Shown: positions 1 to 42,181 of the stretch, piece after piece
Position numbering within the stretch: position 1 is the stretch's first letter
Layout of the letters: every line of letters starts with the position of its first letter
Assembly: GCA_049515615.1 (NCBI GenBank)
Contig: JBEKTX010000002.1
Coordinates: 1 to 42,181, forward strand
Length of the DNA stretch: 42,181 bases
Direction: 5' to 3'
Origin: Spirochaetia bacterium
GTDB taxonomy: Bacteria; Spirochaetota; Spirochaetia; SZUA-6; Fen-1364
The notes under the pieces: generated by a model
Databases searched by the model: none
What the model was told of the DNA's origin: nothing
What the model saw: only the letters and a program-made list of their open reading frames with translations
Translations under genes and position numbers: made by a program

Positions 1-87
1 CCTGCGGAATTTAGGTCCCCGCAGGCCCCATCTACGCCCTACGGCCTCCTTGGGCCCGCAGCAGCATGCTGTGCCCGCGGGGGGGGC

Positions 88-116
88 TTGACGCGGATGC
101 GCCCGATGGATATCTT
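88..116 (+). promoter_or_regulatory. candidate sigma70-type promoter for the trp leader/operon
   Basis: TTGACG (88-93), 17-nt spacer, TATCTT (111-116). The leader ATG at 123 lies only 6 nt past the -10 element. This implies a leaderless or near-leaderless transcript and fits the lack of a Shine-Dalgarno before 123. Confidence 0.4.
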
Positions 117-122
117 CCCTCC

Positions 123-185
123 ATGCTGAACGCAGCGCAAAAAACAGAGAGAAGCTCGTTCGCGTGGTGGTGGCCCTGGACATAG
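123..185 (+). CDS. trpL: trp operon leader peptide, 20 aa (MLNAAQKTERSSFAWWWPWT)
   Basis: Hand translation from ATG 123: atg ctg aac gca gcg caa aaa aca gag aga agc tcg ttc gcg TGG TGG TGG ccc TGG aca tag. There are four Trp codons in the last six sense codons. The ORF sits upstream of two terminators and trpE and is not in the supplied ORF track. Confidence 0.6.
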   Translation: MLNAAQKTERSSFAWWWPWT

Positions 186-217
186 CCAGGACCATGCCCG
201 GGTAGGAAAAACGGGGT

Positions 218-257
218 GCGGGTTCTGGCGGCACACGCCAGGCCCGCGCTTTTTTTT
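218..257 (+). terminator. attenuator terminator (segments 3:4) of the trp leader
   Basis: GCGGG(218-222)/CCCGC(243-247) and CTGGCG(225-230)/CGCCAG(236-241) form the stem, with a 5-nt loop, followed by GC and T8 (250-257). The 5' arm GGTTCTGGC (221-229) can alternatively pair with GCCAGGACC (185-193). Confidence 0.6.
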
Positions 258-263
258 GGAAAA

Positions 264-300
264 GCCGTGGTGCCTGTTGAACAGGTTCCACGGCTTTTTT
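264..300 (+). terminator. second rho-independent terminator directly upstream of trpE
   Basis: GCCGTGG(264-270)/CCACGGC(288-294) outer stem and CCTG(273-276)/CAGG(282-285) inner stem, followed by T6 (295-300) and preceded by AAAA (260-263). Confidence 0.6.
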
Positions 301-326
301 CATTGTCTCAGGCGGAGGAGGACAAT

Positions 327-1748
327 ATGGCAACGGCGACCGCGGCACAGCCGACGCTGATCGTGCGGAAAATAAACGGGGAGAGGTTCACGCCGCTTTC
401 CCTGGCAAAGAAGCTGGGGGCCGTTGCGCTCCTGGAGAGCGCCTCGTTCCAGCGGGGAAGAGAGCGCTACTCCTTCCTGCTTCTTCGCGAGGCGTTCCGC
501 GTGCTCCAGAAGGGTGACGAGCTGATCATGATAAGGGACGGCGCCGCTCTCGCGCTCCGCACGAAGACGGGGGACATTCTCGACGTGCTCTCCCACTTCA
601 GCCGCCAGCACGACGGCCGGGCGGAGCCTTTCCCTCTTCCCACCGGGGGAATCGGGATCCTCTCCTACGAGTATTGCCGCCGCTTCGACACGATCCGGCT
701 CAGGGACCGTCCTGATCCCCTGGGCCTGCCCGATGCGCTGTTCCTCTTCGGCAGCGTGTTCCTCGTCTTTGATCACTACACCGATACGATCTCCCTGGTC
801 GGGCTGAATTACCGGGAGAAGGAGATCGACCTCGAGCGCGCGCTCGACGAAACCGAGCGGAGGATCAACGACATGGATTTCAACTTCATGGCGCCCGCGC
901 GCACGGACTGGAAGGTCCAGCCTCTTCCGCGGGACGACGACCGGGAGACCTTTCTGCGGGGCGTGAATGCGGTGAAAGAACAGATCATCCAGGGTAACCT
1001 TCTCCAGGGTGTGCTTTCCCGCCGCATGCAGGTGCGCACGGACATGCCGGCGATCGAAGCCTACCGCGCGCTTCGCACCGGCAACCCGTCCCCCTACATG
1101 TTCTACATCGATTTCGGTGAGTTCCAGCTCTTTGGCGCTTCCCCGGAGGTCCACGTGAAGGTGCGTGAGGGCACGGCCGCAATCCGACCGCTGGCGGGAA
1201 CGCGGCCCCGCGGCGCTGACGCGGCGGAGGACGCGCGGCTCGAGCAAGAGCTCCTTGCGGATCCGAAGGAGCGCGCGGAGCACCTCATGCTCGTGGATCT
1301 CGCCCGCAACGACCTGGGCCGGGTCTGTGCGCCGGGAACGGTCGAAGTCACCCAGCTCATGGAGGTGGAGCGCTATTCGCACGTCATGCACATCGTCTCC
1401 CACGTCGAAGGAAGGCTCGCGCCGGGGCGCACGGGGCTCGACGCGCTGCGCGCCACGTTTCCCGCGGGCACCGTGTCGGGTGCGCCGAAGATCCGCGCGA
1501 TTGAGGTCATCGACGCCCTGGAACCAGTGAGACGCGGGTTCTACGCGGGGGTGGTGGCGCACGTGGAGTCGGACGGCTCGCTGGACTCCTGCATCAGCAT
1601 CCGCTGTGCGCTGAAACAGGGTGACGTGGTCACCCTCCAGGCCGGAGCGGGAATCGTGTATGACTCCACAGCGGAAAAAGAGTTCGAAGAAACCGAGGCG
1701 AAGCTCGGGGCGCTCGCCCGGGCCCTCGGGATGGAGGCGGCGAAATGA
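327..1748 (+). CDS. trpE: anthranilate synthase component I
   Basis: The translation has the chorismate-binding TrpE-type C-terminal region (LMLVDLARNDLGRV, GAPKIRAIEVIDALE, RGFYAGVV). GGAGGAGG RBS at 314-321 precedes ATG 327. The track start at 216 would run through the terminators and is rejected. It is the first gene of the trp operon. Confidence 0.93.
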   Translation: MATATAAQPTLIVRKINGERFTPLSLAKKLGAVALLESASFQRGRERYSFLLLREAFRVLQKGDELIMIRDGAALALRTKTGDILDVLSHFSRQHDGRAEPFPLPTGGIGILSYEYCRRFDTIRLRDRPDPLGLPDALFLFGSVFLVFDHYTDTISLVGLNYREKEIDLERALDETERRINDMDFNFMAPARTDWKVQPLPRDDDRETFLRGVNAVKEQIIQGNLLQGVLSRRMQVRTDMPAIEAYRALRTGNPSPYMFYIDFGEFQLFGASPEVHVKVREGTAAIRPLAGTRPRGADAAEDARLEQELLADPKERAEHLMLVDLARNDLGRVCAPGTVEVTQLMEVERYSHVMHIVSHVEGRLAPGRTGLDALRATFPAGTVSGAPKIRAIEVIDALEPVRRGFYAGVVAHVESDGSLDSCISIRCALKQGDVVTLQAGAGIVYDSTAEKEFEETEAKLGALARALGMEAAK

Positions 1749-3352
1749 TCGTGATCATCGACAACTACGATTCCTTTACCCACAACCTGTACCAGTACCT
1801 GCGGGAGATGACCGAAACGCCCGTCGAGGTCTTCCGCAACGACCGCCTCACCGTGGACGGGCTGGCCGCAATGAAGCCATCGGCAATCGTCATTTCCCCG
1901 GGGCCGGGACGGCCCGAGGAGGCCGGCATCAGCGTCGAGTGCATCCAGAGGCTCGCGGGCTCCGTGCCCATCCTCGGCGTATGCCTCGGCCACCAGGCCA
2001 TCGCGGCCGCTTTCGGCGGGCGGATCGTGTCCGCGCGACGGATCGTCCACGGCAAGGCGGAAGACATCAGCCTGGACGGCCGCGGGCTGTTCCGCGGTCT
2101 TCCCCGGACGGCACGGTTCACGCGCTACCATTCCCTGGCAGTCGAGCGCGAATCCCTTCCCCCGGAGCTCGAAGTCACCGCGGTTGCCGCGGACGGTGAG
2201 GTCATGGGCGTCCGGCATCGGCAGCTCCTCGTCGAGGGCATCCAGTTCCATCCGGAATCGATCGCATCGGAGCATGGGAAGCGATGCCTGCAGAACTTCC
2301 TGAGCTACCGACGAGAGCCATTCCCGCTTTCATCGATCCTTGCGGGACTGCAGAATGACCGCGCGATGAGCCGGGATCAGGCCGAGCATTTCATGGACGA
2401 GCTCACCGACGGCAGGCTCACCGACGCGCAGATCGCCGGAGTGCTGGCCTCCCTGACCGGCCGGCTCATCACGCCCCACGCGCTCGCCGGTTTTGCCACC
2501 GTGCTGCGGCGGAAAAAGCGCCCCTTCGCAAGCGATCGGCGGGTTCTGGACACGTGCGGCACCGGCGGGGACGGGCTGGGTACGTTCAACATCTCCTCCC
2601 TTGCGTCGGTGGTCGCCGCCTCATGCGGCGCGCTCGTGGCGAAGCACGGCAACCGCGGGGCCAGCTCCCCCGTGGGCAGCGCGGATTTTTTCCGCGAGCT
2701 CGGTGTCGCGGTGGATGCGCCCCCGCGCGCGGCGGAGGACATGCTGCGGGAAGAGGGATTCTGCTTCCTGTTCGCCCCGGTCTATCACGGCGCCATGCGC
2801 CATGCGGCGCGCGCGCGCGCCGAGCTGGGGATCAGGAGCGCCATGAACCTCGTCGGCCCTCTGTCCAACCCCGCGGATGCCTCCTACCAGGTCATCGGTG
2901 TCTTCGACGAGCAGTTCTGCGGCCCCGTGGCTGAGGCGGCGCACCTCCTCGGCGTGCGCCGTGTGATGGTGGTGCATGGGGAAGACGGCCTGGACGAGAT
3001 CTCCGTCTGCGCGCGCACGACGGTCGTGGAGGTCGACGAGACGGGACGGCGGAGCGACTACACTCTGACTCCGGAAGAGTTCGGCATACGCCGCTCCTCC
3101 GTCGAGGAGCTGCGGGGAGGAACGGCCGCGCAGAACGCGCTCACAGCACTGGAGGTGCTCGGCGGCGGGGGACCGCCCGCGGTCCGCGAGGCGGTTCTTC
3201 TGAATGCAGGGGCGGCCCTCTACATCTGCGGCATTGCCCGCAACGTGGGTGAAGGGTACCTGCGCGCCCGGGAAGCGGTGCAGAGCGGCGCCGCGCTCGC
3301 CAAGCTGGAGCGGATACGGGCGCGCTCTCGGGCAGCGGCGGAGGCCGCGTGA
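1745..3352 (+). CDS. trpGD: fused anthranilate synthase component II (glutamine amidotransferase) / anthranilate phosphoribosyltransferase
   Basis: The N-terminus has the GATase class I signature (MIVIIDNYDSFTHNLYQYL, GVCLGHQ, QFHPES). The C-terminal half is TrpD-like (DTCGTGGDGLGTFNISS, KHGNRG). The ATGA start overlaps the trpE stop. Confidence 0.93.
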   Translation: MIVIIDNYDSFTHNLYQYLREMTETPVEVFRNDRLTVDGLAAMKPSAIVISPGPGRPEEAGISVECIQRLAGSVPILGVCLGHQAIAAAFGGRIVSARRIVHGKAEDISLDGRGLFRGLPRTARFTRYHSLAVERESLPPELEVTAVAADGEVMGVRHRQLLVEGIQFHPESIASEHGKRCLQNFLSYRREPFPLSSILAGLQNDRAMSRDQAEHFMDELTDGRLTDAQIAGVLASLTGRLITPHALAGFATVLRRKKRPFASDRRVLDTCGTGGDGLGTFNISSLASVVAASCGALVAKHGNRGASSPVGSADFFRELGVAVDAPPRAAEDMLREEGFCFLFAPVYHGAMRHAARARAELGIRSAMNLVGPLSNPADASYQVIGVFDEQFCGPVAEAAHLLGVRRVMVVHGEDGLDEISVCARTTVVEVDETGRRSDYTLTPEEFGIRRSSVEELRGGTAAQNALTALEVLGGGGPPAVREAVLLNAGAALYICGIARNVGEGYLRAREAVQSGAALAKLERIRARSRAAAEAA

Positions 3353-4794
3353 GCGCAGCCGGCGGGATCCTCCACGAGATCGCCGCCCTTCGCCGGGACC
3401 GCATCGGCAGGCAGGGACATGCGATGGGCGCCGCCATCCCCGCCTCCCGCACCGCGCCCCTGGTGCCCTTCGGCGCCGACCCTTTCATCATCTGCGAGGT
3501 GAAGCGCCGCTCGCCCTCCCGCGGCGGGATCGCGCCGGGAAGCGACGCGGTGGAACAGGCCAGGAGATACGCGGACCAGGGGACGCGCAGCGTGTCGGTG
3601 CTCACCGAGCAGGACCGGTTCGACGGTTCCCTGGCGGATCTGGTGAAGATCAAGCACGCGCTGCCGGGGCTTTCCGTGCTGAGAAAGGACTTCCTGCTCG
3701 ACGTCGAAGACGTCGAGATTTCGTGGCGGGCAGGGGCTGACGCGGTCCTCCTGATCGCATCCCTCCTGGACCGGGACTCACTCGCGGCCATGCACGAGAA
3801 GGCTCTCCGTCTCGGCATGAGCGCTCTGGTGGAGCTGCACGATGCCTCGGATGTGGAGAAGTGCCGCGCCCTGGAGCCCCCGCTCATCGGGATCAACAGC
3901 CGCGACCTCACGACGTTCGCGGTCGACCTGCTCGACCCGGTCGCTCTCCTTCCCCGTGTCACCTGGAAACCGCGCGCCGTGTTCGAATCCGGAATACGCG
4001 CGGCGGAGGACGTCCTTCTGGCGCGTTCCGCCGGCTTTGACGGAGTGCTCGTCGGTGAAACGGCAATGCGCGCGCCCCAGGAGATTCCCGTGCTTGCGCG
4101 CGCGCTTCGATCCCGGCCGGGAGGGTTCTGGCCCCGGCTCTGGGCGCGGCGGGTGCCGGGCCGGCCGCTGGTCAAAGTCTGCGGCATCACCAGGGCCTCC
4201 GATGCGGAAGCCGCACGGGGGCTGGGCGCCGATGCGCTGGGATTCGTGTTTGCGCCGTCGAAGCGCCGGGCCGGGCCGTCACTCCTGCTTGACCTTGAAG
4301 GAATGGACATTCCCAAGGTTGCCGTCGTGGTCACAGCGAAGGATGGCGGCAGACGCGAGCTCGACACCGAAGTCAAGGATCTCCTGGCCCGGGGTCTCGT
4401 CGATGCAGTCCAATTCCACGGCGACGAGCCGCCCGAGGAGTGCGCGGGAATGGCATTCCCGTACTTCAAGGCCCTTCAGATTCGGGGACCCGGGGACATC
4501 AATGCAATTCGAGGATACCGAAGCCCCCGGGTACTGGCGGACGCCTGGTCCGCCGCCGCGGCGGGGGGAACAGGCAGCCGTCTACCGGTGGAGCTTGCAC
4601 GGGAAGCAGGACGGACCGGACCGTTGTGGCTGGCCGGCGGCATCAGGCCGGAGAATGTCGGGGAAATCCTCGACCTGCTCGCCCCCGAGCTGATCGACGC
4701 ATCCAGCGGGCTGGAGGAGTCACCCGGCCGGAAAGACCTGCTCCGTTTGAAAGTTTTTTTCGAGGAGATCCGAAGACATGAAAAGGTACAATGA
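3349..4794 (+). CDS. trpCF: fused indole-3-glycerol-phosphate synthase / phosphoribosylanthranilate isomerase
   Basis: The N-terminal half is IGPS-like (FIICEVKRRSPSRG, LRKDFL, GINSRDL). The C-terminal half is PRAI-like (VKVCGITRASDAEAA, LGFVFAPSKR). The GTG start overlaps the trpGD stop (GTGA). Confidence 0.92.
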   Translation: MSAAGGILHEIAALRRDRIGRQGHAMGAAIPASRTAPLVPFGADPFIICEVKRRSPSRGGIAPGSDAVEQARRYADQGTRSVSVLTEQDRFDGSLADLVKIKHALPGLSVLRKDFLLDVEDVEISWRAGADAVLLIASLLDRDSLAAMHEKALRLGMSALVELHDASDVEKCRALEPPLIGINSRDLTTFAVDLLDPVALLPRVTWKPRAVFESGIRAAEDVLLARSAGFDGVLVGETAMRAPQEIPVLARALRSRPGGFWPRLWARRVPGRPLVKVCGITRASDAEAARGLGADALGFVFAPSKRRAGPSLLLDLEGMDIPKVAVVVTAKDGGRRELDTEVKDLLARGLVDAVQFHGDEPPEECAGMAFPYFKALQIRGPGDINAIRGYRSPRVLADAWSAAAAGGTGSRLPVELAREAGRTGPLWLAGGIRPENVGEILDLLAPELIDASSGLEESPGRKDLLRLKVFFEEIRRHEKVQ

Positions 4795-5995
4795 CTTTTT
4801 CGGAAGCTACGGCGGCAGGTTCGTCGCGGAGATGCTTCGCGCCCCGCTGGACGACCTGCAGGACGCGTTCATGGCTGCGGCGGCAGACCCGGAGTTCACC
4901 GCGGTGCTGGAGGCGACCCTCCGCGATTTTGCCGGCCGTCCCACACCTCTGCTGAAAGCGGAGAACGCCACTCGGGAGCTCGGGGGCGCATCGATCTACA
5001 TCAAGCTCGAGGGCCTGGCGCACACGGGCGCGCACAAGATCAATAACGCCGTGGGCCAGGCAATGCTTGCCCGGAGGATGGGGAAAACCAGGATCATCGC
5101 GGAGACGGGAGCAGGCCAGCACGGCGTGGCCACCGCGGCCGTCTGCGCGAGGCTGGGGATCCCGTGCCGGGTGTACATGGGGGAAGTGGACATGCGCCGG
5201 CAGCGGCCGAACGTGTTCTGGATGGAGCGGTATGGCGCGGAGGTCGTGCCCGTCACCACCGGTTCGGCGACGTTGAAGGACGCGGTGAACGAGGCGCTGC
5301 GCGACTGGGCGGCGAGCTTCCCGACGACGCACTACCTCCTGGGATCGGCGCTGGGTCCATCGCCCTACCCCGACATGGTGCGGGAGTTCCAGTCGGTAAT
5401 CGGGCGCGAGCTCGTCGTGCAGATGCAGGAGAAGGGTGTGGACTGCGCGGCGCTGGTTGCCTGCGTCGGTGGAGGTTCCAACGCGATCGGTTTCTTCTCC
5501 CCATACCTCGAGTCCGACTCACCGGCCCTGATCGGCGTGGAAGCGGGTGGGCGGGGCAGCGGACCGGGCCAGCACGCGGCGCGGATGAACGGCAGGGGCC
5601 GCGCCGGGATCGTCCAGGGATACAAGTCCCTCTTTCTTTCGAATCCCGACGGTCAGCTCCTCTCCACCCATTCGATATCGGCCGGCCTCGATTACCCCGG
5701 CATCGGGCCCCAGCTCGCGCACCTCGGAGACCAGGGCCGGATCCGATTCATGACCGCTTCGGATGCAGAGGCACTCGATGCGGTGCAGTTCTTCGCCCGG
5801 ACCGAGGGGATGGTCTTTGCGCTGGAGTCGGCCCACGCGGCCGCGGCGGTCATGCGCATCGCGCGGGAGTACCCGCCGGAGAAGGCCCTCGTCGTGAACA
5901 TGTCGGGTCGGGGTGACAAGGACCTGTTCATCATGGCTCGCGCGATGGACCCGGACCGCTGGATGGCATTCCTCCGAGAGGAGGCTGCACGATGA
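4778..5995 (+). CDS. trpB: tryptophan synthase beta chain
   Basis: PLP-lysine motif HTGAHKINN, plus GAGQHGVATA and GGGSNAIG. Overlaps the trpCF 3' end by 17 nt. Confidence 0.97.
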   Translation: MKRYNDFFGSYGGRFVAEMLRAPLDDLQDAFMAAAADPEFTAVLEATLRDFAGRPTPLLKAENATRELGGASIYIKLEGLAHTGAHKINNAVGQAMLARRMGKTRIIAETGAGQHGVATAAVCARLGIPCRVYMGEVDMRRQRPNVFWMERYGAEVVPVTTGSATLKDAVNEALRDWAASFPTTHYLLGSALGPSPYPDMVREFQSVIGRELVVQMQEKGVDCAALVACVGGGSNAIGFFSPYLESDSPALIGVEAGGRGSGPGQHAARMNGRGRAGIVQGYKSLFLSNPDGQLLSTHSISAGLDYPGIGPQLAHLGDQGRIRFMTASDAEALDAVQFFARTEGMVFALESAHAAAAVMRIAREYPPEKALVVNMSGRGDKDLFIMARAMDPDRWMAFLREEAAR

Positions 5996-6786
5996 GCGCC
6001 GCCCGCATCATGGCACACATGGTCGCCTGGTATCCGGACAGGGCCACGTCCCTTGAAGTGGCCCGGGGGCTCGCGGAGGGGGGATGCGCGTACATCGAGC
6101 TTCAATTCCCCTTCTCGGATCCGACCGCCGATGGACCGGACATCCAGCGCGCGTGCGGCGCCGCACTGGAAGGGGGATTCACCGTCGACGCCGGCTTCGA
6201 GTCTGCCGCGGCAATCACCCGTTCGACGAATGTCCCCCTGTTCATCATGAGCTACGCGAATCTCGTGTTCACCCGCGGCATGGAGAGCTTCCTCGCGGAC
6301 GCCAGGGACTGCGGGGCGCGCGGGGTGATCGTGCCTGACCTGCCTCCCGACTACGACGAGGGTCTTTTCGAGGGCGCCGACAGGATCGGACTTGCCGCTG
6401 TGCCGGTCCTCTCACCCTCGATGAGAGAAGGCAGGCTTTCCCGCGTGGGCGAGTTGGGCGCCGAGTTCCTCTACGTGACGCTGCGCACGGGAACGACGGG
6501 TTCCTTCACGGAGATCGATTCCGCGGGGCTTGAGTTCCTCTCACGGGTGGCGAAACTGGATCACGGGAGCAAAGCGAAAATCCTCGGGGGCTTCGGTGTC
6601 TCCACGCGCGAGCAGGTGAGAGCGTTCTCACCCCATGTGCACGCCGTGGTGGTGGGAAGCGCGCTGGTGCGCCTCGTTGCCGCAGGCGGAGACGTTGGCT
6701 CCGCGGTCAGGCGAAAAGTGGCGGATCTCTGCGCAGGACACGGGGAAAGCACACGTGAGCCTTCCTCGCCCAAGCACGATGAATGA
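5992..6786 (+). CDS. trpA: tryptophan synthase alpha chain
   Basis: TrpA-like motifs (YIELQFPFSDPTADGPDIQ, VIVPDLP). ATGA overlap with the trpB stop. Last gene of the operon. Confidence 0.93.
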   Translation: MSAARIMAHMVAWYPDRATSLEVARGLAEGGCAYIELQFPFSDPTADGPDIQRACGAALEGGFTVDAGFESAAAITRSTNVPLFIMSYANLVFTRGMESFLADARDCGARGVIVPDLPPDYDEGLFEGADRIGLAAVPVLSPSMREGRLSRVGELGAEFLYVTLRTGTTGSFTEIDSAGLEFLSRVAKLDHGSKAKILGGFGVSTREQVRAFSPHVHAVVVGSALVRLVAAGGDVGSAVRRKVADLCAGHGESTREPSSPKHDE

Positions 6787-6833
6787 CCGGCTCGTTCTTG
6801 AGATGAGGGTGTTCCATCTCGAAGGAGGGACCG

Positions 6834-7571
6834 GTGCGGTGGATAACGCGGGCCCTGAGCGGTCCCGACCCGGGAAACCTGCCCATCCCGGAATGGATCG
6901 AAGAGGAGCGGCCGCGGGAAGCACTCATTGCTTTCGGTACAGAGAGTCTCTCGCTTTCGAAGCTTTTCGCCATCATTCTCCGAACCGGACGGAGGGGGGT
7001 GAACGCGGAAGAACTTTCGAGGAGAATGCTCAACGCGTTCTCCGGTCTCAGGGGAATAGATGCGGCATCGCTTTCCGAAATATGCGCGATCAAGGGGATC
7101 GGGAGGGCGAAGGCGGCCCAGGTCAAGGCCGCTCTGGAAATCGGCAAGAGGTTCTATCGCGAACACGCGAAGAACCTGAAAAGGATCGAGAGTCCCCGTC
7201 GCGCATTCGACTTCGTGGCGTCGTACTACGGACCCTCCCTCAGGGACTGCCAGGTCGAGTGTGCGTGTCTCATCCTTCTGGACCGCAGGCGCGCCCTTCT
7301 CCGCGCGGTGGAGCTCCAGAGGGGCGGAGATCGCGCGGTCGAGGCAAACCTCACGCAGATACTGCGGGAAGCGGTTCGGGCGTCCGCCTCTTCGATCATC
7401 CTCGTTCATAACCACCCCTCGGGTGACGGTGCACCGTCAACGGATGACTTGTCGCTCACCCGCTCGGTCAGGGACGCCTGTGGGCTCTTCGGCATCCGTC
7501 TCCTGGATCACGTCATCATAGGGAAAAACCGGGGGGACTCGTATAGCTTCGCACGGCACGGATTGCTCTAG
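6834..7571 (+). CDS. radC: RadC-family JAB-domain protein (UPF0758)
   Basis: The N-terminus shows the ERPRE...ELFAIILRTG pattern. The C-terminus has the JAMM-like HNHPSGD motif. A strong GAAGGAGGGA RBS (6821-6830) lies 3 nt before GTG 6834. Confidence 0.85.
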   Translation: MRWITRALSGPDPGNLPIPEWIEEERPREALIAFGTESLSLSKLFAIILRTGRRGVNAEELSRRMLNAFSGLRGIDAASLSEICAIKGIGRAKAAQVKAALEIGKRFYREHAKNLKRIESPRRAFDFVASYYGPSLRDCQVECACLILLDRRRALLRAVELQRGGDRAVEANLTQILREAVRASASSIILVHNHPSGDGAPSTDDLSLTRSVRDACGLFGIRLLDHVIIGKNRGDSYSFARHGLL

Positions 7572-7670
7572 GACCGCTCCAAAAAATACAATGTGCGCAG
7601 CCTTTGGATTCTGCGTGCGAGCATGTGATGGCGAAATACATGGGCTGTGAATTGACCCGTACCCTCCTGT

Positions 7671-8060
7671 TCACGCGGGGCCCGGAGGTTTCCGCCCGTG
7701 CCTCTCCCGAAGAGCGAGTGCAAGGGAACTGAGCAGCTCGTCGGCAGAAAAGGGTTTGGGCAGATACGCGTCCGCGCCCGCATGCTCCACCCTTCCATCC
7801 CGGAAGTGCCCCGTCATGAGGATGACGGCCGTGTCAGGTGAACGTGTCCGCACGTACCTCATGAGCTCGATGCCGTTCATGCCCGGCATCTGAAAGTCGG
7901 TGCAGATCAGGTCGAAGTGCGCTGCCTCAACGCGCCCGATCGCCTCTTGCCCGCTGAACGCCGATTCTGCCTCGTATCCCAGCCTTTCGAGAAGCCTGAC
8001 GATGATGCCGTGCAGCATCCCATCGTCATCGACGACAAGTATGCGCTCTTTCAATTTCAA
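7671..8060 (-). CDS. stand-alone CheY-like response-regulator receiver domain protein
   Basis: ERILVVDDD ... DLICTDFQMPGMNG ... PKPF receiver signature with no output domain. The start is uncertain: there is no in-frame ATG, and TTG candidates lie at 8084, 8060 and 8054. Confidence 0.8.
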   Translation of the reverse strand: MKLKERILVVDDDGMLHGIIVRLLERLGYEAESAFSGQEAIGRVEAAHFDLICTDFQMPGMNGIELMRYVRTRSPDTAVILMTGHFRDGRVEHAGADAYLPKPFSADELLSSLALALRERHGRKPPGPA

Positions 8061-8162
8061 TAACCTTGCAACCCATGGTAGCAAAGAAGAATCTCTCTTG
8101 CAACTGATAGTTGGTAGCGCCGTCTCCAGCGGATGGGGTAGCGTGTACGGGCAGGTCGATCA

Positions 8163-8543
8163 GTGGAACCAAGAGGAATCGGCAGGAGAATCAAATCATG
8201 CAGGCTCCAGCGCGGCATCACCCAGATGGAACTGGCCGACCGCATCGGCGTCTCCTACCAGCAGGTCCAGAAGTACGAGAAGGATCGAAGCCGTATCACC
8301 CTCGAGCGTCTCTATCTCATCGCAAAGGCCCTTGACGCCCCCCTGAAGACTTTCCTTCCTGAGCCCGAGAACCGCCCGCTCTCGGACAAGGGACCAGACT
8401 ATGGATCCGCGGGGTCAATTTCCCGGGGATCGACACGTGAAGAGCGGCAGCTGCTCCGCCTTTTCGCAAGGATCGAAAGCAATCAGCTCAGGCGATCCGT
8501 GGTCCGTCTCGTTGAGAACATCGTCGAACAGCAGCAGGGCTGA
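8163..8543 (+). CDS. XRE-family helix-turn-helix transcriptional regulator
   Basis: IGRRIKSCRLQRGITQMELADRIGVSYQQVQKYEKDRSRITLERLYLIAKAL is a typical HTH_3 pattern. GTG start. Divergent from the receiver gene. Confidence 0.8.
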   Translation: MEPRGIGRRIKSCRLQRGITQMELADRIGVSYQQVQKYEKDRSRITLERLYLIAKALDAPLKTFLPEPENRPLSDKGPDYGSAGSISRGSTREERQLLRLFARIESNQLRRSVVRLVENIVEQQQG

Positions 8544-8555
8544 CGATCCCGCGGG

Positions 8556-9587
8556 CTACCGCTGAACCCTGCCTGAACCCGAGCCGCCCATGAGTGCCTT
8601 CACCTCGGGAACGCTGAGCAGGGGAAGGTCCCCCGGAATCGAATGCTTCAGGCAGGAGGCGGCGACCGCGAACTCCAGCGCGTCGGCGGGACCGGGGAAG
8701 TTTCCAAGGCCATAGATCAACCCCGCGGCAAACGCGTCACCGGACCCGACTCGATCCACGATGTCGCGGATCTCGTACTTTCGGGAAACGAAGAAATCCT
8801 TTCCGTCATGAAAAACAGCCGACCATCCGTTGTCGTCCGCGGACCTGCTCTCCCGCAGCGTGATGGCGATACGGCTCACCGAGGGATGCGCCGAAAGGAC
8901 TTTCTCCGCCAGCGCCCGGTACTGGACAGGGTCCAGCGCCCCGGATTCGATCTCGACGCTCGCGGTGATACCCAGCGCGTTCTGACAGTCTTCCTCGTTC
9001 GCCATGATGAGGTCGACGTGCCGCACGATCTCTCCCATCACCTCGGCCGCGCCCGTGCCGTATTTCCACAGATTCTTGCGGTAATTCAGGTCGCAGGAGA
9101 CGGTGAGACCCTTCTCTTTCGCGCGTCGTACGGCCTCCAGCGAGAGCTCCGCGGCGGACCGGGATAGGGCCGGGGTGATGCCGGTGATGTGAAACCACTC
9201 CGCCCCGGAAAAGCTCACGTCCCAGTCGATATCCCCGCGATGCGCCTCCGCAATCGCGGCTCCCGCGCGGTCGTAGACAACCACTGAGGGCCTCTGGCCC
9301 GCCCCCGCCTCGAGGAAGTAGATGCCCAGCCTGCCGCCCTTGCGCACGATGAGCGATGTGTCGATTCCCTGTCGGCGCAGCTCCCCGATGCACGCATCCC
9401 CTATCGCGTTCGGCGGGATCACCGACACGAACGCCGCGTCGCACCCGAACCGGGCGAGCGCCGCGGTCACGTTCGCTTCCCCTCCCCCGAAAGTCGCCTC
9501 GAAAATCGGGCTCTGAAAGAATCGCTGCGCTCCCGGCGGCTTCAGCCGCAGCATGATCTCGCCGAACGTGACGATCCGTCCGCTCAT
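8556..9587 (-). CDS. kdgK: 2-dehydro-3-deoxygluconokinase-type PfkB sugar kinase
   Basis: [15 protein letters not shown] and [16 protein letters not shown] PfkB motifs. The true start is ATG 9587 ([13 protein letters not shown]), overlapping the upstream stop as ATGA. The 194-codon N-terminal extension in the track is Arg/Gly-rich junk overlapping the dehydrogenase gene. Confidence 0.85.
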
Positions 9588-10561
9588 GCACTGATCTCCA
9601 CATTGTTCACCGGGTACGGCGGTGTGCCCCCGGCGAGGACGGCCGCGGCATTGCGCGCGGCCTTGGTCTTCAGCTCCACGACGGATTCCTCGCTGTACCA
9701 GCCTGCATGGTCCGTGAAGATCACGTTGTCGAGCTGCCGGAGCGGGCTGTCGCGCGGCAGGGGCTCCTCTTCGAATACGTCCAGCCCCGCCCCGCCGAGT
9801 TTCCCGTCCCTCAGCGCTTCGGCGACGGCGTGCTCGTCGAGGACCGGTCCCCGCGCCGTGTTCACCAGGATCGCACCGGGCTTCACCCGGGCGAGCTCCG
9901 CGCGCCCGATCATGTGCCGCGTCTCGGAGGTGAGCGGCACGTGCACGGAGATGTAGTCCGATTCGGCGAGCAGGACGTGCAGGTCGACCGGAACCGCGCC
10001 GGCTGCCTTCACCGTCGAGGCACGGACGTAGGGATCGCACATGATGACCCGGCCGAACCCGAGTCCCGAGACCTTGCGGAGCATGGTGTGCGCCACGTTT
10101 CCGTACCCGAGGATGCCGAGCGTCCGTCCTTCCACGCGATAGCAGGGCTGATCCCTGTGGAGATTCCACTTTCCCTGCCGGATCATCCGGTCCTTGTAGC
10201 CGATCTTACGGATGCAGCACAGGAGCAGGGCAAGGGCGTGGTCGGCCACCTCTTCGAAGCAGTAGTCGGGAACGAAGGTCACCCAGATGCCCCGACGCGT
10301 CGCGGCATCCACCGCCACGTTGTCGTAGCCGACGCCGTAGCGGGAGATGACCCGGCATTTCGCAAGCCCTTCGATGATCTCAGCAGTCATGGGAAAGAGG
10401 TTCACCAGGATGGCATCCGCATCGGCGAAGGCGGTGCGCGCCTCCGATGGGGAGGAAGAGGAGAAGACCCGCACCTCCGCGTCCAGTTCCGCGAGGACGG
10501 CTTTCTCCTCGTCGTACGCCGCATAGCGGTCGTCGGCGATGACGACGGTGAACCTGCTCAT
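9584..10561 (-). CDS. D-isomer-specific 2-hydroxyacid dehydrogenase (CtBP/glyoxylate reductase-like)
   Basis: NAD-binding [10 protein letters not shown], plus catalytic-region motifs (VNTARG, FTDHAGW). ATGA overlaps with both neighbouring genes. Confidence 0.85.
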
Positions 10562-11724
10562 TCCTCCTCCTCCGCCTTCTCTCCTCCTTCTTCGAAGACG
10601 ACGTCACCCTCGGCCACAACCTTAATGGGGTAGCGGGTGACGTCGAAGGGGTCGCCATTCCAGCAGGAGAAGGAGGCCCATTTCCCCCTGCCCAGCGTCC
10701 CGAGGAAGCCGTCGATGCCGAGGACCTGGGCATTCCTGCGCGTGATGATCTCGATGGCGTCCTGCCTGTTGAGGCCGCACCTGATGAACCAGCGCAGCTC
10801 GAGAAGGAGGTTTCGCTGGGGAATCACCGGGTGGTCCGTCATGAGCCCGAAATCGACCCCGCTCTGGAGGAGGTGGCGCACGTTGCGCCAGTTTTCATGC
10901 CGCAGCTCCACTTTGTATGCGAAGGCGTCCAGCGGGCCGAAGACGACCGGAACGCCCCGGTCCTTCAGGGCAGCGTAGATGCGGCCGTCGTTCACGTCGC
11001 ATGCGTGGTCCACGGTCACATGGATTCCGTACTCCTCCTGCAGGCGAAGGAGACAGGCGATGTCGTCGATCTTGTGCACGTGGACGCGCAGCGTCTGCCT
11101 GCCTTGAAGGATGTCGCGAACAACCTCCTCCTCTGCCGTGAGGGCGGAGTCCGTCCCCTTTTTCGCCCCCTTCACGGGCTTTATGAGCTTTGACTTCACC
11201 TGGGCAAGCCTCGCGCGCAGCAGCGAGAGCGCCCCCATGCGCGTGAACGGCCGCGTGCCCTTCCAGTCCCGTGTGGACATGGGGTTGTAGCCGAATGCGG
11301 CCTTGATGCCGGATCGGGCGATCAGTGCCTCCGTCGTGGTGCGGGCATAGTTGCGGATGATGGCGGACTTCCCGCCAATGATGTTCCCGCTCCCGGGAAG
11401 GACGCAGGAATACAGCACGCCGAGCTCCACCGAATCCCGGAACGCCGTATCGTCCATCTGCACCGAATCCAGCGCGTCGGCGAGGAAGAGCAGCGACTCC
11501 ATGTGCTCGTTGGCCTCCCCCTCGGAACCCGGTTCACCCGAGCGCTCCATCCCGATGTGGCAGTGCGCGTCGATGAAGGCGGGGGTGACGACGGGGAACC
11601 TCCCGATGAGCTCTCCCCTGGGTTCCATGGAGGTGCCCTTCACGACGCTCCCCTCGAACAGCAGGTGAACATTCCGCAGCACTTCATCGCCTGTATAGAG
11701 GGTTTCGGCGAAAAGGGATTTCAC
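10558..11724 (-). CDS. metal-dependent amidohydrolase family protein
   Basis: PAFIDAHCHIG metal-binding motif and an HVHKIDD / DHACD region. GTG start at 11724 is preceded by GGAGAAGGAGA. The track ORF extension to 12513 overlaps the divergent gene and has no amidohydrolase-like sequence. Confidence 0.8.
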   Translation of the reverse strand: MKSLFAETLYTGDEVLRNVHLLFEGSVVKGTSMEPRGELIGRFPVVTPAFIDAHCHIGMERSGEPGSEGEANEHMESLLFLADALDSVQMDDTAFRDSVELGVLYSCVLPGSGNIIGGKSAIIRNYARTTTEALIARSGIKAAFGYNPMSTRDWKGTRPFTRMGALSLLRARLAQVKSKLIKPVKGAKKGTDSALTAEEEVVRDILQGRQTLRVHVHKIDDIACLLRLQEEYGIHVTVDHACDVNDGRIYAALKDRGVPVVFGPLDAFAYKVELRHENWRNVRHLLQSGVDFGLMTDHPVIPQRNLLLELRWFIRCGLNRQDAIEIITRRNAQVLGIDGFLGTLGRGKWASFSCWNGDPFDVTRYPIKVVAEGDVVFEEGGEKAEEEE

Positions 11725-11820
11725 GGCGCTGTCTCCTTCTCCGGGCGCAAGTATAGCGGATCGCCCCTGTTTGACCAAGACAGACCCCTCTGGTACAACC
11801 ACCACAGGTGAGGAGGCACG

Positions 11821-12957
11821 ATGCGCGGGAGCGTGACGGTCGAGGTGGTCGAGTCTTCCCGTGGTTCCGCGGGAAGGCAATTCGTGGATTTTCCCCACCA
11901 GCTCTATCGCGGGAGCAGCCAATGGGTCCCGCAGTTCCGCCGCGACATCCGCATCATCCTCGACCGGAAGCATCCGTCCTTCGAACGCTGCGATGCACGA
12001 TTCTTCCTCGCGCGCCGGGACGGCAGGCCGGTCGGGACGATCGGCGCGATAGTCAATGCCGCCTACAACGAGTACCACCATTCGCGGGTCGGACACTTCC
12101 ATTTCTTCGACTGCGTCGATGACCGCGAGGTATCGCATGCATTGTTCACCAGCGCCTTCGAGTGGCTCCGCGGCAAAGGAATGGAAAAGGTGATCGGACC
12201 CTACGGTTTCGGGTTCATGGGCATGGGCGCCCTGGTCGAGGGATTCGAGCGCCGCGCGGTCATGACGATGATGGCCTACAACGGGCCGTGGTACGGACCG
12301 GCCATCGCGGCGGAAGGTTTCGTCAAGCTCCGTGACCAGCTGTCGATGTTCCTCGAGGCCGCCGATTTCCGCCTTCCAGAAAAGGTCAGGCGTGTCGCGG
12401 AGATCGCCTTGAAGCGCGGCAGCTTCGAGGTGCCGGAGTACAAGACCAAACGGGAGCTCATCAAGCGCGCCCCGGCCATCGGGCACATCTACAACCAGAC
12501 CTTTTCGGCGCACGGAGACGAGTTCTACCCCCTCAGTGAGAAGGAGATCAGGCAGATTACGAGCGACCTTGCCACCGTGGCGGACCCTTCGCTCATCAAG
12601 CTCCTGGTGCGCAAGGGTGAGATCGTCGGATTCCTGCTCGGATTCCCGGATCTTTCCGCGGCGCTCCAGCGCGGGCGCGGCCGGATAACCCCCTGGGGTA
12701 TCGTCGACCTCCTGCTCGAATACGGCCGGACGCGATGGCTCATCGTCAACGGAGCGGCAATCCTTCCCCAGTACCAGAGGCTCGGGGGAAACGCGCTCCT
12801 CTATTACATGCTGGAGAAGATCGCCTCACGCAACAAGCGTTTCCTCTACGTGGATGCCGTTCAGATCGCGGAAACCACCGAGCTCATGCTGGCAGACATG
12901 GGTACCCTTGGAGGGAAGGTCTACAAGGTCCATCGAATCTTTGAGCGCCCCTTGTAG
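11821..12957 (+). CDS. GNAT-fold-like protein of an uncharacterised ~380-aa family
   Basis: The pattern FVDFPHQLY..S.QWVPQ...D......HP.F..CDARFFLARRDGRPVGTIGAI..AYNEYH...VGHFHFF resembles a widespread uncharacterised acyl-CoA N-acyltransferase-like family. This is recognised from memory only. Confidence 0.5.
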   Translation: MRGSVTVEVVESSRGSAGRQFVDFPHQLYRGSSQWVPQFRRDIRIILDRKHPSFERCDARFFLARRDGRPVGTIGAIVNAAYNEYHHSRVGHFHFFDCVDDREVSHALFTSAFEWLRGKGMEKVIGPYGFGFMGMGALVEGFERRAVMTMMAYNGPWYGPAIAAEGFVKLRDQLSMFLEAADFRLPEKVRRVAEIALKRGSFEVPEYKTKRELIKRAPAIGHIYNQTFSAHGDEFYPLSEKEIRQITSDLATVADPSLIKLLVRKGEIVGFLLGFPDLSAALQRGRGRITPWGIVDLLLEYGRTRWLIVNGAAILPQYQRLGGNALLYYMLEKIASRNKRFLYVDAVQIAETTELMLADMGTLGGKVYKVHRIFERPL

Positions 12958-13044
12958 ATCAGGCAGTGACGTAATGCCGACAGCCGTCACTTTCAGATGA
13001 TCGTTGACAGTTTTCTCTTGTTCCTGTCAAAATGTATATTTGAT

Positions 13045-14001
13045 ATGTCGGATCCCGTAGTGCTCAACAACAGCAAGTTCACTCCCCTCATTCACAGGAT
13101 GATCGCGAACTCAACGGGCACGCCCGTGGTCACCGAGGAGAATGTCTTCCAGCCCGGCCGCCCGGCGAACAAGCCTTTCCTGAAGCAGATAATGGAAGAC
13201 CTCCTGCTCCCCGGCAGCCGGATCGTCGGCAAGGAGAACCTCCTGGCCCTCCACCAGCTGGCCCGGAGGAAGAAGCACTGCCTGGTGCTGATGGAGCACT
13301 ACAGCAATTTCGATATTCCCTGCTTCTACGAGCTCCTGGAACGCTCGGGTGAGTCCTACCGTGAGGTGGCAGACGCCATTGTCTCGGTGGCCGGGGTGAA
13401 GCTGAACGAAGAGAGCAAGCTGGTCCTGGCGTTTACGGAGGTCTTCACGAGGGTGGTCCTCTACCCTTCGCGGGGGCTGGAAGCGATCACGGACGCGCGG
13501 GAGCGGCATGCCGCTGAGAAGCGCCGCGCCCGTCTGAACATCGCGGCAATGAAGATGCTCAACTCGCTGAGGAAGGAGGGCCGGCTCATCCTCGTGTTCC
13601 CCTCCGGCACGCGCTACCGGCCCTGGGATCCTTCAACCGCGCGGGGACTCAAGGAAATAGACACCTACCTGAAGTTCTATTCGCACATGGTCCTCATCTC
13701 GATCAATGGCAACACCCTGGTCCCGAATCCCGCGGGCGGAATGGACGAGGACTATCCGACCAAAGACCTCATGATCTACACGGTGAGCCCCGTGCGACGC
13801 TGCTCCGAGTTCCGCCGCCAGGCGCTGAAGAACCGTGATCACGATGAGGAACGCAAGCAGCACGTGGCCGACAGCGTCATGGCGGCCCTCCGGGGGCTCC
13901 ACGACCGCACCGAAAAGGCCCGGCTGAGGCTTCTCGCGGACCTCGGCGTCCCCGCGGAACCGGCTCGAGCTCGTCCGGGATCGATCCTCCCCGCAGGCTG
14001 A
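13045..14001 (+). CDS. PlsC-type phospholipid/glycerol acyltransferase family protein
   Basis: HX4D motif (EHYSNFD) and FPSGTRYR motif. ATG 13045 follows a TTGACA(13004-13009)-17 nt-CAAAAT-like promoter. The track start at 12997 lies upstream of that promoter. Confidence 0.7.
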   Translation: MSDPVVLNNSKFTPLIHRMIANSTGTPVVTEENVFQPGRPANKPFLKQIMEDLLLPGSRIVGKENLLALHQLARRKKHCLVLMEHYSNFDIPCFYELLERSGESYREVADAIVSVAGVKLNEESKLVLAFTEVFTRVVLYPSRGLEAITDARERHAAEKRRARLNIAAMKMLNSLRKEGRLILVFPSGTRYRPWDPSTARGLKEIDTYLKFYSHMVLISINGNTLVPNPAGGMDEDYPTKDLMIYTVSPVRRCSEFRRQALKNRDHDEERKQHVADSVMAALRGLHDRTEKARLRLLADLGVPAEPARARPGSILPAG

Positions 14002-14831
14002 GATGCGCGGCACCCCGGCCGGATCGGCGGGTCCCGTCCCCGTGCGGGATCTTCCTGCCGGGCTCTGCCGCCGGCTTTCTCATTTCTTCACCGACATCGA
14101 TGACACGCTGACCTCCAATGGCATGATTCCCGCTGCTTCGTACGCGGCCCTCTGGGACCTTGCCTCGGCGGGGATCCGTGTGGTGACCGTGACCGGAAGG
14201 CCCGCAGGGTGGTGCGATCATATCGCGCGCATGTGGCCCGTCGCGGGCGTCGTGGGGGAAAACGGGGCGTTCTACTATGCATACGATCATGCGCGCAAAC
14301 GCATGAACCGCGGACTCTCCGACCCCGGCCTGGGCGATCCCGCGCGGCACGAAGCGCTGGGAGCGATCGCCCGCAGGGTGCTGGAGGAGGTGCCGGGCAC
14401 CGCGTTGGCCGCCGACCAGGCCTTCCGCCTGAGCGACTTCGCCATCGATTATTGCGAGGACGTGCCTCCCCTGCCCCCGGAGCGACTTGACGACATCTGC
14501 CGCATCCTCGAAGAAGCGGGCGTGCAGTTCAAGGTCTCCAGCATCCACGTGAACTTCTGGATGGGGCGCTTCGACAAGATGTCGGGCGTGCGCCGATTCC
14601 TCTCGGAGGAGGAAGGCTCCTCGCTCCAGTCTGTCGAGGACACGGCGGTCTTCATCGGCGATTCACCGAACGACGAGCCGCTTTTCGCGCTCTTCCCGCA
14701 CTCAGTGGCCGTGGGCAACCTGCGGCGATTCCTGCCACGGCTTTCGAGCCTGCCGGAGTACATCACGCAGGCCGATTCGGCCGAGGGGTTCCAGGAAGCC
14801 GTAAGGGTGATCCTCGCGAAAAGGATGGCGC

Positions 14832-17233
<2,402 letters not shown>

Positions 17234-17282
17234 AGCAGGGGCTGCGACGGCTCTGGGAAATATCGCGGAGAGGGATGGCTGC

Positions 17283-17558
17283 CTAGCTTCCCCCCGACTG
17301 CAGGAGACTGCCTAACGCGCCCCCCGCGACGTTGAGGCCGATGATCGCGGCGATTCCCACGATCCAGAGAAGGACGGCGAAGATCTTCAGACAGACGGAC
17401 AGGACTCTCAGCATCATGTAGGGGCTTCCGTTCTCCGGGTTCCTGCGCGTATTCATGGCGATCTCGCGCCAGGCAAGGGGCGTATCGGAGGACGCCCAGA
17501 CGATGATCCCGAGGAGCACGAAAACGATAAAGAGGAACTGGGACGCCAGAAAAATCAT
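17283..17558 (-). CDS. small hydrophobic membrane protein, unknown function (91 aa)
   Basis: Two clear hydrophobic spans (FLASQFLFIVFVLLGIIVW; IFAVLLWIVGIAAIIGLNV). GGAGGTGAAAGA RBS immediately upstream of ATG 17558. Confidence 0.5.
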   Translation of the reverse strand: MIFLASQFLFIVFVLLGIIVWASSDTPLAWREIAMNTRRNPENGSPYMMLRVLSVCLKIFAVLLWIVGIAAIIGLNVAGGALGSLLQSGGS

Positions 17559-17670
17559 TCTTTCACCTCCGCGATGGTCTGACGATTCAAAGTCTATTGT
17601 CCGGGGGGCCGCTGTCAAGGGAAAAACGCAACGGCGCAATCGCGCTGGTCTTCACCGAGGTGTTTCTTCC

Positions 17671-17853
17671 ATGGTAATCTATGCCGATATTAGAGCAGGG
17701 AGGGGAAGGACGGAAGTGATTTATCTCATCTATAAAGACGGAGAGATCCTCGTAGAAACCGACGACCTGGAGTACGTCAGGACTTACATGAACAAGAACC
17801 ATGAATGCTCGGTGCGGGACGCCCGCACGGGAAAGAAAATCGCGCTGGAATAG
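17671..17853 (+). CDS. possible 60-aa hypothetical protein
   Basis: ATG 17671 lies 8 nt after GAGGTG. It is divergent from the membrane-protein gene, has a lower local G+C, and no recognisable motif. Confidence 0.3.
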   Translation: MVIYADIRAGRGRTEVIYLIYKDGEILVETDDLEYVRTYMNKNHECSVRDARTGKKIALE

Positions 17854-17861
17854 GGTCTTTC

Positions 17862-18569
17862 TCAGAATTGGCGGATCTCGATTGCACCGTCAGAGTGACC
17901 GACGACAAGCTGGGGCGTTTTCTTCGTAAAGAGCCCGTTTTCCAGCACGCCGGGAATCAGTTTTATCTCTTCCTCCATTTTCCGCGGCTCAAAAGAATCG
18001 CGGAACGTCACATCCAGGAGAAGGTTGCCGAGGTCCGTCACCACGGGTCCCGATTTCCGCATCGCCTTCCGGAGGCTCACCTCGCCGCCCATTTCGCGGA
18101 GCCTTCTGCTCACCGGAGTCAGGGCATCGGCCACGACCTCGACGGGGACGGCGAAACGTGCGCAGAGTCGCGGGCTCAGCTTCATCTGTTCAACGATGAT
18201 CACCAGCGTTCGGGACGCATAGGCAACGATCTTTTCCTTGAGCAGTGCGCCGCCCCCGCCCTTGATCATGTTCCCCGCGGGGTCGACCTCGTCGGCCCCA
18301 TCGATAGCGAGGTCGAGGCTCGAATCGAGGACCGCGTCGTTCAGCGTGAACACGGGGATGCCGAGGGCGCGCGCCTCGAGCTCGGTCTGCAGGCTCGTCA
18401 CAACCGCCCGTATGTCCCGCAGGCTGCCCTCGGACAACCGGGCCGCCACGCGGCGCACGGCCCAGATCGCCGTGGAGCCGGTCCCGAGACCGAGACTCAT
18501 TCCGTCCCGCACGAAGCGGTCCGCCGCGTACGTCCCCAACGCCTTTTTCACCTCGGAAAATTCCAACAT
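17862..18569 (-). CDS. rpiA: ribose-5-phosphate isomerase A
   Basis: LGLGTGSTA, DLAIDGADEVD and KGGGGALLKEK motifs. Start at ATG 18569 (MLEFSEVKK). The track extension to 18773 is not RpiA-like. Confidence 0.9.
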   Translation of the reverse strand: MLEFSEVKKALGTYAADRFVRDGMSLGLGTGSTAIWAVRRVAARLSEGSLRDIRAVVTSLQTELEARALGIPVFTLNDAVLDSSLDLAIDGADEVDPAGNMIKGGGGALLKEKIVAYASRTLVIIVEQMKLSPRLCARFAVPVEVVADALTPVSRRLREMGGEVSLRKAMRKSGPVVTDLGNLLLDVTFRDSFEPRKMEEEIKLIPGVLENGLFTKKTPQLVVGHSDGAIEIRQF

Positions 18570-18583
18570 GCCCCGCCTTCCGT

Positions 18584-19786
18584 TTGCAGAGATGCAATGC
18601 AACGTATACAATGAAGCCGGGCGAGCGTACAGTGCAGGAGCAGTCCATCCTTTCACAGATCTCCTTTCCCGAATTCCTCGACCAGGTCCAGGACGGCCTG
18701 TATATCGTGGATACCCGGCGCACGATCGTGTACTGGAACAAGGCTGCCGAAGAGTTGACGGGATTCTCCTCAAGCGTGGTCGTGGGACGGAGCTGCCTGG
18801 ACCCGGACCTCCTGGACCACCGCACGGTGCTCGGGGACAGCCTCTGCGGCGAGGAGACGAGCCCCGTGGTCCGTTGCATGACGAGCGGAACCGGGGGGAC
18901 CGTCCCCCACATCATCGTGGCCAACACCGCGTCCGGCAGGCCGCTGCCCATTTCCCTCAGCGTGGGGCCCCTTCTTGGGCGCGACGGAAAGATCGCCGGG
19001 GCCATCGCGTTGTTCCGCGGCATGCGTGACGAATACCAGCAGAGGAAGCTCGCCGTGGAAATCCAGAAACACACCATCACCCCGCGCGGATTCACCCGCA
19101 ACGGCGTGCGGGTGGACACCCTGTTCGTGCCCGTGGACGAGATAGGCGGCGATTTCCTGGAGGCGTTTTTCCTCGACGAGCATACCCTGATCGCGACCCT
19201 CGCGGATGCCACCGGGCATGGGATCTCGGCCTCACTGTTCACGATGGTATACAAGACCCTCCTCCATGGCTCTTTCGCCCTTCATCGGGACCCCGGCAGG
19301 GTCCTCGAGCAGGTGAACAAGGATTTTCTCGAGAGCGCGGGGATCGACGGGTACTACATCGGGGCCTGCGTGGTGAGCTACGACACCACAACCTGCCGGG
19401 GACGTTATGCCGCTGCCGGTCATCCGCGCGGCCTCATTTTCCAGAGCGAAGGCACGGGCCACCGGCTTCGGGAGCACCTCGGCGTGCAGTCGCCGATGCT
19501 CGGGATGAACGAGGCGTCCCGTTTCCACGAAATAGAGTTCCAGCTCGGGAAGGGCGAGTTCCTTCTCCTCACCTCAGATGGGATCATCGAGTCGCCCTGC
19601 GGCGGCGGAACCCAGTTCGGCATCTCCGGTATTTCCGACTTCTTCGCGGGGTATTCGGGCAGCACCCCGCTCACGGCGCTGCTGGAAGAGGTCCGGAGAC
19701 GCAGCGCGGCCTCGTCGGCGGTCGACGACGTGAGCGCCGTGCTGCTCGCCCAAGCGCTTGCCCTCGGGGAGGGATTTCCTCTATAG
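18584..19786 (+). CDS. PAS-domain sensor fused to a PP2C/SpoIIE-type serine phosphatase (RsbU-like)
   Basis: PAS region (GLYIVDTRRTIVYWNKAAEELTGF) followed by a SpoIIE-type region (GGDFLEAF...LADATGHGISASL...TSDGIIE). The start could also be ATG 18611. Confidence 0.8.
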   Translation: MQRCNATYTMKPGERTVQEQSILSQISFPEFLDQVQDGLYIVDTRRTIVYWNKAAEELTGFSSSVVVGRSCLDPDLLDHRTVLGDSLCGEETSPVVRCMTSGTGGTVPHIIVANTASGRPLPISLSVGPLLGRDGKIAGAIALFRGMRDEYQQRKLAVEIQKHTITPRGFTRNGVRVDTLFVPVDEIGGDFLEAFFLDEHTLIATLADATGHGISASLFTMVYKTLLHGSFALHRDPGRVLEQVNKDFLESAGIDGYYIGACVVSYDTTTCRGRYAAAGHPRGLIFQSEGTGHRLREHLGVQSPMLGMNEASRFHEIEFQLGKGEFLLLTSDGIIESPCGGGTQFGISGISDFFAGYSGSTPLTALLEEVRRRSAASSAVDDVSAVLLAQALALGEGFPL

Positions 19787-19851
19787 TCCAACCCGCCATG
19801 CCGTGTAAATGCGCTGTCCGGAATGCCCGCCTCGAGCCGATATTCAAGGGG

Positions 19852-20502
19852 ATGAAAAGGCTCGTTCCCTTCATTCTCCTGCTCATTGCCGCCGTTCTCG
19901 GCGCCGAACCGGGGCTGGAAGGATTCGCCTCGTGGTACGGCGGAAAGTTTCACGGCCGTCTTACCTCCAGCGGTGAGGTGTTCGACACCAACGACATGAC
20001 CGCCGCGCACCGCACACTCCCGTTCGGCACCATGGTGAAAGTCACGAACCTCGACAACGGCAAGTTCGCCGTTGTGAAGATCAATGACCGGGGCCCCTTC
20101 GTGGAGGGCCGGATCATCGACCTGTCCCGGGCGGCGGCCGAAGAGATCGACATGCTCGGCCAGGGCGTGGCGCGCGTGTCCCTTGACATCGTGGCGTTCG
20201 CAACGGACAAGGATGTCTATGCAATCCAGGTCGGCGCGTTCGGGATGGACAAGAACGCGGAAAAAGCGCGTCTTGCGCTGGAGGCGGCCGGGTTCGTCGT
20301 CACGATCGAAAAGACCGGCTTGAGCGTGGCGCGCGTTCTCGTCAGGGGCATTCCCGCCACCTCGCTCTCTGACACGCGCAGGAAGCTTGAGGACCTCGGC
20401 TTTGCCCAGTATTTTTTGAAGAAAGAGCGGACCGAATCCCCGCGAAACTCGGAGCGGAACATGGTCCTGCCGGTTGCCCAGTCGGCCCCCGCAATGCCAT
20501 GA
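19852..20502 (+). CDS. rlpA: RlpA-like lytic transglycosylase (DPBB domain) with C-terminal SPOR domain
   Basis: Signal peptide MKRLVPFILLLIAAVLG. DPBB region ASWYGGKFHGRLTSSGEVFD...AAHRTLPFGT.VKVTN...VVKINDRGPF. SPOR-like region YAIQVGAF...NAEKA. Confidence 0.85.
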   Translation: MKRLVPFILLLIAAVLGAEPGLEGFASWYGGKFHGRLTSSGEVFDTNDMTAAHRTLPFGTMVKVTNLDNGKFAVVKINDRGPFVEGRIIDLSRAAAEEIDMLGQGVARVSLDIVAFATDKDVYAIQVGAFGMDKNAEKARLALEAAGFVVTIEKTGLSVARVLVRGIPATSLSDTRRKLEDLGFAQYFLKKERTESPRNSERNMVLPVAQSAPAMP

Positions 20503-20521
20503 TGCGCGCTGCCCGGCCGCG

Positions 20522-21049
20522 ATGAAGTTCTCCCAGCGATTCGTCGGGTGGGTGCTCGTGGCCCTCGGCGCCGTCAGCCTGTTCGTCGGCGCCAGCCCGA
20601 TCTTCCCCGTCTGGATCGAGGCTTTCGTTCTCGGGGGAGCTTTCTTCGCCGCCGGGGCATGGATCCTGGCAGGAAAGGAATTGCGGGATACGATCCGCCG
20701 GGGGCTCCGGGCATGGCGCGAAACGCGAAAAACCCGCGAGGTGCAGAGATACCCATTTCGCCAGACGGGCACATCGCGTCGCGTGCCGCAGAGGCCATCC
20801 GTATCGGCTGTGCTCAAGGACCCGCTCCTGCCGGTCCGCATCCTGAAGCTCGCGCGTCAGGAGCACGGATCCCTTTCCGTTGCAGAGGTGGCCATGGAGC
20901 TGAATGTGCCGCTGGAGCAGGCGCAGGCCGGCCTCGACGAATGCGTGCGCGCCGGTAATGCCCTTCCTGACTACGACATTCTTCGAGGGCTTGCCGTGTA
21001 CAAGTTCCCCGAGTTCGTGGAGCCCGATCCGCACAGCCCCTCGGGGTGA
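20522..21049 (+). CDS. hypothetical membrane-anchored protein
   Basis: Two N-terminal hydrophobic spans. The C-terminal approximately 70 aa looks winged-helix-like (SLSVAEVAMELNVPLEQAQAGLDECV). No family recognised. Confidence 0.45.
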   Translation: MKFSQRFVGWVLVALGAVSLFVGASPIFPVWIEAFVLGGAFFAAGAWILAGKELRDTIRRGLRAWRETRKTREVQRYPFRQTGTSRRVPQRPSVSAVLKDPLLPVRILKLARQEHGSLSVAEVAMELNVPLEQAQAGLDECVRAGNALPDYDILRGLAVYKFPEFVEPDPHSPSG

Positions 21050-21060
21050 CTCACCCTGAG

Positions 21061-21089
21061 TTGACAGCACCCTCCGCCGCCGCTAAGAT
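21061..21089 (+). promoter_or_regulatory. near-consensus promoter for the tRNA gene
   Basis: TTGACA (21061-21066), 17-nt spacer, TAAGAT (21084-21089), 18 nt upstream of the tRNA 5' end. Confidence 0.5.
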
Positions 21090-21106
21090 CGTTTTTCGAA
21101 GTCCCC

Positions 21107-21180
<74 letters not shown>

Positions 21181-21277
21181 ATTGTAATTTCAAACTGCAT
21201 AAAAAGTTGCATCATTGATCGCCGGGAGATCGCGCGCGCAGTGAGATACAAAATGTGAGAAACTGTTGCGGGGAGCG

Positions 21278-21333
21278 ACGGTTTCTACGGTTGCCAAGAC
21301 CGTAGGCCGGATGTTGGAGTCATCTCCGAGACA
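21278..21333 (+). repeat. degenerate direct repeat of the tRNA-Arg 3' half (att-like scar / pseudo-tRNA)
   Basis: 21299-21333 (accgtaggccggatgttggagtcatctccgagaca) matches tRNA positions 21146-21180 at 30 of 35 nt. 21278-21287 (gacggtttct) also resembles the anticodon stem-loop region. No complementary 5' acceptor strand is present, so it cannot fold as a tRNA. Confidence 0.7.
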
Positions 21334-21444
21334 TTTGTCAGTGCCATGATGGTGGAAGCTCTCGCCGCCAGCGGCCGAGGGCTACGATGCCGCACATGCC
21401 GACATACCGATCTCCCTTCCTATCCACCCGCAGGAGTCTCGGTT

Positions 21445-22674
21445 CTATTTCCCGCCAATGCTGGAGTCCAGAATGCTGATCAGGTCCTGCCAGGGAATGG
21501 CCACGATGCCCTGGCCGAGACTGACCCTTCTCGGCGCGCGGCATACAACATAGCCGGCTTTAGCTGTAGGGTACTCATCCAGGAAGAGCCGCAGGTGACG
21601 TGCGTCAGATGCGCTGGGAGCCGTGGTCCACTTCACCTCGATCGGAGTGTAGTGACCTTCCTGGTCGGAGATCCAGTCGATCTCCGGGCCATCCGGATCG
21701 CGCCAGAAGCGTATGCGCGTTGAGGGCGCCGCCGCGCGTGACCAACGTAACAACTCCAGTCCCACCCATTGCTCGAAGAGCTGCCCCCACCGCGCAGGCA
21801 ACACCCGCCGGCCTTCCCGGGCAGCCACGCGCCGAACGCCCATGTCGAACAGCAGGTACTTGTCAGAGCGGGTGAGCTTCTTTCGTGTCGTGCTTGCCGT
21901 GAGCGGCTCGATCCTCTCAGCGATGAGGCAATCTTCGAGTACCTGGTAGTAGGCCGCGATCGTCGTGTGGGCGACGCCGACGTCCCCGGCGAGCCCGCGA
22001 AGGTTGACGATGCTTCCTGCCTCCGCGGCGGCCAGCTCGAGGAACCGGGCGAAAGCGCCCAGGCTTCGGACCGCCGCCTCTGCCCGTACCTCCTCCTCGA
22101 GGTACGTCGTGACGTACGCGGCAAGATCGGCCTCGCGGTCCACGGCGTCCTGCACCGCGGTGATGCCCGGCAGCGAGCCGTCGGTCAACGCGTCCTCGAG
22201 ACGCCGCGGGACCCGCTCGCGCAGCGAAAGCGGATCGAGGCGGAAGACCAGCGTGCGCCCGGGGAGCAGGTTCGCGGATGTTCCGCGCCTCAGCTTGCGC
22301 GCGCTGGATCCCGTCAGGATGAAGCGGGCGCGGCCGCGGTCCACAAGGTCCTGCACCTCGTCCAGCAGGCCGGGCACCTTCTGGACCTCGTCCAACACGA
22401 CGAGCGGAGCTGCCGCCCCTCCCGCCTTCAACGCCTCGACCTCCCCGCGGAGGAGCCCTGGCGATCTCTCGTAACGAAGCCGGACGTCGGGCAGGGAGAG
22501 CGAAACACGCATCGCACATGGTATGCGGTCGACCAGCGTGGTCTTCCCGGTCTGCCTTGCTCCAAACAGGAAAAGGGATTTGCCCCGCGCGAGTGCCTGC
22601 CGCAGGGGGTCCTCAAGGGCGCGAGGGATGTAGTCCATGCACTCCATTTTCGGCGGAATTGGAGTGTTTGTCAA
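21445..22674 (-). CDS. AAA+ ATPase with C-terminal DUF4143-type domain
   Basis: YIPR...LFLFGARQTGKTTLV Walker A, LVVLDEVQ Walker B, and a C-terminal region typical of AAA_14/DUF4143 proteins (...EIDWI....YTPIEVKW). The start may instead be ATG 22647 or 22638. Confidence 0.85.
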   Translation of the reverse strand: MTNTPIPPKMECMDYIPRALEDPLRQALARGKSLFLFGARQTGKTTLVDRIPCAMRVSLSLPDVRLRYERSPGLLRGEVEALKAGGAAAPLVVLDEVQKVPGLLDEVQDLVDRGRARFILTGSSARKLRRGTSANLLPGRTLVFRLDPLSLRERVPRRLEDALTDGSLPGITAVQDAVDREADLAAYVTTYLEEEVRAEAAVRSLGAFARFLELAAAEAGSIVNLRGLAGDVGVAHTTIAAYYQVLEDCLIAERIEPLTASTTRKKLTRSDKYLLFDMGVRRVAAREGRRVLPARWGQLFEQWVGLELLRWSRAAAPSTRIRFWRDPDGPEIDWISDQEGHYTPIEVKWTTAPSASDARHLRLFLDEYPTAKAGYVVCRAPRRVSLGQGIVAIPWQDLISILDSSIGGK

Positions 22675-22723
22675 CCGGGTTCCGTGGGTTTGGCTACGGC
22701 GGCAGTGAGGCAGCGAATACTGT

Positions 22724-24066
22724 TTGGCCGTCTATCCATGCGTGGCAGGCCAATTCGCTCTGCCCTTGGATGCGACGGCCCCGGGCACTTACCAACCGCG
22801 GGGTACAAGCTCGCTGCAGAGGCTCTTTCGCGTTCATCTTCCCGAGCTCCTCGCACGATACGACGCCGAGTTCGCCGCACGCTTGGGCAAGTACCGCCAG
22901 CAGCGCATCGCGAAGGCCCTGGAGCGCTTTCTGGACTGCGGGGACTATTCCATGGGCGTGGCCAGGATCAAGTGCACCAACCCGCAGTCCAAGAGCGAGT
23001 ACTTCCGCCCGTTCAGCTGCAAGGTCTTCCATCTCTGTCCTTCATGCTCGCAGAAGCGCACGCTGCTCTTCGGCGAGTACATGAACGAGCGGCTGCTGCT
23101 GCGCCTGCCCCACCGCCAGATCGTCTTCACTTTCCCCAAGGTCCTGCGCCTCTTCTTCCGCCATGACCACGAGCTCTTCGGTGTGGTCAGCAGACTCGCC
23201 TACCGCATGATGCAGGACTTCTACAGCACGGCCGCCGGCAGGAAGGTCCAGGGGGCCGCCGTCATTGCCTACGCCTCGGCGGGAGACTTCGTGCGATTCA
23301 ATCCCCACCTGCACGGCATCTTCCTCGAAGGCGGCTTCGATCGCAAAGGGCGATTCGTGCACGTGCCCTCGGTGGACCTGCAACGGCTGGCCCAGTACTA
23401 CCGCGCCTCCATGGTTACCTTCTTCCTCAAGCGCTCGCTCATCAACGAGCGCTTGGCCAGGAGCATGCTGAGCTGGACCCACAGCGGCTTCAGCCTGGAC
23501 ATGTCGGTGAAGATACCCGCCTCCTCCTCCCGAACCCGTGAGGCCCTGGCCCAGTACGTCGCCCGCTCCCCGGTCTCCCTGAGCAAGATGCTGGAGGAAG
23601 AACATGAGGGAAGTGTCCTGTACCGCTCGGAGTACAATCCCTACTTCAAGACCAACGCCCGCCTGTTCCCCGCCCGGGAGCTCCTCGTCCAACTCCTGCA
23701 GCACCTGCCCGATGCTCGGACCCACCTGGTGCGCCGCTACGGGTTGTACTCCTCCCCTTCCCGCGGCACATGGATTGAAAAGCCCTGACTGGTGCGCCTG
23801 GCCCCCGAGGGATGGCTGGAGCAGCACCCGGAGCAGCCTCCACCGCATGTGCGAGCCGTCCTCCAGGAGAGTGCCCAGCCGTCCGTCTCCACTCGGGAAT
23901 CCCGTTCCGCCTGGGCACGTCTGCTGGCCAAAGCCTACGAAGTGGACGCCTTGCGCTGTAGCCGCTGCGGCTCCCCGAAGAAGGTGCTGGCCTTCATTAC
24001 CAATCCCCAATAGTGCCGCAGGATCTTTCTGCACCTGATCAAGACCGGCCTTGCCCCTCCCGGCAT
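22724..24066 (+). mobile_element. IS91-family (HUH/Y2 rolling-circle) transposase gene, inactivated by two in-frame stops
   Basis: Zn-binding region CGDYSMGVARIKCTNP...FRPFSCKVFHLCPSCSQKR, HUH-like FNPHLHGIF, Tyr motif VRRYGLYSS, and C-terminal LLAKAYEVDALRCSRCGSPKKVLAFI...RRIFLHL. The same frame is kept throughout but is interrupted by TGA 23786-23788 and TAG 24011-24013. Confidence 0.75.
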
Positions 24067-24069
24067 AGA

Positions 24070-24564
24070 GGCATCTTGGCGCTGGTGGTCAGCATCATCA
24101 AAGGCGAAACCAGCATCCAAGAGGCCGCACGGGCGCATGGGTTGCCTGTCGCGGACCTCGAGGACTGGAAGGAACGGTTCTTCCTTGGCGCAGATAATGC
24201 GTTGCGAGCTCGGCCGAAGGATGATGAGGCCCTGCGCGAGGAGCAGGCCAAGAAGTTGAAGCAGAATATTGGTGACCTGGGACTGATCTTCCAGAGCAGA
24301 CAGTTTCGCGCAGCCTGCCGCGACTATCGACTCACGCAGGAGTTCATCACGCCGTACACCCCCGAACAGAACGGTATCATCGAGAGATTCTTCCGTAGCC
24401 TGAAAGATGAGTGTGTCTGGCAGCACAGCTTTCACAGTTTCGCTGAAGCCAAGGCGGCCATCCGTCAGTGGATCGAGTGGTACAATGTCGGTCGGCCGCA
24501 TCAGTCGCTGGGATACAAAATCCCTCGCGAGTACAGGACCCAATTACAGCAGTCGGTGGCTTGA
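24070..24564 (+). mobile_element. remnant of an rve-type (IS3/IS481-like) transposase with an internal deletion
   Basis: An OrfA-like HTH and coiled-coil region (IKGETSIQEAARAHGLPVADLEDWKERF...KKLKQNIGDL) is joined directly to the extreme C-terminus of an integrase-core domain (FITPYTPEQNGIIERFFRSLKDEC...WYNVGRPHQSLGY). The two catalytic Asp regions are missing. Confidence 0.7.
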
Positions 24565-24694
24565 AAGATTGGGAGCACTACAAGGTCGCGGCCCGCACCA
24601 GCGCGCCTGCGCGCACCAACCAGCACCTTCTCGTTCAACATTAATTCCCTCTATTCGAATTTTCTTTACTTGACCTGACTGACTAATTCTTCTT

Positions 24695-25690
24695 CTACGC
24701 TTTCGCTGCAACTACGGTTTTCTTGCCGATATTCTTTATAATCTTCTCATTTAAAACTATGGCCAGAACAAAAATAACGCCTTTCAAAATACTCTGCCAG
24801 AATGTTAATATATTCAACATATTCAGGCCATTTCCCAGACATGCGACAACCAGGGCGCCAAAAAAAGTACCGATAACGGAACCTTTACCGCCTGAAAGGC
24901 TTGTGCCCCCCAAAATGATTGCGAGAATTACGTCAAATTCAAAACCAACCGCACCTCTCGGATCACCGGCGCTTAATCTTGATGCGGACATGACGCCCGC
25001 AAACCCGGCAAGCCCTCCAATAATAACAAAGATGGAAAAAATGATCGCTCCCGTATTAATTCCAGAAAAGAAGGCCGCGTTTTTATTTCCGCCTATAGCC
25101 AGCGCATATTTTCCAAGAAGCGTCTTTTTTTCAATGAACACAAAGATAATCAGCGCAATGATTATAAATACAACAAATATCGGTAATCCAAAGAAATATC
25201 TGCTTGCTAAATAGCCTATTTCCGGGGGCATATTGTCGCGTATAGTTGCTCCATTAGCAAATATCAGGGCAATTCCTCTGGAAATATACATCATACATAA
25301 CGTAGCGATAAAAGGGGGGAAATTAAATTTCGTAACCATTGTTCCATTTATAATACCTATGATGATTCCAACACCAACCGCAATAATTCCTGCCGGAATT
25401 AAAGCCATCCCGTTTTTGATCATGAAAGCGTAGACACAACCTGTAAAAGCGACGACGCTTCCCGTAGACAGGTCAAAATTCCCCGTCATCATAAGAATTG
25501 TTGCTGCAGAAGCGACAATAATAATCATCGCTGTTTGTTTCAACACATAAAAATAATTATCAATTTGAAAGAAACTATCATATGCGGTTATGATAAAAAA
25601 AATGTTTATTAACAGGAAAAATGTAACAATAATAGATATTGGATTTCTATATATTTTTGAAAAATCTATTTTCCTATTCATATTATTCAC
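24695..25690 (-). CDS. CUT2-type sugar ABC transporter permease (RbsC-like), low-GC
   Basis: Polytopic hydrophobic protein with the RbsC/branched-chain permease pattern (GNFDLSTGSV, ATLCMMYISRG, GGTSLSGGKGSV). AT-rich codon usage. Confidence 0.9.
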   Translation of the reverse strand: MNNMNRKIDFSKIYRNPISIIVTFFLLINIFFIITAYDSFFQIDNYFYVLKQTAMIIIVASAATILMMTGNFDLSTGSVVAFTGCVYAFMIKNGMALIPAGIIAVGVGIIIGIINGTMVTKFNFPPFIATLCMMYISRGIALIFANGATIRDNMPPEIGYLASRYFFGLPIFVVFIIIALIIFVFIEKKTLLGKYALAIGGNKNAAFFSGINTGAIIFSIFVIIGGLAGFAGVMSASRLSAGDPRGAVGFEFDVILAIILGGTSLSGGKGSVIGTFFGALVVACLGNGLNMLNILTFWQSILKGVIFVLAIVLNEKIIKNIGKKTVVAAKA

Positions 25691-27207
25691 TCACCCTCTG
25701 CAATAATTTTTATAATCTGGTCGTTATCAATATTTTTTCCGTTCTTAACAATGGCAGATACTCTCCCATTATTCATAAATACGATTCTGTCGCATAAATG
25801 AAGAATTTCCGGTAGTTCCGATGAAAATACGATAACGCCTTTCCCTTGATTCGCAAGATTTCTTGTTATATCGTGAATTTCAAGTTTTGCTCCGACATCT
25901 ATGCCTCTGGTCGGTTCATCCATTAGAAGCACATCGCTTTCCCTGTTCAGACACTTGGATATAACAACCTTCTGCTGATTTCCTCCGCTTAAAAACGCGG
26001 CTTTCTGCTCCCTGTCTCTGGCCGCAATAGAAAGCATCTTGATGTAGTCATCCGCAATTTTGTTTTCTTTTGGCCTGCTAATGATACCATTTTTAAGAAT
26101 CGACTTGATTTTCATCATTGGAATGTTATCTTTAATAGATAGTTTCCCAAAAATCCCATCTTCTCTTCTTTCCTCGGGGATCATCGCAATGCCGTTTTTC
26201 AAAGCATCCCTTACTCTTTTATATTTTGCTATCTTTCCTTTAATAAATATATCCCCAGAATAGACATCAATTCCAAAAAGAACACGCGCCACTTCGCTTT
26301 TTCCCGCTCCCATCAATCCGTAAAATCCCAGAATTTCACCCTTGAAAAGATCAAAACTTACATTCTTTAATAGATCAGTATTTAAGTTTCTAACCTCTAG
26401 AAATTTTTCTGAATAATCAGTCTTACTTGGTATGTAGGATTCAATAACGACCCTTCCAAGCATCATTTTAACCAGTTCCAAACAAGCATCGGATGTATCA
26501 CCTTTGCATTCCTTATTGATTTCTTGAACAGTTTTAGTTGCGATGATTTTCCCGTCTCTTAGCACAGTCACAAAATCGCCTATTTCAAATACTTCGCTTA
26601 ATTTATGAGATATGTAAATAACCGTCATCCCGTTTTCTTTTAATTTCTTAACAACTTCAAATATTTTACTGGTTTCTTCCTCGCTTAATGAAGCTGTGGG
26701 CTCATCCATTACCAGTACCTTGCAGTCAATTGAAACCGCCTTGACAATTTCAATAATCTGTTTTTGCGCGGTGCTCAGCTCTCCTACCATCATATTAAGC
26801 TTAACTGTCTTATCGAGTTCTTTTAAGATCGAAAGCATTTTATCAAGGCTATCATCCTTCTGGATCATGCCAAATTTATGCTTCTCCCTGCCAAGTGTGA
26901 GATTTTCTTCGACAGTCAGGTCATTCACCACATTTAATTCCTGGTATATGGCGACAATACCATGATTTTTCGCGTCTTTAACGCTTTTTGGATCAAATGG
27001 TTTATCGTTAAGAATTATATCGCCCTTGGTTTTATTAACAACTCCCGTTAATATTTTAATAAATGTCGATTTACCCGAACCATTTTCACCTATAATACAA
27101 TGTATAGTATTTCTCTTTATATCAAAAACAATATTATCAAGGGCATGAACCCCTGGATACAGTTTATCTATTCCCTTAATACTTAATATAAAATCATTAT
27201 CCATCAT
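25687..27207 (-). CDS. sugar ABC transporter ATP-binding protein with duplicated NBDs (RbsA/MglA-like), low-GC
   Basis: Walker A GENGSGKST, signature LSTAQKQ / LSGGNQQK, Walker B LVMDEPT / LLMDEPT, giving two nucleotide-binding domains. 4-nt overlaps with both permease genes. Confidence 0.95.
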   Translation of the reverse strand: MMDNDFILSIKGIDKLYPGVHALDNIVFDIKRNTIHCIIGENGSGKSTFIKILTGVVNKTKGDIILNDKPFDPKSVKDAKNHGIVAIYQELNVVNDLTVEENLTLGREKHKFGMIQKDDSLDKMLSILKELDKTVKLNMMVGELSTAQKQIIEIVKAVSIDCKVLVMDEPTASLSEEETSKIFEVVKKLKENGMTVIYISHKLSEVFEIGDFVTVLRDGKIIATKTVQEINKECKGDTSDACLELVKMMLGRVVIESYIPSKTDYSEKFLEVRNLNTDLLKNVSFDLFKGEILGFYGLMGAGKSEVARVLFGIDVYSGDIFIKGKIAKYKRVRDALKNGIAMIPEERREDGIFGKLSIKDNIPMMKIKSILKNGIISRPKENKIADDYIKMLSIAARDREQKAAFLSGGNQQKVVISKCLNRESDVLLMDEPTRGIDVGAKLEIHDITRNLANQGKGVIVFSSELPEILHLCDRIVFMNNGRVSAIVKNGKNIDNDQIIKIIAEGE

Positions 27208-28175
27208 GAACCTCCCGGGTACTTGCGCTTTCTCAACATCTGGTCCGCAAAAACGGCGATTATCAGAAGCGCTCCCTTTGTTACTTCCTGATAAAAATAT
27301 GGTACGTTTAGCAGATTTAATCCATTCGCGACCAGGCCAACAATAAATGCTCCAAGTATCATTCCAAATGTAGAACCTTCACCACCAAGCATACTGGTGC
27401 CGCCAAGAAATATTGCCAGAAGCACATCAAATTCCATCCCGGTACCAATATTCGGATATGCCGATCCTACGCGGGATACCTGAATAACACCGCATAATCC
27501 GGCAAGCAAGCCTACAATCATGTATATTATGATTAAAACACTTGGAACATTTATCCCTGAAAGTTTTGAAGCGCTTTTATTACAGCCGATAGAATAACTA
27601 TATCTTCCAAGAACCGTTTTCTTCTCAATGAATATGAAAATTGCAACTACTATTATCATAAAAATGATAATGATTGGAATAACACCGAAAAGGTTTGTTC
27701 TTCCGAAATCGCTGAAATCCGGCGGAAGCCCCGCCGATATGTTCGCTCCGCCGTCCCATCTGGCAATAAGATAGGCAAAACCTCTCGCCGCATACATGGA
27801 ACCCATTGTAGCGATAAAGGGATTTACATTCAGGACCGCAACCATGATTCCGTTTGAAGCTCCCCATAGAATACCCAAAATGCAGCAAAACAGGATTGAC
27901 CATTCAATCGGTAGCACATTTTTTGTCATATAAGCGTGCATGATCGCGCAGAAAGCGAATACGCTTCCAACCGACAGGTCAAAATTTCCTGTAATCATAA
28001 GAAGATTAGCTGCCGAAGCGACAATAATCAGCGGAGCTATTTGAAGCAGTATATTGACAAAATTATCAATATTGAAAAATTTCGATGATAAAATTGACAT
28101 TACCAGGGTTATCACAAGTATCACACTGACAAGTACTGTTTTCTGCTGATCGAATCGTTCTAAAATTTTAAACAT
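27204..28175 (-). CDS. CUT2-type sugar ABC transporter permease (RbsC-like), low-GC
   Basis: GNFDLSVGSV, ATMGSMYAARG and GGTSMLGGEGS motifs parallel the other permease. Start at ATG 28175 (MFKILERF). The track extension to 28247 runs up to the edge of the low-GC block and is not permease-like. Confidence 0.9.
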   Translation of the reverse strand: MFKILERFDQQKTVLVSVILVITLVMSILSSKFFNIDNFVNILLQIAPLIIVASAANLLMITGNFDLSVGSVFAFCAIMHAYMTKNVLPIEWSILFCCILGILWGASNGIMVAVLNVNPFIATMGSMYAARGFAYLIARWDGGANISAGLPPDFSDFGRTNLFGVIPIIIIFMIIVVAIFIFIEKKTVLGRYSYSIGCNKSASKLSGINVPSVLIIIYMIVGLLAGLCGVIQVSRVGSAYPNIGTGMEFDVLLAIFLGGTSMLGGEGSTFGMILGAFIVGLVANGLNLLNVPYFYQEVTKGALLIIAVFADQMLRKRKYPGGS

Positions 28176-28319
28176 CACAAACCGTCCTGTTATATTATAA
28201 AATGACCAACGGCGGGCAGGAGTCGGGCGGAGGGGCAATATATACAAAGCATAGCTTTTAAGGATTTTTTGCAGCTGCCGGACGCCTGTCTGGTGACGGT
28301 GTACACTTGCGGGACGACT

Positions 28320-28382
28320 CTACGCGATGGCTGTGGCGAGCACGCTGGGAATCAGCGCCGCCATGAGGATCTTCTTCACCAT
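28320..28382 (-). pseudogene. 20-codon high-GC relic encoding only a signal-peptide-like sequence (MVKKILMAALIPSVLATAIA)
   Basis: AGGAGGAGAGAG RBS (reverse complement of 28385-28396) is followed by ATG 28382, a typical secretory or solute-binding-protein leader, then TAG. It sits exactly between the kinase gene and the low-GC block boundary. Confidence 0.4.
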
Positions 28383-28428
28383 CTCTCTCCTCCTGTTAAT
28401 TCTCTCTCCGGCCTGACAGGCCGGTTGT

Positions 28429-29970
28429 CTACTTCTGCAAATCGGCCAGCGCGGCGAACACGCCGCTTCGGTCGAGGCCCTCGTAGCCCCGGCAGTACAC
28501 GTCATAAAGCCGCGCGTAGGTCTGCACGTTCTCTGGGATAGGCTCGAAGCGCTCGTCGAGCCGGACCATCGCGTCCGCTCCTTCCTCGATGGAGGAGAAG
28601 ACCGCGGCGCCCACGCCCCCCAGGATGGCGGCGCCCAGCACGGTGGCGTCCGTGACCTTCAGCGTTGTCACGGGCACGCCGTACACATCAGCCTGGATCT
28701 GGTTCCACACGCGGGACTTCGTGGGACCGCCCAGGAGGCGGGCTTCCGTCACCCGGAGTCCCGATCGTGCCATGGAGCTCACCATGTCCTTCATGTCCAG
28801 CGTGATGCCTTCCATGAACGCCCGGGCGATGTCGAACCGGGTGTGCGAGAACGTGAGCCCCACAATCGTTCCCCGGGCCAGGGGATTGTACCGGGGCGTT
28901 CCAGCGGCCGCGAAATAGGGGAGTACAAGCAGTCCGCGGGATCCGGCGGGTACCGCGGAGACACGGTCGTTCATGAAGTCGTAATAGTTGCGGCCGCCGG
29001 TCTCGGCATCGCGGGCTTCCTGCGCGCCGAACCGCTCCTTGAACCAGCGGTAAACGCTGGCCGCCGCCGCCTGGTATCCCTCGAGAAGCCAATGCCCTTT
29101 GATCGGATGGGCCGTCACGATCATCCGTCCCTCCGCGTCGCGGATGGGGGCGTCCAGGAACGCAGCCACCGCCCCCGCCGTCCCCATGGAAACCGAAATT
29201 AGCCCCCCGCGAACGATTCCGGCGCCGACCGCGCCCGCGCTCTGGTCCCCGGCGCCGACGCTCACCTGCGTTCCGGCCCGCAGGCCGATGCGCGAGGCAG
29301 CCGACGACGAGATCCGGGCCACGGGCGTTCCCGATGGCCGCGGAACCGGCAACAGCGAGGCGTCGATGCCGAATAGTTGCAGCAAGCGTGCGTTCCAGCA
29401 TCCCGCCGCGGAGTCAAAAAAGCCGAAATAGCCCGCGTCGTTCCAGTCCACCACGTAATCGTCCGCGCCGAGCGCCCGCACGAAATAGTCGTGCATCTGT
29501 ACGACCCGGCGCGTCTTGTTCCAGACTTCCGGCTCGTTTCGGCGGACCCACATCATCTTGGACAGGAGCCACGTCGTGCTGTTGGGATATCCCGTGAGCC
29601 GGTAGAGCTCCCTCTCATCAATCCGGGCGGCGATTTCCTTCACTTCCGCGGTGGTACGGTTGTCCTGCCAGGAAATCATGGGCCGCACCTGGTGGTCATT
29701 CGCGTCCAGGAAGATCCCGCAACAGCGCTGCGCGGACAGTGACAGGGACACGATGGCCTTCGGCGGGACGTTGCTGGCCCGCACGGCTTCCGCCATGGCC
29801 TGCATGGTGGATTCCACCAGGAGATCCGCGTCCTGCTCGACCCAGCCCGGACGGGGATACGTGCAGGGATACTCCCGGTAGCCCGCGCCAAGCGCGGTTC
29901 CCGCGAGATCGAAGACCATGCCCTTGGCGCCGGAGGTGCCGATGTCGATTCCCGCCAGATAGGTCTCCAT
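28429..29970 (-). CDS. FGGY-family carbohydrate kinase (xylulokinase/glycerol kinase-like), intact copy B
   Basis: N-terminal LAGIDIGTSGAKGMVFD, YPRPGWVEQD and a C-terminal GGPTKSRVWNQIQADV-type FGGY signature. High-GC. Confidence 0.9.
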   Translation of the reverse strand: METYLAGIDIGTSGAKGMVFDLAGTALGAGYREYPCTYPRPGWVEQDADLLVESTMQAMAEAVRASNVPPKAIVSLSLSAQRCCGIFLDANDHQVRPMISWQDNRTTAEVKEIAARIDERELYRLTGYPNSTTWLLSKMMWVRRNEPEVWNKTRRVVQMHDYFVRALGADDYVVDWNDAGYFGFFDSAAGCWNARLLQLFGIDASLLPVPRPSGTPVARISSSAASRIGLRAGTQVSVGAGDQSAGAVGAGIVRGGLISVSMGTAGAVAAFLDAPIRDAEGRMIVTAHPIKGHWLLEGYQAAAASVYRWFKERFGAQEARDAETGGRNYYDFMNDRVSAVPAGSRGLLVLPYFAAAGTPRYNPLARGTIVGLTFSHTRFDIARAFMEGITLDMKDMVSSMARSGLRVTEARLLGGPTKSRVWNQIQADVYGVPVTTLKVTDATVLGAAILGGVGAAVFSSIEEGADAMVRLDERFEPIPENVQTYARLYDVYCRGYEGLDRSGVFAALADLQK

Positions 29971-29978
29971 GGCCGTCG

Positions 29979-30146
29979 CTACAACGAGTCCTTGTACATC
30001 TGGATGACGTCCGCGCGGCCGAACGGCTTCAGGCTGCAGTTCAGGCAGTCGCCCATGGTCTTGAAGGTGGAATCCGTCATGGCCTCGATCATCTCCTCCT
30101 TGACGCCCAGGTCATGCATGCGAACCCGGCAGCCGAACCTTTCCAC
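29979..30146 (-). pseudogene. C-terminal fragment (about 55 codons) of an iron-containing alcohol dehydrogenase, copy B
   Basis: ERFGCRVRMHDLGVKEEMIEAMTDSTFKTMGDCLNCSLKPFGRADVIQMYKDSL aligns with the C-terminus of the intact ADH at 32234-33415 (EKFGCRVRMSDLGVKASMIEAMADSAFKTMAGCLNCSLKSLSRADVIALYKASL). Confidence 0.8.
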
Positions 30147-30189
30147 AAAACAAAGAGAAAGGATAAAGTATTTCATTTATCCTTTCTCT
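30142..30189 (-). terminator. rho-independent terminator of the low-GC solute-binding-protein gene
   Basis: A perfect 14-bp inverted repeat, AGAGAAAGGATAAA (30154-30167) / TTTATCCTTTCTCT (30176-30189), with an 8-nt loop. On the minus strand it is followed by TTTGTTTTGTGG. Confidence 0.7.
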
Positions 30190-30215
30190 AAATTAATCTT
30201 TTCTTGCTATATGGA

Positions 30216-31244
30216 TTATTTCTTTTTGCTTTTAGCTACATCGGCTACAAGTTTCCCTTTATAACCATAATTATCCATCAGGAATACCTGGGCGTCTTCG
30301 ATAGAAGTCTGCCAGTAATCAATTTCTTTAACGAAACACTGAATAATCTGGAATTTGTTCATATCAATTTTGCCTTGAATCATTCCCATCATACAATCCA
30401 TTTCAGCACGAGCGACATCGCGTACGGCACCATTAGAAATTTTGAATGAACAGTCTGGATCATATATTTTGATCAGCGCGGAGGAGTTTCCGTCAACACC
30501 GGCTATGATTTCAGTCAGCGGCTTGCCATTGTCCATTTTTCCTCTTCCTTTCTGTTCGCAGGCCGCAAGAGCTCCAAGAGCCATTTCATCATTTCCGCCG
30601 AAGAAAATATTTATTTCCGGATGAGCCTGGAGAATATCAAGGGTTACTTTCATTGATTCTTCGGTAGAACCCTGACCGTTAAGAACAGTAACAAGTTCCG
30701 CTTTCGGATCGACAGCTTTAACGCCTTCAAAGAAAGGCACGAATCTCAAAACCTCTCCCTGTTCCCATGCGCCGAAATTAAGAATAGCGACTTTGCAGGG
30801 TTTATTCGGGAAAGCTTTTAGCCATTGCTGTGCAGCTATTTTACCTTCGGCATAGGATGCCGGCGTTTCCATCGGCTGAACATGAGGTGCATTCTTTGAG
30901 TCAGGGTAAATCAAAGTGGTTACAATAGGGATTCCTTTGGCATGCGCAAGTTCGATAGCCTTTGCAGTTAAAGCCGTTTCAGGGCTGTGAATCGAAATAG
31001 CGTCAACTTTCTGCGCAATGAGATTTTCAACGGCGGCAAGCATTTTTTCTCCTGTTCCTCCGCCGTCAAGAATGATTACCTTGACTCCGTACATTTTCGG
31101 TCCATAACTTTGAAGTTCCCTGGCAATTGACTGATGGAACTGATGTTCCATGGTATAAACGACATGCCCTACCGTGATTGGCTTGGCGTAACCTAGCGGT
31201 AACACCAGAGCAACCGCTAACACAGCTAACATTAGCTTCTTCAT
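30216..31244 (-). CDS. periplasmic sugar-binding protein of a CUT2 ABC transporter (RbsB-like), low-GC
   Basis: Signal peptide MKKLMLAVLAVALVLPLGYA. Peripla_BP-type pattern (DAISIHSPE, IPIVTTLIYPD, FFGGNDEMALGALAA). GAGGAGGAAG RBS precedes ATG 31244. The track start at 31259 is a TTG inside that RBS. Confidence 0.9.
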   Translation of the reverse strand: MKKLMLAVLAVALVLPLGYAKPITVGHVVYTMEHQFHQSIARELQSYGPKMYGVKVIILDGGGTGEKMLAAVENLIAQKVDAISIHSPETALTAKAIELAHAKGIPIVTTLIYPDSKNAPHVQPMETPASYAEGKIAAQQWLKAFPNKPCKVAILNFGAWEQGEVLRFVPFFEGVKAVDPKAELVTVLNGQGSTEESMKVTLDILQAHPEINIFFGGNDEMALGALAACEQKGRGKMDNGKPLTEIIAGVDGNSSALIKIYDPDCSFKISNGAVRDVARAEMDCMMGMIQGKIDMNKFQIIQCFVKEIDYWQTSIEDAQVFLMDNYGYKGKLVADVAKSKKK

Positions 31245-31328
31245 CTTCTTCCTCCTCAATTAAATTTGAATCGGCTCAAACCGCCGATTTTCAACAAAAT
31301 TAGTTACCATGATGGCGTAGCGCGCCAT

Positions 31329-31837
31329 GGTGCTGTCGTTGCCCGTTCCCGGTTTCTCGTGCCATTTCGTGTTCGTGATCACCCACCAGGAGGTCGTCTC
31401 CGAGCCGGTTCCCGCGGTCGTAGTGACGCAGATGATGGGGAACGCCGGCTTCGTTCCTCCAACGTGGCGTGGGGTCCTCCGGCGAGGTAGTCCAGGATGG
31501 TTCCGCCTCCCTGGGCAGCCAGGAACGCCACGGCCTTGGCGGAGTCCATGGAGCTTCCCCCGTCGAGCCCTAACGCGAAGTCGCATTTGCTCGTGAGGAA
31601 CACCCTGGTTTGGCGGTCGATGTCCACGTCCTTGGGGTTGGGGTCCACGTTATCGGAGACGACGACGTCAACGCTGCCCTTCTTGAGCAGTTCTACTGCC
31701 CTGTCCAGGATACCGGTCTGCTTGGCAGCGAGTAGCATCGCTCTTTTGCCGGTGGTCGGTGCAATCTCCTGGAGCCGCCTGAGCTCACCATTTCCGAAGA
31801 AGACTCTAGTAGGTACGCTGAAATCGAATGCCTTCAT
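31329..31837 (-). pseudogene. N-terminal part (about 170 codons) of the iron-containing alcohol dehydrogenase, copy B, with a frameshift
   Basis: MKAFDFSVPTRVFFG...GGSSMDSAKAVAFLAAQGGGTILDYLAGGPHA (frame of track ORF 31379-31864) continues as GTKPAFPIICVTTTAGTGSETTSWWVITNTKWHEKPGTGNDST in the frame of ORF 31260-31586. A 1-nt indel lies near 31452-31465. Homology to the intact copy stops at about 31310-31329. Confidence 0.8.
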
Positions 31838-32009
31838 GCCCCGCTCCTCCGGGCTATGCAACAAATATTAGTCTTGTTCTAAATAACAAACTACTATGGC
31901 GTAGTCTCTCATATTCAGGACTATATGTCAAATGAATTCTTGAGATTTTTATGTTGATCATGAGATTAGCGGTTGGTGTAAAGTGCTGTTCGCAATTTTG
32001 GGTTGAAAG

Positions 32010-32222
32010 GAGGCGCTTCACCCCGCTCTGCACCGCGGCCCGGGCCATGGCGTCCATGGTGGCCTCCACCAGGTGGTCCGCGTCCTGCTCGACCCATCCC
32101 GGCCGGGGGTAGGTGCAGGGGTACTCCTGGTAGGCGCTGGCCAGGGGGTTGCCCGCCAGGTCGAACACCATGGCCTTGGCCCCGGAGGTGCCGATGTCCA
32201 CGCCGGCCAGGTAGGTCGCCAC
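32010..32222 (-). pseudogene. N-terminal fragment (about 69 codons) of an FGGY kinase, copy A
   Basis: MATYLAGVDIGTSGAKAMVFDLAGNPLASAYQEYPCTYPRPGWVEQDADHLVEATMDAMARA parallels the N-terminus of the intact kinase at 28429-29970. The rest of the track ORF (to 31854) is AT-rich non-homologous sequence. Confidence 0.8.
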
Positions 32223-32233
32223 CGCCGCCCCTC

Positions 32234-33415
32234 CTACAGCGATGCCTTGTACAGGGCGATCACGTCGGCGCGGGACAGGCTCTTCAGGCTGCAGTTCAGG
32301 CAGCCGGCCATGGTCTTGAAAGCTGAGTCGGCCATGGCCTCGATCATGGAGGCCTTGACCCCCAGGTCGCTCATCCTCACCCGGCAGCCGAACTTCTCCA
32401 GCGTCTTCTCCAGCGCCTCCGGCGAGCGGCGGGCCAGCTCCTGGTCGGACTCACCGGCCCTGGCGTGGCCGAGGATGCGCGTGACCTCGGCGTAGCGGAC
32501 GACGTCCGCGTCCCAGGTGTGGCGCATGTAGGCCGGACCCACGGCGGCCATGGTCAGCCCGTGCGGGGCGTCCGTCTGCCCGCCGATGGAGTGCCCCAGG
32601 GCGTGGATGCCCACGGTCGAGGACTTGCCCTCGCCGATGGTGATGCCGGCGATGGTGTTGGCCCAGGCCATCTGGCTGCGGGCCTCCAGGTCCTGGCCAT
32701 TGTCGAGGGCCCGACCCAGGTGCTGGACCACCAGGCGCATGGCCTCGCGCGAGAACAGGTCGGTGAAGGGGGTGGCCACGTTGGAGAGGAAGGACTCCAT
32801 GGCGTGGAACAGCACGTCGATGCCGGTGTTGCGCGTGACCTCCCGGGGCACCGAGAGCATCAGCTCGGGGTCCACGATCGAGACCGCGGGGCGAGTGCTG
32901 TCGTTGCCGGTGCCCGGCTTCTCATGGTGTTTCGTGTTGGTGATGACCCACCAGGGCGTGGTCTCCGAGCCCGTGCCGGCCGTGGTGGTGATGCACAGGA
33001 TGGGGAAAGCCGGCTTGGTGCCGGCGAGGTCGGCGTGCGGGCCGCCAGCCAGGTAGTCGAGGATCGTGCCGCCGCCCTGGGCCGCCAGGAAGGCCACGGC
33101 CTTGGCCGAGTCCATGGAGCTGCCCCCGCCCAGGCCCACCGCGAAATCGCATTTCTCCCGGAGGAACACCTGGGTCTGCCGGTCGATGTCCACGTCGCGC
33201 GGGTTGGGCGCCACGTCGTCGGACACCACCACCTGCACTCCGCCCTCTCGCAGCAGGCCTTCCACCCGCTGCAGGGTCCCGGTCTGCCGCATCGTGTCCT
33301 TGGCAGCCAGGAGCATGGCCTTCCTGCCCAGCTCGGCGGCGGTCGCCTTGGCCTGCTTCACCTCGCCGGCGCCGAAAAACACGCGGGTGGGGACGCTGAA
33401 GTCGAATACTTTCAT
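32234..33415 (-). CDS. iron-containing (group III) alcohol dehydrogenase, intact copy A
   Basis: GGGSSMDSAKAVA, TTAGTGSETT and metal-ligand region HALGHSIGG. GAGG RBS lies 6 nt upstream of ATG 33415. Confidence 0.9.
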   Translation of the reverse strand: MKVFDFSVPTRVFFGAGEVKQAKATAAELGRKAMLLAAKDTMRQTGTLQRVEGLLREGGVQVVVSDDVAPNPRDVDIDRQTQVFLREKCDFAVGLGGGSSMDSAKAVAFLAAQGGGTILDYLAGGPHADLAGTKPAFPILCITTTAGTGSETTPWWVITNTKHHEKPGTGNDSTRPAVSIVDPELMLSVPREVTRNTGIDVLFHAMESFLSNVATPFTDLFSREAMRLVVQHLGRALDNGQDLEARSQMAWANTIAGITIGEGKSSTVGIHALGHSIGGQTDAPHGLTMAAVGPAYMRHTWDADVVRYAEVTRILGHARAGESDQELARRSPEALEKTLEKFGCRVRMSDLGVKASMIEAMADSAFKTMAGCLNCSLKSLSRADVIALYKASL

Positions 33416-33572
33416 GGTGCCTCGCTTGGTAGGAATTTAGAAATTAGGCATCTATGCCCTATCATTTTAAAAAGTAGCAGCATGCGAGGCAGATTATGGC
33501 AGAATTGAATCCAAATGTCAATAAAAATTTTAATAATTTTTACTGGTAGATTTTCATTATATCGAGAACCGC

Positions 33573-34532
33573 TTACAGCAGCGCCCGGGCCAGCCCTTCG
33601 TCGGCCACCAGGGTGCCGATCAATCCACCAAGCAGGGCCGCCCGCACCGCCTCCGCCTTCTCGGGCCCCGCGGCCACCCCAACGCGCCTGGGGATGCGCA
33701 GGAGCGCCTCCGCCCCGATCCCGACCAGCCGCGCGTTCCAGGGACACGGGAAAGGCCGGCCCTCGGCGTCGATGTGCAATCCGCACACCGTGCCCACGGC
33801 CCCCGCGGCAAGAAGGCGCCTGGATTCCGCCGCGCTCAGGAAGCCGGTCCGCACCAGGGAGCTGGAGCGCGGGCGGTTGGTGCCGATTCCGAACAGGGCC
33901 AGATCGGCCCGGGCGCCCCTCTTCAGGGTCTCCGCGATGCCGGGCTCGCGCACCAGCTGCTCGCGCAGCTCGCGGCTGGCCACCGAGATCGGCGCCTGGA
34001 TGACCCGGTACCGGCCGTGCAGCTTTTCCGCCAGGCCCTGGGCCAGGCCGAAGGCGTCGATGGCCGGGTCCTCGGCGCCCAGCCCGCCGTGCAGCTGCAC
34101 CACCTCCACGCCGCGCAGCTCCAGGGGACGCAGGTGGCGCACCACTTGGAAGAGGGTCGTGCCCCAGCTCAGGCCGATGCGCAGGCCGGCGGCGGCCATG
34201 CCCGACAGTTCCATTTCCAGCCAGGCGGCGGCCGCCTGCCCCACCCGGCGCTTGGCCGCCTCCGCGTCCGCTTCCGCCGGGGCCACCACGGCCGCCGCCA
34301 GGCGGTAGCGCTCCTTCAGCTCGGCCTGCAGGCGCAGGATCGCCGAAGGCGAGTCGACGATGCGGATCTCGACGATCCCCTGTTCGCGGCAGGCCTTGAG
34401 CGCGAGCGAGACCGAGGAGCGCGAGATGCCGAAGCGGCGGGCGATGTCCGCCTGCGACAGCCCCTGCTCGTGGTAGAGCCGGGCCACCTCGATCAGGAAG
34501 TCCCGCCGGCCGGCGTCGCGCGCGGAAGCCAT
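33573..34532 (-). CDS. SorC/DeoR(B. subtilis)-family sugar-binding transcriptional regulator
   Basis: The N-terminal HTH (LIEVARLYHEQGLSQADIARRFGISRSSVSLALKACREQGIV.I) is followed by a SorC-type sugar-phosphate binding domain (GLSWGTT, LFGIG). The start abuts the E2 stop. Confidence 0.85.
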   Translation of the reverse strand: MASARDAGRRDFLIEVARLYHEQGLSQADIARRFGISRSSVSLALKACREQGIVEIRIVDSPSAILRLQAELKERYRLAAAVVAPAEADAEAAKRRVGQAAAAWLEMELSGMAAAGLRIGLSWGTTLFQVVRHLRPLELRGVEVVQLHGGLGAEDPAIDAFGLAQGLAEKLHGRYRVIQAPISVASRELREQLVREPGIAETLKRGARADLALFGIGTNRPRSSSLVRTGFLSAAESRRLLAAGAVGTVCGLHIDAEGRPFPCPWNARLVGIGAEALLRIPRRVGVAAGPEKAEAVRAALLGGLIGTLVADEGLARALL

Positions 34533-35732
34533 CTACATCAGCAGGGCGAGCGGATTTTCCAGCAGCCGGCGAACGGACTGCAGGAACAGGGCGGCTGGGG
34601 CGCCGTCGACGAGCCGGTGGTCGTGGGTCAGGCAGAGCTCCAGCACCTGGCGGCCCACGACCTGGCGGCGCTCGTCGAAGCGCAGGACCTCCTCCACGGC
34701 CCCCACGCCCAGGATCGCGCACTCGGGCACGTTGAGCAGCGGGGTGAAGGCCGTGACGCCGTACATGCCCAGGCTGCTCACGGTGAAGGTGCCGCCGCTC
34801 ACCTGTTCGCGCGTCAGGCGCCGCTCGCGGGCCAGGGCTGCCAGCTCCCGGGTGGCCTCCGCGATCTGCCGCAGGCTGAGGGTGTCGGCCCGATGCAGCA
34901 CCGGCACCACCAGCCCGTCCTCCAGGGCCACGGCCACGCCGACGTCTACCTCCTCGTGCTGCACCACCCGCCCGTCTTCGAAGGAGGAGTTTAGCAGAGG
35001 GTGCTCGCGCAGCACGGCGGCGACCGCCTTGACCACCAGGTCGGTGACGCTGATCTTGACCTCCCCGCTTGCGTTGAGCGTTCGGCGGGTCTCGGCCAGC
35101 TCGGTCACGTCCGCCCGTGTGATGAGCGTCGGGGAAGGCACCTGCCAGCTGCGGACCATCTTGTCGGCGATCGTCCTGCGCAGGCCGGTCAGCGGCTGGC
35201 CTTCGCCCGGGGCCGCAGGACCGGCGTCCGGGCGCACCCCTGCCGTCTCCAGATCGCGCAGGCGCACGGCGCCGAAGGGACCGGTGCCGCGTACGCCGGC
35301 CAGCGTGGCCGGCGGCAAGCCCAACTCGGCGGCCCGGCGCTTGGCGGCCGGGGTGGCCGGCACCTTGCCGGGCGGCGGCGCCGCAGCGGGCGCCAGCTCC
35401 GCGCGCGCGGCCTCGCCCACCCCTGCGGCCGCGGGCGCCGGCGCGGCTGGAGCAACGGCCGCTGGCGTGGGCGCCCCTTCGCTCAAGACCTCTCCCGGCT
35501 GCCCGATCCAGGCGATGGTCTGCGTGACCGGAACCACCTCTCCTTCCTTGCGGAGAATGGCGAGCAGTCGGCCGTCAGCCTCGGATTCGACCTCCATGGA
35601 GGTCTTGTCCGTTTCGATCTCCAGCAGGATCTCGCCCTTGGCCACCGGCTCCCCTTCCTTCTTGAGCCAGCGCAGGATCGTGCCTTCCTCCATGGCCATG
35701 CCCGTTTTGGGCATGATGACCGGGTACGCCAT
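34533..35732 (-). CDS. dihydrolipoamide acyltransferase (E2) of an acetoin/2-oxoacid dehydrogenase complex
   Basis: Lipoyl domain (EIETDKTSMEVES), Ala/Pro linker, E3/E1-binding segment (ATPAAKRRAAELG) and catalytic DHRLVDG motif. Confidence 0.9.
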   Translation of the reverse strand: MAYPVIMPKTGMAMEEGTILRWLKKEGEPVAKGEILLEIETDKTSMEVESEADGRLLAILRKEGEVVPVTQTIAWIGQPGEVLSEGAPTPAAVAPAAPAPAAAGVGEAARAELAPAAAPPPGKVPATPAAKRRAAELGLPPATLAGVRGTGPFGAVRLRDLETAGVRPDAGPAAPGEGQPLTGLRRTIADKMVRSWQVPSPTLITRADVTELAETRRTLNASGEVKISVTDLVVKAVAAVLREHPLLNSSFEDGRVVQHEEVDVGVAVALEDGLVVPVLHRADTLSLRQIAEATRELAALARERRLTREQVSGGTFTVSSLGMYGVTAFTPLLNVPECAILGVGAVEEVLRFDERRQVVGRQVLELCLTHDHRLVDGAPAALFLQSVRRLLENPLALLM

Positions 35733-35744
35733 CGCCTGCCTCTC

Positions 35745-36731
35745 CTACTGCAATATCTCGCGCACCGCCGCGGCGATCCGCTCCGGGGTCGGAACCACGT
35801 GGGCCTCCAGGTGGCGGTTGTAGGGCACCGGGGTCTCCATGGCGCCCAGGCGGCGTATGGGAGCGTCAAGGTAGTAGAAGGCCTCGCTGTCCCCCACCGC
35901 CGCGGCGATCTCCCCGCCGAAGCCGCCGAACTGCGGCGCCTCGTGCACCACCAGCACCCTGCCGGTCTTGCGCGCCGAGTCCACCATGGTGGCGGTGTCC
36001 AGGGGGCGCAGGCTGCGGACGTCCACCACCTCCACCTCGATGCCTTCCCCGCACAGCGTGGCAGCCACCTCCAGGCAGCGCGGTACCATGCGGCCATAGG
36101 TGATGATCGAAAGGTCCCGCCCCTCCCGCTTCACATCGGCCGAGCCCAGCGGGATGCTGTACTCTTCTTCCGGCACCGGTCCCTTGGCCCGGTACAGCAG
36201 CTTCTGTTCGATGAACACTACCGGGTTGTCGTCGTGGATGGAGGTCTTCAGCAGGCCCTTGGCGTCGTAGGGGGTGGAGGGGATGACCACCTTCAGCCCG
36301 GGCACGTTGCACACCCAGGCCTCCACGCTCTGGGAGTGCTGGGCCGCCGCGCCGGTCCCCGAACCCCCCGGAGTGCGCAGCACCATGGGCACGCTGGCCT
36401 GTCCGCCGAACTGGTAGCGCGCCTTGGCGGCCTGGTTGGCCAGCTGGTCCATGGCGAGGGTGAGGAAGTCGCTGAACATGATCTCCACGATCGGGCGCAT
36501 TCCGGTGATGGCCGCGCCCACCGCGCATCCTGTTATGGCCGCCTCGCTGATCGGGGTGTCGCGCACCCGCTCCGGGCCGAACTCCTGCAGCATCCCGACC
36601 GAAACGCCGAAAGCTCCCCCGTAGGCGCCAACGTCCTCGCCCAGCAGGAACACCCTGGGGTCCCGGCGCATCTCCTCACTCATCGCCTCGCGGACGGCCT
36701 GGGCATAGGTGATTTCCCGGGCCGCGCTCAT
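35745..36731 (-). CDS. 2-oxoacid/acetoin dehydrogenase E1 beta subunit
   Basis: Transketolase-like pyrimidine-binding and C-terminal domains ([31 protein letters not shown]). 4-nt overlap with the E1 alpha gene. Confidence 0.93.
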
Positions 36732-37696
36732 CCGGCCGTCTCCGCGTACACGTCCTCGACAGCCGACTCCAGCGCCGGCTCCGGGCTGGACTCCGCGAAT
36801 TCCAGGGCTTCCCGGACAACCCGCTCCGCCCCGGCCTCAATGGCCTCCAGCTCCGCGGCCTGGAACAGGCCCTCGACCAACAGCTTCTCCTTCATGCGCT
36901 TGATGGGGCAGCGCTTGCGCCACTCTTCCACTTCCTCCTTGGTCCGATACACGTTGGCGTCGCTCTTGGAGTGGCCCATGATGCGGTAGGTGTTGGTGAC
37001 CAGCAGCATCGGCCCCTGGTTGCGCACGTACTGCCTGGCCTCCCGGGCGGCCGCGTAGACCTGGAAGATGTCGTTGCCGTCGACGGACCTGCCCGGCATG
37101 CCGTAGGAGGAGGCGCGGATGGCGATGTCCGGGATGGCCATGTGCCTTGAAACGTGCATGGACATGCCGTACTGGTTGTTCACGCACACGAACAGGACCG
37201 GCAGCTTCCAGATGGCGGCCAGGTTCAGCGCTTCGTGGAAAGCCCCTTCGTTGGCCGCTCCGTCCCCGAAGAAGTCCGCCACGATGCGGTCGATGCCCTG
37301 CATCCTGGTGCTCAGGGCGGAACCCACGGCGATGGGGATTCCGCCAGCCACGATGCCATTGGCGCCGAGGTTACCTACCGCCAGCTCCGCGATATGCATG
37401 CAGCCGCTCTTGCCCCTGCACACGCCGGTGGCCTTGCCCAGGAACTCGGCCATCATGCGCTTGACGTCCATGCCCTTGCCGATGCTCTGGCCGTGCCCGC
37501 GGTGGGTGGCATAGATCAGGTCCTCGGGCTCCAGGGCGGCGCACACTCCGATGCCCGTGGCCTCCTCGCCGATGCAGAAATGGGCGGTGCCGTGCACCTT
37601 GCCCTGCGTGAACAGCTTCGCGGCGGTCTCCTCGAACTTCCGGGTGATCATCATTTTGGCATACATGTCGGCCAGTTTTTCCTTGCCGATTTCCAA
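36728..37696 (-). CDS. TPP-dependent E1 alpha subunit, AcoA-type (acetoin dehydrogenase-like)
   Basis: [13 protein letters not shown]...GEEATGIG...[36 protein letters not shown] matches the AcoA-type signature as I recall it. The likely start is TTG 37696, 6 nt after AAGGAGG. The track start at 37732 has no RBS. Confidence 0.88.
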
Positions 37697-37707
37697 CCAG
37701 GTCCTCC

Positions 37708-37749
37708 TTGACAATTGTGAAGAAATGCACAAAAATTGGCAATTGTCAA
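37708..37749. promoter_or_regulatory. inverted-repeat operator candidate in the divergent E1alpha / lactonase promoter region
   Basis: TTGACAATTG (37708-37717) and CAATTGTCAA (37740-37749) are perfect reverse complements 22 bp apart. Each contains the CAATTG palindrome and an outward-facing TTGACA -35-like hexamer. Confidence 0.35.
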
Positions 37750-37779
37750 TACCATAGCCTAAAGCCAGCAGGAGGCATC

Positions 37780-38655
37780 ATGGAATCCCTCGAACACCTG
37801 TTGCCCGTCCAGAACCAATGCGGGGAGACCCCGATCTGGATTCCGCAGGAGAAGGCCCTGTACTGGGTGGACACCGGCGGTCGGTCCGTGTACCGCTATG
37901 ATCCGGACAGTGGCTGGGTCCAGCGTTACCCTGTCGCCGTGGGCTCCCAGGCCCTGGCCCGCAAGTCCGACTCCGAGTGGGTGCTGCTGTCCACGGGCGG
38001 TGTCTCGATCTGGCACCGCCAGACCAATAGCTGCCGCTTCCTGGGCAACCCGGTGGCGGACCGGCCCCGCCTGGAGTTCTGCGACTGCGCCGTGGACCCC
38101 CGCGGCCGCCTGCTGGCCGGCACGTACAACGCCGACAAGTTCGACGCCCCGGATGGAGCCTACTGGCGCCTGGATGCCGACGGGAGCTTCCACGAAATCG
38201 AGCGGGGCGTCGTTTTCACCAACGGCATCGCCTTCAGCCCGGACGGGAAGACCATGTACGGCGCGGAGATGTTCGGCCGCAGGATCCTGGCCTGGGACTA
38301 CGACCTGGAAGCCGGCACGGTGGACGGACGGCGGGTGCTGGCCGAGCTGGAGCCCGATGCCGGCTACCCGGACGGGGTCATCGTGGACGCCGAGGGCTAT
38401 TTGTGGGTCGGCCACTGGGCCGGGTGGCGCGTCAGCCGCTACAGTCCGGCCGGGAAGGTGGATCACGTCATCCGTCTCCCCGTGCCCACCGCCACCTGCA
38501 TGGCCTTCGGAGGCCGGGACCTGAACGAGCTGTACATCACCACGGCGTACAAGGGACTTACGGAGGAGCAGCGCCAGGCCGCGCCGCTGTCCGGGGACCT
38601 GTTCCGGGTGAAGCTTGACGTAAAGGGCATCGAGGAACCGCTCTTCCGCGGATAG
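37780..38655 (+). CDS. SMP-30/gluconolactonase/LRE-like (SGL) beta-propeller hydrolase
   Basis: QCGETPIWIPQEKALYWVD, CDCAVDPRGRLLAGT, FTNGIAFSPDGKTMY and YPDGVIVDAEGYLWV repeats. AGGAGG RBS precedes ATG 37780. Confidence 0.85.
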   Translation: MESLEHLLPVQNQCGETPIWIPQEKALYWVDTGGRSVYRYDPDSGWVQRYPVAVGSQALARKSDSEWVLLSTGGVSIWHRQTNSCRFLGNPVADRPRLEFCDCAVDPRGRLLAGTYNADKFDAPDGAYWRLDADGSFHEIERGVVFTNGIAFSPDGKTMYGAEMFGRRILAWDYDLEAGTVDGRRVLAELEPDAGYPDGVIVDAEGYLWVGHWAGWRVSRYSPAGKVDHVIRLPVPTATCMAFGGRDLNELYITTAYKGLTEEQRQAAPLSGDLFRVKLDVKGIEEPLFRG

Positions 38656-38767
38656 AGCTGCTGCACGCGCTTGGCCCCGTAGGTGCCGCGGGGCTAGCTC
38701 GTTACGAACACGTTCACCCCAGCTGCCATCACGGCCGCCTTCGGCGAGCGCATCGGAGGCCCTGGAG

Positions 38768-39628
38768 GGCGATGTATTGGGAGAGGGCTTCGCGGGCTTC
38801 GATCGAGAAGGCGGGTATACGGATCGAATGATCGATGGAAAAACCGGAGTGCTTCCAGTTGATGAGGCTGGTGGCCAGAGTGGCGTTGATGAGCTGTTTG
38901 TTCAAGAAGAACTTGATGATCAAGCGGCGAAAGTACTCCGTCATTCTTTGAAGATTCCCAAGGGGAATATGTACAAACCTGCCCCTCTCATCGAAACCAC
39001 CCTCCAATACGATGCAGTGGTAATGGGGGTTAAACTTCAAATATTCGCCTGCTGACTGATACGCCAGGACCATCCCGGTCTTGATCTGCCTTCCTGCTGC
39101 CTTGTCGTAGAAACGCTTTATGATGACGAAAATGAGTCGGCTGATGTCGGAGAACAGCCGGCGGTTATGGCGGAAATAGGGTCTCAACAGCTTGGGGAAG
39201 GTGAAGACGAATTGGCGGTGGGGCAAGGACAGAAGGAGCCGGCCCTTCATGTACTCCGAAAACAGCAGGGTTCGCTTCTGCGAGCAGGACGGGCTGAAGG
39301 AGAATCCTTTGCAGGAGAAGGGGCGGAAATACGCATATTTGCAGTCCGGATTGGTGCATTGAATGCGGGCAATCCCCTGGGAATAGTCTCCGCAGCGGAT
39401 GAACTTCTCCACCACCTCCGTGATACGCTCGATGCGGAAGCGACCGTAGATGACGGCGTGTTTGTTCTCGTACTGATCAGCGAAACTCTGAAAGTGTTTT
39501 TTGAACAGGAGCTGGACGGCGTTGATTCCCCTCGGCAGGTAGACCGCCTTCTTGATCGGAGCGATCTGAAGAAGATCCTCGCCACGGCCCGCCGCCGCTC
39601 GCTGAAGGCGCAGCCCGCGTGATGCCAA
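38768..39628 (-). mobile_element. second, diverged and 3'-truncated IS91-family transposase relic
   Basis: CGDYSQGIARIQCTNPDCKYAYFRPFSCKGFSFSPSCSQKR, FNPHYHCIVLEGGFD and LINWKHSGFSIDHS parallel copy 1. Homology ends after ...EALSQYIA, so the Tyr-motif region is missing. There is no in-frame ATG near the expected start. A spot count of one 60-nt line gives 47% G+C. Confidence 0.75.
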
Positions 39629-39634
39629 TATCAG

Positions 39635-39676
39635 GACGGGGTGGAGGGGCGCGGGCGGGGACCCTCGCACCCCGTC
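39635..39676. other. strong GC-rich hairpin flanking the 5' side of the IS91 relic
   Basis: GACGGGGTGGAGGG (39635-39648) pairs with CCCTC-g-CACCCCGTC (39662-39676), giving 14 bp with one bulged G and a 13-nt loop. No T-tract on either strand. Confidence 0.5.
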
Positions 39677-39761
39677 GGTCCCGAACAGGCGCCGGGGGAC
39701 AGTGTTGATGGCGTCATCACATAGTGTTACAGTGGGGAACTCGCGTATGGGCGACCCCACG

Positions 39762-40592
39762 ATGTCGAAACACGCCGGCAATCCTGCCTACATCATCCCC
39801 AATCTCGACCGCGCCCTGCGCATCATGGAGCATCTGAGCACGCGCCGGGAGGGCAGCTCGATCACGGAGATCGCCACGCAGCTCTCTCTGCCGAAGAACA
39901 GCGTCTTCCGGATCGTGCGGACGCTGGCGGCAAGCGGGTACCTCGACGAGCACGGCAAGTCCTGGCGACTCAGTCCCAAGATCCTCTCCCTGGGCTATAC
40001 CGCCGTGCAGAGCACGAACCTCATCAGTGCATGCATGGACGAGATGCGCATGCTGCGAGACGAGATCAACGAGACCATCTTCGTGGGCGCGCTTTCGGAA
40101 GGCAAGGTCGTCATCCTCGAGGAGCTCGCGTCCTTCCAGCTCGTCAAGTTCACTGTCGAGATCGGCCACAGGGTCCCCATCCATGCCTCTGCGCCCGGCA
40201 AGGCCATCCTGGCGCACCTGCCGCCCGCCGAACAGAAGGACCTCCTGGCGCACATCGCCTTCACCCGGTTCAACGACAGGACCATCCCGGGGATGAAGGC
40301 CATGCAGGCTGAGATCGAGAAGATCATGCAGCTGGGCTATGCGCTTGACCTCGGCGAGGAGGTTGCCGAAATCTGGTGTGCCGCCAGCCCGGTGCTCGAC
40401 TACCGCGCGTATCCTATCGCCTCCATCTGGCTCTCGGGCCCCCAGTTCCGGTTGGCTAATATGGACCTGGCCCGCGTCGGCGCTGTGGTGCGAGAGCATG
40501 CGCTGCGCATCTCGAAGCAGTTCGGCTACGATCCATCGGTTGCCCGGCAACCCGGCGGTGGGAAGATGCCTGGGGAATCGTCCGCCTCGTAG
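39762..40592 (+). CDS. IclR-family transcriptional regulator
   Basis: The N-terminal wHTH (LDRALRIMEHLS......SITEIATQLSLPKNSVFRIVRTLAASGYL) is followed by an IclR effector-binding domain (HASAPGKAILA, GYALDLGE). Start ATG 39762 is chosen; the track start is 39702. Confidence 0.85.
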   Translation: MSKHAGNPAYIIPNLDRALRIMEHLSTRREGSSITEIATQLSLPKNSVFRIVRTLAASGYLDEHGKSWRLSPKILSLGYTAVQSTNLISACMDEMRMLRDEINETIFVGALSEGKVVILEELASFQLVKFTVEIGHRVPIHASAPGKAILAHLPPAEQKDLLAHIAFTRFNDRTIPGMKAMQAEIEKIMQLGYALDLGEEVAEIWCAASPVLDYRAYPIASIWLSGPQFRLANMDLARVGAVVREHALRISKQFGYDPSVARQPGGGKMPGESSAS

Positions 40593-40603
40593 GAGGTGCA
40601 CAT

Positions 40604-40920
40604 ATGGCCGAGATCACGCGTATCCAGGCCCAGAACCAGTGTGGCGAATCACCCATCTGGAACCCGCGGACAGCGACGCTGTCCTGGGTCGACACGTAGA
40701 AACCCCTTCTCGCCGCGCTCTCCGACGGGAGCGAATGCGCGATGTCGAAGCCGACGAGCCGGCTCGTGCAGGCCATCGGCCTTCGCCGCTCGGGCGGCTG
40801 GGTAGCGGTGGTGCGGGACGGGTTTTCATTTATGCAGGCCGACGGCACGGAGACGCGCTTCCTGGGCAACCCCGTCGAGGGTCTTCCGCATATGACTATG
40901 AACGACGGAACCGTCGGCCC
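40604..40920 (+). pseudogene. 5' part of a second SGL/gluconolactonase gene, with an in-frame stop and truncated
   Basis: MAEITRIQAQNQCGESPIWNPRTATLSWVDT then TAG (40697-40699). The same frame continues ...LVQAIGLRRSGGWVAVVRDGFSFMQADGTETRFLGNPVEGLPHMTMNDGTVGP, paralleling the intact lactonase at 37780. Homology ends near 40920. Confidence 0.65.
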
Positions 40921-41487
40921 GCCGCCGAGTACCTGCTCATCTCAACGGACTATGTGTTTGATGGCGCGGCACGGGAAGACTACTCCGAGTTCTCGTCGCC
41001 GAACCCCATCAACGAGTATGGAAAGTCGAAGCTCGCGGGGGAAAGGCTCGCGGCCAGCATCTGGCCGAGGACATACGTCGTGAGGACCGCATGGCTCTTC
41101 GGTCACCGGCCAAAGAACTACGTGGACCGCGTGCTGAGCGCAGCGGACAACGGCGGCGTGGTGCGGATGGCCGATGACCAGCTCGAGTCCCCGACGTACG
41201 TCCCGCACCTGGCGGCGGCAATTTGTGCTCTCATGCCCACCGGCGCGCACGGGACATACCACGTAACAAGCCTCGGAGCCTGCACGCGGCTGGAGTTTGC
41301 GCGCTATGTGCTTTCAAAGGCGGGACGCACGGTGCCGGTGGAGAAGCTCGAAAGCTCCGCCGTCCCGCGGGCGGCGCGAAGGCCGGGACGCACGGTACTG
41401 GACTGCAGGCTCTTTCGGCTGGTGACAGGACACGAGCTACCCGCCTGGCAGTCGGGCGTGGACGAATACCTGCGCCGCCAAGAATGA
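40921..41487 (+). pseudogene. C-terminal two-thirds of a dTDP-4-dehydrorhamnose reductase (RmlD) gene, lacking its 5' end
   Basis: LLISTDYVFDG...PINEYGKSKLAGE...VRTAWLFG...DQLESPTYVPHLA...GTYHV is an RmlD-like pattern. The Rossmann N-terminus is absent. The upstream part of track ORF 40339-41487 is out-of-frame read-through of the IclR gene and the lactonase relic. Confidence 0.75.
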
Positions 41488-41535
41488 ACCGGGTCGTGCC
41501 GTCAATGCGATCGTCGAGACCGTGGAGGTAGACCC

Positions 41536-42181
41536 ATGTACGTTGAATCGGGCGACCTCGAAGCTGTCGAAACCCTGCGAGGCTTCGACCTCTGCATCGT
41601 CGGCGCAGGAGCCGCAGGACTGGCTCTTGCGCACCGTCTCACAGGCTCGCCGCTCAAGGTGCTCGTCCTGGCGAGCGGGTTGCCAACAGACCGCGGGCTG
41701 CCGTCCGGATCGCGGCAGAAGATCTACGGGGGAACCCTCGGTCCTTTCCTGAGCCGAGTTGATCCACTCTTCCTGCGTCGCTCACGGCTCAACATGTATG
41801 GTGGGACGACGAATCATTTCGGATTCTGGGCCCGGCCCCTCGACGAGGCAGACTTCCTGCCAAGGCAAGGGTACCGCTCTGCCGGCTGGCCAATCCCACG
41901 AACCTCGCTCGATCCCTACTATGCCGAGGCGAACGCTTACGGCCGATACGGTCCATTCAACTATTACGATCTTGCTTTCTGGGAGCGTGTTCTCGGCGGC
42001 GCGGGCTTCCCGCGGAAGACGGAGGATCGTCTTGCCCGGGCCGTCTTTCACGCGCAGTACGCGGACACCGTGCGTCAATTTCAGGTCCAGCTTGGGGAGA
42101 CGCTCCGTGCCGCGCCGAACGTGACGGTGCTGTTCAACGCGCACCTCCTTTCCATTGAAACCGACGACGGCGGGCACGTGC
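41536..42181 (+). CDS. FAD-dependent GMC-type oxidoreductase, 5' part (runs off the window)
   Basis: Hand translation from ATG 41536 (GGAGG RBS at 41524-41528): MYVESGDLEAVETLRGFDLCIVGAGAAGLALAHRL...LNMYGGTTNHFGFWARPLDEADF... It has an FAD Rossmann GxGxxG motif. The frame stays open to the last base of the window. It is absent from the ORF track because no stop is reached. Confidence 0.7.
   Translation, partial: MYVESGDLEAVETLRGFDLCIVGAGAAGLALAHRLTGSPLKVLVLASGLPTDRGLPSGSRQKIYGGTLGPFLSRVDPLFLRRSRLNMYGGTTNHFGFWARPLDEADFLPRQGYRSAGWPIPRTSLDPYYAEANAYGRYGPFNYYDLAFWERVLGGAGFPRKTEDRLARAVFHAQYADTVRQFQVQLGETLRAAPNVTVLFNAHLLSIETDDGGHV

Follow-up and report, generated by a model that had tools for sequence, protein, structure and literature searches.

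Organization of the transporter locus

The window (the whole stretch of DNA that was analyzed, 42,181 nucleotides) belongs to an uncultured high-GC Spirochaetia bacterium; its enolase shared 97% identity with the one in NCBI "Spirochaetia bacterium" MAGs, and a trp operon was also present. Four low-GC genes in the window (Table 1) make up a complete CUT2-type ABC importer, with a binding protein (SBP), two permeases (permA and permB), and a fused double ATPase. All four were intact and could be assigned using Pfam, in agreement with the original prediction that they were full-length. The SBP had the Peripla_BP_1/4 fold, matching PF13407 (2.4e-28) and PF00532 (3.6e-10). Both permeases matched PF02653 and were 41-43% identical to each other, and the ATPase was a single protein with two PF00005 stretches, the top NCBIfam matches being AraG, XylG, AlsA, and RbsA. 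The 4-nt overlaps claimed for these genes held in part: the ATGA shared by permB and the start of the ATPase gene (27204-27207) was firm, but the overlap of the ATPase gene with permA (25687-25690) requires a GTG start at 25690. The other candidate start of permA is the ATG at 25681, which was picked by gene callers on sister contigs and leaves a 5-nt gap.

Table 1. Features of the transporter locus, in window coordinates.
Feature	Coordinates	Strand	Remarks
rve-type (IS3-like) insertion sequence (IS) remnant	24013..24582	+	Pfam rve_3 + rve_2
Native high-GC permease 3' remnant (LNEKVLVGARRR...)	24584..24638	-	55 nt; homologous to native permA 3' ends of L004, L088, L011
Foreign AT-rich spacer 3' of permA stop	24639..24694	-	terminates in RBS-like AGAGGGA + ATG
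Foreign permease 2 (permA)	24695..25690	-	328-331 aa; GC 38%, GC3 0.37; Pfam BPD_transp_2 1.6e-35
Foreign fused double ABC ATPase	25687..27207	-	506 aa; GC 36%, GC3 0.35; Pfam ABC_tran x2
Foreign permease 1 (permB)	27204..28175	-	323 aa; start ATG 28175; Pfam BPD_transp_2 9.4e-46
Patchwork junction zone	28176..28319	-	AT-rich permB leader, GC patch 28204-28237, AT patch, GC piece
Native SBP 5' remnant	28320..28382	-	RBS, ATG, 20 signal-peptide codons, then stop; aligns with native operons
Conserved native intercistronic hairpin CCGGCCTGTCAGGCCGG	28408..28424	-	3' of kinase stop; also in L097, L014, L016, L012
Native FGGY-family sugar kinase FGGY2, xylulokinase-like	28429..29970	-	Pfam FGGY_N + FGGY_C; GC 66%, GC3 0.84
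3' remnant of Fe-ADH paralogue ADH2 (codons 339-393)	29982..30145	-	tblastn 73% to ADH1
Foreign SBP cassette	30146..31307	-	leader, GAGGAGG RBS, CDS, terminator; ca. 1.16 kb
SBP CDS	30216-31244	-	342 aa; Pfam Peripla_BP_4
5' fragment of ADH2 pseudogene (codons 1-174)	31329..31837	-	Pfam Fe-ADH fragment; tblastn
Native ADH2 promoter/operator-like region	31835..31931	-	sequence; TTGACA + palindrome TTGTTATTTAGAACAA
Fragment of second FGGY kinase paralogue (codons 3-87)	31980..32216	-	tblastn 65% to FGGY2
Intact native Fe-dependent alcohol dehydrogenase ADH1	32234..33415	-	Pfam Fe-ADH + ADH_Fe_C; GC3 0.95
Second native permease 3' remnant	39568..39622	+	directly upstream of IclR regulator gene (39702-40592)

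The SBP gene was found in a cassette that carries an RBS and a terminator of its own, as had been proposed. The terminator hairpin (30154-30189) featured a 14-bp stem with a T-run on its 3' side (fold z = -4.25). Such a strong terminator behind the SBP gene makes the "one apparent transcription unit" of the original prediction doubtful. The cassette stands in place of 471 bp of ADH2 (codons 175-338); the 5' fragment of this pseudogene contains a frameshift near codon 130 (two tblastn HSPs in different frames), and the 3' remnant is continuous with the intact ADH2 of contigs L089 and L010. The cassette's 3' end was identical in four contexts, and its 5' end agreed within about 10 nt. The ADH2 promoter-like region, which is duplicated in L089 with one copy directly 5' of the SBP cassette, probably drives the cassette in the window. 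An integron gene cassette was also considered for this block and rejected: the hairpin and T-run resemble an intrinsic terminator and are homologous to an intercistronic hairpin of the donor, the borders do not fit GTTRRRY (attC check by eye), and the window yielded no integrase.

FGGY2 scored 341 bits against NCBIfam XylB, for which the cut-off is 380. The hairpin that follows its stop codon had a fold energy of -13 kcal/mol (z = -3.45). At the other end of the locus, the end of the IS remnant (TGTAGTGCTCCC on the minus strand) adjoins the native permease remnant.

Composition and borders of the low-GC DNA

Block 1 (24639 to ca. 28265, minus strand; permease-ATPase-permease) had a G+C content of 38.1%, and block 2 (30146-31307, minus strand; the SBP cassette) one of 42.4%. 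The flanks of both blocks were 64-66% G+C, and the kinase gene between them was 66.1%. GC3 was 0.35-0.42 in the four AT-rich genes vs. 0.84-0.95 in the neighboring genes. Two low-GC blocks thus exist as originally described, but the contrast then given (30-32% vs. 72-83%) was exaggerated; in 60-nt lines, block 1 ranged from 17 to 58% (mean 38%) and the kinase gene from 58 to 78%. By comparison with relatives, the borders at 24638/24639, 30145/30146, and ca. 31300-31307 were sharp to a few nt, as had been claimed for all of the transitions, but the fourth was a patchwork of AT-rich and GC-rich pieces (28176-28319). Similarly, the kinase gene that was said to separate the blocks is present, but it shares the inter-block DNA with the 3' Fe-ADH pseudogene remnant and the 5' native SBP remnant.

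Alignment with native operons (L097, L014, and L016) matched the SBP remnant to the junction between their kinase and SBP genes; this remnant lies at the upstream junction of the displacement, and the permease remnant at 24584..24638 identifies the downstream recombination junction of the block. Native SBP and permease remnants flank the permease-ATPase-permease block, and the foreign genes therefore displaced native ones in situ. Xenologous displacement in situ, within the sugar/polyol catabolic operon of this high-GC Spirochaetia bacterium, is considered very probable. The AT-rich permB leader in the patchwork zone was homologous to the donor leader. This zone was shortened by differing deletions in L003, L009, L011, and L026, which points to one ancestral junction.

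The arrangement is real and inherited, not an assembly error. A chimeric assembly, in which reads of a low-GC organism were misjoined to a high-GC contig, had been offered in the original prediction and would accord with the abrupt GC steps, with the metagenomic source of the window, and with a break within the ATPase gene in the assembly of sample 3300038451 (between 26881, the end of L001, and 26889, the start of L133). However, all four junctions could be found at 99.99-100% identity in contigs L001, L133, and L002, the last of which came from another sample; other assemblies had junctions at about 95% and at about 86-90% identity. At about 85-95% identity, the same mosaic turned up in data of JGI, ENA, Logan, and NCBI that were drawn from many independent metagenomes and produced with many assemblers; at least 10 further contigs carried it (L003-L011, L026, L088, and L089; 86-95% as measured against the window), including an 877-kb MAG contig. 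Identity to L003 was equal in the high-GC (95.2%) and low-GC (95.0%) parts, and native gene remnants were located exactly at the borders. These results effectively refute the chimera.

Relatives of the host and of the low-GC genes

Orthologues of native composition occupied the same operon position in four relatives (L014, L016, L017, and L097), where ADH, FGGY, SBP, permB, ATPase, and permA genes occurred in this order at uniformly high GC (GC3 0.83-0.95). The closest outside relatives of the low-GC genes were all found contiguously on uniformly low-GC contigs, L128-L131 (GC 0.35, GC3 0.27; 73-79% aa identity to the window genes) and L132/L134. Identities to L128 were 79, 77, 73, and 74% for SBP, permB, ATPase, and permA, respectively, and those to L132 were 67-75%. 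High-GC Spirochaetia homologues were only 53-74% identical to the foreign genes; by aa identity, the replacing genes are nearer to a distant low-GC source than to host orthologues. The layout of the spacer 3' of permA was that of the donor-like permA-to-ADH spacer. The original prediction of a low-GC donor followed by rearrangement was supported both by these contiguous low-GC operons and by IS remnants at the rearrangement points. IS remnants of one family lie at the cassette and block borders; the IS family at 24013..24582 also adjoins the SBP cassette in L089 and L007. A point against the displacement is that its direct donor is not among the sampled contigs, the best outside match reaching only 73-79% aa.

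Might the native transporter genes instead have drifted to low GC within the lineage, e.g. by a local loss of GC-biased gene conversion or by local hypermutation? The transporter does occupy the canonical operon position, many of its named homologues come from Spirochaetia, ATPase identities grade continuously from 95 to 60%, and terminal branches of the window lineage were AT-biased even in the kinase gene (23 GC>AT vs. 2 AT>GC). Nevertheless, the AT-rich block lies between truncated high-GC remnants of the native SBP and permease genes, and therefore the native copies were physically replaced. In addition, no high-GC homologue comes as close as the nearest outside relatives, whose contigs are low-GC throughout, GC1 and GC2 are donor-like too, and the outgroup and L010 give the AT-rich state as ancestral in the clade, with changes running AT>GC. 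Such decay in situ is accordingly judged highly improbable, and horizontal displacement is retained.

Age of the transfer and amelioration

A very recent transfer was one of the two options in the original prediction. However, the displacement junction was common to three sublineages with kinase divergence of up to 7.7% at the nt level (kinase dS up to 0.21), and the transfer predates this clade. A strain-level transfer, with the relatives acquiring the same genes independently, would fit the GC3 of the window genes (0.35-0.42, near the donor-like 0.27-0.5); the interlineage dS, 1-6 times as high in the AT-rich genes as in the kinase gene, could also reflect separate acquisitions from diverged donors. 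This history is very unlikely nonetheless. One and the same junction to the native SBP remnant is found in the window, L010, and L089, and L003, L009, L011, and L026 carry nested deletion derivatives of it; the foreign 3' spacer recurs in the window, L089, and L007, with the native permease remnant behind it in the window and L011. The order of the lineages was the same by transporter and by kinase divergence, and the surplus dS was directional (AT>GC) and of the size expected from amelioration.

Transporter GC3 formed a gradient (lineage A, 0.35-0.45; B, 0.43-0.54; C, 0.57-0.66; L022, 0.71). In sister lineages, it has climbed from about 0.37 to 0.6-0.7, and the window lineage is near-ancestral. 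Polarized changes were 134 AT>GC vs. 20 GC>AT in L011 and 83 vs. 13 in L007. The outgroup test also gave the window as near-ancestral (186 vs. 79), and, of 187 sites, L010 matched the window at 140. The terminal branch of the window, with 4 AT>GC vs. 14 GC>AT changes, displayed no net AT>GC drift, which fits a short branch, yet is not what simple amelioration predicts. That the window has ameliorated so little is due to a short, slow branch and not to a strain-level event.

Proposed history

The ancestral operon would have comprised genes for Fe-ADH, FGGY kinase, SBP, permease, ATPase, and permease, followed by an IclR-type regulator gene; in relatives, the IclR gene comes after the transporter. 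A contiguous SBP-permease-ATPase-permease stretch from a low-GC bacterium, in which the homologous operon had a GC of about 0.35-0.4, most probably then entered the clade ancestor. Its permease-ATPase-permease part replaced native DNA from ca. codon 21 of the SBP gene to ca. 18 codons before the end of the second permease gene, and the foreign SBP gene persisted as the cassette. Rearrangements associated with IS3-like and IS91-like elements may have moved the cassette, which in the window lineage took the place of the middle of the redundant ADH paralogue, and IS-associated rearrangements in that lineage may have parted the operon from its IclR neighbor. The AT-richness is most probably the inherited composition of the donor, barely ameliorated in the window lineage, with GC markedly raised in sister lineages.

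We infer a single transfer of all four genes and a role for IS elements in each rearrangement. The foreign SBP gene is not where entry in one piece would place it, between the native SBP remnant and foreign permB. Two separate acquisitions, one of the SBP cassette and another of the permease-ATPase-permease block, possibly from different donors, would fit the finding that no member of the carrier clade but the rearranged L007 has the two blocks side by side. They would also accommodate the lesser AT-richness of the SBP block (44% vs. 36-41%) and contig L088, which has the SBP cassette and, at the same locus, only a native permease remnant and none of the AT-rich permeases. On the other hand, a single contiguous operon in L128 matches the four genes at nearly equal identity (73-79%), the SBP terminator hairpin has its homologue in the SBP-permB hairpin of L128 and L132, and a weaker AT shift is intrinsic to SBP genes whatever the lineage (GC2 0.35-0.37 throughout). 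Separate acquisitions are therefore regarded as very improbable next to a single transfer.

Comparison with known systems

Mosaic operons with xenologous gene displacement in situ, a product of horizontal transfer, were reportedly described by Omelchenko et al. in 2003. The present locus resembles them in that part of a conserved operon was swapped in place for distantly derived functional equivalents, while the neighboring genes retain a vertical host history. It differs in that both recombination borders were kept as truncated native gene remnants, the displaced SBP component later moved within the locus, and the contrast is unusually large (GC3 0.37 vs. 0.85-0.95). Lawrence and Ochman are said to have described the amelioration of horizontally acquired DNA in 1997. 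Here, too, genes begin at the donor's composition and drift to that of the host, fastest at third codon positions (GC3 0.37, 0.46, 0.60, and 0.71 across lineages, with GC1 and GC2 lagging). Unlike in simple amelioration, sister lineages with the same inherited insertion ameliorated to different degrees, and the window lineage did so hardly at all.

A tRNA-associated genomic island was rejected. The deviant composition, the nearby IS elements, the tRNA-Arg gene (21107-21180) 3.4 kb away, and the absence of the foreign genes from more distant relatives are island-like. However, the foreign DNA amounts to only ca. 4.8 kb in two pieces and lies within a native operon rather than beside the tRNA gene; the scanned ORFs included no phage-type integrase, and flanking direct repeats were not found either. 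A composite transposon was likewise rejected, as the two IS91-family transposases were only 53% identical (aa) and had no common nucleotide repeat. The event is a clean but ordinary gene replacement by horizontal transfer, of a known kind and well documented here by composition, border remnants, synteny, low-GC nearest relatives, independent assemblies, substitution direction, and dN/dS.

Function of the importer

CUT2-family ABC sugar importers constitute TC 3.A.1.2 and include the Rbs, Ara, Xyl, Lsr, and Ytf systems. The features of this family were all found here (a Peripla_BP_4-type binding protein, BPD_transp_2-type permeases, and a single ATPase of ca. 500 aa with two ABC domains), and the two different permease genes recall LsrCD and YtfT/YjfF. 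Unlike the named systems, this transporter reached no NCBIfam equivalog cut-off: none of the specific equivalogs (RbsABC, AraFGH, XylFGH, LsrACDB, YtfQRT-YjfF) exceeded its curated value (RbsB 52 vs. 337, AraG 475 vs. 689, RbsC 214 vs. 398).

dN/dS was 0.04-0.27 for the transporter core of permB, ATPase, and permA (0.04-0.16 for the ATPase and 0.08-0.27 for permA) and 0.05-0.45 for the SBP gene. The four genes are under purifying selection, and the importer is presumably expressed and working. Its substrate is presumably what the adjacent ADH and kinase process, and the context of Fe-ADH, xylulokinase-like FGGY kinase, and SorC/DeoR regulator suggests a polyol or a pentose/pentulose.

Composition and gene content

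A 300-nt composition profile revealed two dips in G+C content in the window, which otherwise averaged 64-66%. By exact count, G+C was 38.1% in 24635-28265 and 42.4% in 30146-31310, compared to 66.1% in the intervening kinase gene; individual 60-nt lines of the first block ranged from 17% to 58%. The two low-GC blocks of the original prediction were thus real and large, but the contrast first quoted (30-32% against 72-83%) was overstated, as is evident from the exact counts and the range among lines. GC3 was 0.35-0.42 for the four AT-rich genes and 0.84-0.95 for their neighbors.

Every gene of the locus is carried on the minus strand. Pfam assignments were two BPD_transp_2 permeases (permA and permB), a two-domain ABC ATPase, and a Peripla_BP_4 binding protein (SBP), with an FGGY kinase between the blocks. 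The expectation that the SBP gene has its own RBS and terminator was borne out (GAGGAGG, and a 14-bp-stem hairpin with a T-run 3' of the gene). This terminator is an argument against the single simple transcription unit that had been proposed. As for the 4-nt coupling overlaps, the ATGA shared by permB and the ATPase gene was firm, but that between the ATPase gene and permA requires a GTG start instead of the ATG located 9 nt downstream. Sigma-70-like promoter matches in 24400-32300 numbered 22 (shuffled expectation, 10.3), almost all of them within the AT-rich blocks; AT-rich DNA would be expected to give such an excess, which has a bearing on spurious transcription in a host of high GC. In an Rfam search, the tRNA was the sole match.

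Coordinates of features in the window
Feature	Position	Strand
Complete trp operon	216-6786	+
tRNA-Arg(CCT)	21107-21180	+
DUF4143/AAA_14 ATPase	21445-22674	
IS91-family transposase (Y2/Zn_Tnp_IS91)	22724-23788	+
rve-type IS remnant	24013-24582	
Foreign permA	24695-25690	-
Foreign ATPase gene	25687-27207	-
Foreign permB	27204-28175	-
Hairpin CCGGCCTGTCAGGCCGG	28408-28424	-
FGGY kinase gene	28429-29970	-
ADH2, codons 339-393	29982-30145	-
Foreign SBP cassette	30146-31307	-
Motif TGAAAATCGGC in SBP cassette leader	~31281-31300	-
Tandem decayed paralogues	31329-32216	-
ADH2, codons 1-174 (frameshifted)	31329-31837	-
TTGACA box and palindrome TTGTTATTTAGAACAA	31835-31931	-
ADH1 (intact Fe-ADH)	32234-33415	-
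IS91-family transposase (Y2/Zn_Tnp_IS91)	38729-39781	-

The mosaic in independent assemblies

That the contig might be a chimeric assembly was refuted by related contigs. Exact-protein look-up retrieved L001 (10.1 kb, JGI sample 3300038451), which was 99.99% identical to 26881-37004; L002 (1.3 kb, from another sample, 3300038426), which was 100% identical across the 31.3-kb junction; and L133, which was 100% identical to 21822-26889 and spans the 24.6-kb junction. The same GC mosaic was present at ~85-95% identity (86-95% as measured against the window) in L003-L006, L008-L011, L026, L034, L088, and L089, contigs that were drawn from ENA, JGI, Logan, and NCBI. Identity between L003 and the window was 95.2% over high-GC sequence and 95.0% over low-GC sequence. 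L089 is part of a contig 877 kb long (CAVTHO010000008.1) that belongs to a Spirochaetota MAG (MFD05942.bin.2.325). The window carries trpE, trpGD, trpCF, trpB, trpA, radC, and enolase (the last 97% identical to NCBI “Spirochaetia bacterium” MAGs), and it is chromosomal. Its trp operon features fused trpG-trpD (535 aa) and trpC-trpF (481 aa).

Traces of the native operon

In distant relatives, the operon ADH-FGGY kinase-SBP-permB-ATPase-permA has a uniform composition (GC3 of 0.83-0.95 in L014, L016, L017, and L097); L018 carries the same operon in a uniformly low-GC form. Alignment of the junctions with these relatives was the only means by which native remnants were found. Directly past the kinase stop, the window retains the native hairpin between the cistrons, then the RBS and codons 1-20 of the native SBP; this stretch matches L097, L014, and L016 base for base. 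The hairpin, CCGGCCTGTCAGGCCGG, lies directly 3' of the stop, is conserved in the native operons of L097, L014, L016, and L012, and is probably an intercistronic RNA element. At the other end, a 55-nt remnant of the 3' part of a native permease begins 56 nt past the foreign permA stop, and an IS end comes next. Because native remnants are found at both ends, the native SBP-to-permease stretch was physically replaced by the AT-rich permB-ATPase-permA block. A tblastn search of the rest of the window with the native proteins of L017, L097, and L024 gave no transporter remnants above noise.

The spacer at the upstream junction was longest in the window, L010, and L089, and different internal deletions were present in L003, L009, and L011/L026, a pattern that suggests a single ancestral junction and independent decay thereafter. 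In several relatives, namely L088 (1856-2354), L012 (3073-3366), and L004 (2303-2600), a deletion has joined either the kinase or an ADH fragment to the final ~90-100 codons of a native permease; destruction of the native transporter has thus recurred within the group.

Source of the foreign genes

Beyond the carrier clade (the contigs sharing the mosaic), the closest homologues were located on uniformly low-GC contigs. In L128-L131 (GC 0.35, GC3 0.26-0.29), the SBP, permB, ATPase, and permA genes are contiguous and were 79%, 77%, 73%, and 74% identical to those of the window; L132 and L134 had identities of 67-75%, and homologues from high-GC Spirochaetia only 53-74%. One donor-like copy comes from an unbinned NCBI metagenome assembly. 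The donor-like contigs have a homologous hairpin 3' of the SBP gene, and the layout of their spacer from permA to the next gene is that of the foreign spacer in the window. The transporter module alone was taken from the donor, since the enzymes of the donor-like contigs are distant from those of the window (FGGY, 47%). No PLSDB plasmid exceeded 30% amino-acid identity to the SBP. The motif TGAAAATCGGC of the SBP cassette leader also occurs in L128 (~1120-1140), in the spacer that separates permB from the SBP terminator; this may be chance or a hint of a circular or tandem intermediate.

Age and amelioration

In the kinase tree, the carriers form a tight clade with a nucleotide divergence of at most 7.7%, comprising lineages A (the window, L003, and L008/L009), B (L010 and L089), and C (L011, with which L026 was placed on the basis of 98% identity across the transporter block). 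The clade is separated by ~20% from L012 and L013. In L012, a native permease remnant stands directly 3' of the kinase in place of the AT-rich genes; the L013 contig ends just past the kinase, so that any transporter would lie outside it. GC3 of the foreign genes was 0.35-0.45 in lineage A, 0.43-0.54 in B, 0.57-0.66 in C and L007, and 0.71 in the permA copy on L022; host genes were at 0.81-0.93 in all lineages.

Lineage-specific AT>GC and GC>AT substitutions in permB-ATPase-permA numbered 134 vs. 20 in L011, 83 vs. 13 in L007, 61 vs. 46 in L010, 28 vs. 34 in L003, and 4 vs. 14 in the window. At synonymous third positions with A/T in lineage A and G/C in L011, the low-GC outgroups matched the base of the window 186 times and that of L011 79 times, and L010 sided with the window at 140 of 187 sites. 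These polarized substitutions and the agreement of the outgroups and L010 show that the AT-rich state is ancestral, that lineage C has ameliorated, and that the window is near-ancestral. Polarized at the amino-acid level, the stem of the lineage that includes the window gave an uninformative, even split: the outgroup sided with the window at 14 sites and with the other contigs at 13.

The kinase branch of the window was the shortest (~1.4% vs. ~3.7-4%, from three-point distances in the kinase tree), and terminal-branch substitutions in the kinase were GC>AT in 23 cases vs. AT>GC in 2 for the window and L003. Because the branch is short and even the kinase shows an AT bias in its terminal substitutions, the missing amelioration of the window reflects little elapsed change, not a strain-level event. 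Terminal-branch substitutions in the L011 kinase were balanced (16 against 19). Transfer from a low-GC donor and later rearrangement, as originally predicted, were upheld, but not that the transfer was “very recent”: the carrier clade extends to 7.7% kinase divergence, and lineage C has ameliorated.

Sister lineages that inherited this insertion differ widely in GC3 (~0.37 in the window lineage vs. 0.6-0.7 in others), and the window lineage has an AT bias even in the native kinase. We regard as improbable that rates of amelioration differ here through a lineage-specific loss or weakening of a GC-ward force. If true, the locus would be a natural experiment on what maintains high bacterial GC; the candidate force would be GC-biased gene conversion or selection, missing where the locus is without a recombination partner.

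Function and selection

The transporter is a CUT2-type importer; none of its NCBIfam equivalog matches passed the cut-off. The kinase was nearest to xylulokinase (341 bits against a cut-off of 380). Our best guess from the context of kinase, Fe-ADH, and SorC/DeoR regulator is that a polyol or pentose is the substrate. dN/dS was 0.04-0.27 for the three transporter-core genes and 0.05-0.45 for the SBP gene, values that indicate maintenance of the foreign genes by selection; two comparisons with the window (permB of L011 and permA of L009) were set aside as artefacts of an offset HSP or cross-hit.

Rearrangements and insertion sequences

At one time, two or more ADH-kinase pairs were present at the locus. 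ADH1 is intact; its neighbors are tandem decayed paralogues, in which the first kinase paralogue is reduced to codons 3-87 and ADH2 is in two pieces. L089 and L010 retain an intact ADH2; in the window lineage, the 1.16-kb SBP cassette stands in place of 471 bp of this gene. The cassette was found in four contexts: inside ADH2 (the window, L001-L006, L008, L009, and L088); 3' of a duplicated ADH2 promoter/operator copy and upstream of intact ADH2 (L089); between ADH1 and the kinase (L011); and near the permeases with no intervening kinase (L007). Its 3' end, just past the terminator, was identical in all four, and its 5' end fell within ~10 nt. In L089 and L007, an IS end (TGTAGTGCCCC...) directly abuts the terminator T-run; this IS is of the rve-type family of the remnant in the window. 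Mobilization of the cassette by a hairpin-targeting IS may have occurred, a possibility weaker still than the loss of a GC-ward force. An integron cassette was rejected, as the 3' hairpin and T-run resemble an intrinsic terminator, the hairpin is homologous to that of the donor-like contigs, the border sequences (inspected by eye for attC) depart from GTTRRRY, and the window yielded no integrase.

The region upstream of ADH2, with a promoter-like TTGACA box and the palindrome TTGTTATTTAGAACAA, is duplicated in L089 (7860-7960 and 9330-9430), where one of the copies runs straight into the foreign SBP cassette in what looks like promoter capture.

An IclR gene is located 3' of the transporter in the relatives whose contigs reach past it (L089, L010, L011, and L007). 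In the window, it is 15 kb from the transporter, beside an IS91-family transposase gene, and another remnant of a native permease lies immediately upstream of it. Inverted IS91-family transposase genes bracket the catabolic region. A composite transposon or IS91-IS91 inversion was rejected as a demonstrated mechanism because amino-acid identity between the transposases is only 53% and no DNA repeat common to their loci was detected. The tRNA-Arg gene immediately precedes the mobile-element debris; in L010, a homologous tRNA region occurs ~2 kb past the transporter, beyond the IclR and SGL genes.

Implications

Overall, the locus documents xenologous displacement in situ well: the scars of recombination survive at both borders, and what came afterward was shuffling associated with IS elements and an amelioration that depended on the lineage. 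In a catabolic operon, the transporter module was exchanged for a foreign one that, as judged from selection, was kept working despite a G+C mismatch of ~27 points. For annotation, an abrupt GC step inside an operon of a metagenome contig is not necessarily a chimera. This kind of event is already known, and the current understanding of horizontal transfer is unchanged; the main value is the comparative series, in which the related contigs present one insertion at several stages of amelioration and could be used for calibrating rates or testing ideas on the evolution of GC content.

Follow-up and report, generated by a model that had tools for sequence, protein, structure and literature searches.

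Horizontally acquired DNA reportedly ameliorates towards the base composition of its host, as modelled by Lawrence and Ochman. Mosaic operons have been described as products of horizontal transfer and in-situ xenologous gene displacement (Omelchenko et al. 2003, Genome Biol 4:R55, cited in PMC1274311), and homology-facilitated illegitimate recombination with orphan remnants has been described for Vibrio cholerae, whose T6SS effector modules were displaced sequentially (PMC5361080). The locus analyzed here lies in a 42,181-nucleotide stretch from a peat-bog Spirochaetia bacterium (the window) and is probably a mosaic catabolic operon for an alcohol dehydrogenase (ADH), an FGGY sugar kinase, and an ABC importer, put together from three sources, in which the interior of an A-type frame was replaced by a B-type block that already carried a foreign transporter.

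Every feature named in a preliminary description of the locus was found on the minus strand, on which all features below lie unless otherwise stated. The A-type frame included a SorC/DeoR-family regulator gene (33573..34532; Pfam Sugar-bind and HTH), upstream of the ADH gene and in the same direction, whose product was 93% identical in amino acids to that of related contig L083, 82% to that of L084, and 57% to that of the B-type contig L002. The best promoter-like site of the region, the predicted promoter PA (33493..33521; TTGACA, 17 nt, CATAAT; 11 of 12 matches, the -10 hexamer being preceded by TG), preceded ADH-A, and its layout was homologous to those of ADH promoters at related loci. ADH-A (33415-32234), an intact iron-containing alcohol dehydrogenase of 393 aa with full-length Fe-ADH and ADH_Fe_C domains (Pfam), belonged to the A lineage, clustering in the ADH tree with L081, L083, L086, and L084/85, and its dN/dS values were 0.12-0.34. 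An 11-nt spacer separated it from the kinase-A stub (kinA', 32006..32222), about 70 codons of an A-type FGGY kinase with a GTG start (FGGY_N profile positions 1-66, E 1e-11), for which the nearest full-length kinase was that of L084/85 (83% aa). The stub was directly followed by the B-type promoter region, and its end is therefore a joint, not a mutation; comparison with L084/85 and L002 placed this A|B recombination joint at 32016-32006, with approximately 10 nt of microhomology (CGCCTCCTTT), and the joint was common to several strains. At the other end of the B block, a native A-type permease-2 stub (24583..24638), consisting of the last ~18 codons (LNEKVLVGARRRAGAGRDL) and cut by an IS end, aligned better with the 3' ends of L086, L084, and L085 than with B-type permease 2, and the block was flanked on both sides by A-type stubs.

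The B-type sequence began with PB, a predicted AT-rich promoter region (31838..32005) that was 82-83% identical in nucleotides to the promoter copies of L002/L092. Its elements included TTGACA (31931-31926), TGn plus GAGACT (31911-31903), an operator-like palindrome (~31892-31873), and the RBS GGAGG; the -10 hexamer GAGACT was weakened, the L002/L092 copies having GAGAAT or GATAAT. Transcription would start from the predicted PA and PB. Only two pieces were left of ADH-B, in keeping with the earlier reading of this gene as destroyed. The N-terminal pseudogene piece (31837-31307; codons 1 to ~176; Pfam Fe-ADH, E 1.9e-22) aligned with the intact L002/L092 ADH-B at 94% nucleotide identity and with 13 gap positions. 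It had lost 12 nt near 31720 and carried a frameshift of 1 nt near 31456, both of which are later, strain-specific lesions; the deletion accounts for the 4-residue indel reported between the two ADHs, the missing nucleotides being present in the intact B-type ADHs of L002 and L092. The C-terminal pseudogene piece (30145-29979; last 55 codons and stop; tblastn E 3.5e-21) was 77% identical in nucleotides to the ADH-A 3' end and 86% to the L002/L092 ADH-B 3' end. After an 8-nt spacer came kinase B (28429..29970), an intact B-lineage FGGY carbohydrate kinase of 513 aa (FGGY_N and FGGY_C, Pfam), 95% identical in amino acids to that of L002/L092, with dN/dS values of 0.13-0.20 and with XylB as its best named relative (341 bits versus a cut-off of 380). 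It was followed, within 28320..28424, by a conserved post-kinase hairpin (28424-28408) and a stub of the native B-type substrate-binding protein (SBP) gene, consisting of an RBS and 20 codons (MVKKILMAALIPSVLATAIA, then a stop). In L003, L009, L005, and L092, the hairpin and the stub aligned with the hairpin between the kinase and SBP genes and with the signal peptide of the SBP.

In place of the central 471 nt of ADH-B sat a 1.16-kb low-GC cassette (30146..31306) comprising a leader hairpin, an RBS, an SBP gene (ATG 31244 to 30216; Pfam Peripla_BP_4), and an attenuator/terminator hairpin. The GC content of the SBP gene was 0.44, versus 0.66 for the native kinase B; the cassette was 92.5% identical in nucleotides to L002 7335-8500, and the SBP was 79% identical in amino acids to that of the 36%-GC contigs L100/L101. 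The 5' boundary of the cassette was nearly constant beside three different left partners, which the history proposed below, in its simple form, does not predict. A terminator scan gave two terminator-like sites, one of which was the predicted intrinsic terminator/attenuator hairpin that follows the SBP gene (30154..30189; 14-bp stem, then a T-run; -18 kcal/mol); an equivalent hairpin followed the SBP gene of the donor-like L100. The foreign permease 1 (28175-27204), ATPase (27207-25687), and permease 2 (25690-24695) genes formed a block (24695..28175; Pfam BPD_transp_2 and ABC_tran) with a GC content of 0.38, dN/dS values of 0.05-0.20, and amino acid identities of 74-77% to 36%-GC L100/101, versus 56-67% to native high-GC versions. 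The closest outside relatives of the foreign transporter were uniformly 36%-GC contigs in which the SBP, permease, ATPase, and permease genes were contiguous. A third, low-GC source (~36% GC) supplied all four importer genes, for the SBP, the ATPase, and the two permeases, and the native SBP stub left behind kinase B also speaks for this foreign origin.

Insertion sequences were found on both flanks. An IS3-family remnant (24013..24582, plus strand; Pfam rve_3, rve_2, and HTH_28) had an internally deleted transposase and a terminal repeat ending at 24582, and in L002 this terminal repeat, together with a scrap of transposase, lay beside the SBP cassette and after permease 2. The left flank also contained an IS91-family transposase gene (22724..23788, plus strand; Pfam Zn_Tnp_IS91 and Y2_Tnp), and a second IS91-family transposase fragment (38729-39565; Pfam Zn_Tnp_IS91), 53% identical in amino acids to the left one, abutted a B-type permease-2 3' stub (39566-39622, plus strand), with a B-type IclR region beyond. 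This stub and the IclR region were 82-89% identical in nucleotides to B-type loci and 74-76% to A-type loci. The IclR region at 39.7-40.9 kb was B-type, whereas the operon frame was A-type; a larger or reverse-direction exchange, with an A-type or a B-type recipient, is therefore possible. The third source, the native SBP and permease-2 stubs, and the IS remnants are additions to what had been described.

The composition, sources, joints, and intactness of the mosaic operon are plain from these comparisons. The six canonical genes run ADH, SBP, kinase, permease, ATPase, permease, each with exactly one intact copy, and more than 10 relatives had the order ADH-kinase-SBP-permease-ATPase-permease at uniform GC. 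The ancestral states sought in related contigs were found as an intact single-module A-type state in L084/L085 (ADH 91%, full kinase) and an intact single-module B-type state in L002/L092. On sequence grounds, A and B are not decayed duplicates; they appear to be one locus in two different high-GC peat Spirochaetota lineages. We infer the following order of events and recombination mechanism. The frame would be an A-lineage operon, E1a-E1b-E2-SorC-ADH-kinase-SBP-permease-ATPase-permease, the interior of which, from kinase codon 70-77 to permease-2 codon ~312, would have been replaced by a 7.4-kb B-lineage block of the same locus. Before this move, the B block would have lost its own transporter to the low-GC foreign one, and its ADH would have been disrupted by the foreign SBP cassette. 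Illegitimate joints would have left the stubs: kinase A, two ADH-B pieces, 20 native-SBP codons, and ~18 native-permease-2 codons. There was short microhomology at one joint, no homology anchor at the right joint, and IS3/IS91 remnants nearby; the route of the B block may have been homology-facilitated, double illegitimate, or IS-mediated. The attenuator hairpin after the SBP gene would leave SBP in excess, and less read-through would reach the genes for the kinase and the membrane components.

An unlikely competitor is ectopic recombination within one genome, between native A-type and B-type paralogous loci and through IS-mediated inversion or recombination, with no inter-lineage transfer. 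It would fit the presence within 15 kb of an A-type frame (24.6-37.7 kb) and a B-type permease-2 stub and IclR region (39.6-40.9 kb), the bracketing of the region by the IS3 and two inverted IS91-family remnants, and the occurrence of the same hybrid in a different context in L081. However, a scan of the genome collection found a single locus per related MAG, including the B-type MAG behind L002 (long-read, 876-kb contig), and the A-type and B-type loci shared the gene families on either side (E1 cluster upstream, IclR downstream), as would be expected if their positions were orthologous. In addition, in the streamlined, A-type L086 the same B/foreign block was flanked by A-type sequence only, with the same frame followed by an A-type IclR region.

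There is little likelihood that the locus is dead, a graveyard of fragments from repeated IS activity with no working operon. Five pseudogene stubs, the IS remnants, the weakened PB -10 hexamer, and the strong terminator that separates the SBP gene from kinase B and could block downstream expression would suit such a state, as would the outright decay seen in L096 (kinase B cut at codon 84, no transporter) and in L095 and L094 (deletions). Nevertheless, all six intact genes are under purifying selection: across strains differing by 5-15% in DNA, the full-length frames were open, with dN/dS values of 0.05-0.34, and the pseudogene fragments showed faster divergence and strain-specific deletions. 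L086 and L102 have purged the scars, L086 all of them, yet keep the six genes. The foreign operon had the terminator hairpin ancestrally, and all versions have retained it; wetland metatranscriptome contigs of close relatives covered the SBP gene, at the highest depth, and kinase B; none of these transcript contigs crossed the terminator. The foreign genes are visibly drifting towards host GC content, with a graded series of 0.38, 0.43, and 0.48 among co-occurring strains and with the native genes of the same operon as an internal clock (dS 0.11-0.15 versus 0.55-0.98).

Very improbable is a tandem ADH-kinase duplication in one genome followed by independent, complementary pseudogenization of the ADH in one copy and the kinase in the other; the preliminary description had accounted for the locus by complementary decay of two paralogous modules. 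The two modules do lie head to tail, their short spacers are similar, and of each gene exactly one copy is intact, all of which would fit, and a genuine tandem ADH duplication occurred in L006, from another lineage. The modules shared 76.4% identity over 504 aligned nt in the 5' part of the ADH and 80.1% over 352 nt (ADH 3' end and kinase 5' end); a repeat search of the window recovered the same pairs, and no further ADH or kinase copy was found in the window. The ADH-B pieces were 75.2% identical in protein to ADH-A over 230 columns, close to the three-quarters estimated by eye. The copies thus differ at the 76-80% DNA identity level, fall in different clades of the ADH tree with other lineages between, and each have single-module relatives at the same genomic position, all of which speaks against a duplication, as do the run of the kinase stub straight into the B-type promoter region, the primary ADH-B lesion being a cassette replacement and not point decay, and the position of the B block between A-type stubs. 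The earlier account therefore holds for the intact ADH and kinase, the kinase remnant of about 69 codons, both spacers, the single intact copies, the xenologous rather than recently duplicated modules, and the hybrid of two related cassettes with foreign transporter blocks; complementary decay of paralogous modules is not supported.

An assembly chimera, mis-joining contigs of one low-GC and two high-GC organisms, is exceedingly improbable despite sharp GC steps (~36-45% versus 65-70%) at gene boundaries of metagenome-derived sequence, because an independent JGI contig (L001, 10,124 bp) matched window 37004-26881 with one mismatch, every junction was spanned at even depth (~4-8x) by Logan contigs from at least four separate peat-metagenome runs of different samples, and the same joints recurred at 85-96% identity in the diverged strains L081, L082, L096, L097, L098, and L102.

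The mosaic operon resembles polyol/pentose catabolic operons (SorC/DeoR-type regulator, dehydrogenase, XylB-like FGGY kinase, and ribose-type ABC importer) in gene set and domain families. Unlike them, it has an unusual linkage to an E1alpha/E1beta/E2 2-oxoacid (acetoin/pyruvate-type) dehydrogenase cluster, and none of its genes reached the curated NCBIfam equivalog cut-off, the nearest models being xylulokinase for the kinase, RbsB for the SBP, and DeoR/LsrR for the regulator. The substrate would be a polyol or sugar, oxidized by the ADH and then phosphorylated by the kinase. As in amelioration, the AT-rich foreign genes gained AT-to-GC changes, mainly at synonymous sites, with the protein conserved; what differs here is the graded series among co-occurring strains, clocked internally by native operon genes. 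As with the V. cholerae T6SS modules, an incoming module displaced part of a resident cluster, an illegitimate join was made at microhomology, and orphan pieces remained, but here no homologous anchor was identified, the B block seems to have been joined illegitimately at either end, the IS3/IS91 remnants suggest a transposon-assisted alternative route, and the remnants are non-functional stubs in contrast to retained immunity genes. Like the mosaic operons of Omelchenko et al. (2003), the locus kept its gene content while some members were replaced in place by distant xenologues of differing composition and phylogenetic affinity. It differs from them in the datable stubs that displaced native genes left at both ends, in its two proposed nested displacements (low-GC donor to B lineage, then B block to A lineage), and in its natural intermediates, which range from parental operons still intact to a descendant without scars and were all found in related metagenomes. 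The mosaic operon, probably formed via in-situ xenologous displacement, is a well-preserved but ordinary example of operon remodelling by gene transfer.

The genes of the region read on the minus strand and comprise the following: 2-oxoacid dehydrogenase genes for E1alpha, E1beta, and E2 (37732-34533); a SorC/DeoR-type regulator gene (34532-33573); ADH-A, an intact iron-containing alcohol dehydrogenase gene (393 aa; 33415-32234); and, after an 11-nt spacer, the kinase-A stub, 70 codons of an FGGY kinase gene with a GTG start (32222 to ~32013; Pfam FGGY_N E 1e-11). About 170 nt of AT-rich promoter-like DNA separate this stub from the N-terminal piece of a second alcohol dehydrogenase gene, ADH-B (first ~176 codons; 31837-31307; Pfam Fe-ADH E 1.9e-22), which is followed by a complete substrate-binding protein (SBP) gene in a low-GC block (31244-30216), a strong hairpin followed by a T-run (30189-30154), the C-terminal piece of ADH-B (last 55 codons; 30145-29979), and, after an 8-nt spacer, kinase B, an intact FGGY kinase gene (513 aa; 29970-28429). 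Low-GC genes for permease 1, an ATPase, and permease 2 follow at 28175-24695. The ADH and kinase genes had a GC content of 65-75%; that of the SBP block and the permease-ATPase-permease block was 30-47%, and GC changed abruptly at the block boundaries. ADH-A matched Pfam PF00465 and PF25137 over the full length of both domains (156.6 and 150.9 bits, above the gathering score), and the ADH-B pieces gave only partial matches to Fe-ADH profiles; no further ADH or kinase copies were found within the window.

The preliminary description had proposed two paralogous ADH-kinase modules decayed in complementary fashion, leaving one functional copy of each gene. Its coordinates, spacers, and identities were borne out by ORFs, Pfam matches, and alignments, and Pfam recognized both the kinase-A stub and the ADH-B N-terminal piece. 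Aligning the two modules gave 76.4% identity for the ADH 5' part and 80.1% for the ADH 3' end plus the kinase 5' end (repeat families D1-D4).

The structure of the hybrid region is genuine. An independent JGI metagenome contig of 10,124 bp (L001) matched window positions 37004-26881 with 1 mismatch. Logan contigs from four peat-metagenome runs, each of a different sample and study, covered every joint with no differences and at even depth; those of one run (X1) crossed 31718-33807, 31012-31718, 29222-30182, and 27534-29251. In addition, the same joints recurred in diverged strains of 85-96% identity (L081, L082, L096, L097, L098, and L102).

Related loci supplied the canonical layout. The organism is a high-GC member of the Spirochaetota from peat or wetland, and more than 10 related Spirochaetota loci had ADH first and then kinase, SBP, permease 1, ATPase, and permease 2, with uniform GC throughout, an E1/E2/SorC cluster upstream, and an IclR gene downstream; gene content and order are thus conserved across relatives, as they are for mosaic operons that arise by displacement in situ. 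The A-type version, represented by loci L084 and L085, consisted of E1beta-E2-SorC-ADH, a full kinase, SBP, permease, ATPase, permease, and IclR genes, all codirectional and of 63-73% GC, with ADH 91% identical to ADH-A at the amino acid level. The B-type version was found in L002, a locus of a long-read metagenome-assembled genome (MAG) that includes an 876-kb contig, where ADH-B is intact, kinase B is 95% identical (aa), and the same low-GC permease-ATPase-permease genes follow as in the window; its low-GC SBP cassette lies upstream of ADH-B, behind a second promoter copy and an IS3 scrap. L092 resembles L002 in its intact ADH-B, its kinase B, and its foreign permease-ATPase-permease genes, on a contig that begins too near ADH-B to reveal the presence or absence of the SBP cassette. 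Of the ancestral states sought in related genomes, the single module was therefore recovered, in both A-type (L084/L085) and B-type (L002, L092) form.

In the ADH tree, limited to the 230 columns still covered by ADH-B, ADH-A grouped with L081, L083, L086, and L084/L085 and the ADH-B pieces with L002 and L092 (93% aa), several other lineages falling between the two clades. The kinase-A stub was closest to the A-type kinase (83% aa, versus 75% to kinase B). Since a scan of the genome collection returned one locus from every MAG and the clades are separate, A and B would represent the same locus in two lineages and appear to be xenologues rather than within-genome duplicates, in agreement with the different origins suggested at the outset. 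Duplication within the lineage fails on the same evidence: ADH-A and ADH-B are not closest relatives, and the kinase stub is nearest the A-type kinase, not kinase B. A genuine tandem ADH duplication occurs in another lineage, Spirochaetales bin_125, where two intact, nearly identical ADH genes lie upstream of the kinase (L006 7368-9985).

The ends of the broken genes point to recombination. A-type homology in kinase A extends to 32016, and B-type promoter DNA begins after the next 10 nt. These 10 nt (CGCCTCCTTT) match A-type kinase codons 74 to 77 and also resemble L002 sequence upstream of the B-type promoter; the microhomology of ~10 nt between CGCCTCCTTT and CCGCTCTTTC comes from one alignment and is suggestive. 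Because the switch from A-type to B-type sequence falls at this microhomology, the kinase-A truncation appears to be a recombination joint with short microhomology. The joint is common to L097, L081/L082, and L098, and in L083 a deletion runs across its position. In ADH-B, compared with the intact L002 gene, the SBP cassette (31306-30146) takes the place of 471 nt (L002 9350-9820); it is 92.5% identical to L002 7335-8500 and, inside ADH-B, occupies a position noncanonical for SBP. A microhomology deletion (TAAC/TAGC) could turn the window type, with the cassette inside ADH-B, into the L002 type, with the cassette upstream. The 4-residue indel first noted between the two ADH proteins corresponds to a 12-nt deletion in ADH-B flanked by AAGCA direct repeats; the window and L082 share this deletion, but L096, L097, and the intact B-type genes lack it. 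A 1-nt frameshift (GGG to GG near 31456) was seen only in the window and L001. Both lesions are late, strain-specific decay and not the cause of ADH-B loss. Independent mutation thus does not account for the complementary pattern: kinase A ends at a joint to foreign sequence, and ADH-B was disabled by cassette replacement.

The transporter genes have an origin of their own. Their GC content is 0.38-0.44 versus 0.66 for the native kinase B, and their products were 74-79% identical (aa) to those of two 36%-GC, donor-like loci, L100 and L101, their nearest relatives beyond this clade, versus 56-67% to the native high-GC versions. L100 and L101 are uniformly 36% GC and carry contiguous SBP-permease-ATPase-permease genes with the same kind of hairpin after SBP. 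A contiguous foreign transporter was also seen adjoining the E1 cluster at the locus of P0028, an ATPase with 79% identity. In the window, the sequence 3' of kinase B comprises a family-conserved hairpin (CCGGCCTGTCAGGCCGG), a ribosome-binding site (RBS), and a native SBP stub of 20 signal-peptide codons plus a stop (28382-28320, minus strand), and the last ~18 codons of a native A-type permease-2 gene remain at 24638-24583 (minus strand), cut by an IS3 end at 24582. The foreign permease-ATPase-permease genes are therefore bracketed by a native SBP 5' stub and a native permease-2 3' stub and, given these ends, appear to have displaced the native SBP-to-permease-2 stretch in place. On a larger scale, the 7.4-kb B/foreign block (~32005-24639) has A-type stubs at both sides, the simplest reading of which is that the block replaced the interior of an A-type operon. 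The layout of L086 confirms an A-type frame around the block: A-type ADH, 10 kinase-A codons, foreign SBP, kinase B, foreign permease-ATPase-permease, A-type permease-2 stub, and A-type IclR.

The flanks carry further traces of both versions. A second native permease-2 3' stub, with the IclR regulator region, lies at 39566-40921 and is B-type (82-89% nucleotide identity to L002, L092, L095, and L096, versus only 74-76% to A-type loci); with the A-type operon frame, it means that the window holds remains of both locus versions. The operon frame and E1/SorC cluster are A-type, the IclR region is B-type, and for the genes at 18-21 kb identity to B-type L092 is only 72-77%; L081 has the same hybrid in a different genomic context. 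Decayed B-type loci were observed in L096, L095, and L094, in which deletions remove the whole native transporter, joining kinase codon 84, ADH codon 219, or the kinase stop to native permease-2 codons 244 to 272.

Transfer of the region as a composite transposon was not supported. Two inverted genes of the IS91 family (rolling-circle type) bracket the whole 15-kb operon region, one at 22724-23788 (plus strand) and one a fragment at 38729-39565 (minus strand) that abuts the truncated native permease-2 3' end. Their identity as copies of one element was rejected, since they are 53% identical (aa) and share no nucleotide repeat. The window contains IS remnants only, namely, the IS3 fragment and one IS91-family gene on one flank and the other IS91-family fragment at the B-type stub, and no long IS repeats, whether inverted or direct, were detected in it; in L002, IS3 ends lie at both sides of the operon. 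An AAA_14/DUF4143 ATPase gene (21445-22674, minus strand) adjoins the IS91-family transposase gene. Genes of this type often accompany mobile elements.

We consider it unlikely that the foreign SBP cassette, kinase B, and the foreign permease-ATPase-permease genes together form an operon-replacement module spreading horizontally among co-occurring peat Spirochaetota. Such a module would have entered at least three lineages, namely, the A-type (with the window and L086), the B-type (with L002 and L092), and a third, that of L102, displacing the resident kinase and transporter each time and sparing the resident ADH, with joins in the first 3 to 77 codons of the resident kinase; if this were true, a new transporter specificity would have swept across species boundaries under selection. 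The SBP cassette is promoterless, and its 5' boundary is nearly identical beside three different left partners: L002 has a promoter there, the window has ADH-B codon 176, and L102 has kinase codon 3. This constancy hints at specific mobilization or a recombination hot spot rather than random illegitimate joins, the route possibly being IS91-type one-ended or IS3-assisted. A contig of run X2 matches the cassette to its 5' boundary (window 31300) and continues into unrelated sequence (loose end AGAGTAATCCTGGAGCTGCTTGATCTCGCA), which indicates one more left-hand context in a co-occurring strain, absent from all loci retrieved.

Whatever the route, the product of displacement in place has kept six full-length genes, whose frames are open across strains with dN/dS of 0.05-0.34, as expected under purifying selection. 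Compared with L082, ADH-A and kinase B were 98.7% and 97.7% identical, and the kinase-A stub and ADH-B C-terminal piece were 91.9% (with a 9-nt deletion) and 90.4% identical. The stubs lose conserved motif residues, e.g., DIGTSGAK to DIGTFGAK; dN/dS of such short fragments is noisy (1 to 12 substitutions), the value for ADH-B codons 128 to 175 refers to the wrong frame, and the measure was used only qualitatively, for faster divergence and indels. L086 and L102 retain the six genes and have lost most or all scars. In the streamlined hybrid L086 (Ga0154384_1295, 1-7400), kinase B lies directly behind the SBP hairpin with a new RBS; neither the ADH-B pieces nor the B promoter nor the native SBP stub remains, and 50 nt downstream of permease 2 have been lost.

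Promoter-like sites precede both ADH genes. PA (33521-33493), before ADH-A, is near consensus with an extended -10; PB, before ADH-B, has a perfect -35 and TGn, with GAGACT as the -10 versus GAGAAT or GATAAT in relatives. Across window 31873-31931, L002, L092, L003, L005, L009, L084, and L102, ADH promoters of this operon family share TTGACA, a 17-nt spacing, an extended -10, and inverted GAACAA/TTGTTC half-sites, perfect in L009, which probably form the operator of the SorC-type regulator; the window A-type promoter has a different palindrome, GGCATAGATGCC. Every version retains the hairpin after SBP; it is an ancestral feature of the foreign operon and probably serves as the usual intraoperon attenuator. 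In wetland metatranscriptome contigs of close relatives, the SBP gene had the highest depth and kinase B a lower one. No such contig crossed a joint or the terminator. The composite operon is probably functional.

The foreign genes appear to be undergoing amelioration. Comparison of window 24695-28175 and 30216-31244 with L092, L002, L086, and L102 showed transporter gene GC contents rising from 0.38 (window) through 0.43-0.44 (L092/L002) to 0.48 (L086). At 394 sites the window has A/T where L086 has G/C, and at 50 sites the reverse holds. dS was 0.55-0.98 for the foreign genes versus 0.11-0.15 for the native ADH-A and kinase B of the same operon, with low dN throughout. Native genes in the same transcription unit thus provide an internal clock for foreign AT-rich genes drifting toward host GC under continued purifying selection.

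Gene identities remained general. Kinase B scored 340.8 bits against the XylB equivalog (NCBIfam TIGR01312), below the cutoff of 380.25, and its nearest solved structures in a PDB sequence search were LsrK and gluconate kinase (~190 bits); it is a XylB-like FGGY kinase of unassigned specificity, and ADH-A is a generic Fe-ADH. In the NCBIfam search, the ADH, kinase, SBP, and regulator had no match above any curated cutoff, and PDB sequence searches returned generic relatives only (LsrK, gluconate kinase, and methanol/propanediol dehydrogenases). An exact-protein lookup of the SBP from TTG 31259, the start in the ORF list, gave no match, because this start differs from that used by gene callers. 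Bacterial microcompartment shell genes (BMC, EutN/CcmL, CsoS1D-like) with aldehyde dehydrogenase, DeoC, and RpiB genes were observed at L102 17-21.5 kb and at the P0028 locus. All of these genes stand a few kilobases downstream of the homologous operons, which hints at a link between the operon family and a sugar-phosphate- or aldehyde-processing microcompartment. At scarred mosaic loci like that of the window, automated gene calling produces spurious ORFs (122, 161, and 65 aa) and may misjudge how complete pathways are in uncultured peat spirochetes.

Taken as a whole, the locus appears to be a mosaic operon that arose through xenologous displacement in situ; it is not a product of duplication followed by complementary degeneration. 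Of the preliminary account, the hybrid operon with a foreign transporter stands and the reciprocal decay of duplicates does not. A subset of genes differs in origin from its neighbors, by both composition and nearest relatives, as in mosaic operons. Xenologous gene displacement in situ within operons was described by Omelchenko et al. 2003, as cited in PMC1274311. Illegitimate displacement has left orphan remnants similar to those of the window in other gene clusters (PMC5361080). Homology-facilitated illegitimate recombination has an illegitimate joint at one end and a homologous anchor at the other; no anchor was found at the right end of the B block, where sequence downstream of the foreign permease 2 abuts the A-type permease-2 stub and the two share no homology. 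As a rule, mosaic operons are inferred long after they formed, from incongruent phylogenies, whereas the scars of the window can still be read: stubs of every displaced gene, apparent microhomology at a joint, and IS remnants. Related strains from the same habitats supply two intact parents, several decaying versions, and a scar-free streamlined descendant, a stepwise natural record of operon rebuilding through transfer between related lineages and of the cleanup that followed. The main interest lies in these preserved intermediates and in an amelioration gradient beside native genes of the same operon, and among mosaic operons the locus is unusually well documented.
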